From the NCBI GenBank assembly GCA_032718475.1, contig JAUCBJ010008330.1, positions 1,768 to 65,767 of the forward strand: DNA of 64,000 nt. The letters are read 5' to 3'. Both the position numbers and the translations under genes were made by a program. Origin of the DNA: Nemertoderma westbladi. Taxonomy: Eukaryota > Animalia > Xenacoelomorpha. Positions 1 to 64,000 of this stretch are shown here, one piece after another. Each line of letters opens with the position of its first letter. Within the stretch, counting starts at the first letter, position 1. The notes beneath the pieces were generated by a model. The model saw only the letters and a list, made by a program, of their open reading frames with translations, was not told the origin of the DNA and did not search any database.

Positions 1-1107
1 TTTTAGCAGTTTAACCCGCCAATTTTAGGTGTCTTCTAATTTATAAATCGACTTTAGCCTACGACAATTTATTATTACTGAAATAACATTAGCCGAAGCC
101 AGTCTATGCGCGACCATTCACCCACTGTTAAGGGAGATTGGATTCGGATGCTTTGACTTATTATTGCGTTGTAGACCTACTGTATTACTCGATTGATCGT
201 TACTATATAATCTCTGACAATATATTTACTTTCGGGGAAATATTAACAGTTCCTTTAGGACGTGGCGCTTTAAGTATAAAACAGAGTTATGACTTATACT
301 AATCACAACTAGATGTCTATTGATTTACATAAAAGGCGCATTCATTAGGAGATGCTTTATTACCAGTCACATCACCGCACACAACTTCACACTGCTTCAC
401 ACTGATCTGCTGACAGTTACTGAATTTGATCATATATAAGGAAGATAGCAGCTGACACCTGTAGGGATTATGAAATATCATTTAATTCACACAAAACCCA
501 CTATAATGTAAGTCGCAATTGCTACTGGTAACCTGTCCTCTAACCTTCAGTAATCAATAAGATTGGGGTTTTTTGGGTTCTTTATCGGTATTCTCCAAAT
601 ATAACAATATATCCATCAACAGATATAACCATTAATAACAGACAGTAAAATAATGCAGTATGTAGTAAGATGATAAGTAAGTGAGCATTGTGAGCATTGT
701 TGGTTTGGTAATAGTTTATGTTTCGATAATCAAAGGCATCTAATGTTCTGGCCAAAGTCTGAAACTTCTACAGAAGTACAGAAGAATCCTAAGCCGGTGT
801 TCTGGCTTAGAAAAGATAAACACAACTACTACTGACATACACAGACTTGCTCGGTTTACATAGCTCTTTTCCAAGAAAAATGAAAATCGCTCTGATTGGC
901 TGAGCCTAGCTGAGCCGAACAAAGAACACAGAGAACAAGGGAAAGTTCCACGTCAGCAAATCAGCTGGTAGATGTCGTCATCTGAGCTCCTCCAGCCTTT
1001 AGAGTATTTAAGCGCCTTGCGGAGAAAGTTGCTTGTTACGTCCGCCAAAGCACACATGCAGACATAGCAAAGAAAAATGGCTTTTTATGTCCGCAAAAGC
1101 TTTTACA
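1..1107 (-). mobile_element. BEL/Pao LTR (copy A), cut by the window edge; solo LTR or 5' LTR of an element lying left of the window
   Basis: Collinear with the LTRs at 15570 and 39343 (TTTAGCAGTTTAAC, GAAATATTAACAGTTCCTTTAGGACGTGGCGCT, CTGATTGG). Ends GCAAAAGCTTTTACA at 1107 and is followed by non-element sequence. Confidence 0.85.
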
Positions 1108-1146
1108 AGACAGCCATAATTTTATTTTGCAGATATACATACACGG

Positions 1147-1163
1147 TACTACTACTACTACTG

Positions 1164-1202
<39 letters not shown>
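1147..1202 (-). repeat. (TAG)n/(TAC)n microsatellite forming the 3' tail of the adjacent RTE-like LINE
   Basis: Abuts TAGGATCGGCATGCTGCA, the same 3' end that carries a short ACTACT tail in the LINE copy at 11182. Confidence 0.85.
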
Positions 1203-2203
1203 GGATCGGCATGCTGCAAAGCAGCTGCATTATATAAAGAATGCTGTGCCAGCTTGTCCAGAAAATTGCGCCGCCACAACTCCTTACCACCCATGACATT
1301 TGCTAGATCATTTGCATCTTCTAGGACAGTGTCCTTTAAGATGCGTCTCAAGAAAATCATGGGCTACCCAGCCCATCATGCTTATTCACTCCATGAGACT
1401 GCCAAATCACGGCGAAAGCAATGTCCTGCAAAGCGGTGGCGGCTTTGTTCTAGTGTCAAGCTTGGGGGAACCTATGAGACACCTCCAATGTTTTATAGTG
1501 TCTGTTTTGAGAGGTGTGCATTGCACTTGACACAGTGAACCCGGCGTAGCATTCTTATGAATGTGCCATCCAGAGATTTGGTATCCTCAGCAATTAGAGC
1601 CCAGCATGGACTCCCATAGAGGAGTACTGGAACTATTGCTGCTCTAAATAATCGGACCTTAAGATTCCTATGAATTTTATGTGACTTCCAAATACGGGCA
1701 AGCCTATTCAAGGCTGCCCATGCCTTTCCCTTACGTATTAGAAGAAATGACTTCCGGATCCATTATCCAAGGTAATAGAAGTCATCCACATGCTCAAGCA
1801 TAACATCCTTTGAGCTTATGCTCATCCGGACAGAGACTTGTTGAGGACTTTCAAGGTTAACTGTCAAAATGTTGGTTTTTTGGTGTTAATAAATAGACCA
1901 ACACTAGAAGCAGCCTGTTAGCGCTGTGTGCCTAGAGAACTTTTTAATTAATTTTAATAGGCGCTGATAAATAAATATATTATTATTATTATTATTATTA
2001 TGAGCTGAGGAGCCGTTGGGCCCACTCTGGTGATTCTGAGAGTACTCGTAAGTCATCAGCAAAGTCTAGATCAGTTAGGTACTTGGCAGGATTTCCTCGA
2101 CTTCTGGAGCCAGTAGGTGGAGTTATCATCACCCCATCATCATTATGATGATCTAAGGGCATGCGTAGAACATAGTCAACCACAATTATGAACAAGAATG
2201 GTG
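1147..2203 (-). mobile_element. 5'-truncated, decayed RTE-like non-LTR retrotransposon (RT C-terminal half)
   Basis: Peptides LTDLDFADD and LFRAAIVPVLLYGS; closely similar to 11182-12140; about 80-bp insertion ending in (ATT)n at about 1918-1999. Confidence 0.85.
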
Positions 2204-2771
2204 TTAAAGCTTCTGTACCCTAAAATGCATATTTTTGTAGCGAGAAGCTTAAGTCTACTCCAAACTCTATAAAATGTCATATCTATACGTCCAATTCTGT
2301 AGGATGTATGTATATATCCATACGCCCCGAAGTGTTCGATTTCAGTACACATCAGTCAGTAAGTTACACATCTGGGTTATAACAGTCAATGGAATCTATT
2401 GTTTATTTTCATAGCTGTGGGCTAATCTTATTTGGAGCAAATGGCAATGCCGCATGGCGACTTTCTATTGGAAGTTGACCAGCAACTGGCTGTGCCGTCA
2501 TGATTCTGAGAATTCCTTACCCTCGATCAGCTAGGCAAGATTCATTCTGCAGTTTTGCTGATAGTAAAAGGATGTTTTTGCCGTTAACATCTAGGCCTAC
2601 CGCATGGCTGTATACTCACAATGGCTGAAACTGCATATGGCTGACTATGCTTAATATACTAAATAACTGAATTGCACTGATTTACTGCTTGTTTATAATA
2701 TTTGTTGGTTAACTTGTGCAAATATTGTGATGATATATGGAGATAGCACTGAATTAATTACTCTTACTGTA

Positions 2772-3372
2772 GTTTGTGGAAGTTACTGTAGTAAGTTCTA
2801 TAGAGGTATTTAAGTACAACAGTTTAAATAAATTAGTTATTGCCGACAGCCGTTAGTTACATTTATCTTCACTGCCCTGCAGTTATAAATTTGTATACCT
2901 GTAAATTTTATTTTAGCAATAAATTTTAATATACTGTAATTTAGCCATGAAGAAACCTGTGGGGGTGGAACGGCTGTCGGCAATAACTAATTTATTTAAA
3001 CCGTGGTACTTAAAGATCTCTATAGAACTTACTATACAGTAAAGCCCCGTTCACATCCAACGGTGCACAGGTGCGTGAGCAGTCAAGTAGTCTGGCGGTA
3101 TTGAAGCAGTAAGCCAGCAGCGGTACACTACCCGGAGCCCGTTCACACCCAACGGTACCGTTACGGTAACTGATTGTCTATCTTTGGACTGTGAATTCAA
3201 CAGGAAATTACATTAATTGTTTTAACATTGTTTAAATGGGCTGCGGTAAACCGCGCGGTTTAGCTCACAACTACCTGTTGGGTCGTTCACAGTCAACTCT
3301 GTACCGCTGGCCCTGCGGTACACTGCACGGTGTACTGTTCCGTTGGATGTGAACGGGCCTTTACTTCCACAA
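2772..3372. mobile_element. Foldback/MITE-like element with long inverted arms
   Basis: About 2793-2854 is the inverted copy of about 2968-3031 (TTTAAATAAATTAGTTATTGCCGACAGCCGTT). The outer arm TTTGTGGAAG resumes after the nested MITE. Confidence 0.6.
3043..3360. mobile_element. PIF/Harbinger-like MITE nested in the foldback element
   Basis: TIRs AGCCCCGTTCACATCCAACGG / CCGTTGGATGTGAACGGGCCT; flanked by TAA (3040-3042) and TTA (3361-3363). Confidence 0.65.
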
Positions 3373-3575
3373 ATTATAATGGCCTTGTCACGGAGGACGT
3401 CATTCCGCAATATCCGTAAACTTAAATTACTCTTAGTAGTACTGTAGTAGTATATTACAGTATTGACAAACCATACAAATATATCAACGGGTCAGTCCAT
3501 TATTCTAACATAATTAACACCGTAAATAATAATATAGAGAAAACCAACAAAAGAGAGAAAGAATACAGAGATAAC

Positions 3576-4729
3576 TGTAAAAGCTTTTGCAGACATGCGG
3601 ACAAGTCATTTTTCCCGCAATGCGCAGTGTAGGTGCTTTTGCGGACATAACAATTCATTTTTTCCGCAATGCGCAGAATACTCTAAAATAGCCCTAAATG
3701 TATTCAACGCCGTGACGGGAAGGAATCAGAGCCCCGATGACGAAATCTATCAGCTGATTCTCTGTGGACATGGAATTTTTCTTTGTTCTTCCTAGTCAGC
3801 CAATCAGAGCGATTTTCCCCCTTATGTCGAACAGAGGCCTATGGAAACCCGTGCAATTGTTTACCTTTTTCTGAGCCTCAGAACCGGCTTGGAATCTTCT
3901 GTACTTCTGTTGTGGAAGTTTCAGACTTTGGCCTAAACATCAAATGGCTTTGATTACAAGAACGTAGAACTATTAACAATTCAACTACCTTACTTGGATA
4001 CACATTTCATAACTGCATTATGTAACACATACTGACTGTTCACCACATTATTTTACTTCTGTCATTAATTGTTGTTATGTTAATGGATATTGCTGTTATA
4101 TTTGGAGAATACCGATAAATAATCATAAAACCCCCAATCTTCTTGATTACTGAAGGTGAGAGGAACAGGTTTACCGGTAGCAACTGCGACTTACATTATA
4201 GTGTTTTTGTGTGAATTAAATGCTATTTCATAATCCCTACATGTGTCAGTTGCGATCTTCCTTATATATGATCAAATTCAGTGACGGTCGGCAGATCAGT
4301 GCGAAGTAGTGTGAAGTAGTGTGAAGTCGTGTGAAGTAGTGTGAAGGTTAATAAAGCATCTCCTAAAGAATGCGCTTTTTACGAAACTCTGTGGCCATCT
4401 AGTTGTGATTAGCATAAGTCATAACTCTGTTTTTATACTTAAAGCGCCACGTCCTAAAGGAACTGTTAATATTTCCCCGAAAGTAAATATATTGTCAGAG
4501 ATTATATATTAACGATCAATCCAATAATACAGTAGGTCTACACTGCAATCACTATCAAAGCATCCGAATCCAGTCTCCCTTAACTGTGGGTGAAAGGTCA
4601 CGCACAGACTGGCTTCGGCTGATGTAACTTCAGTACATTAAATAATTGATATAGGCTAAAGTCGATTTATAAACAAAAGGACAACTAAAATTGGCAGGTT
4701 AAACTGCTAAAGGTCTAAAAGCGCGAATA
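3576..4729 (+). repeat. 5' LTR of copy B (1154 bp)
   Basis: Starts TGTAAAAGCTTTTGC and ends AAAGCGCGAATA (CA changed to TA); reverse-complement homolog of the other LTRs; contains about 5 copies of GTGAAGTAGT at 4300-4346. Confidence 0.85.
3797..3929 (+). promoter_or_regulatory. Candidate LTR promoter: CCAAT box and Inr-like GTTTCAGACTTT motif
   Basis: CCAATCAG and GTTTCAG(A/T)CTTT are kept in all four LTR variants while the surrounding U3 sequence diverges. Function is inferred. Confidence 0.4.
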
Positions 4730-6486
4730 TTAATAGTTTTAAACTCTTGATTGCACAGTAGACAATAAATATATTTGTCTAATGTTCTGGTAAGAACAAT
4801 AATAGATTTTATAGTTTCTTTAATGCACTGTAGGCAATAAAGTCGAATGTACTGGTCGGACGGTAAACTGTAGGCCTAACTACCTAACCACCCGAACCGG
4901 TACTTACCGGTACTAGTATTATTTCGATTGTGATATATTGTATATTGGTAGGCTATTTAAGAGAGTAGGGACTGTACACCCCTTATTTCTTTTAGAGCTT
5001 ATTTAAAACTGTCAATTTTATTTATCTGTAAGTGTAATATTGAGCAGAAGGCGGGTAAGCCTGCTCAGATTGTATAAATAATTTGTAGGCCGGATTGTTG
5101 TCTAACTGTTGTTAGGTCTGAAGCGATTGCAGTGTGTGTAGAGTGTCTGTCCGAAAAAGTGCTAGTTAGGAAGGTGGGGGCATCCAGTGTTGTAAGGTAA
5201 ATCCCCCCCGAAAGAATAAGTCATACTACTCGGTTAGAACGCCTACTAACTAACCATTTCGGAGTCTGCATATACTGTAGTTTATTTAGGCTTGACAGTA
5301 GTCTGCCAGCATTTGGTCTGTATTTTATTTAAATAGTCTGCACGGGTAGCGTAATATTTATTATTCAGTGTCTATGGAAGTATTCCAACCACCAACTCCC
5401 CAAGTTTATTCCTACATTAATTGTGCTTGTTATACATACCAATATAGTTAAATTAACCCCTGTACTACATCAGGGCTGCTTGGCGTAGGTAAAGACTAGT
5501 GATTTTGTGCTCCGGTCACTCCAGCAGATGATACCGTGGTTCTTTTGGCTGTTCAAGTATATTTAACTGCTGGTTATTTGTTTTATAAGTACTTGTACCT
5601 AATTTAGGGTTTAGCGTACAGTGCTTTCCTAAAGTAATTTAGTGTGTAGGCAGTATATTTGTGTTATAACGTGGTTAATAGGCACGTTAGCTCTGGTTGG
5701 CTTCGGTAATTAACCTCTAGGTAAGGACACTCCGGGTACATAACGTAGTACTTATAGAGCTAAGACTATAAGTCGTCAGACGGTGGTATTTTCTTATCTG
5801 GACAACGCAACTTACTTACTACTACTTTATTGTTTTTCCAATACTGTAGTTTCCTGTCAGTTTGTAAGATCCAGAAATTCTAACTCCTTGTTAGACTGGT
5901 TTGTAGATTTCTTGTAAAATTACCCTATAAATTGTACGTGTAACTTTTAGTGTTTATTTAGAGATTGTAATCTCAAACTGTAATTGTAAGTAATTTGTAG
6001 TGATAAGTAACTTAGTAAAGAAGAATTATCTGTGTAGTGACTCCTTAACCAGAAATAATAACATTTATTTCAAACATTGTCAAAACCCATTGTACGGGTA
6101 TATATATATTTATAAATCAACTCTCAATCAGATTTATAAAATAGTAGGCCTGTTATACATCAATTAGGTCTTAATATCAGTTGGATTACTGCTTAATAAC
6201 AGTAATAAAGTAAAGGGAAGTAACCCTAAAATTAAGAAATTCAGTTATTATAAAATAATTGACATTACCGGTATTTACGGTAGGCTTATTATATATATTT
6301 ATATAAATTTAGGCTGAAATTATATACCGGTATTCTGTGACTAATCCTAGTCTATAATAATACTTATATATACTATGGGTGTATACCGGTATTTACGGTA
6401 GGCTTATTATATATATTTATATAAATTTAGGCTGAAATTATATACCGGTATTCTGTGACTAATCCTAGTCTATAATAATACTTATA

Positions 6487-7939
6487 CAGGGTGATCCAAA
6501 AGTTTCTGACCCGGGGGTCAGAAACTTTCGGACCGTGGCTATAATTATAGTTTTGTAGTTCTAGTAAACTAGCAGAGTAGACAGTTGTAGGTGCACAGTT
6601 GTAGGTTATGGAAGTTTAAGTAGCCTACAGCAGTACTCTGCACTTTTGGTTCACAATTTTGGTCATTGCTTCAGCTCATAACAACAGTATGGCACCAACT
6701 AATCGTGAGAAAAAGAGGATTGAAATTCAAACCTTATTTTTACGTGGAGATGGGATAAAGAAAATTTCTAGGGATCTCAAAATTTCGGTTAACACTGTTA
6801 GAAAGTGGGTCAGAACAAATTCTGGAACAATTAAAGACTCTAAACGCTCTGGAAGACCAACGAAAATGACACCTGATTCAAAGAAACAGATAACAAAAAT
6901 GACTAAGGATCAGTTCATTGGCATTCGGAAAGTGACGAAGAAGATCAACTTCAGCGATTTTTACAAGAATAGAGGAAAGTCCGTTGGTGCCACTACAGTT
7001 CGGAGGATGGTTAAATCAACTGAGTGGGGTAAAACAGCATATAAACAGACAGTTAAACCAATGCTGTCGGCAAAGAATGTCAATGATCGCTTGACATTTG
7101 CGAACAAGATGATCAAAGATGGCTTTGCTAACAATTCTCGTCCTGCACGAATGAAGCTCAGCCATATTTTGTTTAGAGATGAGTCCCCAGTTGTTCTCAA
7201 CCCTAAGCCAAACAAGCAGAATCGCAGAATTCGAACAAGCGATCCTGGGACGATACCAGCCATTGTGGTTCCTAAGTTTCCACTGAAAATTATGGTGGCT
7301 GGAGGAATAAGCCGATATGGCCGGTCTGAACTTTACATTGTCCCACAGAACACAACTGTGGATGGAGCACTATATAGGGAACAGATATTGCCAGTTTATC
7401 ATAGAGCTTTGGATGATAAGAAGTTATTTCCTCGCTCTGAGTTAAGGATTCTTCAACAGGATGGTGCCAAACCGCATACAGCTAAACAATCCATTGCTCA
7501 GATTAAGGCGAAGTTCGGAAATTTTGGAGTGGTATGGGAAACTTGGCCGGGCAATTCTCCTGACCTTAATCCCATAGAGCATGTCTGGGCAGAGCTCCAG
7601 GATTCGATATTCATTGAACCTAGACCACGTAATCGTCAGCAGCTCATTGATAGAGTTAAGGAGACATGGGTTGGTCTGGATCAGAACTGGCTTTCAGATC
7701 TTGCTCTGTCATTTCCACGCCGGATCCATGAGGTGATCAAGGAGAATGGAAGGAACACCAAGTATTAGCTAATTGATGATGGACTCTAGGCCCAGGTGGT
7801 ATCATTTGTAACTTTTTTGATAGAAAAATATATGCCCTTTGGTTGTGTGAATTGGAAATATATACAATTTTATTCGTTTATCCAAAACATTACTTTGAGT
7901 AAGATATACTGGGGGGTCAGAAACTTTCGGATCACCCTG
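6487..7939 (+). mobile_element. Tc1/mariner-superfamily DNA transposon, apparently intact
   Basis: 26-bp TIRs CAGGGTGATCC(A/G)AAAGTTTCTGACCC with one mismatch; TA duplicated at 6485-6486 and 7940-7941. Confidence 0.95.
6689..7768 (+). CDS. Tc1-like transposase, 359 aa from ATG 6689, DD38E spacing
   Basis: N-terminal HTH, RSGRP motif, FRDES, QQDGAKPH, WPGNSPDLNPIEHVW; 38 residues counted between the second D and the E. Confidence 0.93.
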   Translation: MAPTNREKKRIEIQTLFLRGDGIKKISRDLKISVNTVRKWVRTNSGTIKDSKRSGRPTKMTPDSKKQITKMTKDQFIGIRKVTKKINFSDFYKNRGKSVGATTVRRMVKSTEWGKTAYKQTVKPMLSAKNVNDRLTFANKMIKDGFANNSRPARMKLSHILFRDESPVVLNPKPNKQNRRIRTSDPGTIPAIVVPKFPLKIMVAGGISRYGRSELYIVPQNTTVDGALYREQILPVYHRALDDKKLFPRSELRILQQDGAKPHTAKQSIAQIKAKFGNFGVVWETWPGNSPDLNPIEHVWAELQDSIFIEPRPRNRQQLIDRVKETWVGLDQNWLSDLALSFPRRIHEVIKENGRNTKY

Positions 7940-10900
7940 TATATACTATAGGTGTATACCGGTATTTACGGTAGGCTTATTATATATATTTATATAAATT
8001 TAGGCTGAAATTATATACCGGTATTCTGTGACTAATCCTAGTCTGTAATAATACTTATATATACTATAGGTATATACCGGTATTTATGGTAGGCTTATTA
8101 TATATATTTATATAAATTTAGGCTGAAATTATATACCGGTATTCTGTGACTAATCCTAGTCTGTAACAATACTTATATATATACTATAAGTGTATACCGG
8201 TATTTTAATATCACACATATATCACGTTACATTGAGTAACGGTATCGGTAATCAATTACTAGGCTTACAGTTGATACTGAATTAATAGACTTGCTTTAAC
8301 TGTCGTTATAGTAGTAGGCATTCAACTGTAAAATAAATCATGGCTGACACAAAGCAAACCCTGTCAGATAGTTTCCTAGAAAGAACAGTCTGTGACTCAG
8401 ATAAGAGTATAGAACATCTGAGACCGAAGTCCAAGTCCCCTCCTACTGTAAGAAAGGTCATCCCTACAGTAGTAGTATCAGACCCTAGGCTAGTAAAGCA
8501 CCATAGGTCTATTATAGGCACTAGGGCTCAAGTTAAGCGGGACCTAGAAGCAGCTGTTAAACAGCAGCAGCACCCGAGCCGAGAAATATTACTCAACAGC
8601 ACGATAACTTTAGTAGTTCAGATACTTTAGAGTTGACGTCCGAGATCGGAGCAAGGATGGCAGAAGCGGTTTATCCAGACCCACTTCTAATTCTTCCTGG
8701 AGCCTTACTCACTAGAGTGTTGATCGCTGTGGAAGAACATCAAATTGATTGGGCAAGAAGTAAGCGATCGACCAGGGACAGTTATGCAGGATACACGATG
8801 GAGGAATTAAGGTCTATTGTCGAGGCGCAATGGAACTTCCCCGGACCCGGACTCCCGTTTAACTTATCGGAAGCTGCCTGGGAGGACTTATATAGGATGG
8901 GAGTAGTAAGGGACACTCGAGATCCAGCTGTGTGGAAGAGGTCAGCAGCAGGATATGTCCAGGGATTCTTCAGCTCTTTGGAGCGATTAGAGGAACACCT
9001 GTTTCAACAACGTCAAGGACCTCAAGAGCAGGGAGAGCAGCTTTATCAAGTGCGAGAACGAATTTTACGGATCAGACTAATGCTTTCGGCCTTTGAGGAA
9101 GCCTCGAAGAGGAGCCAAGACACTTCATTGCAAGTGGCCATAAAAACTTGGTTCCAACGGGTGAGTCTTAAAGTCCAGGGAACGACACAATGGAAAGCTC
9201 AGCTAACCGAGCGCATGACCCACGGAGAATCAACAGATGCTACCTTTTCTCAGGTGGAAGGCGAAGTTACATCCGAGAAACCTCAGAAGAAGGATGCTAT
9301 TGACATCTATCTGTCGGACTATCAACGATTTATAGGTGACAAAGAGTTAAGGAGACGGCTAGCTGGACTTCACCCTAATAGTGAGGCAGCCAAATTTGTG
9401 TTGGACTCGTTAGATGCGGAAATATTAGCCGCGGAACAGGCTAAATTTGATGAAAGCATCCTCATCGCTATGGACCAAGAAGAGCAGCTAAAGAAAAAGC
9501 AAATAGAAGACTGAAGGGCAGCGGTCGCGGCAGCATCTAAAAGGAAAATGGCAGAGGCTGAAAGAAAAGTGGCAGTGGTCGCGGCAGAATCTGAAAGGAA
9601 AGCTGCAGAGGCGGAAAGAAAAGCGGCAGCGGTCGCGGCAGAATCTGAAAGGAAAGTGGCAGAGACTGAAAGAAAGGCGGCAGCGGCAGCGGCAGAATCT
9701 GAAAGAAAAGCGGCAGTGGCTGAAGCAGAAAGACGAGCATCTGAAGAGGCAACCCAACTAGAGTTGGAAATCTTCAAGCGAAGCAAGATTACTTAAATAA
9801 ACAGAGAACAGCTACTCAGATGCAGCTGCTAAGTCGATCTACTCCCCGGAGACAGGGATTTACCGGGCGATACAACAGATTCTGAAGGTAGAGGAAATAA
9901 ATCTCGTTCCAGCGGACGTAGAAGAATGCCACACCGTCAGAAATTGCCTAATTTGCCTCCAGCTGTGAGAAGGCAACTAGCTAGTGTAGATTTAAGTAAT
10001 CCTGAGCCTACAGACCAAATTATTAGAGTAGAAAGACTCCCTACTATAGTAGATGAGCCCGAAATAATTAGGCCTGTCATTGAAGTCACTCCAGTGCTAG
10101 AGACCCCTGTACTTATAGAACCTAACTCTAAATTCCCTTTGCACAGTACTAAACTATCTGTGCCCAATAGACTAGCCCCTGAATCACTCCCGTTTCTGGA
10201 CGCCGAGCAAGACATAAATGAATTGTCTCCCGTCGTCCCCACGCGTCACCCGGCTACCACGTTGGCAGCTCCCGCGGCAGCGGTTGAGTGGGTAGACAAG
10301 GGACGGCGGGGGATGGATCGCCTGCTCGGGCAGCTGGAAAAACATAAACTACGTTCTTCCCAGCAGGTCCGAGAGTTGGAAGGGACTGTTCAGCAGTTAA
10401 AGGGAACAGTAAGAGAGAGTAGGTTAGAGTTACAAGAAGTACAACAGAGTATCGCTTTAGAGCGCGATAAATTAGTAAATATACAAATGGGTATACCACC
10501 ACCCCCTGTAACAATGTGTCAACCTGTTAGGTCTGAAGTATTTCATGCACAAGGTGTGGAGCCTACACGCATATATACTGCTAGTGAAGTAGAAACTCCT
10601 ATAGTAAACCCTATCAAGGGTAATTATAAACCCTTTGATAATGATATTCCATACAGATCTGATCATAATCCGTGAAATCTATATACCGATAACTCGATAT
10701 TAAATAATACGGTGGCTCAAGAAAATTTTACACGTCAAATGGCTAGAACTGAAGCCCGTCAAGTGGTAAAGGTAGGAGAGGTCGTCAAGTTCAATGGAGA
10801 TGAGATGAAATGGTTACCTTTTAATGAATATTATAAAGATAACATACAGAACTCTGTACTATCCAACAGAGAGAAACTTAGATTCCTCATCGAGTGCTTG

Positions 10901-11181
10901 GAAGGATCTCCCAAGTTAATTGCGTTAAAGTTTATTGGACATCCAGATGGATTAAGACAAGTTTGGGATACACTGAACATCAGGTATGGTAATAGGACTA
11001 ACATAGCTAGGTATTTGTATGCGAAATTAGTAGCGCCCCGAAAGTTTCTTAGCAGCGGGATTATCGATAGGCTAGGTAAGTCTCAGGAATATCAAAGTTC
11101 TATGGTTGTTGGAGCCGTAGCATCTACTTTGCCAAAAGGTGGAGTAGGTACGCGTTGGGACAACAAGGTTCTCTATATGAT

Positions 11182-12839
11182 ACTACTAGGATCGGCATGC
11201 TGCATTGCAGCTGCATTTTTAAGAATGCTGTGCCGGCTTGTCAACAAAATTGCACCGCCACAACTCCCTATCACCCATGACATTTGCTAGATCATCCGCA
11301 TCTTTAAGGCCAGTGTCCTTTAAGATGCGTCTCAAGAAAGTCATGGGCTGTCCACCATGCTTATTCACTCCATGAGGCTGCCAAAGTACAAGATTATGCA
11401 CTGGCTGGTCCTCACGGCGAAAGCAATGTCCTGCAAAGCGGAGGCGATTTTGTTCTAGTGTCAAGCTTGGGGGAACCAATGAGACACCTCCAATGTTATA
11501 TAGTGTCTGGTTGGAGATGTGTGCATATTACTTGACACAATGAACCCGGCGTAGCATTCTTGTGAATGTGCCATCCAGAGATTTGGTGTCCTCAGCAGTT
11601 AGAGCCCAGCATGGACTCCCGTAGAGGAGTACTGGAACTACTGCTGCTCTAAATAATCGGACCTTAAGTTTCCGATTAATTCTCGGTGACTTCCAAATCC
11701 TGGAAAGCCTATTCAAGGCTGCCCATGCCTTTCCCTTACGTATTCGAAGGTCCTCACCTGACTTCCGGATCCATGATCCCAGGTAACAAAAGTCATCGAC
11801 ATGCTCAAGCATACCATCCTTTGAGCTTATGCTCATCCGATCAGAGACTTGCTGAGGACTTTCAAAGTTAACTGTCAGAATTTTGGTCTTTCTGGAGTTA
11901 ATAAAAAGACCAACACTAGAAGCAGCATGTTCTAATGAGCTGAGGAGCCGTTGGGCTCCCTCTAATGATTCTGAGAGTACTCCTAAGTCATCAGCAAAGT
12001 CTAGATCAGTTAGGTACTTGGCAGGATTTCTTCGACTTCTGGAGCCAGTAGGTGGAGTTATCATCACCCCATCATCATTATGATGATCTAAGGACATGCG
12101 TAGAACATAGTCAACCACAATAATGAATAAGAATGGTGCAAGTGTGTCTCCTTGGAGGACGCCCCATAACACTTCAAATGGTTCTGTGTCACCGTCAACA
12201 GTAGACACAAATGTTGTCGAACCATCGTATACTGATCTGATTGCTGCTATAATTTCATCAGGAATCCCATATAATGAAAGTATGCTGAACATACGTGAGC
12301 GAGAGACTGAATCAAAGGCCTTGAAGAAGTCAACAAAGATAACAGCCAGATGCCTGTCTTTCTTTTTTGATAATTCTTCAATTATCCTTCTAAGTGCCAA
12401 AATGGGCTCCATGGTCCCACGACCTTTACGAAACCCATTCTGATTTCCACGGAGCAGTCTCTCAATGGGATCCCTGATGCGATTTAATAGAATCCTATTG
12501 TATAGCTTTGCAGCAATCGAGATCAATGAGATTCCCCGAAAAGAACCATAGAGTGTTAGGTTGCCCTTCTTGGGAACTGGCACCAACTTATTTGTTTTCA
12601 TTTCTTGGGGGACTCTTGTTGTACGGTACATGTCTACTATGATGGGATAGATGAGCTTTAAACACTCAGGTATTTTAAAGACCTCAGGGGGAACACCATC
12701 TACTCCACTGGCACGATTGGTCTTAATGCTCTTTGCAGCAGCCTTCACTTCTGCAAAGGAGATATCGCCAATGGGAATATCTGGGAGTACAGACTCAGAC
12801 ACCTTTACTTCTATAAAGTTATCAGGCAATCTATATACG
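11182..12839 (-). mobile_element. 5'-truncated RTE-like LINE inserted in gag of copy B
   Basis: 11-bp TSD CTCTATATGAT (11171-11181 and 12840-12850); short (TAG)n tail; RT motifs NQNGFRKGR, FVDFFKAFDS, GVLQGDTLAP, DFADD, YLGS and C-terminal RLRFAGHCFR. Confidence 0.92.
11219..12829 (-). pseudogene. Reverse transcriptase (ORF2 fragment) of the RTE-like LINE
   Basis: 433-aa ORF continues in frame past one TAA (11528-11530) into the 11219-11479 ORF; no endonuclease domain is present. Confidence 0.88.
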
Positions 12840-13388
12840 CTCTATATGATGGACCAGCAACAAAGGGACCCTACCATGGCTGATCTCATGTCATTCTATA
12901 ATACTGTAGTACCCCTATACAAACAGCACAGGGCTTACCGGATTATTAACAAACTGTAAAGTTTAATGTTCCGTTGTTTTAATATTCGTTAATTAATATT
13001 TTAATATTTCGTTAATATTCTGCTCTACTGTTACTGTATAATAGTACCGGTTGTATGCAAATAATATAATAGTAAATAAAAAATAAATTATAAATTATAT
13101 TTTCTTCAATCTTAAACCTTTTTTATCTTCAATACGTGTTTTCTAACCTGAACTTAATTTATTTTATTTTTATTTTACATGCGGCATGCGGCGTGTAGAT
13201 TTTAGTTGCTTGTCAATTTTATTTTATTACCGGTACCGGTAAATAAATACATATAAAATGTAATAATATATTCTAAAGTATTTACCTGTATTTATCTTTC
13301 AATCAATCTTTGTATATTATTCAGAAATTTGATTATTAAATATCCAACTTTATTCGATATTTATAAATATAATCTTGCAAATAATGCA

Positions 13389-13938
13389 ATAATTTGGCGA
13401 CAATGCAGTAATTGGTTGAAGGACTTCAAAGTATGGCCGGACGAGTGCTGGGATACCAGGGACGCATTCGGTCTGGCTCACGATCTCAGGGACGGCGTGT
13501 TGCTATGCCAACTGGCTAACGTACTCATGCCTGGGTGCATTAGCACTCAGGACTACAATGTGTTCCCAAGGCGTTCGACGTTTCTATGCACTCGAAACAT
13601 AAGAGGTTAAACTGTTCGAAGGTCGTCCAGATGGCACCTTCCTCGTACGGAGAACCCTCAAGGACGGCGCCTACGAGTTCAAGTTGGACGTCATGTGCTC
13701 CACTCTGCAGCACAATATCATATACGTCGACAACCGCTCCCACAACGCGCCCTGTTGCTTCCTCACCCCCAAGGTCGTGTTCCCCAACGTCAACCAGTTG
13801 GTTTCCTATTAAACGCAGCATTCTCTAGAAGAGAGTTTTTACGCTATGCGCACGCAACTCTTGTATCCCATCAGAGCGCACAATGGCTCCAATAGAAGGC
13901 TTTCAAGATTACCCGCTGACGGTTTAGTTTGTCAATAA
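13389..13938 (+). pseudogene. VAV: Vav-family GEF fragment: CH domain joined out of frame to an SH2 domain
   Basis: WRQCSNWL...LAHDLRDGVLLCQLAN...FLCTRNIR matches the Vav CH domain. From 13606 the next frame reads KLFEGRPDGTFLVRR...FPNVNQLVSY*TQHSLEESFYAMRTQLLYP, a Vav-type SH2 with a stop at 13810-13812. Confidence 0.85.
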
Positions 13939-15264
13939 AACAGTATCATAAATGCAATTAAGGTTCTTCTGTCTAACTTTACCTTATGGTACATGCAATG
14001 TTTTACTTCGTATTATTTTTGTGGTATTTTTTCATATATTGTTGTTCAGCCTTTTTATTTTCTAGTGATTCATTCTTCCCCAACTTCACAGTGTTAAGTG
14101 TGTTGTGAATGTGTCTTCCACCATTCGGATATGTAACTGTAGGTTCGTTTATGAACCCTCACTTATTTATATACCGTCGTACTTATTTGTTAATTTAAGT
14201 AAAAAAAAAAGCTTTAAAATAATTATTCTTTTTTCTAAAGTTTATTCTTAGAGAAATATCTGCGGCGATTTAATGGATTTGGAAATATCCTGACGTATTT
14301 CTTCCCACGTACAAATACTGCACCATTCATTATATACAACCACCCAGGTTGCGGGCCTTACTAACCAACACAATTTATTTCCGTTTTAATTAATATTCAC
14401 AGTAATTAATTCAGACTTACTATCATATTATAGGTAAAAGATATTCGTATTTTAGGTAATGTACGAATAATTAAAATAAAAAATTGTAAAATTTCAGAAT
14501 AATGTTTGTTCCTCCTTATTTTTTTCATATCGACCGTCACTTTGTCCAACTTAAAGATTTAGTCATAAACTTCGTGTTCAAAGTGAACAATATATTGTAA
14601 ACCGGGGGTTTTAAATTCTTTTTCTATCATTTTAATAAAGGTATTTGCACTTATAATTTTGTAGGTTTCTTCTATTTAACCTAATGATTCATTACCTATT
14701 AGGGTTTTAAACAGCAGTTAATTTTGGGTGATTTTGGAATTAGTATTTCAGTCTTGGCAGCTTACGTGTTGCGTACGGCGACCCTCGTTTTCTTTATTGC
14801 ACTCGCTCGGCTCACTAGTGAACGAAAATCACTCATGGCCGTAACGCAGCCAAGTGCTACGTAACCCCCAATATTGGCCATCAATAATTAAAATATTGTG
14901 ATTCAGTATGTGTTCGTTATGCCAATATAGTATACTTAATAACATAATATATAAATTACTTATTATGAACTTGTGATTTTGGTGTTGGGTTGTTTAAAGT
15001 TATTTCACTTATTAAGAGTAGTCGGTCACCAGTGTGCTAAGTGGTTCAGTCTTTAGTACTGTGGTATACAGCCCCGAGTGTGCTAAGAGCTAAGTGTACC
15101 GTAGTTGTAGTATTTGTAATGTGTTATTTACTGTTTTGAAGTTGTATTTTTCCATTTAAAATATTGATTGAGTAATAATTATTAAAACTAATTGGATTTT
15201 GAACACCGTTAACTTGATTTCTGTTGTTCACAAAAACTTTACCAAACAGAGTTCCCAAACGGTG

Positions 15265-15569
15265 TTGCCATCACCCCATCTTTATTAAGACGGTCTAAGG
15301 ACATGCGTAGAACATAATCGACAACAGTTACGAATAAGAATGGTGCAAGTGTGTCACCCTGAAGGACTTCGAATGGATCTGTGTCACCCACAGCAGTGGA
15401 CACAAATGTGGTGGAACCATCATGCAGTGATCTGTTAGCTGCAATAATTTCCTCAGGCATCCCATATGCTGCCAGTATGCTAAACATACGTGGTCAAGAG
15501 ACTTAGTCGAAGGCTTTAAAAAAGTCTTGTCTTTCTTTCTTTATTGATAACTCTTAGATTATCCTTCTG
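15265..15569 (-). mobile_element. Diverged RTE-like LINE fragment, the insertion target of copy C (continues at 31960-31988)
   Basis: QGDTLAPFLF peptide; ATTATCCTTCTG joined to AGTGCCAGAATAGGCTCCATGGTC restores the LINE sequence seen at 12381-12416. Confidence 0.8.
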
Positions 15570-16775
15570 TGTACGCGCTTTTGAAGACCTTTAGCAGTTT
15601 AACCTGCCAAAATTTATATGTCTTTTGGTTTATAAATAGACTTTAACATATGACAAGTATTTAATACCAATAAACACAACATTAGCCGAAGCCAGCCTAG
15701 TGCGCGTCCATTCACCCGCTGGATATACCCGGGAGACTGGATTCGGAGGGCTTAGATTGTTATTGCAGTGTAAGCTTACTGTATTATTCGATTGATCGTT
15801 AATAAATAATTTCTGACCAATATTATTCACTTTCGGGAAATATTAACAGTTCCTTTAGGACGTGGCGCTCTATCTAGGTAAACAGAGATATGACTTATAC
15901 TAAACACAACGGTAAGTCAGTAAGGCTTATGATTCACGTATGAGGCGCATTCTTTAGGAAATGCTTAGTTATCAGTCAAAATCATGCACACTACCGGTAA
16001 CGCACAATACTGCACACTAATCTGCCGACCGTCAATGAATTTTATCATACATAAAGAGAACAGTAATTGACTCATGTAGTGCTTATCAAATAGCATTAAA
16101 TTCACTACAAACCACGATAATATAAGTCGCAATCGCTATATGTAACCTGTCTCTCTAACCTGTAGTGTATCAAGAAATTGGGAAATTTGGGTTATTTATC
16201 GATGTTCTCCAAATAATAATATTCAACCAACTGATACAAATAATAACAACAGTAAAAAGCATTAAGACGGTAGGTTAAGATTATAACAATATAAGATTGT
16301 ACCGCTGCGCTACTGCGCTGATAAGACTGATAAGACTGATAACAGTTATACGCTCTATAATCTAAGCCTACTAATGTTTCTTCTAAAGTCTGAAACGAAT
16401 TGACTCTAGAGCCGGTGTTCTTGGCCTAGATAGAAACAACAAAACTATAACACAGAAAACTATAAGACTGAACACTCCTAGCACGATCTGTAGAATATCT
16501 CCACATCGACAGTAAAAATCGCCCTGATTGGCTGTTAAGCTAAACAAAGAACCATGTGTCCAACGGCCATTTCCATGCCAGCAACCAGCTGTTAGATGTC
16601 GTAATCTGAATCATCAAGGCTACACTGTGCTAGAGGATTTGACGCATTGCGGGTTTTGTGCCTTGCCATGTCCGCCAAAGCACACATATAGAAGAATGAC
16701 TTTTATGTCCGTTAAAACACCTACAACGGTACTTTGCGGGCAAGGGGACTGATTATATCCGCAAAAGCTTTTACA
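15570..16775 (-). repeat. 3' LTR of copy C
   Basis: Direct repeat of 30754-31959 with about 9 substitutions seen by eye; preceded on the - strand by the short purine-rich tract GGGAGCGG. Confidence 0.95.
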
Positions 16776-16853
16776 CCGCTCCCAGAAAATGGGATTCAAG
16801 TCTATAAATATACAAAAATCACAGTTTCTAATATACGTAAATACTCTAAACAG

Positions 16854-18446
16854 TTAGTCTTTCTTGCGCGGATGGCGTTTAAGCAGTTTTTTAAAGCTGG
16901 CCAGAGTCTTTTTCTCTTTGGGGCGAGCCACTTTACAAGGAGGGCTATAACTCCTGGGTGAAGGGTGCAACATGATTGCATCAGAGGGTGTAGGATTATG
17001 GTCGGTGTATCCGCCAGTCAAAGTGCCGGGTTGATTGACATCAACGTCGGGGGAGAGGGGTCTAACGGCCTTGAGAGCGCGTTTTAGGACAGCCGCTCTT
17101 ACGGGTCCTTTACGAGTGGTCTGAACGAGAGCCGTGGGTGGACCATAGGCAGTCAGAAACTTCCTGGGTTTAATGGTTCTTTCTAACTCGCGTTCGCGGG
17201 CTCGGTATTCGTAAGGCCGTCGATATACTTCCTGTAACTCGGGGTGTGAGTTAACAAATAAGTCTCCATAGTCCGGATCCTGACGGATAAAATTGATTAG
17301 GTTATATGAATGAAGGTCGCTAGGATTAACACTCCTGAGAAATTTGCGTACGAATTTGGTTGAAATACATTCTCCGACGCGCTTCAGTAGTTCGTAACTC
17401 GATATGCGTGATTTCTGTTCGACAGAAGCGAATAGATAAGGATGGAACGCATAAACTCCTTCGTAAGCGCGTCCAGGATAATAACGATGGCGCGAATCAC
17501 AATGTAAATCAGCGTTCGCTTCCCAAGCTCTGATGTAACGTAGTGTGATCATTTCATCTACGCTTTCCAAATCGTGATTAAAAGGGCAATCGAAACTGGC
17601 GTGTCCCTTTAGTTGACAATGGTGACATTGAGTCATAAATTGAGGGCAAACCGCAAAAATGTGCAAGTTATTGAGTCTGCAATACGCGCAATAAATTTCC
17701 ATCGCCGGTTGTTCGTGGAAATAGGAACAGCGGACGTTTGTGTCCTTCAGTTTGTTGGTTGGGTCTAGGGCATTCGTCACAATAACACCAAAGACGTACG
17801 TCCTGTAGAGGAAACGCGGGTGATCGTTCTCCAGCTTCGCAATATTCTTCCATTTGTTCAAAACTATCCGGGATAACAGGTAGTGGACGATCGGCGGTAA
17901 GATACATCATAGTGAAATAGAGCCGTTTGAGTTCTACCATGGGGTCATGATGTATACCTTGAGGATATAGAGTCTCGAGGTTCTGCTGACTGGCGATGTT
18001 GAGATAGGTTTCTCCCAAAATTCCAGGTAGTCGTTGAAGTCGATGCGTTTATCCGGTTCATCAACGTTTTCTCTTTCCAGTCTGTTACGAATAGAATTTT
18101 CGTGTTCTATTCTAGGTTTATCGTTACGACTCCGCTGGGTATGATATTTAAATAGAACCATTTCCCTTTCGGTGTCTACATCGTCCGTATCATGTAAATC
18201 GATAGGATGGCCGGTAGTTAAGAAGTCCATACACGTACCATTACGATGCATATAGCGAGCGGTGAATTTTCGATAGTCCAATTCACGCGTAAGTTGCTCT
18301 TGGGACATCGGCGGTTCGATATAACGACCATCGTCCTCCATAATGGTTGGATCGGCTTCACCGCGTATCAAGCTATCCACAAATGCTTGTAAAGGTAGAG
18401 TATATCGCTCCCTGATACCAAGATCATCTTCTATCAACTCCGTCAT
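16854..18446 (-). pseudogene. Third ORF (ORF3) of copy C, unknown non-env protein with Cys/His motifs and two CCHC-like knuckles; two frameshifts
   Basis: ORFs 17934-18446, 17668-18018 and 16854-17861 join into one frame when compared with D. Motifs CAYCRLNNLHIFAVC and CHHCQLKGHASFDC; basic C-terminus KKLLKRHPRKKD. Confidence 0.75.
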
Positions 18447-20065
18447 ATCTGCTATCTGAGTTTATTAATATCAAAATGAGTTTATGTTTAGGCTAGCGGG
18501 CGTCGCTGCCTACCTCTCGTTGCCCCCGGACAGTGGGATTCTCAGCGCCGATGTACCGTCGTCGCGGTGTTTACGCCAACATGTAGCAACAGCACGCCAA
18601 CGATAACCGACACAAGTCACTCCACTGTCCGTCCCAAAGGCTTGGATCCACTTTAGGTTCTTTCTATAGGAGAGTTGGGCTACTTTTACAATTGCGACTA
18701 GCTACTGTAAACATACTTTAGCAGTAACATTCACCTATAAACACACAAATTCCAACACAACTGTCACCAATTGTACACATACAGGCCATTTGTCCGTCAG
18801 TCAGTGCCTTCCAGAATGTCACGTTATTACTGTGTATCCTTGGATACTAACAGTGTGCTATGTATTCTCTATGCTATGCAATGGGACAAGCTTTCTATTG
18901 TTCTTTTAACTTGCTTCTAATTCTAGCGTGGGTGTTGCTATGGTGACATTATGGAAAGCTAGCGGTAGAATTAGGGTAATTCTCATGCATACAGATCTGG
19001 AATGCTATTTAATAGTAATTCTTTAATTGTCAATATCCTCTTTATGCATGATTTTATTAATTTTATCGGCTATTGACTATATGTTGGAGATTCTCGCACT
19101 CTAATACGCTCAATAGGATGAATCTCCGCTCCCATGATCTATTAATTAATGGAATTTTGGGAATGTTATAAATTGCACAAAATGACAATTTATGAAATTC
19201 ATTTAAGATATGAATTTAAATTTATTCCCGTGAATTTTATTATTTGATGGTAAAATTGACACAATTTTATTCCAGAGCATGTCTGGGGACCTAGGATCCT
19301 TAATTCTATAAAATTGTCTTTTAAGAGTATCGGTAAGCGCTGCGATATCTTAATTGACTAGAAATTTTAAAGGATCTGAATTTTACAGATTTTAATAAAT
19401 ATTAAATTAATATTTAAGATAGGCACCGATTTATTCCAGAACTTGTCTGGGGACGTTAACCACTGATTCTAAAATTTGTCTTTCAAGTATATCGGTGGGT
19501 GCAGCGATATCTTAATCGACTAAAATTACAGATGGTCAAAAGGTTTAACAGATTTATTTGCGTTTTACGCTACTGTTATAGGGACATCACGCTACTATAT
19601 GTATTATTTAATATAAAGTAGAAGAGCAATATCGCACGAAGCAATGTCAGTGTGAAGAGGCAAGTCGTTTCCAAGGTCTACCCAGAGCTTGGTTTAGCCG
19701 AGACACGAGGATCTGAACTTTGCATTCCTAATACTCTGCCTACCAATAATACTTAAATATAGTAGGAGCTTTATTGTACTTTAATAAGTACTGACATGTC
19801 ATCTTACATGTAGTCTCGTATTTATAATATAATACGGACAGTAAGGAAAAGAAAGAATTATTTCTCGCCGTCATATTAAATATATATTATATGTAATTAC
19901 GTAATAAACACTAATATATTGCACTAATCTACCAAATAATCTAAAATAACCTTCTACTAAATAAAATTGAATAAAAACGATTATAATAAAGTACATAATA
20001 ATGTTCACATATAAAATATAATAAAATAGATAAAATAATATAGTCATGCGCCCACTCCAGACGTA

Positions 20066-23000
20066 TCACGTTGGGGAGTCCCTAGATGTTTGAGGAATTA
20101 GGGAGGTGGTCGTGGGAAGAGTGTCTTGCCTTCCATAGTTTCCGGAGAGTTCTCTGTCTCTTTCCAGTAAACATAAACGACCAACTGGGCGGTTGAGTTG
20201 TTGCGTCTCAAAGATTATGCCTGGCTTCTTGAAGTTACGCCGCATGACGACGAGTTCTACCGAGCGTACTAAACCATCATCCGAGATGTGAGTCTCGATG
20301 ATACGACCTGTCTGCCACCGTTTACGTGGAAGGTCTGAATCTACAATAAGCACCATATCTCCGGCGCTGACGTTTTCTTGCTGCGCAAACCACTTAGTTC
20401 GAAGTTGTAGCGTGGGCAGATAATGTTTCTCGAAATGGTCAGCGAAACGCTGGGATAGCAACTGCATAAGTTGCCAAGTTTGACGGCAGTATTCGTCTCC
20501 GTCGGCAATCTCCGATCGTGGGAGCATGGCTACAGGTTTCTTCAGTAGGAAGTGCGCGGGTGTTAGCGCTTCCAGGGAATCGGGACTCGATGAGACTGGC
20601 ATAAGCGGTCTCTCGTTGAGATAGGCAGCTATTTCCTCCATTAATGTCCGCAAAAGTTCGTCGGTGAGATACGCGCGGCATGGCACTATAAAGTGAAATG
20701 CGGTCTTGACACTTCTAATTAATCTCTCCCAACTTCCTCCCCACCAAGGGGCGTCGGCGGCGTTGAAGGTCCAGCTAGACGCTGTTATCCTTAGCTGATC
20801 GTCCACCTGTCTTTGGTTCCAGTCCTTCACGTAAGCCTGGATTTCGTTGTTGGCACCAATGAAGTTCGTTCCCTTATCCGATCTCATGGTATTACTCGTC
20901 CCGAAGCGAGCGATCTGTCGGCGTAAACTTAAGATGAAGCTGTTGATAGATAGATCGTTCACCATATCGAGATGGATGGCTCTACAAGTCATGCATACGA
21001 AGATGACACACCATCTCTTGACTATAGTCCTAGCACGATATACTTCAATAGGGCCAAATAAATCTACACCAGTATTAGTAAAAGGTGGTTCATAGAAGCT
21101 TACTCGTTCCCTAGGTAATTCTGCCTCTCGCTGTGTTAAAGGCCTACTGAATGCTTTCCTACAGGGTATGCAGTTCCTAAGAACTTGGTTCAGAGCTCTA
21201 CGGGGTTTATCAAAATAATAGCGAGTTCGAATTTCGCTAAGAACTCGTTCTCTACCAGCATGATAAAGTTTACTGTGAACATCTACAATCATCTTGATTT
21301 GTACTTCAAGATTTCTAATGAGTATGGGGAATTTAGTGTCAAAGGATAATGGCGCATTGGTGAGCCTTCCTCCAACACGTATTAACCCATCTATCATTGT
21401 GCTAGAGAAGCGATCCCTTAAGCGCATCTGCGGATTTCTCAACAACAGGAAATACTTATCGGAATCCTCATAGCATTGCAGGAGCCTCAGTGTCTGCTTA
21501 TTGGTTTCTTCATGCTCCTGGTAACTGATTTTCTCCTTTAGAAACCGGTCGGATGTCTTATATTTGGGTAAATTTTTAATAACATGAACTTGCGCAGATG
21601 TCAATGGAGCGGTATCACTAATGGTCTTCGTCCTGGAGTAGTGATGATGAAAACATCGCCTTAAATATGTGACGGCTTTACAGAGCCGATTCCAGGAACT
21701 GTAGTGATGCATTGCTCTCTGCAGCAGGGGTGAGATTCCTTGCGAGACGTCTGGTATTCCAGATTTCCAATCTCTATCTCTAATTTCCACGACAGCCTTA
21801 TTTGTGGCGAGGGATTGTGGATCCGCAGCATCGTTTCCGGAAGTATGTAATACAGATAGATCGATCGTCGGTTTAAATAACTTCGATTTACTCGCCCGGG
21901 TTTTAGGTTTGACTTTCTCCGCTCCCTTGGCTTGTCTAATCTCCGCCGTAGTAAGGTGAGGAGGCCATTCATCCTCTTCCTTGCTCAGGAAGTCGGGTCC
22001 ACCCAACCAGTCTGAGTATCTATCAGTTCCTGTGGAGTTGCTCCCCTGGAGGCGATATCGGCTGGATTAATCGTACCAGGGCAATGTCTCCATTGATCTA
22101 TCTTTGTGCGACTAAGAATAATAGCTACCCTGTTAGTAACAAAAACGCTGAACTGACAGACTTCATTGGTTATATACTCCAACACGAGTAAAGCGTCGGT
22201 CCAATAAACAGTTTTCTCCAGTGGATAGTCGATTTGTTCTGTTACGTTCCGGCCGATGGCTGTAGCGTATAAAGCTGCCTTTAACTCCGCTCGAGGAACC
22301 TTTAACTTGTTGTTAATCAATGCCTTAGAGGTAACCAAGGCGACTTTGATTCCATCCGGAGTTTTGACTCGCAGATATGCTACTATACCTATTCCCATGT
22401 CGCTGGCGTCTCCAAACACATGGAGTTGATAGGAATATGTAGGAAGAACATGACCAAAATATGCACGGGAAATTATAAAGCTCTCGATGGCAGGTAGAGA
22501 ATCTTCCCATTTCATCCACTTCTTTAACAGTTCACCCTTAAGGGGGGGGTACACCATTTTGGTCCAAAATATGTCGAAATTTTTTTTATGGTCTATTATA
22601 ATGCACCATTGAATGGTGTTTCCAAATCTGAAAACCGCTATTTAATAGCTCTTTTAGTTTTTAAGTTATGTAAATTTCCTTTTAGGGAATCCTATTGAAA
22701 TTACTATTACTATGTATAATGAAAGGTCGATTATCTCCAAATATTTTTTTCATGAAATTGTCAACTTCAAAACCCTACTACTTCTACAATTTTTGAGTAA
22801 TTAGTCTGAAACTTCCTGTGAGTGTCTAGATAGCCACCCTGCATAAAAGTATCAGGCAACTTTTCGAAATTTTTTGTTAATAAAATTTAATACTATTTAT
22901 AAAAAACCTAAAAATTTGCATAAATTTGAAGCGCCACCTAGCGGTGCAGAATTATTTTAACAAAATTTCGCCTGATAGTTATGTTGCCCCATCTTTGATC

Positions 23001-25231
23001 TATCATATAAAACAACTTTCATGTGATTAGATTCAAAACTGTAAAAGCCTTAGGGTTTTAAGCGCAACCAAGTTTTTTTTATTGTTAACTAGTATTAACT
23101 AATATTAAATAGCGGAAAAATTTTTTTTTCTGACCTGTCATGTAGAATAGCATCTTAGGCACCTATATGCTAAATTTTAGCCAAAACCAAACAATTTTGA
23201 AACGCTGAGAGTGATAAATCGAAGAGTTGTCCGAAAATGGTGTACCCCCCCCTTAAGTGGATCGTCCCATGAGTGGTTTTCAAGCCACATTTGTTGTACT
23301 AAACTCCGAGCAATCAATATAACTGGGCTAATAAATCCCAATGGGTCGAAATAAGTGCTCAGGATACTTAAACAAATACGTTTGGTCCGAACTGGATTAT
23401 CTCGCTGTTTTAGCAGAAAAAACAGGATATCTCTTTCGGTGTCCCACTTCAAGCCAAGCGTCTTGGTTTCTGGAAGATCGTCCTTTATTAAGTCTAGATC
23501 TTTCGTTCCTCGGTCTTCTACCGGTATCGCTTCCAGAAACTCACGGGAGTTGCTGGTGAATTTCGTCAGTCGAAATCCGCCTCTTTTCAAACACTCTACC
23601 GTTCTTTTCGCGACATCAATGGCTTCTTCTACTGATGGAAGGGACCTTAAATTGTCGTCCATGTATATATTACGCTTGATGTTGTCTATCACCTCTTTTG
23701 AGAAGGCGTCTCGGTTGTCATTCGCAGTGGTCCGCACCACGGAGCAGGCGTTGGAAGGGCTTGATATGATCCCAAAAGCCTGGATGGTCATCCAGTACTC
23801 TACCGGTTTCTGGTTGAGATCTCCTTCAGGCCACCACAGAAATCTCAGGCTGTCTCTATCTCTATCCAGCGCCTTGACTTGTAAGAACATTCCTTCTATA
23901 TCGGAGGCGAACGCGATGGAATATTGTCTTAATCTTAAAAGTATTCCCAACAAAGATTGGAGTAAGTTGGGTCCTGGTAACAACTCGGAATTGAGGGATT
24001 GGCCCATATATAGAGTGGAGCCATCGAATACGACTCGTACTTCATGGGGTTTACCAGGGTTGGGAACGTAATGATGTGTTAAGTAATACGTTCTCTCAGT
24101 CACTGGTGTTCCTTCCGGTACTCGCTCCGTGTATCCCTTTGTAATAAATTTCTTCAACTGAGTTTGGTACATTTCTTTAGCTGAAGCATTAGCCGTATGG
24201 CGTCGATGTAATTGAGCGATTCTTTTCTCTGCCAAGGGTCTGTTATTTATAAATCTAGGTTCTCGTTTTCGAAATGGTAGGCCGATTTCATATCTACCTT
24301 GGTCCTTTAAAATACGTGTAGTTGTTTCCTGGATTTGCTTGGCTCTTTCTTCTTCTATCGATAGGGCCTTATCATATGAATTGGGCTCTACCAATTCTTG
24401 AGTAAAGAATCGTACGGCGAGTTCGTCCCGAGTTCTAGCGTTGTAGCGCTCTATCTCATCATTGAGTTCGTCATTGTAATCAATGGGTCCCGATGGGCGA
24501 ATCAGTTGACATAGGTTCACCTGGTTTTTCCAAGTTTTGTTTTCTGTAAGTAGGTCGATTGTGTTTTCTTCATCGAAGAGTTGGTAGATGTCGTCATTAT
24601 CTGAGGAGTATGGTGTTCCCTCAGTTAGTTCGTCCACCTCACTGCTCTCCACTTCCCAATCATGTACTTGGTATATTCGTTCTTGTGGCATTCTCTCTTC
24701 GAGAGTTCTGTGGGAAGGGCCAGTAAAGTACCAACCTACTCTAGTTCTTACCGCATAGGTTTGCAGTGGCTGTGGTTGAGCAGGCCGTTTCTCCAATGTC
24801 TCGAGCGCCTCATGCGCGTTTTGGCCGATGAGTATTTGCACTCCAGGATAATCTGTCTGGAATCGAGGTATCTTAAGCTGTTGGATGCTCTCATCCTCGT
24901 CCCAATTATAAAGTTCTGCTTGAGTAGTAGCGAAGTTCTTTATAGCCACCATTTTTACCGACCTTATACCTTGTGCTCCTAATTTATCCTGGGGGGTGGA
25001 CAACACACCTACATAGTAATCTGCCGTTAGGGTAGATTTCCAAACCTGCATAATTCCTGACATATTCAATTTAGTCCGGAATTTGGGTTGTCCAGCAAAG
25101 ATATCTTCGGCTAGTTCTTGATCGATGAATGTTCCTGTGCTGCCGGAGTCAAGGAGGGCGTTCACTATGTAACTTTTGTTAGCACTACAGGAAATTCTCT
25201 GATTCCTACGTTGGAAGTTGGAGCTTTCCAA
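20066..25231 (-). pseudogene. BEL pol of copy C (protease, RT, RNase H, integrase), disrupted
   Basis: ALLDSGST, YMDD, LHVFGDAS, NPADIASRG, HHCC, GVDLFGP, SDKGTNF, GGSWERLIR; MITE insertion, frameshift near 22010 and a small deletion near 25175. Confidence 0.95.
22542..23252. mobile_element. 711-bp non-autonomous TIR element with TTAA TSD (Kolobok-like)
   Basis: 19-bp perfect TIR GGGGGGGGTACACCATTTT; TTAA at 22538-22541 and 23253-23256; the empty site CCCTTAAGTGG is seen in copy D near 46195-46205. Superfamily inferred from TTAA plus GG termini. Confidence 0.85.
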
Positions 25232-28200
25232 GATGGTTGTCTGGCAAAAGTAGTTGGGGGGAACTCATTGTCGGTGTCCTTTTCATTAGTAAGTGCTCGA
25301 TACACCGCGGTATTGATTAGGTAACAGGATTCGTTGGCGTCGGAGAATTCGTCAGTATAGAATCCTTCCATCTCAGACTCTTGATCAGTGTCATTTACAT
25401 CACTGAATTGGACATGTAGTTCGGGCTCACTTACCTGACTCAGGTTGTCTCGTTCGAACTCACTGTGTAACAGGATGTGATGTTTCGCGCCACACTTTGC
25501 ACACTTTACGTCGGAGTAACAGGTTCGCCATTGGTGTCCTGATCTGAGGCAATTATAGCATAACTGCTTATCCCACATGACTTTACGTCTGTCTACCAGG
25601 GATTTCTTTAGGAATTCAGCACATGCACTCAAACGGTGGGTCCCGTCGCACAGAGCACAGTTTGGTTTGATGTTACTCACTTTACCTTGGGTAACTTGAT
25701 GCACTCTCGTTCTTTCTTCGGGCTTTCTTCCGTGCATTCTGTTAGGAGACTGAGGAGGAGTCTTGGCAACCTGTTCTCTCCTATCTTTGGTTCGAGCCTT
25801 GTATTTACTTACGTCCTTTGAGGTTTTGTTAACGTAGTAAAATCGGTCAGTGTCTTTCCCGCTGTCCTCTTCTTGAGAAGCTTGGCTTTCGCCGTCGTCA
25901 GTGTAACACACTGGTGTTACTCTTCTCCTAGAAACGGATTTCTCACTTACCTTATTTTCCGATGTTTTCTCTCTGGACTGCTTGATGAGTTGTAGTTTTA
26001 CTTCACCATCTAAGAAGGCCATGAGATCAGCCATGGTAGGGCTTCGTCGTTGCTGCTCATTCATATACAACACTTTCTTGTCCCAGCGTGTACATACTCC
26101 ACCATTTGGTAAAGTAGAGACTACTGCTCCAATAACCATGGAACTCTGATATTCATGAGACTTACCTAACCAGTCCAATTGTCTACAGATCTCCTGAATC
26201 TCATCGGAAAACTCTATAATCCCGCTACTAAGGAAGTTTCGGGGGGCTACTAATTTTGCATACAAATACTTAGCTATGTTATCCTTGTTACCATACCTGA
26301 TGTTTAATGTATCCCAAACTTGTCTTAATCCATCTGGATGTCCAATAAACTTTAACGCCATTAACTTGGGAGGTCCTTCCAAGCACTTGATGAGGAATCT
26401 AAGTTTCTCTCCGTTAGATAGTACAGAGTTCTGTATGCTATCTTTGTAATATTCATTGAAAGGTAACCATTTCATCTCATCTCCATTGAATTTGACGATC
26501 TCTCCCACTTTGACCGCTTGGCGGGCTTCTGTTCTAGCCATCTGACGCGTAAAGCTTTCTTGGGCCATCGTGTTATTTAATATCGAATTATCGGTATATA
26601 AATTTCTCGGATTATTATCAAGTCTATAGGGAATATCATTAACAACAGGTTTATAATCACCCTTAATAGGGTTTGGTAAAGGAGTTTCTACTTCACTAGC
26701 AGTATAGATGCGTGTAGGCTCCACACCTTGCGCATGTAATACTTCAGACCTAACAGGTTGACACAATGTTACAGGGGGTATTGGTATACCCTTTTGTATA
26801 TTGACTAATTTGTCGCGTTCCAGCGCGATACTTTGCTGCACTTCTTGCAATTCTACCCTACTTTCCCTTACTGTTCCCTTGAGTTGGTGGACAGTCCCTT
26901 CTAAATCTCGGATCTGCTGTGAGGAACATTCTCGGTGCTCTCTCAGCTGCCCGAGCAAGAGACTCATCTCCCGCCTTCCCTCATCAACCCACTCAACCGC
27001 CGAAGCGGGAGTCGCCAACATAGTAGCGGGCCGACGTGGGACGACGGGAGACAAATCTTGGATTTCTCTCTCGGCGTCAAGAACCGGGACATTCTCTGGG
27101 ACTGCTCCACCGGGTGCAAACAGTTTCGTACTGTGTAAAGGAAATTTGGTTGTAGGTTCGGGAAGTACAGGGGCCTCTCTCACCGAAGGGGTGTTTTCGA
27201 TAACAGGCTTAACTATTTCAGGCTCATCTACTATTGTAGGGAGTCTTTTGACCTTAATAATTTGGTCTGTGGGTTCTGTACTACCTAAGTCTGTGTTAGC
27301 TAGTTGTCTTCTAACAGCTGGGGGCAAATCAGGCAATTTGTGACGATGAGATGTTTTTCTACGCCTGCTTAGACGAGATCTATTTCCTCCGCCTTCAGGA
27401 TCGGTGGTCTCGCCTTCCTCCGATGATGTGTATCCTTGGCGCTTGGGAGTAGATCGACTCATCATCTGCATTTGACTAGCAGTTAACTGTTTATTTATGC
27501 AGTCTTGCGTCTCTTGAAGATTTTCCAACTCCAGTTGGGTGGTCTCTTCCGACGCTCTCTGTTCTGCTTCTGCCAATGCCATTGCCTCTTGCCTCATTGC
27601 CTCTTCGCTTTCCACTTGAGAGAAAGTGGCATTGGTTGATTCTTCATAGATTGGTCGCTCTGCCAGCTGGTATTTCCACTGGGCCGTTTCTTGTACTTTG
27701 AGACCTACCCGCTGGAACCAAGTCTTGACAGCAACTTGCAGCGACGTGTCCTGTCTTCTTTTGGAAGTTTCCTCAAAGGCTGATAGGATTAGTCTAATGA
27801 GTAGGGTTCTTTCGCATACTTGATATAGCAGCTCTTCCTGCTCTTGAGGTCCTTGGGGTTGTCGAATCAGTTGTTCTTCTAATCGCTCTAAGGAGCCGAA
27901 GAATCCCTGCACATATCCTGCTGCCGACCTCTTCCAAACAGCTGGATCCATCATATCTTTAGCCACTCCCATCCTGTGTATGTCTTCCCAAGTAGCTTCG
28001 GACAAATCTAACGGGAGTCCGGGTCCGGGAAAGTTCCATTGTGACTCGACAATAGACCTCAATTCTTCCCTGGCGTATCCCGCATAACTATCTTGGGTCG
28101 CTCGCTTACTTCTCGCCCAATCGGCTTGGTGTTCCTCCACCGCAATCAATATCGTAGTTAATACTGCGGCAGGAAGAGTGAGAAGGGGATCCGAATAGGC

Positions 28201-28530
28201 TGTATCCGCCATCTTCACTCCGCGTTCGGGGGTCAGCTCTACAGTATCCGAACTACTGGAGCTATTGGGTTGCTGGGAACGAGTTTCTTGACGAGGATGT
28301 TGCTGCTGTTGGACAGCTGCTTCTTGGTTCCATTTGACCTGGGCCCGAGTGCCGATGATAGACCTATGGTGTTGGATTAGCCTAGGGTCTGATACTACTA
28401 CTGGAGGGATGACCTTTCTTTCAGTAGGAGGTGAGCTGAACCCCTTTCTTAATCGCTCCACACTCCTATCTGTGTCACAGATGGTTGTATCGATTAGACT
28501 GTCTGACAGGTTTTGCTTAGTGTCAGACAT
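25165..28530 (-). CDS. BEL Gag of copy C (1121-aa open frame; gag-pol fusion broken by a deletion)
   Basis: BEL capsid-like region (KFNGDEMKWLPF...EKLRFL..CLEG) and three zinc knuckles CALCDGTHRLSAC, CYNCLRSGHQWRTC, CAKCGAKHHILLH. Confidence 0.9.
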   Translation of the reverse strand: MSDTKQNLSDSLIDTTICDTDRSVERLRKGFSSPPTERKVIPPVVVSDPRLIQHHRSIIGTRAQVKWNQEAAVQQQQHPRQETRSQQPNSSSSSDTVELTPERGVKMADTAYSDPLLTLPAAVLTTILIAVEEHQADWARSKRATQDSYAGYAREELRSIVESQWNFPGPGLPLDLSEATWEDIHRMGVAKDMMDPAVWKRSAAGYVQGFFGSLERLEEQLIRQPQGPQEQEELLYQVCERTLLIRLILSAFEETSKRRQDTSLQVAVKTWFQRVGLKVQETAQWKYQLAERPIYEESTNATFSQVESEEAMRQEAMALAEAEQRASEETTQLELENLQETQDCINKQLTASQMQMMSRSTPKRQGYTSSEEGETTDPEGGGNRSRLSRRRKTSHRHKLPDLPPAVRRQLANTDLGSTEPTDQIIKVKRLPTIVDEPEIVKPVIENTPSVREAPVLPEPTTKFPLHSTKLFAPGGAVPENVPVLDAEREIQDLSPVVPRRPATMLATPASAVEWVDEGRREMSLLLGQLREHRECSSQQIRDLEGTVHQLKGTVRESRVELQEVQQSIALERDKLVNIQKGIPIPPVTLCQPVRSEVLHAQGVEPTRIYTASEVETPLPNPIKGDYKPVVNDIPYRLDNNPRNLYTDNSILNNTMAQESFTRQMARTEARQAVKVGEIVKFNGDEMKWLPFNEYYKDSIQNSVLSNGEKLRFLIKCLEGPPKLMALKFIGHPDGLRQVWDTLNIRYGNKDNIAKYLYAKLVAPRNFLSSGIIEFSDEIQEICRQLDWLGKSHEYQSSMVIGAVVSTLPNGGVCTRWDKKVLYMNEQQRRSPTMADLMAFLDGEVKLQLIKQSREKTSENKVSEKSVSRRRVTPVCYTDDGESQASQEEDSGKDTDRFYYVNKTSKDVSKYKARTKDRREQVAKTPPQSPNRMHGRKPEERTRVHQVTQGKVSNIKPNCALCDGTHRLSACAEFLKKSLVDRRKVMWDKQLCYNCLRSGHQWRTCYSDVKCAKCGAKHHILLHSEFERDNLSQVSEPELHVQFSDVNDTDQESEMEGFYTDEFSDANESCYLINTAVYRALTNEKDTDNEFPPTTFARQPSWKAPTSNVGIREFPVVLTKVT

Positions 28531-29864
28531 ACTTAGCTATACAGTTGAATGCTTACTGCTATAGTTACAGTTAAAGCAAGTCTAGTAATTCAGTATTGAC
28601 CGTAATTTATTACAGTATATTAGAATACCGGTATACACTTATAGTATATATAAGTATGGTAGACTAGGTTTGTCGCAGAATACCGGTATATAAATTTTAG
28701 CACAAATATATATACATATAATAGGCCTATCGTGAATACCGGTATGCAGTTTACACTTATAGTATATATAAGTATAATTATGAACTAGAATTAATTACAG
28801 AATACCGGTATGTTTTCAGCCCAAATTTATAGAAATAAATATAATAAGCCTATGGTAAATACCGGTATGTCATTTATTTTAGAATAATTGAATTTCTGAA
28901 GTTTTAGGGTTACTTGGTTACTTTAACTTACTTTATTACCGTTATTTAAGCAGTAGCCCAACTGATATTGAGACCTAATTGTTGTATGGCAGGCCTACTA
29001 TTTATAAATCGTTTGAGTTGATTTATAATATATATATACCCGTTTAAAATGGGTTTTGTCAATATTTGAAATAAATGTTATTATTTCTGGGGGGAGTCAC
29101 TATACAGAAGCTGTGCGCTCTCAGTGAAGTGCTACTTATTGGACACTAAAACAGATAATTCTAATTTACCTAAGTTACTTAATACTACAAATTACTTACG
29201 ATACGGGTGAGATTAATTCTCTAATTAAACACAACAAAAATATTACGTACGAAATTTTAGGGTAATTTTACAGGGAAACTACAAACCAGTCTAACAAAGG
29301 GTTAGAACTTCTGGTTATTACAACAGACAGGGTACTACGGTATTTGAAAATAATAAGTAGTAGTAAATATATTGTGCTGTCCAGATAGGAAAATACCACC
29401 GTCTGACGACCTATAGCCGTATCGCTATAGGTACTACATTATGTATCATGGAGTGTTCCTACCTGGAAGTTAATTACCGCGGACTACCAGATCCAACATG
29501 CCTATTAACCACTTTACAACACAATACACTGCCCGCACACTAATTACTTTCGGAAAGCACTGTACACCAAACCCTAAATTAGGTACAAGTACTTATTAAA
29601 AACAGATAACCAGCAGATAAATATACTTGAACAGTTAAAAGAACCACGGCATCTGCTGGAGTGACTGGAGCACAAAGTCACCAGTCTTTACCTACGCCAA
29701 GCAGCCCGTGTAGTACCGGGGTTAATTTAACTATAACGGTATGTGTAACAAGCACAATTACTGTAGGAATAAACTTGGGGACATGAATGTTGCGAATAAT
29801 CGCATAAACTCTGAATAATAAATATTACGCTACCCGTACAGAATACTCAAACAAAATACAAACC

Positions 29865-30390
29865 AAACGCTGGCAGACTACTACCAAGCCTAAATAAACT
29901 ACAGTATGTGCAGATTCCGAAATGGTTAGTTAGTATGCGTTCTAACACGGTAGTACGACTTATTCTTTAGGAGGGGATTGACCTTACAGCTCTGGCTGCC
30001 CCAACTTACTAACTGGCACTTTATCAGACAAACTCTACACACGCAGCAATCTCTTCAGACCTAATAATAGCTAGACAACAATCCAGCCTACAAAATATCT
30101 GAGTAATAACTATTACGGTACCTGAACAGACCACACAAACAAACACAGACTAAAACGCTGGCAGACTACTATCAAGCCTAAATAAACTACAGTATGTGCA
30201 GATTCCAAAATGGTTAGTTAGTATGCGTTCTAACACGGTAGTACGACTTATTCTTTAAGAGGGGATTGACCTTACAGCTCTGGCTGCCCCAACTTACTAA
30301 CTGGCACTTTATCGGACAAACTCCACACACGCCGCAATCTCTCCAGACCCAACAACAGTCAGACAACAGTCCAGCCTACAATTATCTGAA
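29865..30390. repeat. Direct duplication (period about 289 bp) in the leader of copy C
   Basis: AAACGCTGGCAGACTACTA...CCAGCCTACAA occurs at about 29865 and 30153. Confidence 0.8.
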
Positions 30391-30564
30391 CAATCTGAGC
30401 AGACTTACACGTCTTCAGCTCAATATTAACTTACATGTAAATAAAACCGACAGAAATAAGTAAAATCTCAATAAAAAACCAGGGCTGCAGTCCCTGATTA
30501 AATACTAAGACCTACCGGTATACAATAATCAAAATCGAATAATACTAATGTACTTATACTGGAA

Positions 30565-30690
30565 GTACCGGTTAGGACAGTTGGGCCTACAGACCTACAG
30601 CAGTACCGGTTCAGACAGTTAGGCCTACGGACCTACAGCAGTACCGGTTCTGGCAGTTGGGCCTACGGACCTACAGCAGTACCGGTTCAG
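30565..30690. repeat. 38-bp tandem repeat, about 3.3 copies, in the leader of copy C
   Basis: GTACCGGTT...CAGTT(G/A)GGCCTAC(A/G)GACCTACAGCA units at 30565, 30603, 30641 and 30679. Confidence 0.8.
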
Positions 30691-30753
30691 GTTTACCGGT
30701 CGACCGGTACTTTCAACTTTATTGCTTACTGCAATAAAGATAATAACTGTTAT

Positions 30754-31959
30754 TGTACGCGCTTTTGAAGACCTTTAGCAGTTTAACCTGCCAAAATTTA
30801 TATGTCTTTTGGTTTATAAATAGACTTTAACATATGACAAGTATTTAATACCAATAAACACAACATTAGCCGATGCCAGCCTAGTGCGCGTCCATTCACC
30901 CGCTGGATATACGCAGGAGACTGGATTCGGAGGGCTTAGATTGTTATTGCAGTGTAAGCTTACTGTATTATTCGATTGATCGTTAATAAATAATTTCTGA
31001 CCAATATTATTCACTTTCGGGAAATATTAACAGTTCCTTTAGGACGTGGCGCTCTATCTAGGTAAACAGAGATATGACTTATACTAAACACAACGGTAAG
31101 TCGGTAAGGCTTATGATTCACGTATGAGGCGCATTCTTTAGGAAATGCTTAGTTATCAGTCAAAATCATGCACACTACCGGTAACGCACAATACTGCACA
31201 CTAATCTGCCGACCGTCAATGAATTTTATCATACATAAAGAGAACAGCAATTGACTCATGTAGTGCTTATCAAATAGCATTAAATTCACTACAAACCACG
31301 ATAATATAAGTCGCAATCGCTATATGTAACCTGTCTCTCTAACCTGTAGTGTATCAAGAAATTGGGAAATTTGGGTTATTTATCGATGTTCTCCAAATAA
31401 TAATATTCAACCAACTGATACAAATAATAACAACAGTAAAAAGCATTAAGACGGTAGGTTAAGATTATAACAATATAAGATTGTACCGCTGCGCTACTGC
31501 GCTGATAAAACTGATAAGACTGATAACAGTTATACGCTCTATAATCTAAGCCTACTAATGTTTCTTCTAAAGTCTGAAACGAATTGACTCTAGAGCCAGT
31601 GTTCTTGGCCTAGATAGAAACAACAAAACTATAACACAGAAAACTATAAGACTGAACACTCCTAGCACGATCTGTAGAATATCTCCACATCGACAGTAAA
31701 AATCGCCCTGATTGGCTGTTAAGCTAAACAAAGAACCATGTGTCCAACGGCCGTTTCCATGCCAGCAACCAGCTGTTAGATGTCGTAATCTGAATCATCA
31801 AGGCTACACTGTGCTAGAGGATTTGACGCATAGCGGGTTTTGTGCCTTGCCATGTCCGCCAAAGCACACATATAGAAGAATGACTTTTATGTCCGTTAAA
31901 ACACCTACAACGGTACTTTGCGGGCAAGGGGACTGATTATATCCGCAAAAGCTTTTACA
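30754..31959 (-). repeat. 5' LTR of copy C
   Basis: 1206-bp repeat of 15570-16775; lies upstream of gag on the - strand. Confidence 0.95.
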
Positions 31960-33665
31960 TTCTGAGTGCCAGAATAGGCTCCATGGTCAGGTTACAGTGG
32001 CTCAATATTCTAAACAAAACAATAATCAAAAGTCAATAGAAAATAGAACAGGGTTATTAAGTTTTATTTTTGGAAGTAATCAGCTGTTATTTGCGTCTAT
32101 TTTCCCCTGGAGAGGGATGAATATTATTTGCATCCAAAGCCTCTCCTATCTGTTGTTAAAATAATAAATTCCACTACAATTTAATTTGTTCAAGATAATA
32201 AATTTAACTTAACACTATTTATAGCTTTTCTTTTCGAGGATAATATACATTTTAGTCAGGTCGCTTAGCAAGTTAATGTGGACGTTCTGGACAAACTTCC
32301 CATAATTGGCACAGGAGTAGATAATTACCATACCTTTAATTTTTTGTGGGGAACCAACTTTGCAACATTATTTATCGGTCCCATATTACCATGACAACAG
32401 GAGGTCATTTACAAAAGTCCACTTTCCAGTAAACCTTTTCAGTCTTCTAACCTTGACCTACCCCCCACATATCAGCATCAGAGATTCCATTGACATCATT
32501 TGAAACAGAGTGGAAGGGTTTACTATGGAAGATCACCCATGGTGGTGAACAGGCATTCCTTGGCTAACGAGCCTAAAAGATTCTCCTATTCTATTGACAT
32601 CATTTGTAAAACCCGGTTGCCATGGCAACTGTTTCAAAAACGTGTTTCAAACGCCGATTTTCAGTAAATATCCGAAAAATATAAAACCACTGATTAATAA
32701 TTGTTCCTCATTTGGAAAAATAATCTAACATTATAAACTTATTATCCCTGAGACCCTCCTGATTTCTAGTAGTGGACCAATTTAAATGGACCTGTGGTAG
32801 TCCTGTTACCATGGTGACAAGTCACTAAATATATTCTGCCAAATTTAATATAGTTCTTTTTTAAACTTAATTTTTTTAAATTTAATAAACTCCTAATGCT
32901 GCTTTACTCAATGTTAAATAATTTAGTGTTCTCGAATATTTATTACGTAACTAGAGAGCCGCTTAACAACATAAACCAATATTGGATATTGAGTTCCGTT
33001 TAGGAGCACGCCGTGCAGACACAAAATTTCGATAACTTTTCAGTGTGTGAATGGATTTTGCTCAAATTACGTGCAAACCTATTTTACGTCAATGTTCTTT
33101 CAACACATGTAATAAAATTCAAGAAATTCCACCAAAAATGTTTTAATTTACTTTTTTTTCGCCTTAAAAAAAAGTAAAATCAATGCAATCCTATGGGTTA
33201 CAATATTTCCCTAGGGAAAAAAGTGAAACATTTTCTCCCGATTTTGGGGTACCCCCTATATACGAGCGAAAAACCATTTAAGAATAAAAATATTTTTTTA
33301 TTATTTTTAATATGAATGAATGAATGAATGCAACACTGCAATAAACAAGTCCTATTATTATAGCATTTTTTGCTTATCAAACACGTTCAATTTAAAAAAA
33401 AATGGTTTAAGTGGTATCAATATCTAAAATATTGATTCTAATAGTGTACCCTATGCGGTGGAGTTTATGTGCAAGAACCTGTAGATGCCAATTATTGCTT
33501 TCTTATAAAAGTGCGAAGGATTTATTGCAACAAAAACAAGTTAAAGATATTAAAATTGATACTTTTAAAATTTAAATTTTTTTATTTTGCAGGTGGAAAT
33601 CCCGGCTCTGAAGAAGAACGAACTCAATTTCCGCAACTGATATATTACGTTACCATGGTAACATG

Positions 33666-34445
33666 TTACATGTAGGAAACGTTGTGGGTCCTTCGCGCAG
33701 CACGAGAGCCTATATAAGAAAGTGCACTAATCACTATTTGAGATACGAAAACCGTCATTCCCAAAATATCAATAAGTGATGCTTTCAGTTTGCGTTTAAC
33801 TTTCTGTAAAAAAACAGAAGTCCATTTCAGTTTGCCCTTACACGCTTTAACTGTCATTATGTAAACCTAATAACTAGGGTTATTCAAGTTAAGAATTACA
33901 ATTTTAGTTTTACCATACTCGTATCCTTCATTAGCCTCGTTGCACTCGTCCTGTTTTGTCTGCAATTCTTCCTTAAACCCAGACTGACGACCTTTACAAC
34001 TATTCAAAGTTTCAAAACTGTGCGAGAAAATTGCTGATTTATGGCAGAAGAATACTCGCCTCGCATCCACTGTAAAATTCATTACGTTCGTCCTGTACAA
34101 CCTGATCACCTTACAACATTCCATTATTACTATTGGATAACATGACATATTGTCCAATATGCTAAACCAGGTTGTTTAGGAGTATATAGTCAAAACAATA
34201 CTCGTCTCCTTCATTAGCCTCGTGTTGTGCTCGTCGTGAAGACCCCACGCAAATTCAATTTCCAAAATTTGTAAACTTTTACCAAACAACATTTCTACCA
34301 AGTTTGGTGAGATTTCATGAAGGATTAGCTGAGTTATTAACGTTTAAAAACTCGGATCAACAGAATGACAGATGTACAGACATACCGATTGAGATATTGG
34401 TACCCGTATGCTTAGTTCGCTAACTTTCGTGGCTCGCCCCACTAT
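33666..34445 (+). mobile_element. Dispersed repeat resembling non-autonomous Helitron/Helentron elements
   Basis: Shares CCTTCGCGCAGCACGA, ACAATACTCGTC, TACCAAGTTT...GAGTTATT, a GACAGA-rich tract and TGGCTCGCCC with 63680-64000. Class assignment is inference. Confidence 0.45.
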
Positions 34446-35278
34446 ATCTATAATACAATTTTTTTATGTTATATGGTTTTGTCGGGTAGAGTCCCAGAAG
34501 GCATATCTAATGTAATAAAAATGTTCCTAATCATATGTCATATTTATTTCAATTTATTAACATAAGAGTAAACTGTACGCGTCTCACACTTCCCTATATC
34601 CCATGGTGTTCAATTCATGAATGTCCACAAACTGCTGATACAAATCATTGCATCTCACTCATTGACGTTTTATAGAATATGAATTATGGTAGGGATTTTT
34701 AGTGGGCTTGTGATGGATGACCTTATTATAATATTCATAATATACAACACGCAATATATCAGTAGGGCCTACATTGGGCCTATTGGCCTTCACACAGTTT
34801 ATATACAATGTATAGAAGTTGGGAACGAGGGAAGTACCTAATATCTCAATCCTAAATTACTTAATCCAATTGGCATTAATACGACGGATATAGATTTATT
34901 GATAAGCCCATTACTATACACTCTTATATTATTATCACGAGGATAAACTTTAACAATTTCAGTTAAACTACTTTAAATATAACAGTAATACTGCGTTAGT
35001 TGTTTTTGTTTAACTATTTACAAACTTTTGTAAAATAAGAAGGAGCGCTTTTCAGCTTTCTGTTCCGGAGGGTGTATTACACGAGCAAAAGCGATTACGT
35101 TGGAAAAACCTGGAGTCAGAAATTCTTTGTGCTTTACAGTTCACCTTATGTAAGAACTCCTACAGCCTTTACCCAACCAAAGATCTAACGGATCCCATAG
35201 ACTAGACGATTGATTTTATTTTATTCAACGTTTCGTATATGCTGATTTAGAGGATATTGAAAGATATCCAGGTGGAGA

Positions 35279-35346
35279 GCGCAAATGGAGCATTTGCGCC
35301 GTGCGAGCGCATGGCCGACGGCGTTGGCCATGTGGTATTGTTCTAG
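35279..35346 (+). mobile_element. Helitron-like 3' end
   Basis: Hairpins GCGCAAATG-GAG-CATTTGCGC and CATGGCCGACG-G-CGTTGGCCATG, then CTAG 10 nt later (35343-35346). Confidence 0.45.
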
Positions 35347-35595
35347 AATATTACAGTATTATTAATCCCATGTAAAGTTAAAAGTTAAAGCCCATATTGC
35401 TGATAGAAAATAACAAATGCCTACCTTGATTTTGTTAAGGTCAGTTTTGTTTATACTTGAAGGCTTACATATATAAGTATACATGGGCATAATATTCCAA
35501 ATACTTTTGTTGCGCCTGTCGATTCGTATGAATCGACAGGCGCATAGACCCCCCCAATTTATATTACTTGCGCATGTACATTAGTAGGCCTACAG

Positions 35596-37392
35596 AAGTA
35601 CTTGGGTATTCCTGTATTCACAATATTCAACTACCATATATGAAGATAGGGTACGTTTTGACTAAAATTCTGCATCTGATGTAACGTTTTGACTAGGCCT
35701 ATCTGCCAAAAGAACCTCCACTATATCTGCCCTACATGTAGGCCTACCATATTATTAAATTATTATTTATACTTCAAAAATTTGTGGCACGAAACACATC
35801 ACACGAAATGGAATTACAATAAAAGCAGGCCATTTAAAACCATCTTCAATCAATTAATTCAGCACCTTGGAAAACCTAATAAAAAAAATTATTCAAATTT
35901 GTTGAATTGACAAAGGTGGTTCTGAATTAACGAGACGAGGGTGGACCCAGAGCTATCGGGGTGGTCCCTGAATTAACGAGTGAGGACCCAGAGTTAATAG
36001 GGATATTCCCTGGATTAATAAAAAATAATTAATACCAAAACTAATAACAAAAAAAACACCCAAAATATAATACCAGCAAATACAGAAATATACTCATATT
36101 AACAAATAACACAAAAATAATTATCTAATAAAAAATTTAATATTGAACTTTTAAAGCTCTAAAATCATAAAGAAAACCCATGAAGGTGTATTCCAATTAC
36201 AATTGTTCAACCCCAGTGATTTTAAAATACACCAGACATGTCAGAGAGCATTGTAAGTATTATTTCCTTTGTGCAAAAATTAATTCTTCTTGATATATTA
36301 TATGCAAAATTTTCATGCATATTCAAACAATCAAAAGCGTGAAACTGGTAGTCATACAGCAATTGGATGTCTTTAGTAGGATCGGAAACACTCTAGAGAA
36401 CATTTAAAATAAACTTCATCATTCCAAAGTGAATACTTCTTGAGATATAGCCTTTCAAAAAATTAACCAATCATAGACCACGTAGCAAAACCCGACAATC
36501 CAACAGCTATAAAACATCGTCAGTGAGTTAGGGCATACTCCAGAGAATATTATTAGCTTTCAAACTTCATCCCAAAGTGAAGCAAACTCGAGTTATCGTC
36601 GTTCAAATCATTAGCCAATCAGGCGCCGTATCTGATGACCACGGTATGGGGGTGACTTGGGACCTCAACGCGAGATTCAGAACACCATCCAAAACATATT
36701 CGCATAAAATCTTATCACTAATTGTCAAGGCCTAGGTAAGTTTTCAGCGTTTGAATATTTGAGCCAATCAGGTGCCAGATACAGTGACCACGGTACGCGC
36801 GTGACCTGAGACCCCAATGGAAGGTTCAGAGTACTGGCCAAAACATTTTCGCATCAAATTGTACTGTAAAATGTTACTGCATATCAGCAAAGTCACCTAC
36901 CGGTATTTGATCAGCAAAAGATCAGGTCTGACTGTGTGATTTGGGTCTGATCATATTTTCCTTTGCATGCATAAGAAGCCCTTCAATGGTCACTATCCGC
37001 TACATTGATCTAATCCATATCGTCAGATAGCCCGTGTTGCTGTTATAAGATTTATTTTGATTTGGTGCGATTTGGGTAATTTTAGTTTTTTTGGGGTAAA
37101 CTATGGTATTAATAACTTCCAGTAAAATCCCAACGTTAAGAACATTGCTAGAAACGTCAATCATCTATAGCCTACACACTAAGGGTAACTATCAGCCAGT
37201 TACTGTACATGGGCAGATGGGTATACTAAGTACAGGAGTACCCAGTACTTGGATATTCCTGTATTGACAATACTCAACTATATGAAGATAGGGTACGTTT
37301 TGACTAAAATACGGCATCTGATGTAACGTTTTGACTAGGCCTATCTGCCAAAAGAACCTCCACTAAATATGCCATACATGTAGGCCTACCAT
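35596..37392. repeat. About 150-bp direct repeat pair (35596-35751 and 37244-37392)
   Basis: Both contain TATGAAGATAGGGTACGTTTTGACTAAAAT and GCATCTGATGTAACGTTTTGACTAGGCCTATCTGCCAAAAGAACCTCCACTA. Confidence 0.75.
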
Positions 37393-38559
37393 ACCTGCAC
37401 CGGTGCTCACTACAGACTGTGGAGATAGCTACCGGCAAGAGGTGCTTGGTATATAGTTTTAGTCAGTAATGGCATACAGCAACTACTGACTTTATGATTT
37501 CATCAAGTTCATCAAACCAGGCTGACGACTCAGCTGTTTAATTAATTGCAGCTGGAGTGGATAAATTATTAATTAATTTGGGGAACTTTACTAATTAGTA
37601 AAATCGTTAATTAGTTCGATTCAAAAGATTTTAGAGTAATTATCATTTGTAAAATAGTAAACCGCTTTGATACACCTTGTGAATAAGGATTTGGGGGACG
37701 GGGGGGCAAAGCCCCCCCGCCAATTAGGTAATTAAGTAATTAGTTAATTACTAATTAACGGTAGGAGATACGGCATCGGCGCCAGAGACTTTTTTGTGTA
37801 GAATAAAATTCCGAACAACTTTGTGATGTTACGTTTTTTCATAGCTCTTAGTGTTTTCGAGTTACGACGCTAATTAGTTTTCGGCTAATTAGTACTAATT
37901 AACAGTAATAGGAGGGCCATAGCGATGACTGAACTTTTTTTAGATCTTACCGAGATGAACAAAAAAAAACACCGTTGCTAGGGGAAAAACCAAATACTTT
38001 TCGAGATAAATCAATTAGAAATCTTTAATCGCTAATTACTAATTAATTAATTAACAGATTTTTTCCACAAAAACTCCTAGCTATCGCGCTAGGGCCATCT
38101 ACCAGATCGCGCAAACAGAATCGTTCTAGCTTTCGCCGTTCTCCTGGAAAAATCCTTTAAAAATCGACCTAAAAAAGATCAAAGCAAAGTGCCTACTTGA
38201 TAGGTAGGTCTCTAGACTGTATAAATTATGAGGTTTGAAGTTGGTGTTGATGGTGGGTTCTATGTTCCGTTAAATAGGCTGCAGTATCTATGCCTCATAA
38301 TTCTCTGTCGAGCCTTTGGCTCTCCGGTTGCAGCCAGACCATCGAGACATGAATAATATCGAGAGAGAAAAAAGCGTGTTGAAAAATATATCGAGAGTAA
38401 AAATAATGAGACTAAAAATAATGAGAGTAAACATATCGCGAGTAAAAATATTGTGAGTAAAATCAGCTATAACTTTTGGAATAAAAACACTAGCTTCAAT
38501 GAACGGTGATTTATTTAAAAAAAATAAAGATTTTTAAAACTATAGTTTTTGTAAAAACA

Positions 38560-39342
38560 CTTGCTATCACCAATAAAACTAGCTACCAACAATAAAACTA
38601 GCCACCAAGGAAAACACTAGCTACCTTCAAATACACAAGCTACCAACAATAATACTAGCTACCAAGGAAAACACTAGCTACCTTCAAATACACAAGCTAC
38701 CAACAATGATACTAGCTACCAAGGAAAACACTAGCTACCTTCAAATACACTAGCTACCAACAATAATAATAGCTACCAAGGAAAGCCCTAGCTACCTTCA
38801 ATTACACTAGCCACCAACAATAATACTAGCTACCAAGGAAAACCCTAGCTGCCTTCAATTACACTAGCTACCAAGAATAATACTAGCCACCAAGGAAAGC
38901 CCTAGCTACCTTCAATTACACTAGCTACCAACAATAATACTAGCTACCAAGGAAAACACTAGCTACCTTCAATTACACTAGCTACCAACAATAATACTAA
39001 CTACCAAGGAAAAGCCTTACCTTCAAATACACTTAAGCTATCAATAATAATACTAGCCACCAAGGAAAACCCTAGCTACCTTCAAATACACTAGCTACCA
39101 ACAATAATACTAGCTACCAAGGAAAACCCTAGCTACCTTCAAATACACTAGCTACCCACAATAATACTAGCTACCAAGGAAAACCCTAGCTACCTTCAAA
39201 TACACTAGCTACCAACAATAATACTAGCTACCAAGAAAAGCCCTAGCTACCTTCAAACACACTATCTACCAACAATAATACTAGCTACCAAGGAAAACCC
39301 TAGCTACCTTCAATTACACTAGCTACCAAGAATAATACTAGC
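38560..39342. repeat. 57-bp higher-order satellite (three 19-bp TAGCTACC monomers), left part
   Basis: Unit TAGCTACCAACAATAATAC-TAGCTACCAAGGAAAACCC-TAGCTACCTTCAAATACAC. Confidence 0.9.
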
Positions 39343-40479
39343 TGTTCGCGCTTTCAGACCTTTAGCAGTTTAACCTGCCAAATTAGGATGTCTTCTAGAT
39401 AATAGATAGTCTTTAGCCTACGACAAATATTTGATACACTACATTAGCCGAAACCAGTCCATGCGCGATCATTCACCCGCTGGATATACCCGGGAGACTG
39501 GATTCGGAAGCCTAATCGTATTGCGGGATAGACCTACTGTATTATTCGACTGATCGTAATATATATAATCTCTGACAATATTATTCACTTTCGGGAAATA
39601 TTAACAGTTCCTTTAGGACGTGGCGCTCTAAATATATAAACAGAGTTATGACTTAAACCAGACGCAACGGGATGGCTATAGATTCACGTATATGGCGCAT
39701 TCTTTAGGAGATGCTTCGTTATCAATCACAATCATACACAATACTGCACAATGCTGCACACTAATCTGCCGACCTTCACTAATTTTAGTCACATATAAGG
39801 AGAACAACAGACAATACGTGTAGGGCCTATAAAATAGCATTAGATTCACTTCAAACCACTTAATGTAAGTCGCAATCGTTATATGTATCCGGTCTCTCTA
39901 ACCTTTAGTATATCAAGAAGATTGGGGTGTCTGATTGTTTATCAGTATTCCAAATATAATGTTCCATCAACAAATATAATGAATAGCCGACAGCAAAAGC
40001 AGTAATGTTAAGGTATGAATGATTAAGTTATGGATAGATAACGGATATACGTTCTATAATTAAGCCTACTAATGTTAAGCTAAAGACTGAAACACGGAGG
40101 TTCCACGCCGGTGTTGTAGGCTGTGGAAAAATCACATACTGACTCACTTCCCTAGTTTCTATATACCATCTCCAACACAGAGGCAAAAAACGCTCTGATT
40201 GGTCGACCGAACAAAGAGAGAACAAAGAACAAAGAGATGTTCTACGTGGCAATATCAGCTGTTAGCCGTCGTCATGGTATCTACACTGTTTCAAGAGGAT
40301 CCGGCTTATTGCGTCATAGAATTGCTAATCATGTCCGCTAAAGTACACATACAGAAGAAATGGCTTTTATGTCCTCTAAAACAACAATACAGTAAGGACA
40401 CGGCCTTTTATGCCGGTTAAACCAACTACAGAGTACTTTACGGGGAACATAACCGGCTAATTACGCAAAAGCCTTTACA
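39343..40479 (-). repeat. 3' LTR of copy D
   Basis: Repeat of 54090-55226 with about 5 substitutions seen by eye; preceded on the - strand by GGGAGCGG as in C. Confidence 0.95.
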
Positions 40480-40557
40480 CCGCTCCCAGAAAATGCGATT
40501 TAAGTCTATAAAATATAACAAATCACAGTTTCTAAAATATAAAGATACTCTAAACAG

Positions 40558-42079
40558 TTAGTCTTTCTTACGCAGACGGCGTTTACGCAGTTTTTTGAGG
40601 CTAGCAAGAGTCCTTTTCTCTTTGGGGGGAGCCACTTTACTAGGAGGGCCATAACTCCTGGGTGAAGGGTGCAATATGATTGCATCAGAAGGTGTAGGAT
40701 TATGGTCGAGGTATCTGCCGTTTCGATATGCTTCTCCTTGAGCTGATTTTCCTCCGCTCGTAGCTGGATACGTTCATCCAAAAACTCTCGCAGAGAATAA
40801 GATCGTCCAAGTTCGATAACTTCTTAGAGATTCTGGATTTCCCGATCGAACTGAGATATAGTTACTTTGTTTACCGCTTGGACTTGCTAGTGCAATTTAC
40901 GTTTATCTGAACAAGCGTAAGTTCCTTTTCTGATCTTTGTAGAATAGCGTCTAACTCATTTGGTACAACGCTCTCCGCCACTTTGGTGACAGGTTATATC
41001 GTGTTAAGCCGGGACAATGGTAAGGGTTAAACAGCGATATTAAATGTCCGCGTCCCAATCCGGCTAGGTAGGATGGGCTAATATCTAGGAAGCCCACAAC
41101 CGGGGTGCCACCGACTAATTGTTCAGGTAACACTAGATCTTTGAGCAGTGAGTACAGCTCGGGAGGATCCGTCATACTAATAGGATCAAGAGTCTGAGGT
41201 CTCACTAGGGAATGAGGAGGTCTGATCGAGTATTCCGAAACTCTGATCATTGGTTTATTTAAGGATCGTCTGAGTCGAACGAGCGTAGGTGATACATCGA
41301 ACAAGTTTCGTTCGAAACTCCCGTAAATATAGCGAGTAAAACCGTGTTTAAAGCAACATCTCCGCGGATGTTTATGTCTTTCCGTTTGTTTGTTGGGTCT
41401 TGGGCATTCATCGCAATAATACCAAAAACGCACGTCTTGTAGGGGAAACGCGAGTGATCTTTCTCCAGCTTACAATATTCCTCCATCCGTTCGAAGCTAT
41501 CCGGTACAACAGGTAGCGATCGATCGGCGGTAAGATACATCATAGTGGGATAGAGCCGTTTGAGTTCTACCATGCGGTCATGATGTATACCTTGAGGATA
41601 TCGAGTTTCTAGATTCTGTTGACTGGTAATATCGAGATAGGTTTCTCTCAAGAATTCCAGGTATTTGGTGAAGTCGCTGCGTTTATCCGGCTCTTCGACA
41701 TCTTCACTTTCGAGTCGGTTTCGAATAGAATTTTCGTGTTCGAGTCTCAGTTTATCGTTCCGCTTCGGCTGGGTATGATATTTAAATAAACCATTTCCCT
41801 TTTGGTGTCTATATCGTTCGTATTGTGTAGGTCGATAGGATGACCAGTAGTTAAGAAGTCCATATACGTACCATTACGATGCGTATAGCGAGCGGTGAAT
41901 TTTCTACAGTCCAACCCACGCGCAAGTTGCTCCCGGGACATTGGCGGTTAGATATAACGACCATCGTCCTCCGTAGTAGTTGGACCAGCGTCGCCGCGTA
42001 TCAAGCTATCAACAAACGCTTGCAAAGGTAGAGTATATCGCTCCCTGATACCAAGATCATCTTCTATCAACTCAATCAT
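40558..42079 (-). pseudogene. ORF3 of copy D, decayed; ends homologous to ORF3 of C, middle unrelated
   Basis: ATG at 42079 (MIELIEDDLGIRERYTLPLQAFVDSLIRG); C-terminus DHNPTPSDAIILHPSPRSYGPP...KKLRKRRLRKKD then TAA at 40558-40560; internal stops and frameshifts. Confidence 0.72.
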
Positions 42080-43724
42080 ATCTGCTATATAAGTTTATCC
42101 ATATTATAATGAGTTTATATTTAGGCGAGCGGGCGTCGCTGCCTACCCCTCTCTGCCCCCGGTCAGTGCGAGATCCTCAGCGCTGGTGTACTTTCGCCGA
42201 TGTGCCTATCGCCAACGTCGTAGCTGCACAACGACTACAACAACCAGCACAAGTCACTCCACCGTCCGTCCCAAAGGCTTAGATATACTTCAGGTTCTTA
42301 CTGGAGAGTTAGGGCTACTTTCACAATTGCGACTCGCTACTGTAAACACACCTTAGTAGTAACATTCACCTACAAACGCACAAATTCCACGTAACTGTCA
42401 CAAATGGTACACATTCTATCACACATTTGGGTCATTTGTCCGTTAGTCAAGTGCCTTCCAGAATGTCACGTTGTTATTATGTATCCTTGGATACTAGCGG
42501 TGTGCTATTTATTCCGTATGCTATTCAATGCGCAAGCCCTTTATTGTTCTTTTAACTCACTTCTAATTCTAGCGTGGTTGTTGCCATGGTGACATTATGG
42601 AAAGCTAGCGGTAGAATTAGGGTAATTCTCATGCATACAGATCTGGGATGCTATTTAATAGTAATTCTTTAATTGTCAATATCCTCTCTATATATGATTT
42701 TATGAATTTTATCGGCTATTGACTATATAGTGGAGATTCTCGCACACAAATACACCCAACAGAGTGAATCTCCGCTCCCATGATCTATTAATTAATGGAA
42801 TTTTGGGAATATTATAAATTGTATAAAATGACAATTTATTAAATTCATTGAAATAATATGAATTTAAATTTATTCCCGTAAATTTTATTATTTAATGTTA
42901 AATAGACGTAATTTTATTCCAGAACGTGTCTGGGGACTGGGATCCTTGATTCTAGGAATTTTGTCTTTTTAAGAGTATCGGTAAGTGCTACGATATCTTA
43001 ATCGACTAGAATGTTAAAGGATCTAAAATTTGACAGATTTTGTAAATATTAATAATTAATATTTAGGATGGGCACCAGTTTATTCCAGAACTTGTCTGGG
43101 GACGTAACCACTGATTCTAGAATTTTGTCTTTCAAGTATATCGGTGGGTGCCGCGATATCTTAATCGACTAGAATTGCAGATGGTCAAAGGGTTTAACAG
43201 ATTTATTTTGCGTTATACGCTACTGTTAAAGGGACATCACGCTACTATATGTATTATTTAATATACGGTATGAGAGCAATATCGCACGAAGCAATGTCAG
43301 TGTGAAGAGGCAAGTCGTTTCCAAGGTCTACCCAGAGCTTGGTTTAGCCGAGACACGAGGATCTGAACTTTGCATTCCTAATACTCTGCCTACCAATAAT
43401 ACTTAAATATAGTAGTGGCTTTATTGTACTTTAATAAGTACGGACATTTCATCTTACTGTAGTTACGTATTCGTAATGTAATACGGGCAGTAAGGAAAGA
43501 GAAAAAGAATTATTTCTCGCCGTCGCACTAAATATATAATATGTAAGTAATTAAGTAATAAACGCGAATATATATTGCACTAATCTACTAAATAATCGCT
43601 AAAATAACATTCTACTAAATAAAATTAAAGAAAATGATTATAATAAAATTACATAATAATATATACATAAATATAAAAGAATAAAACAAATACAAATATA
43701 GTCATACACCCACTCCAGCCGTTG

Positions 43725-46700
43725 TTAAGTTGGGGAGTCCCTAGATGTTTGTTGGATTAGGGAGGTGGTCGTGGGAAGAGTATCTTGCCTCCCATAGTTT
43801 CCGGAGAGTTCTCTGTCTCTTTCCAGTAAACATAAGCGACCAACTGGGCGATTGAGCTGCTGCGTCTCGAAGACAATTCCCAGTTTCTTGAAGTTACGTC
43901 GCATGACGACGAGTTCTACCGATCGCACCAAACCGTCATCCGAGATGTGAGTCTCGATGATACGACCTGTCTGCCACCGCTTACGTGGAAGATCTACATC
44001 CACAATAAGAACCATGTCTCCAGCGCTGACATTTTCTTGCTGCGCAAACCACTTAGTACGAAGTTGTAGCGTGGGCAGATAATGTTTTTCAAAATGATCA
44101 GCGAAACGACGGGATAACAACTGCATGAGTTGCCAAGTTTGCCGGCATTATTCGTCTCCGTCTGTGATTTCCGATTGTGGGAGCATGGCTACAGGTTTCT
44201 TTAGTAGGAAATGCGCGGGTGTTAGCGCTTCCAGGGAATCGGGACTCGATGAGACTGGCATAAGCGGTCTCTCGTTGAGATAGGCGGCGATTTCCTCCAT
44301 TAACGTCCGCAAAAGTTCGTCGGTGAGATACGCGCGGCAAGGCACTATAAAGTGAAATGCTGTCTTCACACTTCTTATTAATCTCTCCCAACTTCCTCCC
44401 CACCAAGGGGCGTCGGCGGCGTTGAAGGTCCAGCTAGACGCTGTTACTCGTAGCTGATCGTCCACCTGTCTTTGGTTCCAATCTTTGACGTAAGCTTTGA
44501 TTTCATTGTTGGCACCAATGAAGTTTGTTCCCTTATCAGATCTCATCGTGTTACTAGTGCCAAAGCGAGCGATCTGTCGTCGTAAACTTAATAGAAAGCT
44601 GTTGGTAGATAAATCGTTCACCATGTCGAGATGGATAGCCCTACAAGTCATACAAACAAAGATGACACACCATCTCTTGACTATAGTCCTAGCACGATAT
44701 ACTTCAATAGGGCCAAATAAATCCACACCGGTATTAGTAAAGGGTGGTTCATAGAAGCTTACTCGTTCCCTAGGTAATTCTGCCTCTCGCTGTGTTAAAG
44801 GCCTACTGAATGCTTTCCTACAGGGTATGCAGTTCCTAAGAACTTGGTTCAGAGCTCTACGGGGTTTATAAAAATAATAGCGAGTTCGAATTTCGCTAAG
44901 AACTCGTTCCCTACCAGCATGATAAAGTTTGCTGTGAACGTCTACAATCATCTTGACTTGTATTTCAAGATTTCTAATGAGTATGGGAAACTTAGTGTCA
45001 AAGGATAGTGGAGCATTCGTTAATCTTCCTCCAACACGTATCAACCCATCTATCATTGTGCTAGAGAAACGATCCCTTAAGCGCATCTGTGGATTTCTCA
45101 ACAACAGGAAATACTTATCGGAATCCTCATAGCATTGCAGGAGTCTCGGCATCTGCTTGTTGGTTTCTTCATGCTCCTGATAACTAATCTTCTCCTTCAG
45201 AAACCTGTCGGGTATCTTATATTTGGGAAGATCTTTAATAACATGGACCTGCACTGATGTTATTGGAGCGGTATCACTTTTGGTCTTCATCCCGGAGTAG
45301 TGATGGTGAAAACATCTCTTTAAATATGTAACGGCCTTACAGAGCCGATTCCAGGAACTGTAGTGATGTATCGCTCTCTGCAGAAGAGGTGAGAGTCCTT
45401 GCGAGACGTCTGGTATTCCAGATTTCCAATCCTTCTCACGGATTTCCACAACAAGTTTATTGGTGGCTGTGGGTTTCTGATCCAAAGCGTCGTCTCTGGA
45501 AATATGTAGTACAGACAGATCTACCATGGGTTTGAATAACTTCGATTTACTCGCCCGAGTTTTAGGTTTGACTTTCTCCACTCCCTTGGCCTGTCTAATC
45601 TCTGCTGTAGTAAGATGAGGAGGCCATTCTTCTTCTTCTTTGTAGAGGAAGTCGGGTCCACCTAGCCAGTCTGGAGTATCTACCAGTTCTTGTGGAGTTG
45701 CTCCCCTGGAGGCGATGTCTGCTGGATTAATCGTTCCGGGGCAATGTCTCCGTTGATCCATCGTTGTGCGACTGAGTATAATGGCTACTCTGTTGGTAAC
45801 GAAGACGCTGAACTGACAGACTTCATTGGTTATATACTCCAACACGAGTAAAGCGTCGGTCCAATAGACAGTTTTCTCCAGGGGATAGTCGATCTGTTCT
45901 GTTACATTCCGGCCGATGGCTGTAGCGTATAGAGCCGCTTTTAACTCCGCTCGAGGAACTTTCAACTTATTGTTTATCAATGCCTTAGAAGTAACCAAGG
46001 CGACTTTGATTCCGTCCGGAGTTTCCACCCTTAGGTAGGCTACTATACCTATTCCCATATCGCTGGCGTCTCCAAATACATGGAGTTGATAGGAATACGT
46101 AGGGAGAACATGACCAAAATATGAACGGGAAATTATAAAGTTCTCGATGGCTGGTAGAGAATCTTCCCATTTCATCCACTTCTTTAATAATTCTCCCTTA
46201 AGTGGATCGTCCCATGAGTGGTTTTCAAGCCACATTTGTTGTACTAAACTCCGAGCAATCAATATAACTGGGCTAATAAATCCCAATGGATCGAAATAAG
46301 TGCTCAGGATACTTAAACAAATCCGTTTAGTCCGAACTGGATTATCTCGCTGTTTTAGTTGGAAAAACAGGATATCTCTTTCGGTGTCCCATTTCAAACC
46401 AAGGGTCTTAGTTTCTGGGAGATCATCCTTTATTAGATCCAGGTCTTTTGCTCCTCGATCTTCTACCGGGATCGACTCCAGAAACTCACGGGAGTTGCTG
46501 GTGAATTTAGTTAATCGAAATCCACCTCTTTTTAAGCACTCTACCGTTCCTTTAGCGACATCGATGGCTTCTTCGACTGATGGAAGGGACTTTAGATTGT
46601 CGTCCATGTATATATCCCGCTTAATGTTGTCAATCACCTCTTTAGAGAAGGCGTCTCGGTTGTCATCCGCAGTGGTGCGCACCACGGAACAGGCGTTTGA

Positions 46701-49700
46701 AGGGCTCGAGATTATCCCAAAAGCCTGGATGGTCATCCAGTACTCCACCGGTTTCTGATTGAGGTCTCCTTCAGGCCACCACAGAAATCGTAGGCAGTCT
46801 CGATCCCTATCCAGCGCTTTGACTTGTAAGAACATGCCTTCTATATCTGAGGCGAAAGCAATGGAATATTGTCTTAATCTTAAAAGTATTCCCAACAATG
46901 ATTGGAGTAAGTTGGGTCCGGGTAGCAATTCAGAATTAAGGGATTGGCCCATATAGAGGGCGGAGCCGTCAAACACCACTCGTACCTCATGTGGTTTACC
47001 GGGTTTGGGAACGTAATGGTGAGTTAAATAATACGTTCTCTCAGTTATAGGTGTTTCTTCCGGTACTAGCTCCGCATATCCCTTGCTAATAAACTTCTTC
47101 AACTGCGTTTGATACATTTCTTTAGCTGAAGAATTTGCCGTAAGGCGTCGATGTAGTTGAGCAATTCTTTTCTCCGCCAAGGGTCTGTTGTTTACGAACT
47201 TTGGTTCTCGCTTTCGGAAAGGTAGACCGATCTCATATCTACCTTGATCTTTAAGAAAACGTGTAGTTGTCTCTTGGATCTGCTTGGCTATTTCTTCCTC
47301 TACCGATATGGGCCTTATCGTAGGAATTGGGCTCTACAGCCTCTTGAGTAAAGAATCGTACGGCATGTTCATCCCGAGTCTTGGCATTATATCGTTCAAT
47401 GACGTCATTAAGTTCGTCGTTATAGTCGTCTCGTTCTGATGGAAGAAGGAGCTGACATAAGTTCACTTGGTTTTGCCAAGTCTCGTTTTCCTTAAGGAGA
47501 TCGATGGTATTCTCCTCATCGAAAAGTTGGTGGACATCGTCATTATCTGAGGAGTATGGTGTTCCCTCAGTTAGATCATCTAACTCACTGCCCTCGACTT
47601 CCCATTCTCTCACTTGACATACCTGGTCTTTCGGTAATCTTTCCATGAGAGTTCTACGGGAAGGGCCAGTAAAGTACCAACCCACTCTAGTTCTTCCCGC
47701 ATAAGCTTGTAGTGGTCGCGGTTGAGCGGGCCGTTTCTCCAATGTCTCGAGCGCTTCATGCGCGTTTTGACCGATGAGTATTTGCACTCCAGGGTAATCG
47801 ATGTTGAATCTAGGTATTTCCAGCTGCTGGGTGAAATCGTCCTCATCCCAGTTATAAGGTTCTACTTGAGTGGTAGCGAAGTTCTTTATCGCCACCATTT
47901 TTACTGACCTTATGCTATGTTCTCCTAGTTCATCCTGGGGGGTGGACAACGCTCCTACATAATAATCCGCGATTACTGTAGATTTCCAAACCTGCATAAT
48001 TCCTGACATGTTTAGCTTAGTTCGGAACTTGGGTTGTCCAGCAAAGATGTCTTCGGCTAGTTCTTTGTCGATGAATGTTCCTGTACTACCGGAGTCAAGG
48101 AGGGCGTTCACTACATAACTCCTTTTAGGTCCGTGGACCCTTACCTGTACTACAGGAAATTCTCGGATTCCTACATTGGAAGATGGCGCTTTCCAAGATG
48201 GTTGTCGATCAGAAGTAGTTAGGGTGAGGTCGCTGTCTGTATCTTTTTCATACGTGAGTGCTCGATACACTGCGGTATTTATCATGTAACAGGATTCGTT
48301 TTCGTCGGAGAACTCGTCCGTATAGAATCCTTCCATCTCAGATTGATCAGTGTCGTTCACATCACTGAATTGGACATGTAGTTCGGAATCACTTACCTGA
48401 CTCGGACTATTTCGCTCGAATTCAGTGTGCAACAAGATATGATGTTTCGCACCGCACTTTGCACACCTTGTGTCGGAGTAACAGGTTCGCCGTTGGTGTC
48501 CTTGTCTGAGGCAATTATAACACAACCGCTTATCCCACATGACTTCCCGTCTCTCCGCTAATGATTTCTTCAGGAATTCATCACACATATTTAAACGGTG
48601 AGTCCCGTCACATAGCGCACATTTCGGTTTGATGTTACTTACCTTATTTTGAATAACATTGTGCACACTCGTTCTTTCTTCGGGCTTTCTCACCTGAATT
48701 ATCTTGGGAGACGTAGGAGGAGTTTTTCTTACCTGTTCTCTCCTGTCATTGGTTCGAGACTTGAATTTACTTACCGGTTCTTTAGGCGTTTTATTGACAT
48801 AATAAGATCTTTCAGTGTCTTTCCCGCTATCCTCTCCTTGAGAAGTCTGGCTTTCGCCGTCGTCTGTATAACACACTGGTGTTACCTTTCTCCTAGAGAC
48901 GGGTTTCTCACTTACCTTGTTTTCCGGTGTCTTCTCTCTGGACTGCTTTATGAGCTGTAATTTCACTTCGCCATCCAAGAATGACATGAGATCAGCCATG
49001 GTAGGGTCTCGTTGTTGTTGTTCCATCATATATAACACTTTCTTGTCCCAGCGTGTACCTACTCCACCCTTCGGTAAAGTAGAAGCCACTGCTCTAATAA
49101 CCATAGCACTCTGATATTCATGAGACTTACCTAGCCAATCTAATTGTCTGCAGATCTCCTGAATCTCATCGTAAAACTCTATAATCCCGCTGCTAATAAA
49201 CTTTCGGGGCACTACCAACTTTGCATACAAATACCCAGCTATGTTATTCCTATTACCATACCTGATGTTTAGTGTATCCCAAACTTGTCTTAATCCGTCT
49301 GGATGTCCAATAAACTTTAACGCCATTAGCTTGGGAGATCCTTCCAAGCACTCGATGAGGAATCTAAGTTTCTCTCCATTAGATAGTACAGAGTTCTGTA
49401 TGTTATCTTTGTAATATTCATTAAAAGGTAACCATTTCATCTCATCTCCATTGAACTTGACGATCTCTCCCACCTTTACCGCTTGCCGGGCTTCGGTTCT
49501 AGCCATTTGACGCGTAAAACTTTCTTGGGCCATCGTGTTATTCAATATCGAGTTATCGGTATATAAATTTCTCGGATTATGATCAGGTCTATAGGGAATA
49601 TCATTATCAACAGGTCTATAATTACCCTTAATAGGGTTCACTATAGGAGTTTCTACTTCGCTAGCAGTATATATGCGTGTAGGCTCCACACCTTGCGCAT

Positions 49701-51945
49701 GAGATACTTCAGACCTAACAGGTTGACACATTGTTACCGGGGGTGGTGGTATACCCTTTTGTAAATTTACTAATTTATCGCGTTCTAGCGCGATACTTTG
49801 CTGCACTTCTTGCAACTCTAACCTACTTTCCTTTACGGTTCCCTTTAACTGTTGAACAGTCCCTTCTAACTCTCGGACCTGTTGGGAGGAGCGCACTCGA
49901 TTCTCCTCCATCTTTCCGAGGAGAATATCCATCCCCCGCCGTCTCTCGTCTACCCAATCAACCGCCGAAGCGGGATCCGCCAACGACGTAGCGGGCAGAC
50001 GAGGGACTACGGGCGATATATCCTTTATATTTCGCTCGGAGTCCAGGACCGACACTGTTTCAGGGGCTGTTCCTATAGGCACAGATAATTTGGTGCTGTG
50101 TAAAGGGAATTTAAAGGTAGGTTCTGGGAGTACAGGTGTCTCTATCACCGAAGGGGTGATTTCAAGAACAGGCCTAATTATTTCAGGCTCATCTACTATA
50201 GTAGGGAGTCTTTCTATTTTAATTATTTGGTCTGTGGGTTCTGTACTACCTAAGTTTGTGTTATTTAGTTGCCTTCTAACAGCTAGAGGCAAATCAGGCA
50301 ATTTCTGATGGTGGGACATTCTTTTACGTCTACTTAGACGAGATCTATTTCCTCCGCCTTCAGGATCGGTGGTATCGCCTTCCTCAGATGATGTATAACC
50401 TTGTCTTTTGGGAGTAGATCGATTCATCATCTGCATATTACTAGCTGTTAACTGTTTATTAAAGTTATCTTGCCTCTCTTGAAGATTTTCCAATTCTAGT
50501 TGGGCAGTCTCTTCAGACGCCTTTCGTTCTGCTTCTGCCACTGCAGCTGCCAAAGCCGCTTTTCTTTCTGCTTCTGCCACTGCAGCTGCCAAGGCCGCTT
50601 TTCTTTCTACCTCTGCCACTGCAGCCTTTCTTTCTGCTTCTGCCACTGCTGCTGCCGCTGCTTTTCTTTCTGCTTCTGCCACTGCAGCTGCCAAGGCCGC
50701 TTTTCTTTCTGCCTCTGCCACTGCCGCTTTTCTTTCTGCTTCTGCCACTGCTGCTGCCGCTGCTGCTATCTTTCTGTCTTCTATACGTTTTTTCTTTACT
50801 TGTTCTTCTTGAACCTTAGTGAGGCGGATGCTTTCATCAAATTTAGCTTGGTTCGCAGCTCTCATATCCACATCGATGGCGTCCAACACACGCTGGGCTG
50901 CTTCACTATTAGGGCTAAGTCCCTCTAGCCTTCTCCTCAGCTCTTCATCACCTACAAAACGTTGATAGTCCGACAGATAGATATCAATAGCATCCCTCTT
51001 ATGCGGTTTCTCTGCCGTCGCTTCACTCTCCACTTGGGAAAATGTAGCATCTGTTGATTCTCCATGGGTTGAGCGCTCATCTAGCTGGGCTTTCCACTGA
51101 GCCGTTCCTTGAACCTGGAGACTCACCCTTTGAAACCAAGTCTTTACAGCAACTTGCAACGACGTGTCTTGTCTTCTTTTAGAAGCCTCCTCAAAGGCTG
51201 ATAAGATTAGCCTGATTCGTAGAATTCTTTCTCTAACTTGATAAAGCAGTTGTCCCTGCTCTTGAGGTCCTTGGGGTTGTTGAAACAGTTGTTTTTCTAC
51301 TCGCTCCATAGAGCTTACGAATCCCTGTACTTATCCGGCTGCGGACCTCTTCCACACAGCTGGATCGACGGTTTCCTTGGTTACTCCCATCCTGTGTATA
51401 TCTTCCCAGGCAGCTTCTGATAAATCAAACGGGAGTCCGGGTCCGGGGAAGTTCCATTGCGACTCGACAATAGACTTCAGTTCTTCCCTTGTATATCCCG
51501 CATAACTATCTTTAGTCGATCGCTTAATTCTCGCCCAATCTATCTGGTGTTCTTCCACCGCAATCAATAACCTAGTGAGTATGGCTGCAGGAAGGATGAG
51601 AAGGGGATCCGAATAAACCGCATTCGTCATCTTTGCTCCGCGCTCGGGTGTCAGCTCTACAGTATCCTCACTACTGGAGCTGTCGGGCCGTTGAGAAATA
51701 AGTTCTTGGCTCGCGGGTTGTTGTTGTTCCGCTGCTTCTTGGTCCCGCTTGACCTGAGCTCGAGTGCCTATGATAGACCTACGGTGTTGGACCAGCCTAG
51801 GTTCTGATATTACTACTGGGGGAATGATCTTTCTTACAGTAGGAGGTGAGTTGAACTTCGGTCCTACACGTTCCACACTCCTGTCTGGGTCACATATGGT
51901 TGTATCTAGGAGACTGTCTGACAGGTTTTGCTTTGTGTCAGACAT
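43725..51945 (-). pseudogene. BEL Gag-Pol polyprotein of copy D (about 2740 aa reconstructed)
   Basis: Fused Gag-PR in ORF 47251-51309 and RT-RH-IN in 44148-47180. Three lesions seen: TAA at 51331-51333, a +1 insertion near 47309 and TAA at 44148-44150. Confidence 0.95.
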
Positions 51946-53207
51946 GTTGGTTTGTACAGTTGAATGCCTACTGCTATATTACAGTTTAAGCAAGTCTAGT
52001 AATTCAGTATCACTGTTAGCCTAGTAATTAATTACCGATACTGCTACTCAGTGTAGCGTGATATCTATATAATATATTAGAATACCGGTATGCTTATAGT
52101 ATATATATAAGTATTATTACAGACTAGAATTAATTACAGAATACCGGTATAATTTCAGCCTAAATTTATAGAAATAAATATAATAAGCCTATGGTAAATA
52201 CCGGTATGTCAATTATTTTAAATAATTGAATTTCTGAATTTTAAGGGTTACTTGGTTACTTTAACTTACTTTATTACCGTTATTTGAGCAGTAGTCCAAC
52301 TGATATTGAGACCTAATTGTTGTATGGCAGGCCTACTTATTTATAAATCGTTTGAGTTGATTTATAATATATATATATACCCGTTTAATGGGTTTTGTCA
52401 ATATTTGAAATAAATGTTATTATTTCTGGGGGAGCCACTACACAGAAGCTGTGCGCTCTCAGTGGAGTGCTACTTGTTGGACACTAAAACAAATAATTCT
52501 AATTTACCTAAGTTACTTAATACTATAAATTACGTACAATTCGGGTTGAGATTACAATCTCTAAATAAACACAAAAAAATTACAAATACACAAATACGAA
52601 TTTTTTAGGGTAATTTTACAAGAAGTCTACTAACCAGCCTAACAAAGGGTTAGAATATCTGGTTATTACAACGGACAGAGTACTACGGTATTTGAAAATA
52701 ATAAGTAGTAGAAAATATACTGCGTTGTCCAGATAGAAAAATACCACCGTCTGACGACTTATAGCCGTATCCCTATAAGTACTACGTTATGTATCACGGA
52801 GTGTTCCTACCTAGAAGTTAATTACCGCGGTCTACCAGAACCAACGTGCCTATTAACCACTTTACAACACAAATATACTGCTTACACACTAATCACCTTC
52901 GGAAAGCACTGTACACTAAACCTTAAATTAGGTACTAGTACTTGTACAACAAATAATCAGTAGTTAAAAATACTTGAACAGCTAAAAGAACCACGGTATC
53001 TGCCGGAGTGACCAAAGCACAAAATCTCCAGTCTTTACCTACGCCGAGCAGCCCTGATGTAGTACCGGGGTTAGTTTAACTGTAACGGTATATATAACAA
53101 GCACAATTACTATAGGAATAAACTTGGGGATATGAATGTTGCGAATAATCGCATAAACTCTGAATAATAAATATTACGCTACGCGCACAGACTACTCAAA
53201 CAAAATG

Positions 53208-53745
53208 CAGACCAAATACTGACAGACTACTATCAAGCCTAAACAAACTACGGTATATGCAGACTCCGAAATGGTTAGTTAGTATGCGTTCTAACCTAGT
53301 AGTACGACTTATTCTTTCAGAGGGGGTTTACCTCACAGCACTGGAAGCCCCTACGTTCCCAACTGGCACTTTATCGGACATACACTCTACACACACCGAA
53401 ATTTCCTCAGACCTAAGAACAGCCAGACAACTATCCAGCCTACAAATTATCTAAATAAGAATTATACGCTACCTGTACAGACTACACAAACAAAGTACAG
53501 ACCAAACGATGGCAGACTACTATCAAGCCTAAATAAACTACAGTATATGCAGACTCCGAAATGATTAGTTAGTATGCGTTCTAACCTAGTAGTACGACTT
53601 ATTCTTTCAAAGGGGGTTTACCTCACAGCACTTGAAGCCCCTACGTTCCTAACTAGCACTTTATCGGACAGATGCTCTACACACACTGCAATCCGTTCAG
53701 ACTTAACAACAGTTAGACAACAGTCCAGCCTACAAATTATCTGTA
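53208..53745. repeat. Direct duplication (period about 290 bp) in the leader of copy D
   Basis: CAGACCAAA...CAGACTACTATCAAGCCTAAA...CCAGCCTACAAATTATCT at about 53208 and 53498. Confidence 0.8.
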
Positions 53746-54089
53746 CAATCTGAGCAGGCTTACACGCCTTCTGCTCAATATTGGTCTATAAATAAATAAA
53801 ACTTGACAGAAATAAGTAAAATCTCAATAAAAAACCAGGGCGGCCGTCCCTGATTAATTATTAAGGCCTACCGGTATATAATTATCAAAATCGAATAATA
53901 CTGCTGTACCTGTACTGCTGTAGGTACCGGTCCGGGTGGTTAGGTAGTCAGGCCTACTGGGTACCGGTTGCCGGTACTTCAGCTTTATTGCCTACTGCAA
54001 TACAGAAGCTATATCCGTTATTGTTCTTACCAGAACAATATTAAACTGTATTTATTGCCTACCCTGCAATCCGAACGTATATCCGTTAT

Positions 54090-55226
54090 TGTTCGCGCTT
54101 TCAGACCTTTAGCAGTTTAACCTGCCAAATTAGGATGTCTTCTAGATAATAGATAGTCTTTAGCCTACGACAAATATTTGATACACTACATTAGCCGAAA
54201 CCAGTCTATGCGCGATCATTCACCCGCTGGATATACCCGGGAGACTGGATTCGGAAGCCTAATCGTATTGCGGGATAGACCTACTGTATTATTCGACTGA
54301 TCTTAATATATATAATCTCTGACAATATTATTCACTTTCGGGAAATATTAACAGTTCCTTTAGGACGTGGCGCTCTAAATATATAAACAGAGTTATGACT
54401 TAAACCAGACGCAACGGGATGGCTATAGATTCACGTATATGGCGCATTCTTTAGGAGATGCTTCGTTATCAATCACAATCATACACAATACTGCACAATG
54501 CTGCACACTAATCTGCCGACCTTCACTAATTTTAGTCACATATAAGGAGAACAACAGACAATACGTGAAGGGCCTATAAAATAGCATTAGATTCACTTCA
54601 AACCACTTAATGTAAGTCGCAATCGTTATATGTATCCGGTCTCTCTAACCTTTAGTATATCAAGAAGATTGGGGTGTCTGATTGTTTATCAGTATTCCGA
54701 ATATAATGTTCCATCAACAAATATAATGAATAGCCGACAGCAAAAGCAGTAATGTTAAGGTATGAATGATTAAGTTATGGATAGATAACGGATATACGTT
54801 CTATAATTAAGCCTACTAATGTTAAGCTAAAGACTGAAACACGGAGGTTCCACGCCGGTGTTGTAGGCTGTGGAAAAATCACATACTGACTCACTTCCCT
54901 AGTTTCTATATACCATCTCCAACACAGAGGCAAAAAACGCTCTGATTGGTCGACCGAACAAAGAGAGAACAAAGAACAAAGAGATGTTCTACGTGGCAAT
55001 ATCAGCTGTTAGCCGTCGTCATGGTATCTACACTGTTTCAAGAGGATCCGGCTTATTGCGTCATAGAATTGCTAATCATGTCCGCTAAAGTACACATACA
55101 GAAGAAATGGCTTTTATGTCCTCTAAAACAACAATACAGTAAGGACACGGCCTTTTATGCCGGTTAAACCAACTACAGAGTACTTTACGGGGAAAATAAC
55201 CGGCTAATTACGCAAAAGCCTTTACA
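54090..55226 (-). repeat. 5' LTR of copy D
   Basis: 1137-bp repeat of 39343-40479. Confidence 0.95.
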
Positions 55227-55468
55227 CTAGCCACCAAGGAAAACCCTAGCTACCTTCAATTACACTAGCTACCAACAATAATACTAGCTACCAAGGAAAA
55301 GCCTTACCTTCAATTACACTTAAGCTATCAATAATAATACTAGCCACCAAGGAAAACCCTAGCTACCTTCAATTACACTAGCTACCAACAATAATACTAG
55401 CCACCAAGGAAAACCCTAGCTACCTTCAATTACACTAGCTACCAACAATAATACTAGCTTCCAGGAAA
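55227..55468. repeat. 57-bp satellite, right part
   Basis: The same 19-bp monomers resume in phase after the TSD. Confidence 0.9.
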
Positions 55469-55580
55469 ATTAATTTCACCCCCGATATTTCGTTGCAAGC
55501 GAAATTTTCACTCTCGATATTTTTACGGGTTTATAGAGGTATCGATTAAACTAAATTAAGAGTAGGCCTATTAATAATAA

Positions 55581-55728
55581 CTATTTACATACTTGTGTGT
55601 AAAGTAGCACTTTACAGTGTGATGATCCGAGTGGCTTTGTTATACAAACGAACGTTAATGAGTGAGTGAAAATAAAGCAACGAGGATCAGAACACTGTAA
55701 AGTAATTTTGCAACAAGTATGTATGTAG
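55581..55728. mobile_element. Short palindromic MITE-like element
   Basis: TACATACTTGT...ACTTTACAGTGT is inverted as ACACTGTAAAGT...ACAAGTATGTA. Confidence 0.45.
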
Positions 55729-56723
55729 TTTTAATCCAAAGTTTTGACATTACGAAATGATTGTACATATACATTATAAGTGTTAGAAACTGCACGAATT
55801 ATATTAGTTGCTGTATAAATAAATGTAAAAATGACATAAATTATGTTATAAATAAGTTAGCTTATATTTATGGTGGCGTTTTTGAGCCATGTTATATTAA
55901 TATAGCTAGGCCCTACTGGTTATTAATAGCTATACCCCGCCTACCGGTAGGTAATGCAGTAGGCCTATCTGGCTGTCAGTCAAATTTGCATCTATTGTTT
56001 ACGTGGTATCCAATGACGGTGTTAAGTAATGTCCCCTTAGTGGACATAACTAACGCCGTCATGTATTATCACGTAAACAATAACACCAAATACAATACTA
56101 AATGTACATGCCAATACAATGCTGTAATGTCCTCTAAAGTTGTAAAGGGCTAAATTACAACTCGCTGTTAATACTAATGGCGTTGAGTAATGTTTCAATT
56201 TTGCAATAAAAATTAATTAGTATATATATGAATAAATAATACTGTACAGTACAGTACATTAATTATTAAGGTGTAATGATGATGGCAGGAAACGGACAGA
56301 CTATAGGCAAGGCACGATAGTGTGTGGAAGCTGTGGACATACTGTACCTAGGATAGGCCGTAGAATGTACACGTACTGTAGGGCCTACACTTCATTCCGT
56401 ACATTCGGGTGCGAGTGAGTGTAAGATGTCTTGGACCACGGGTGGATAAACCGGGTGGTGGTCATATTATACTGTATGAAACACAATGTAATAATAATAT
56501 GTTTGTATAATTATTGTAGTCTCATGTCGAGGTATCAGACTCAGACACCGCTATATTTATTTAGGCGTACTACAGTATTCCAGTAAAACTCTTTATCATT
56601 TACATTTTTATTACACATGTAGCCATGGTGGATATGAGACATATTAAGAGGCGAGAAACCATGCAGATACTGTTGTTAACTAAGATACTCCCACACTCCC
56701 CTACGCCTAGGTCCCGTACACAA

Positions 56724-58132
56724 TAGGGCGGTGCGTTTTTTACTTTTTTTCGATTTCATTGTTCTACCGGTGCACAAAAGTTGCCAAATGGTAAAAAAAT
56801 AAGGCAAAAAAAATTTCTTTCAATTTCATCTATATCTTCACGGATCCCAAGAGGGTTGAAATTTTGTGCCATCGCGATGCACCATAATGAAATGTATAAC
56901 AATATAACACATTGATGAAAGATCATTGACTCAAAAAAGAACTTCCTGCATGCATCAAATGTCATCAAATGGGTCCAAACTTAGTTAGATACCAAAATTT
57001 TAACTTTTGGGTCAAGGGAACTAGTGCCACAGGCACATGGCCAGAACCTACCATTTGGCACAAGTGATGATTATTCTCAATTTTCGCGATGGCCAACTTT
57101 GAATTCTCCTACTGCATTCATATTATGCTCATTAGAACCGCAATGGCCGATTTAGTGGGGGTAGACACCTTCAAAACAAACGTAGAGCGAATAGTTCTTG
57201 AGATATCGCAGAAAATATGAAGTACGGCACAAGTCTATATTACCGCCTTGATGTGATATGGACAAATACACAATAAATGATATTTTGAATTATCTCAAGG
57301 AATCAAAAAATAGACACATCACAGAAATGATCGATATAGTGGGTGAAGACACCTTCAAAATAAGAGTAGAGTCATTAGTTCTTGAGTTATTTTACAAAAT
57401 GTCAAGACTACGTCCACCAATTACTACTTGATATTGAGTTGACCCATTCCACACATTTTGTACAAAAACTATAGTGAATTATGTACTATTCTTTAATTTT
57501 GAAGGTCTCTGTATAAACTAAATCAATTTGTTGCAGTGATGTGTATATTTTTGATGCCTTAAGATAATTAGAAGTAACATTTTTGTGTATTTGTCCATAT
57601 CGCATCAAGGCGGTAGTGTAGACTTGTGCCGCACTTAACATTTTCTGTAATATCTCAAGAACTATTCGCTCTATGCTTGTTTTGATGGTGTCTACCCCCA
57701 CTAAGTCGGTCATTGCGGTTCTAATGAGCATAATAATAATGCCGTAGGAGAACTAAAAGTTGTCCATCACCAAAATTGAGAATAGTCATCACTTGCGCCA
57801 AAGAGTAGGTTCTGGTCATGTGCCTGTGGCACAACTTCCCTTGATCCAAAAATTAAAATTTTGGTATCTAACTAAGTTTGGACCCATTTGATGACATTTG
57901 ATGCATGCAGGAAGTTCTTTTTTGAGTCATTGATGTTTCATCAATGTGTTATATTGTTATAAATTTCATTATGGTGCATCGCAATGGCACAAAATTTCAA
58001 CCCTCTTGGGATCCGTGAAGATATAGACGAAATTTAAAGAAATTTTTTTTGCTTTATTTTTGTACCGTTTGGCAACTTTTGTGCACTGGTAGAACAATGA
58101 AATCGAAAAAAAGTAAAAAACGCACCGCCCTA
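56724..58132. mobile_element. Non-autonomous hAT-like foldback element with inverted arms of about 640 bp
   Basis: Starts TAGGGCGGTGCG and ends CGCACCGCCCTA; 8-bp TSD GTACACAA (56716-56723 and 58133-58140); arms about 56724-57365 and 57495-58132. Confidence 0.88.
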
Positions 58133-58201
58133 GTACACAATTGAAATCGCCACCGATAATTGTGCGGGGGGGGGGGGGGGGGGTTGTGTTTGGAGCGGTC
58201 G

Positions 58202-58543
58202 CATGCTCAAGCATAACATCCTTTGAGCTTATGCTCAACCGGCCAGAGACTTGCTGAGGACTTTCAAAGTTAACTGTCAAAATTTTGGTTTTTTGGTGTT
58301 AATAAAAAGACCAACACCAGAAGCAGCCTGTTCTATGTAATGAGCTGAGGAGCCGTTGGGCTCACTCTGGTGATTCTGAGAGTACTCGTAAGTCATCAGC
58401 AAAGTCTAGATCAGTTAGGTACTTGGCAGGATTTCCTCGACTTCTGGAGCCAGTAGGTGGAGTTACCATTACCCCATCATCATTATGATGATCTAAGGAC
58501 ATGCGTAGACCATAGTCAACAACAATTATGAACAAGAATGGTG
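58202..58543 (-). mobile_element. RTE-like LINE fragment duplicating 1788-2203
   Basis: Near-identical sequence and the same truncation junction GAATGGTG|TTAAAGCTTCTGTACCC. Confidence 0.85.
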
Positions 58544-58890
58544 TTAAAGCTTCTGTACCCTAAAATGCACATTTTTGTAGCGAGATTTTTGCAGCGTATG
58601 CTGGTTCCAAAAAATGTGGTATCGAAAAATTAAAATGGTAAATAACGGAGGAGTAGTCTTTTTGGCGAAATTTTTTAAATTTTACGCCAGCCGATAGGGG
58701 GCGCTAAAATTTTTTTTTTTTTCACATTTTTATTTTCTTTAGTTCATTCATGTTTCTATGGTATATAGTTTTCTGCGCATTCTTCAACCATATTGGAGAT
58801 ATAAACAAATTTAAAAAAACACCAGGGGGGGGTACCCCCCCCCCCCCCCCCCCCTTAACTAAGAAGCTTCCACACTCCCCTACGCCTAGG

Positions 58891-60029
58891 TGGTGTCGTC
58901 GCGTTACGGCTAATGTTGCGTTACGGCTAATTTTTTGAGAGATTAGCCGTAACGCGACTTTCAAAAGTAGCGGTACGGCTACTCTAAAAGTCGCGTTACG
59001 GCTAATTGTCGCGTTATGGCTAATCTATTGTCTTGGTTTTACATAGGGAATCATTATCAATATTATTCTATGGTGTTTACGTGCAGATGAGGTCCGACAA
59101 ATGTAATGTAATGATGTTTTACAGCATATGAGTCTCCGGGGGGGGGGGGGTATTTTACCGTCTTTCATACTGTATGTTCTTCGACAACCTCACATTCAAT
59201 ATAATATTGTATTCTATGGTATTCTTAGTCACAGCCTCAAGCACAGATACGGATTACAGCCAATAATAGCAGTCGAAGAAGCAATGAGTGGTTTTGTGGA
59301 ACATATTCCAAGACTTCATATCGATGTTGTTAACCAACGCCTGGCTCGCTACCTGGACCATATGGCGTTCTGTTTGGGGACTGACAAGCAGGCAATGGCC
59401 GTCCTTCCAGCCGCCGATCACCCAGTTGAAAGTCCAGCTGCATTGGGAGGGGGTGGTGATCCCGACTGGCATGTTGGTGTAGTGAACCACCCCTTCGCGG
59501 TGAACTATTTCTTCCCAACCCAACCCCGACCACCCCTCCGTGGCCGAACCATTCCAACCCACCCCACCACCGAACCAAATGCCATACGCGGGGCATGACT
59601 GGCTAATTCAAGAGCTTTAGTTTTAGATATTTTTGAATTGATTAATAAATTCAAAGTGCAATATTTCGGCAATATACTGATATACTTTCGACCAATTTAC
59701 CTATATGGTACTGTGTACTGTGGTACTCAATACAACAAAATTAATATAATAATTAAAGTTTTTTTAGTTAAATTCCCCCCCCCCCCCCCCTGGATACTCC
59801 CATGCTGTAAAACATTATTACATTAAAATTTTCGAACCTTTCTCATGTGTACGTAAACACCATAGAATAATATTGATAATGATTCCCTATGTAAAACCAA
59901 GACAATAGATTAGCCGTAACGCGACTTTTTGAGTAGCCGTACCGCGACATCAAATGTCGCATTACGGCTACTCTGAAAATTAGCCATAATGCGACTTTCC
60001 GTAACGCGACATTAGCCGTACCGCCACTG
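58891..60029. mobile_element. TIR element with about 200-bp inverted arms rich in TCGCGTTACGGCTA motifs
   Basis: GGCTAATCTATTGTCTTGGTTTTACATAGGGAATCATTATCAATATTATTCTATGGTGTTTACGT (about 59018-59082) is inverted at about 59850-59915. Exact ends and TSD not resolved. Confidence 0.7.
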
Positions 60030-60173
60030 CGCCGATTGTGCGGGGGGGGGGGGGGGGTTGTGTTTGGATCGGTGGCGGTATAGATGAGGGACTCGTAGAT
60101 AATTCTTAATTATCGATATCGTTAAGTCTCGACATTTTTCATAAATCCAGGTGTATAAAATTGGAAACAGAAG

Positions 60174-62765
60174 ATGTCCAATGCTGATTTATTACATAAT
60201 ATTCACCCTGAAGTTAGAAAACTAATTATAAAGGCAATAGATGAAAGATGGGAGTACATTCCTGATATGTGGCCAAAGTCGGATGCGGCGAATCCACGTG
60301 AATATTATAATCTATATGATGTTTTAAACAGCAACATCGATCAGAGACTCTGCAATCAGGGAGAAACAGCAGGATGTAAAACTGAGTATGAGATAATCGA
60401 AAGTCTACTTTTGTCAGAAATTCAATGTCTCGCAGAAACATATCAAGACGGCGGATGTATGCAAGAAATCCACTTGTGGTTATTCATGATAATATTTTTA
60501 TATGATGCATCAACTTCTAAGTTATACTTGACAGAATTTTATGAAAGAATGAGAAAAATGTTTTCATTAGTAGAAGACTATGATTGTCATATTCCCAGCC
60601 AGTTAATATGTTTGGCAAATATGGGATTCTCAACCATAGAGGGAACGGGGAATTATGAAATACTTAAATTTGTGAAATACCCCAAGTTTTTTTTAAATAG
60701 ACTTAGCAAAGAATTTGACCCTGAAACTAAACATGATGACCCCGCCCAGAGAGAATATAAAGAACGGATATTGAACCATGGCCAGTCATTTGATTTAGTC
60801 GTTTCAATGGAAACAGAATGCAATCCAATTGACCATATTGAAAGAATTATACAGATTTTGCCTATAATGACATCTTTTAGTGATACTTGCGTTCGCGAGT
60901 ATGTTTATGTTTTAGCACAAAGTTATAAGCCTATTCTCCGTTGTTTAGTTGAATTTCGAAGTGCAGATAAGATCAATCCAACCACTACAGACAATATCAT
61001 AAAGTCATTACAAAATTCAACCGCAGAGTTACTCTTTGATATGTTATACAAATGTCTCAATTTACCTTTTCTAACCAATCCAGAATATGACGAACTTGCA
61101 AAATTAACCTACGAATTTTCATTAAAAGCTACAATGTCATTGATTTTGATTAAAGATGTCCCGCAATTGCGACTGATCTATTTTTGGTTATGTTCTCATC
61201 GATATTTAGAAGAAGAAAAATACTTGACCTCCGAGAAATTACCCCCAAAGCCATTGACACCAATGCATCGAAGATGGTACTCACTCATCTACACCTTTCG
61301 AGATTTCTATCACATTTTTAAGACTTTTAACAATTCAGATAAAACAGAGCGATTACTGAAAGTTTTGTGTTTCTGTACTGATATGGTATGGAATCTGAAT
61401 GAGAGTAATACATTTGTTCATCGTTCATATTGCTATATACTACAATGTTACACTGAATTACATAAGTGTATAAGCGATATATATGAACTAATCCACCCCT
61501 GGTTAAAAGACCTGATTATGAGTAATAGGCAGTCTGAAATTTCACACAGTTTATACAGCTTTGAATCCCTTAAGAAATGGGATGAATCCTTTGATAAGAT
61601 CACTGATTATTTGGATTCATGGCAGTTCATTTCAAACTACTCGCCTATTGTCCAAACAGCAAAATATCTGTATATTGGCGCTTCGGGACAAACAATTGAG
61701 TCGGATTACATTATTAATATCGGGAATGAAGTCAAAACTGAAACTAAAGGTAGCCAGAGGATACCTTTTTGGGTTAATGCATTAAGCTTAACAGTGGCGG
61801 ATGATATTGAAGAAACCATCATTGGAAAGACATTTAAATCTAAACACATGGATTGTAGAGATATCCAACAATGTAAAAAGATGTACCTAGATGAAGTCGC
61901 ATCTCAACGAACTGCAAATAATTATGCTATACAAATGTCATTCCAGTCTATCAAGTTAAATATTCAACAAACTAAAGTTACGAAGTTTCATTTTTTGAAA
62001 GTTAAATGTCTTCAATTAGATTTTCCTTGTAAGTCGATAAAAACGAACTTTATAAATATTGAAAAGTATAACTCATTTGATTATAGGAAATTGTCAAATA
62101 ATTTTAATTTCTTAGATAAATCACAATATGGTGAATTTGGAGCATGTTTTTCTCACTTTACTTATGTAATATCAGGAGGCAAAGAAATCGTTACGGATAT
62201 TCAAGGATTTTGCTACCCAAATATCAAGTTTATTATTCTCACTGATCCCCAGATACATTCCCTTGCTGAGGAGAAAAAGTATGGCATTGGAAATTGTCGA
62301 ATGGCGGGAATTAAGTCATTCTTTCGTGATCAACATCCAACATGTGGCGAATTATGTCGATCCATGGGGATAAGTGAAAAAAGGTTTGATTACTTTGAAT
62401 CAGGTCATCCACAAAGCGTTGATCAGGATGAGTATCAAAGAATATTAGAAATGTTTTTGGAAGCAAATCCACATATAAAAGCGATGGCAGAAACAAGGGG
62501 AATCACTGTGAAAAGTTTGGATAAAGAAACATTAACACAATATATTGCACATCCAGTTTATTCAAAAATGGTAAAACAACTTCTTAAAACTGTACATGTT
62601 GATGATGAAACAGTTACTTTATTTCCAGCAGATATTTATGGAGATATATTGAGCTCAGAAAATGTATCAGGATCAGGAAACCAATATTATTTTAGACATT
62701 TATTTCGGAGATTAAAATTGAAGTTAACGATCCCATCATCTTTAAATACTGTCAAAAATAAATAA
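60174..62765 (+). CDS. Alpha-kinase (atypical eEF2K/MHCK family), ALPK1-like kinase domain, 863 aa, intronless
   Basis: KGSQRIPFWV, IIGKTFK, VASQRTANNYA, KLSNN, FSHFTY, VTDIQG, LTDPQIHS, GIGNC, FFRDQHPTCGELC (zinc site); about 490-aa unrecognised N-terminal region. Confidence 0.88.
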   Translation: MSNADLLHNIHPEVRKLIIKAIDERWEYIPDMWPKSDAANPREYYNLYDVLNSNIDQRLCNQGETAGCKTEYEIIESLLLSEIQCLAETYQDGGCMQEIHLWLFMIIFLYDASTSKLYLTEFYERMRKMFSLVEDYDCHIPSQLICLANMGFSTIEGTGNYEILKFVKYPKFFLNRLSKEFDPETKHDDPAQREYKERILNHGQSFDLVVSMETECNPIDHIERIIQILPIMTSFSDTCVREYVYVLAQSYKPILRCLVEFRSADKINPTTTDNIIKSLQNSTAELLFDMLYKCLNLPFLTNPEYDELAKLTYEFSLKATMSLILIKDVPQLRLIYFWLCSHRYLEEEKYLTSEKLPPKPLTPMHRRWYSLIYTFRDFYHIFKTFNNSDKTERLLKVLCFCTDMVWNLNESNTFVHRSYCYILQCYTELHKCISDIYELIHPWLKDLIMSNRQSEISHSLYSFESLKKWDESFDKITDYLDSWQFISNYSPIVQTAKYLYIGASGQTIESDYIINIGNEVKTETKGSQRIPFWVNALSLTVADDIEETIIGKTFKSKHMDCRDIQQCKKMYLDEVASQRTANNYAIQMSFQSIKLNIQQTKVTKFHFLKVKCLQLDFPCKSIKTNFINIEKYNSFDYRKLSNNFNFLDKSQYGEFGACFSHFTYVISGGKEIVTDIQGFCYPNIKFIILTDPQIHSLAEEKKYGIGNCRMAGIKSFFRDQHPTCGELCRSMGISEKRFDYFESGHPQSVDQDEYQRILEMFLEANPHIKAMAETRGITVKSLDKETLTQYIAHPVYSKMVKQLLKTVHVDDETVTLFPADIYGDILSSENVSGSGNQYYFRHLFRRLKLKLTIPSSLNTVKNK

Positions 62766-63679
62766 GATGAGTATCAAAAGTTATCAAAAAAAGAAAAGAT
62801 GATCAAAAATGAATCTTAGATTTAATAAAGAACCCGCAAGCATTTTTTTGTATCCCAACATGGAACCACTTATGGAGAACTGAGGCTGAACTTTACCTTC
62901 GTACACTCCCTCTATATATAAGGTAGATCACAAATTTCTTTTATTTTCCTGTCCATCTATCTGTATACTGTACTAGTGCATCATCACATAGCTAACTGCA
63001 GTGACGCAGCCTTTTACAGGATGCTGGTACTCCTGGAACAGTTAGTCGCAACCAAGCACCGGTGACCGCTGACCAGCTAGCGGACCTTGATGTGTTGAAC
63101 ATCCTCGGGAAACTCTCGCCAGAGGGTGATACAGGTGATCGCTTCTTCCCTTAGAAGAAAGGCGAACCATCATCCAGTCATCATCGAGTCGCATTGGCAA
63201 ATGCGGCAATCCAGTGGTCTCGTTCTGGTAAACCTAATGGTGGAAGCTTGACAGATCTGACTTTATTACAAGTGTCATGTCATGTCGTACTTAGTTTCCA
63301 GTACATCCGAAGACAGCATTTTTCTGCATTTATTTTATTTTATTTAATCGCCAATGCTGAATAATAATAATCAAATAAATAATAGTTACGGTCTGACGGT
63401 GCAAGGTTGTATGGCGAAATATAACTACTACTAACTACGTCAGTACATCTTTGGTACAGTACGTGTTACACCACACCGCTTCCGAGGATTACCTGAAGTA
63501 GGCCTACCTGTATACAGCTAGTCTACAGTTAGAAACATTAAAATATAGGAAACAATACATGAAAGCACATGTAATTGAAAAACTAAAATACCAATAATAG
63601 ATTCTCCATAAATTTTTACCCCATGATGTGTTGATGTGTAGGCCTATGTTTATCATTTCAACTGGTTAACAGTAACACC

Positions 63680-64000
63680 TTCGTGGGGCCTTCGCGCAGC
63701 ACGAAGTGAGCAAAGCACTTAGCATATGGGCACCATTAACGAGTTGTCTGCCGTTAGTCAGAAGTCTTCAACACAATACTCGTCGTCCTTCTCTTGTGCC
63801 TCGTTGCGTTCGTTCGTTTTTTGCCCAAACTTCAGATTCTTTCTAAGCGTTTGACGGACTACATACATACCAAGTTTCGTTTAATTTCATCGAGGAATAT
63901 TCGAGTTATTCGCGATCAAAAATTTACGACGACAGACGACGACAGACAACTCGCCAATGGCACCCATATGCTAAGGCTTCGCTTACTTCTTGGCTCGCCC
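63680..64000 (+). mobile_element. Second Helitron/Helentron-like dispersed repeat, reaching the window edge
   Basis: Shares blocks with 33666-34445. Confidence 0.45.

Follow-up and report, generated by a model that had tools for sequence, protein, structure and literature searches.

The fission yeast retrotransposons Tf1 and Tf2 (Schizosaccharomyces pombe) are described, in the accessible text of two reports (PMC5341516, PMC4600332), as priming themselves with a 5' part of their own RNA that is released by an RNase H cut. In the accessible part of a third (10.1101/2022.12.06.519325), the Tf1 fold consists of a central primer duplex and two further duplexes in which sequence adjacent to the primer-binding site pairs with LTR sequence downstream of the primer. 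Self-primers have also been predicted for the plant elements Tcn1 (Ty3/gypsy) and TAR (Ty1/copia), from a complement of at least 10 nt that starts 0-5 nt after the LTR (PMC6317226, accessible part); the trait had thus already been proposed outside the Tf1/sushi group, which makes the case presented here somewhat less surprising. For BEL/Pao elements (Belpaoviridae, Semotivirus), the ICTV profile lists a genome of 4.2-10 kb and an 18-nt site for tRNA-Arg or tRNA-Gly, and calls their replication poorly understood (PMC8742986), in agreement with a preliminary description of the present locus that took BEL/Pao elements to be generally described as tRNA-primed. That description knew of no self-primed BEL/Pao element, and our literature search, which is thin on subscription papers, supplements and Repbase, likewise yielded no report of one, nor did the accessible text of PMC3118150, PMC554778, PMC10886601, PMC3601003, PMC6934838, PMC8220671, PMC5443660 and PMC3286476. 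A literature search for BEL/Pao self-priming via a splice junction was also without match. For the nematode element Cer7, a self-encoded tRNA-like primer has reportedly been proposed, a proposal for which the literature search returned no match.

The 64-kb stretch of Nemertoderma westbladi DNA analyzed here (the window) contains four related LTRs, belonging to copies A, B, C and D of one family (Table 1). The LTR ends of copies D and C are fixed by 5-bp target-site duplications, whereas the end of the copy B LTR (..ATA) is set by homology only, its 3' LTR being absent from the window. Pfam matches occur in Gag-Pol order (DUF1759, Peptidase_A17, Integrase_H2C2 and DUF5641, with an RNase H-region domain present) and the reverse transcriptase (RT) carries YMDD, indicating that the proteins are of BEL/Pao type. 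The best protein matches are all Pao-type, with 31-43% identity (best, 43% and 41%). Both C and D have disrupted reading frames, the breaks lying at different places in the two, so activity of either copy is not to be assumed; in D, the Gag-protease frame has an in-frame stop on its 5' side and a frame break at its 3' end. The family shares with BEL/Pao elements the DUF1759 Gag with three zinc knuckles, the protease-RT-RNase H-integrase order, Peptidase_A17 and DUF5641, the 5-bp target duplication, the TG..CA termini, an 8-nt purine-rich tract (in C and D) and LTR lengths that lie at the upper limit of the 0.2-1.2 kb range. However, it lacks the 18-nt tRNA site of the ICTV profile, the first TGG of any copy lying at +58 or beyond, and the full-length elements measure 15,884 and 16,390 bp rather than 4.2-10 kb. 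Since tRNA site and genome size both depart from the profile, the family is a BEL/Pao-lineage element outside it. It further differs from BEL/Pao elements in an extra zinc-knuckle frame in copy C, in the lack of any env-like domain match, and in a long branch with no close relative. The extra frame, an open frame with two CCHC-type knuckles at 16857-17906 (-) in the interval between integrase and 3' LTR, has no Pfam match, only weak zinc-knuckle look-alikes scoring under 0.9; it is mostly absent from D, is not env-like and, as a guess, might encode an RNA chaperone. The 2-kb leaders of D and C each contain a 290-bp tandem duplication (~53190-53740 and ~29865-30390), and C has a 38-bp array in addition.

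Table 1. Coordinates, in the window, of the LTR elements and of the predicted priming features, with the loci of relatives that pair with a predicted splice junction.
Feature	Positions	Strand	Remarks
Copy D, full length	39343-55226	-	15,884 bp
Copy D target-site duplication	55227-55231 and 39338-39342		5 bp
Copy D 5' LTR	54090..55226	-	1137 nt, TG..CA; 5 differences from 3' LTR
Copy D 3' LTR	39343..40479	-	carries the primer site too
Copy D purine tract, 5' of 3' LTR	40480..40487	-	8 nt; identical in copy C
Copy D Gag-protease frame	47251..51330	-	DUF1759, three zinc knuckles, weak aspartyl protease
Copy D RT-RNase H-integrase frame	44148..47333	-	YMDD, Peptidase_A17, Integrase_H2C2
Copy C, full length	15570-31959	-	16,390 bp
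Copy C 5' LTR	30754..31959	-	1206 nt; 9 differences from 3' LTR; 5-bp target-site duplication
Copy C 3' LTR	15570..16775	-
Copy B 5' LTR	3576..4729	+	1154 nt; end placed by homology; element interrupted, truncated
Copy A LTR	1..1107	-	3' end just beyond the window
Copy A own variant of primer site	708-719	-	within the copy A LTR
Copy D predicted self-primer site	54785..54801	-	conserved core 54785-54795
Copy D primer-binding position	54073..54089	-	17 nt complementary to own LTR; conserved core 54079-54089
Copy D second primer-binding copy, in leader duplication	54010..54021	-	12 Watson-Crick pairs with the 54785-54801 site
Copy C predicted self-primer site	31523..31533	-
Copy C primer-binding position	30743..30753	-	11 Watson-Crick pairs
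Copy B predicted self-primer site	3965..3976	+
Copy B primer-binding position	4730..4741	+	12 pairs with one G-U
Copy D helix 2, U5 arm (pairs with leader)	54265..54280	-
Copy D helix 2, leader arm	54057..54072	-	directly 3' of primer-binding position
Copy C helix 2, U5 arm	30944..30959	-
Copy C helix 2, leader arm	30724..30737	-
Copy B helix 2, U5 arm	4536..4551	+
Copy B helix 2, leader arm	4748..4763	+
Copy D helix 3, U5 arm (pairs with LTR end)	54203..54215	-
Copy D helix 3, LTR-end arm	54093..54107	-	directly 5' of primer-binding position
Conserved "Inr-like" motif upstream of primer site	54826..54843	-	alternative partner of LTR end; acceptor-like
Junction-pairing relatives	L003, L008, L077, L035, L060, L085, L089, L028, L043, L088		LTR and first 20 nt of leader

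The preliminary description had reported that none of the three 5' LTRs is directly followed by TGG and that the sequence found there can pair with the LTR of the same element, and both statements hold on rechecked coordinates. The first TGG lies at +58 in D and +59 in B, and none occurs in the first 153 nt of C; as a primer site, the TGG at +58/+59 was ruled out, being remote from the LTR end and missing in C. Pairing starts at base +1 after the LTR in D, C and B, with an exact 17-nt complement in D, 11 Watson-Crick pairs in C (then 3 mismatches and 6 pairs including one G-U) and 12 pairs including one G-U in B (then 3 mismatches and 5 pairs), of which the first 9 form the uninterrupted Watson-Crick run. 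The three own-LTR matches fall at one aligned position, near LTR position 400-440 and 695 (D), 769 (C) and 753 (B) nt from the LTR end, in keeping with the strong-stop length of about 700-770 nt proposed earlier. The 17 nt of D are exact, yet the length common to all copies is only 11-12 bp, past which C, B and a second leader copy in D show an internal loop of 2-3 nt and then 3-6 more pairs. The Tf1 primer is 11 nt long, and its primer-binding site is said to begin with the same letters as the one here.

Each primer-binding stretch fits its own LTR specifically. On the remaining window LTRs, it gives Watson-Crick runs from base 1 of only 5-7 at best; in the 11-bp core, by contrast, all 33 of 33 cells are paired and 5 of the 11 pairs are altered on both sides (for comparison, 40% of columns vary across the whole LTR), which upholds the earlier claim of covariation. 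The number of matches expected by chance in the own LTR is 1.4e-7 for D (17 nt), 0.0012 for C (11 nt) and 0.017 for B (9 nt), and none of 326 pairings between primer-binding positions and unrelated LTRs reaches 11 contiguous bases. By energy, copy B is weak, at -9.5 kcal with its own LTR versus -9.0 with the other two. An invariant U5 motif can also pair with part of the primer-binding stretch of B and C; it does not vary with that stretch and is thus not the covarying partner. The duplex could instead be a structural or regulatory helix, serving packaging, dimerisation or a translation switch, with priming by a host RNA, for instance a tRNA half. The 5' region is indeed rich in conserved helices, and Copia lineages are known to prime with half-tRNAs in the absence of TGG according to the accessible text of PMC6317226 and PMC10886601, yet we hold this explanation to be quite unlikely: pairing runs from base +1, the position at which a primer has to end, and 5 of the 11 site positions differ among the three copies, each following its own LTR, so that no single host RNA can match all sites. 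No tRNA gene was found in the 64-kb window. The primer-binding stretch is duplicated together with the leader arm described below in D (53985-54056, -) and B (4764-4840, +) but not in C, and the spacer of this duplication ends in a 6-bp inverted repeat that resembles an LTR end.

Two further helices accompany the central duplex. Helix 2 joins U5, at 190-210 nt before the LTR end, to the leader (14 pairs); 40 of its 42 cells are paired, with four two-sided changes, and it is the best leader duplex in all three copies, at the same aligned place, while 4, 1 and 2 of 100 shuffles, respectively, were equally good in the three copies. Helix 3 joins U5 to the LTR end (11 pairs), with 32 of 33 cells paired, one two-sided change and one mismatch in B. 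Taken singly, the helices are modest against shuffles, 1-8 of 100 being as good. In the whole three-helix structure, drawn from these three copies only and scored on the same copies, 97% of 108 cells are paired and ten pairs are changed on both sides; none of 500 shuffles matches it, a control inflated by the relatedness of the rows, and partners slid out of register pair in 31-39% of cells, a control that favors the fold because the structure was drawn from the same three copies. In local folding, the primer-binding stretch is mostly open in C and largely paired otherwise in D and B. A search of Rfam gave no match at E 1 in 53700-55300.

As far as the accessible reports go, Tf1/Tf2, Tj1 and Tosmo1-3 of the Tf1/sushi group (Ty3/gypsy chromoviruses) share with the window family a post-LTR position complementary to the own LTR, and the three-duplex fold is shared as well, although here it is a predicted one, with four and one two-sided changes in the flanking helices and a competitor for helix 3. 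The family differs from that group in its Pao-type Pol and in the lack of a chromodomain match (Pfam, E 0.01), so it is not a member, though it would work alike. Its R-U5 would be about 700-770 nt long, and its pairing resumes past the internal loop, so that the primer might not coincide with the very 5' end of the RNA. The Tcn1 and TAR elements of plants belong to other superfamilies and hosts; the rule by which their self-primers were predicted, as worded in the accessible text, is matched or approached by all window copies, with 17, 11 and 12 (with one G-U) paired bases.

The competitor of helix 3 is a conserved motif about which the preliminary description was right in part: its conservation stands, whereas the suggested role as an Inr-like start site gained no support and there are two other readings, an LTR-end partner and a splice-acceptor-like sequence. 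The motif can pair with the LTR end (54099-54113 in D) at -22.6 kcal in D, -12.8 in B and -8.9 in C, stronger than helix 3 in D and about equal to it in B; since such pairing is possible, it need not be a start site, and the competing helix is a possible switch. No conserved TATA box was found upstream of the primer site in the window LTRs, and no conserved polyadenylation hexamer within them (none at all in D), while a conserved AATAAA lies directly 3' of the leader arm (54051-54056 (-) in D, 30718-30723 (-) in C and 4764-4769 (+) in B) and could mark the end of a short LTR transcript. The hexamers bear on a differently organized self-priming, in which the primer would be supplied by the site as it recurs in the 3' LTR portion of the RNA (at a natural or cut 3' end), by the second RNA of a dimer or by a short LTR transcript. 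That the primer site is present in both LTRs, that the hexamer lies 3' of the leader arm and not in the LTRs, and that the second primer-binding copy follows the own site variant in D (12 pairs) and, more weakly, in B would all suit such a scheme. Nevertheless, it appears unlikely, because the flanking helices are arranged as in Tf1, whose primer, in the accessible account, is the RNA 5' end, and because scarcely any R would remain in an RNA that ended at the site, unless its start lay well upstream.

Taken together, the covarying feature is real, and self-priming itself is likely on the evidence of sequence comparison. We consider it probable that, like Tf1, the family initiates minus-strand DNA synthesis from a fragment of its own RNA, because the pairing begins at base +1, covaries copy by copy, replaces a TGG site and is accompanied by two more covarying helices, and because relatives pair with themselves as well (see below). 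Weighing against it are the missing conserved TATA box, the competing partner of the LTR end, the primer-binding stretch of D and B being largely closed in local folding, and, in comparison with the relatives, the long R-U5 of the family and their lack of a clear leader-U5 helix (see below). Transcription would start upstream of the primer site, at about LTR position 430, and the two U5 helices would keep the primer-binding stretch open for annealing of the 5' RNA segment. The element RNase H would then cut just 3' of the duplex, leaving a 3' OH next to the LTR terminal CA, from which RT would copy 695-770 nt of R-U5 before jumping to the 3' LTR. The predicted RNA ends are 54785 (D), 31523 (C) and 3976 (B), and the predicted strong-stop DNA is 695-770 nt long. 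Because 3-6 pairs follow the loop and D pairs over 17 nt unbroken, the primer probably extends beyond its paired part.

Assembled contigs, in which the family is highly repeated in the sequencing runs that contain it, provide further copies. Among the site variants listed (40 of 203 variant rows), 54790 G>A has a share of ~87-95%. Its partner change 54084 C>T, with a share of ~10%, was seen in three runs from two samples (28, 21 and 12 contigs), and the C-type change 54082 T>A is also present. Since these changes are not linked to one another and 54084 C>T falls far short of 54790 G>A in share, all they show is that both compensatory halves exist. One contig carries a fourth primer-binding type which, read by eye, forms 11 of 12 pairs with the site of copy A. 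Listed substitutions and indels cluster at primer-binding positions 12-15, where depth is ~3,000 versus >100,000 at positions 4-11, and few contigs align through the stretch of D; in view of these changes, the low alignment and the loop seen elsewhere, the 17-nt pairing of D is probably a minority extension. Such an extension may stem from copying of a retained primer in plus-strand synthesis, which would imply a primer of at least 17 nt. The Tf1 primer reportedly remains on the cDNA.

The same minority state is what would be expected if the complement were a by-product, a template switch having copied an LTR stretch into this position without function, since the unbroken 17 nt of D suggest templated rewriting. 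We regard this as very improbable. Templated rewriting is also the expected effect of a retained self-primer, the internal second copy of D fits the site of D too (12 pairs), the flanking helices covary though they lie away from the junction, and priming would be left unexplained.

We extended the comparison to 96 Pao-type Pol loci from metagenome and genome collections (30-45% identity), which are likely animal host DNA. Two usable LTR ends were lacking in 78 of them, and among the 18 kept, L033 and L038 were dropped for an unclear end, leaving 16 relatives. None of these has a contiguous self-complement of more than 6 nt from base +1. However, 10 of the 16, from six separate groups, show 10-15 nt of pairing to a predicted GTRAG..AG splice junction located in the same element's LTR when GTRAG is required, whereas only 3 of 326 unrelated junction pairings reach 10, one of them the site of copy C at 11. 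The introns predicted in the relatives' LTRs span 67-451 nt. When only GT and AG were required, 9 of 12 picked donors were GTRAG, a motif that makes up 0-9% of GT sites in the relatives' LTRs; the corresponding P of 5e-12 is overstated because sisters were counted. In the sisters L085 and L089, three exon-end letters differ with matching changes (own 11, crossed 4). L082 fits a predicted junction with one mismatch, L031 is ambiguous and L042 shows nothing. The remaining three relatives carry a tRNA-type TGG site and have a junction score of 0; they form a single clade (support 0.99). Self-pairing and TGG thus never occur together in clear cases, which further speaks against a merely structural duplex.

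The window family stands apart from these relatives. Its R-U5 of ~700-770 nt compares with 44-278 nt in the relatives, which also offer no clear case of a leader-U5 helix, L028 alone reaching 4 of 100 with a helix that overlaps its primer site. In an RT tree of 110 stretches (midpoint root, no outgroup, no named references, five loci dropped for short matches), C and D occupy a long branch for which no sister group is supported, and their placement has low support. A splice-made primer in the window family itself was rejected, the own spliced score with GTRAG donors being 0 in D, C and B, among which only D has a GTRAG donor upstream of the primer site; 3+15 and 2+9 spliced splits, with poor donors and no added pairing, were rejected as well. 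Judging from the junction-pairing relatives together with the unspliced window family, self-pairing appears to replace the tRNA site repeatedly in this part of BEL/Pao and to do so in two forms. A broader proposition, on which we are evenly divided, is that much of the BEL/Pao diversity of aquatic invertebrates lacks a tRNA primer: many lineages would splice an LTR intron to build the primer, and the window family would be an offshoot with giant LTRs, its unspliced primer sitting in a three-helix knot like that of Tf1 but of independent origin, whose competing helix possibly switches priming. One further relative, L087, has an LTR of at least 1629 nt (1561-3189) that reaches the contig end.

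If self-priming holds for the window family, the mechanism would extend to a third LTR superfamily, convergent evolution of the Tf1 RNA fold would be indicated, and the failure of primer-site finders on many invertebrate elements would be explained. Such elements may also escape control by tRNA fragments.

Several observations concern the surroundings and wider occurrence of the copies. The LTR motif of the family had no match in metagenome or viral contigs, and an alignment of its Pol found no relative in viral contigs. In one assembled contig (run X2; joint 55226 to 54090), an LTR end is joined to an LTR start via 20 other letters, reflecting either tandem LTRs or a circle junction. Copy D is embedded in a 57-bp (19-bp unit) minisatellite (38410-39342 and 55227-55469). 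A Tc1-type transposase frame (6620-7768) splits the leader of copy B, an RT frame with DUF6451 (11528-12841) lies beyond the truncation of copy B, and an alpha-kinase frame (60159-62765) occupies the right end of the window.
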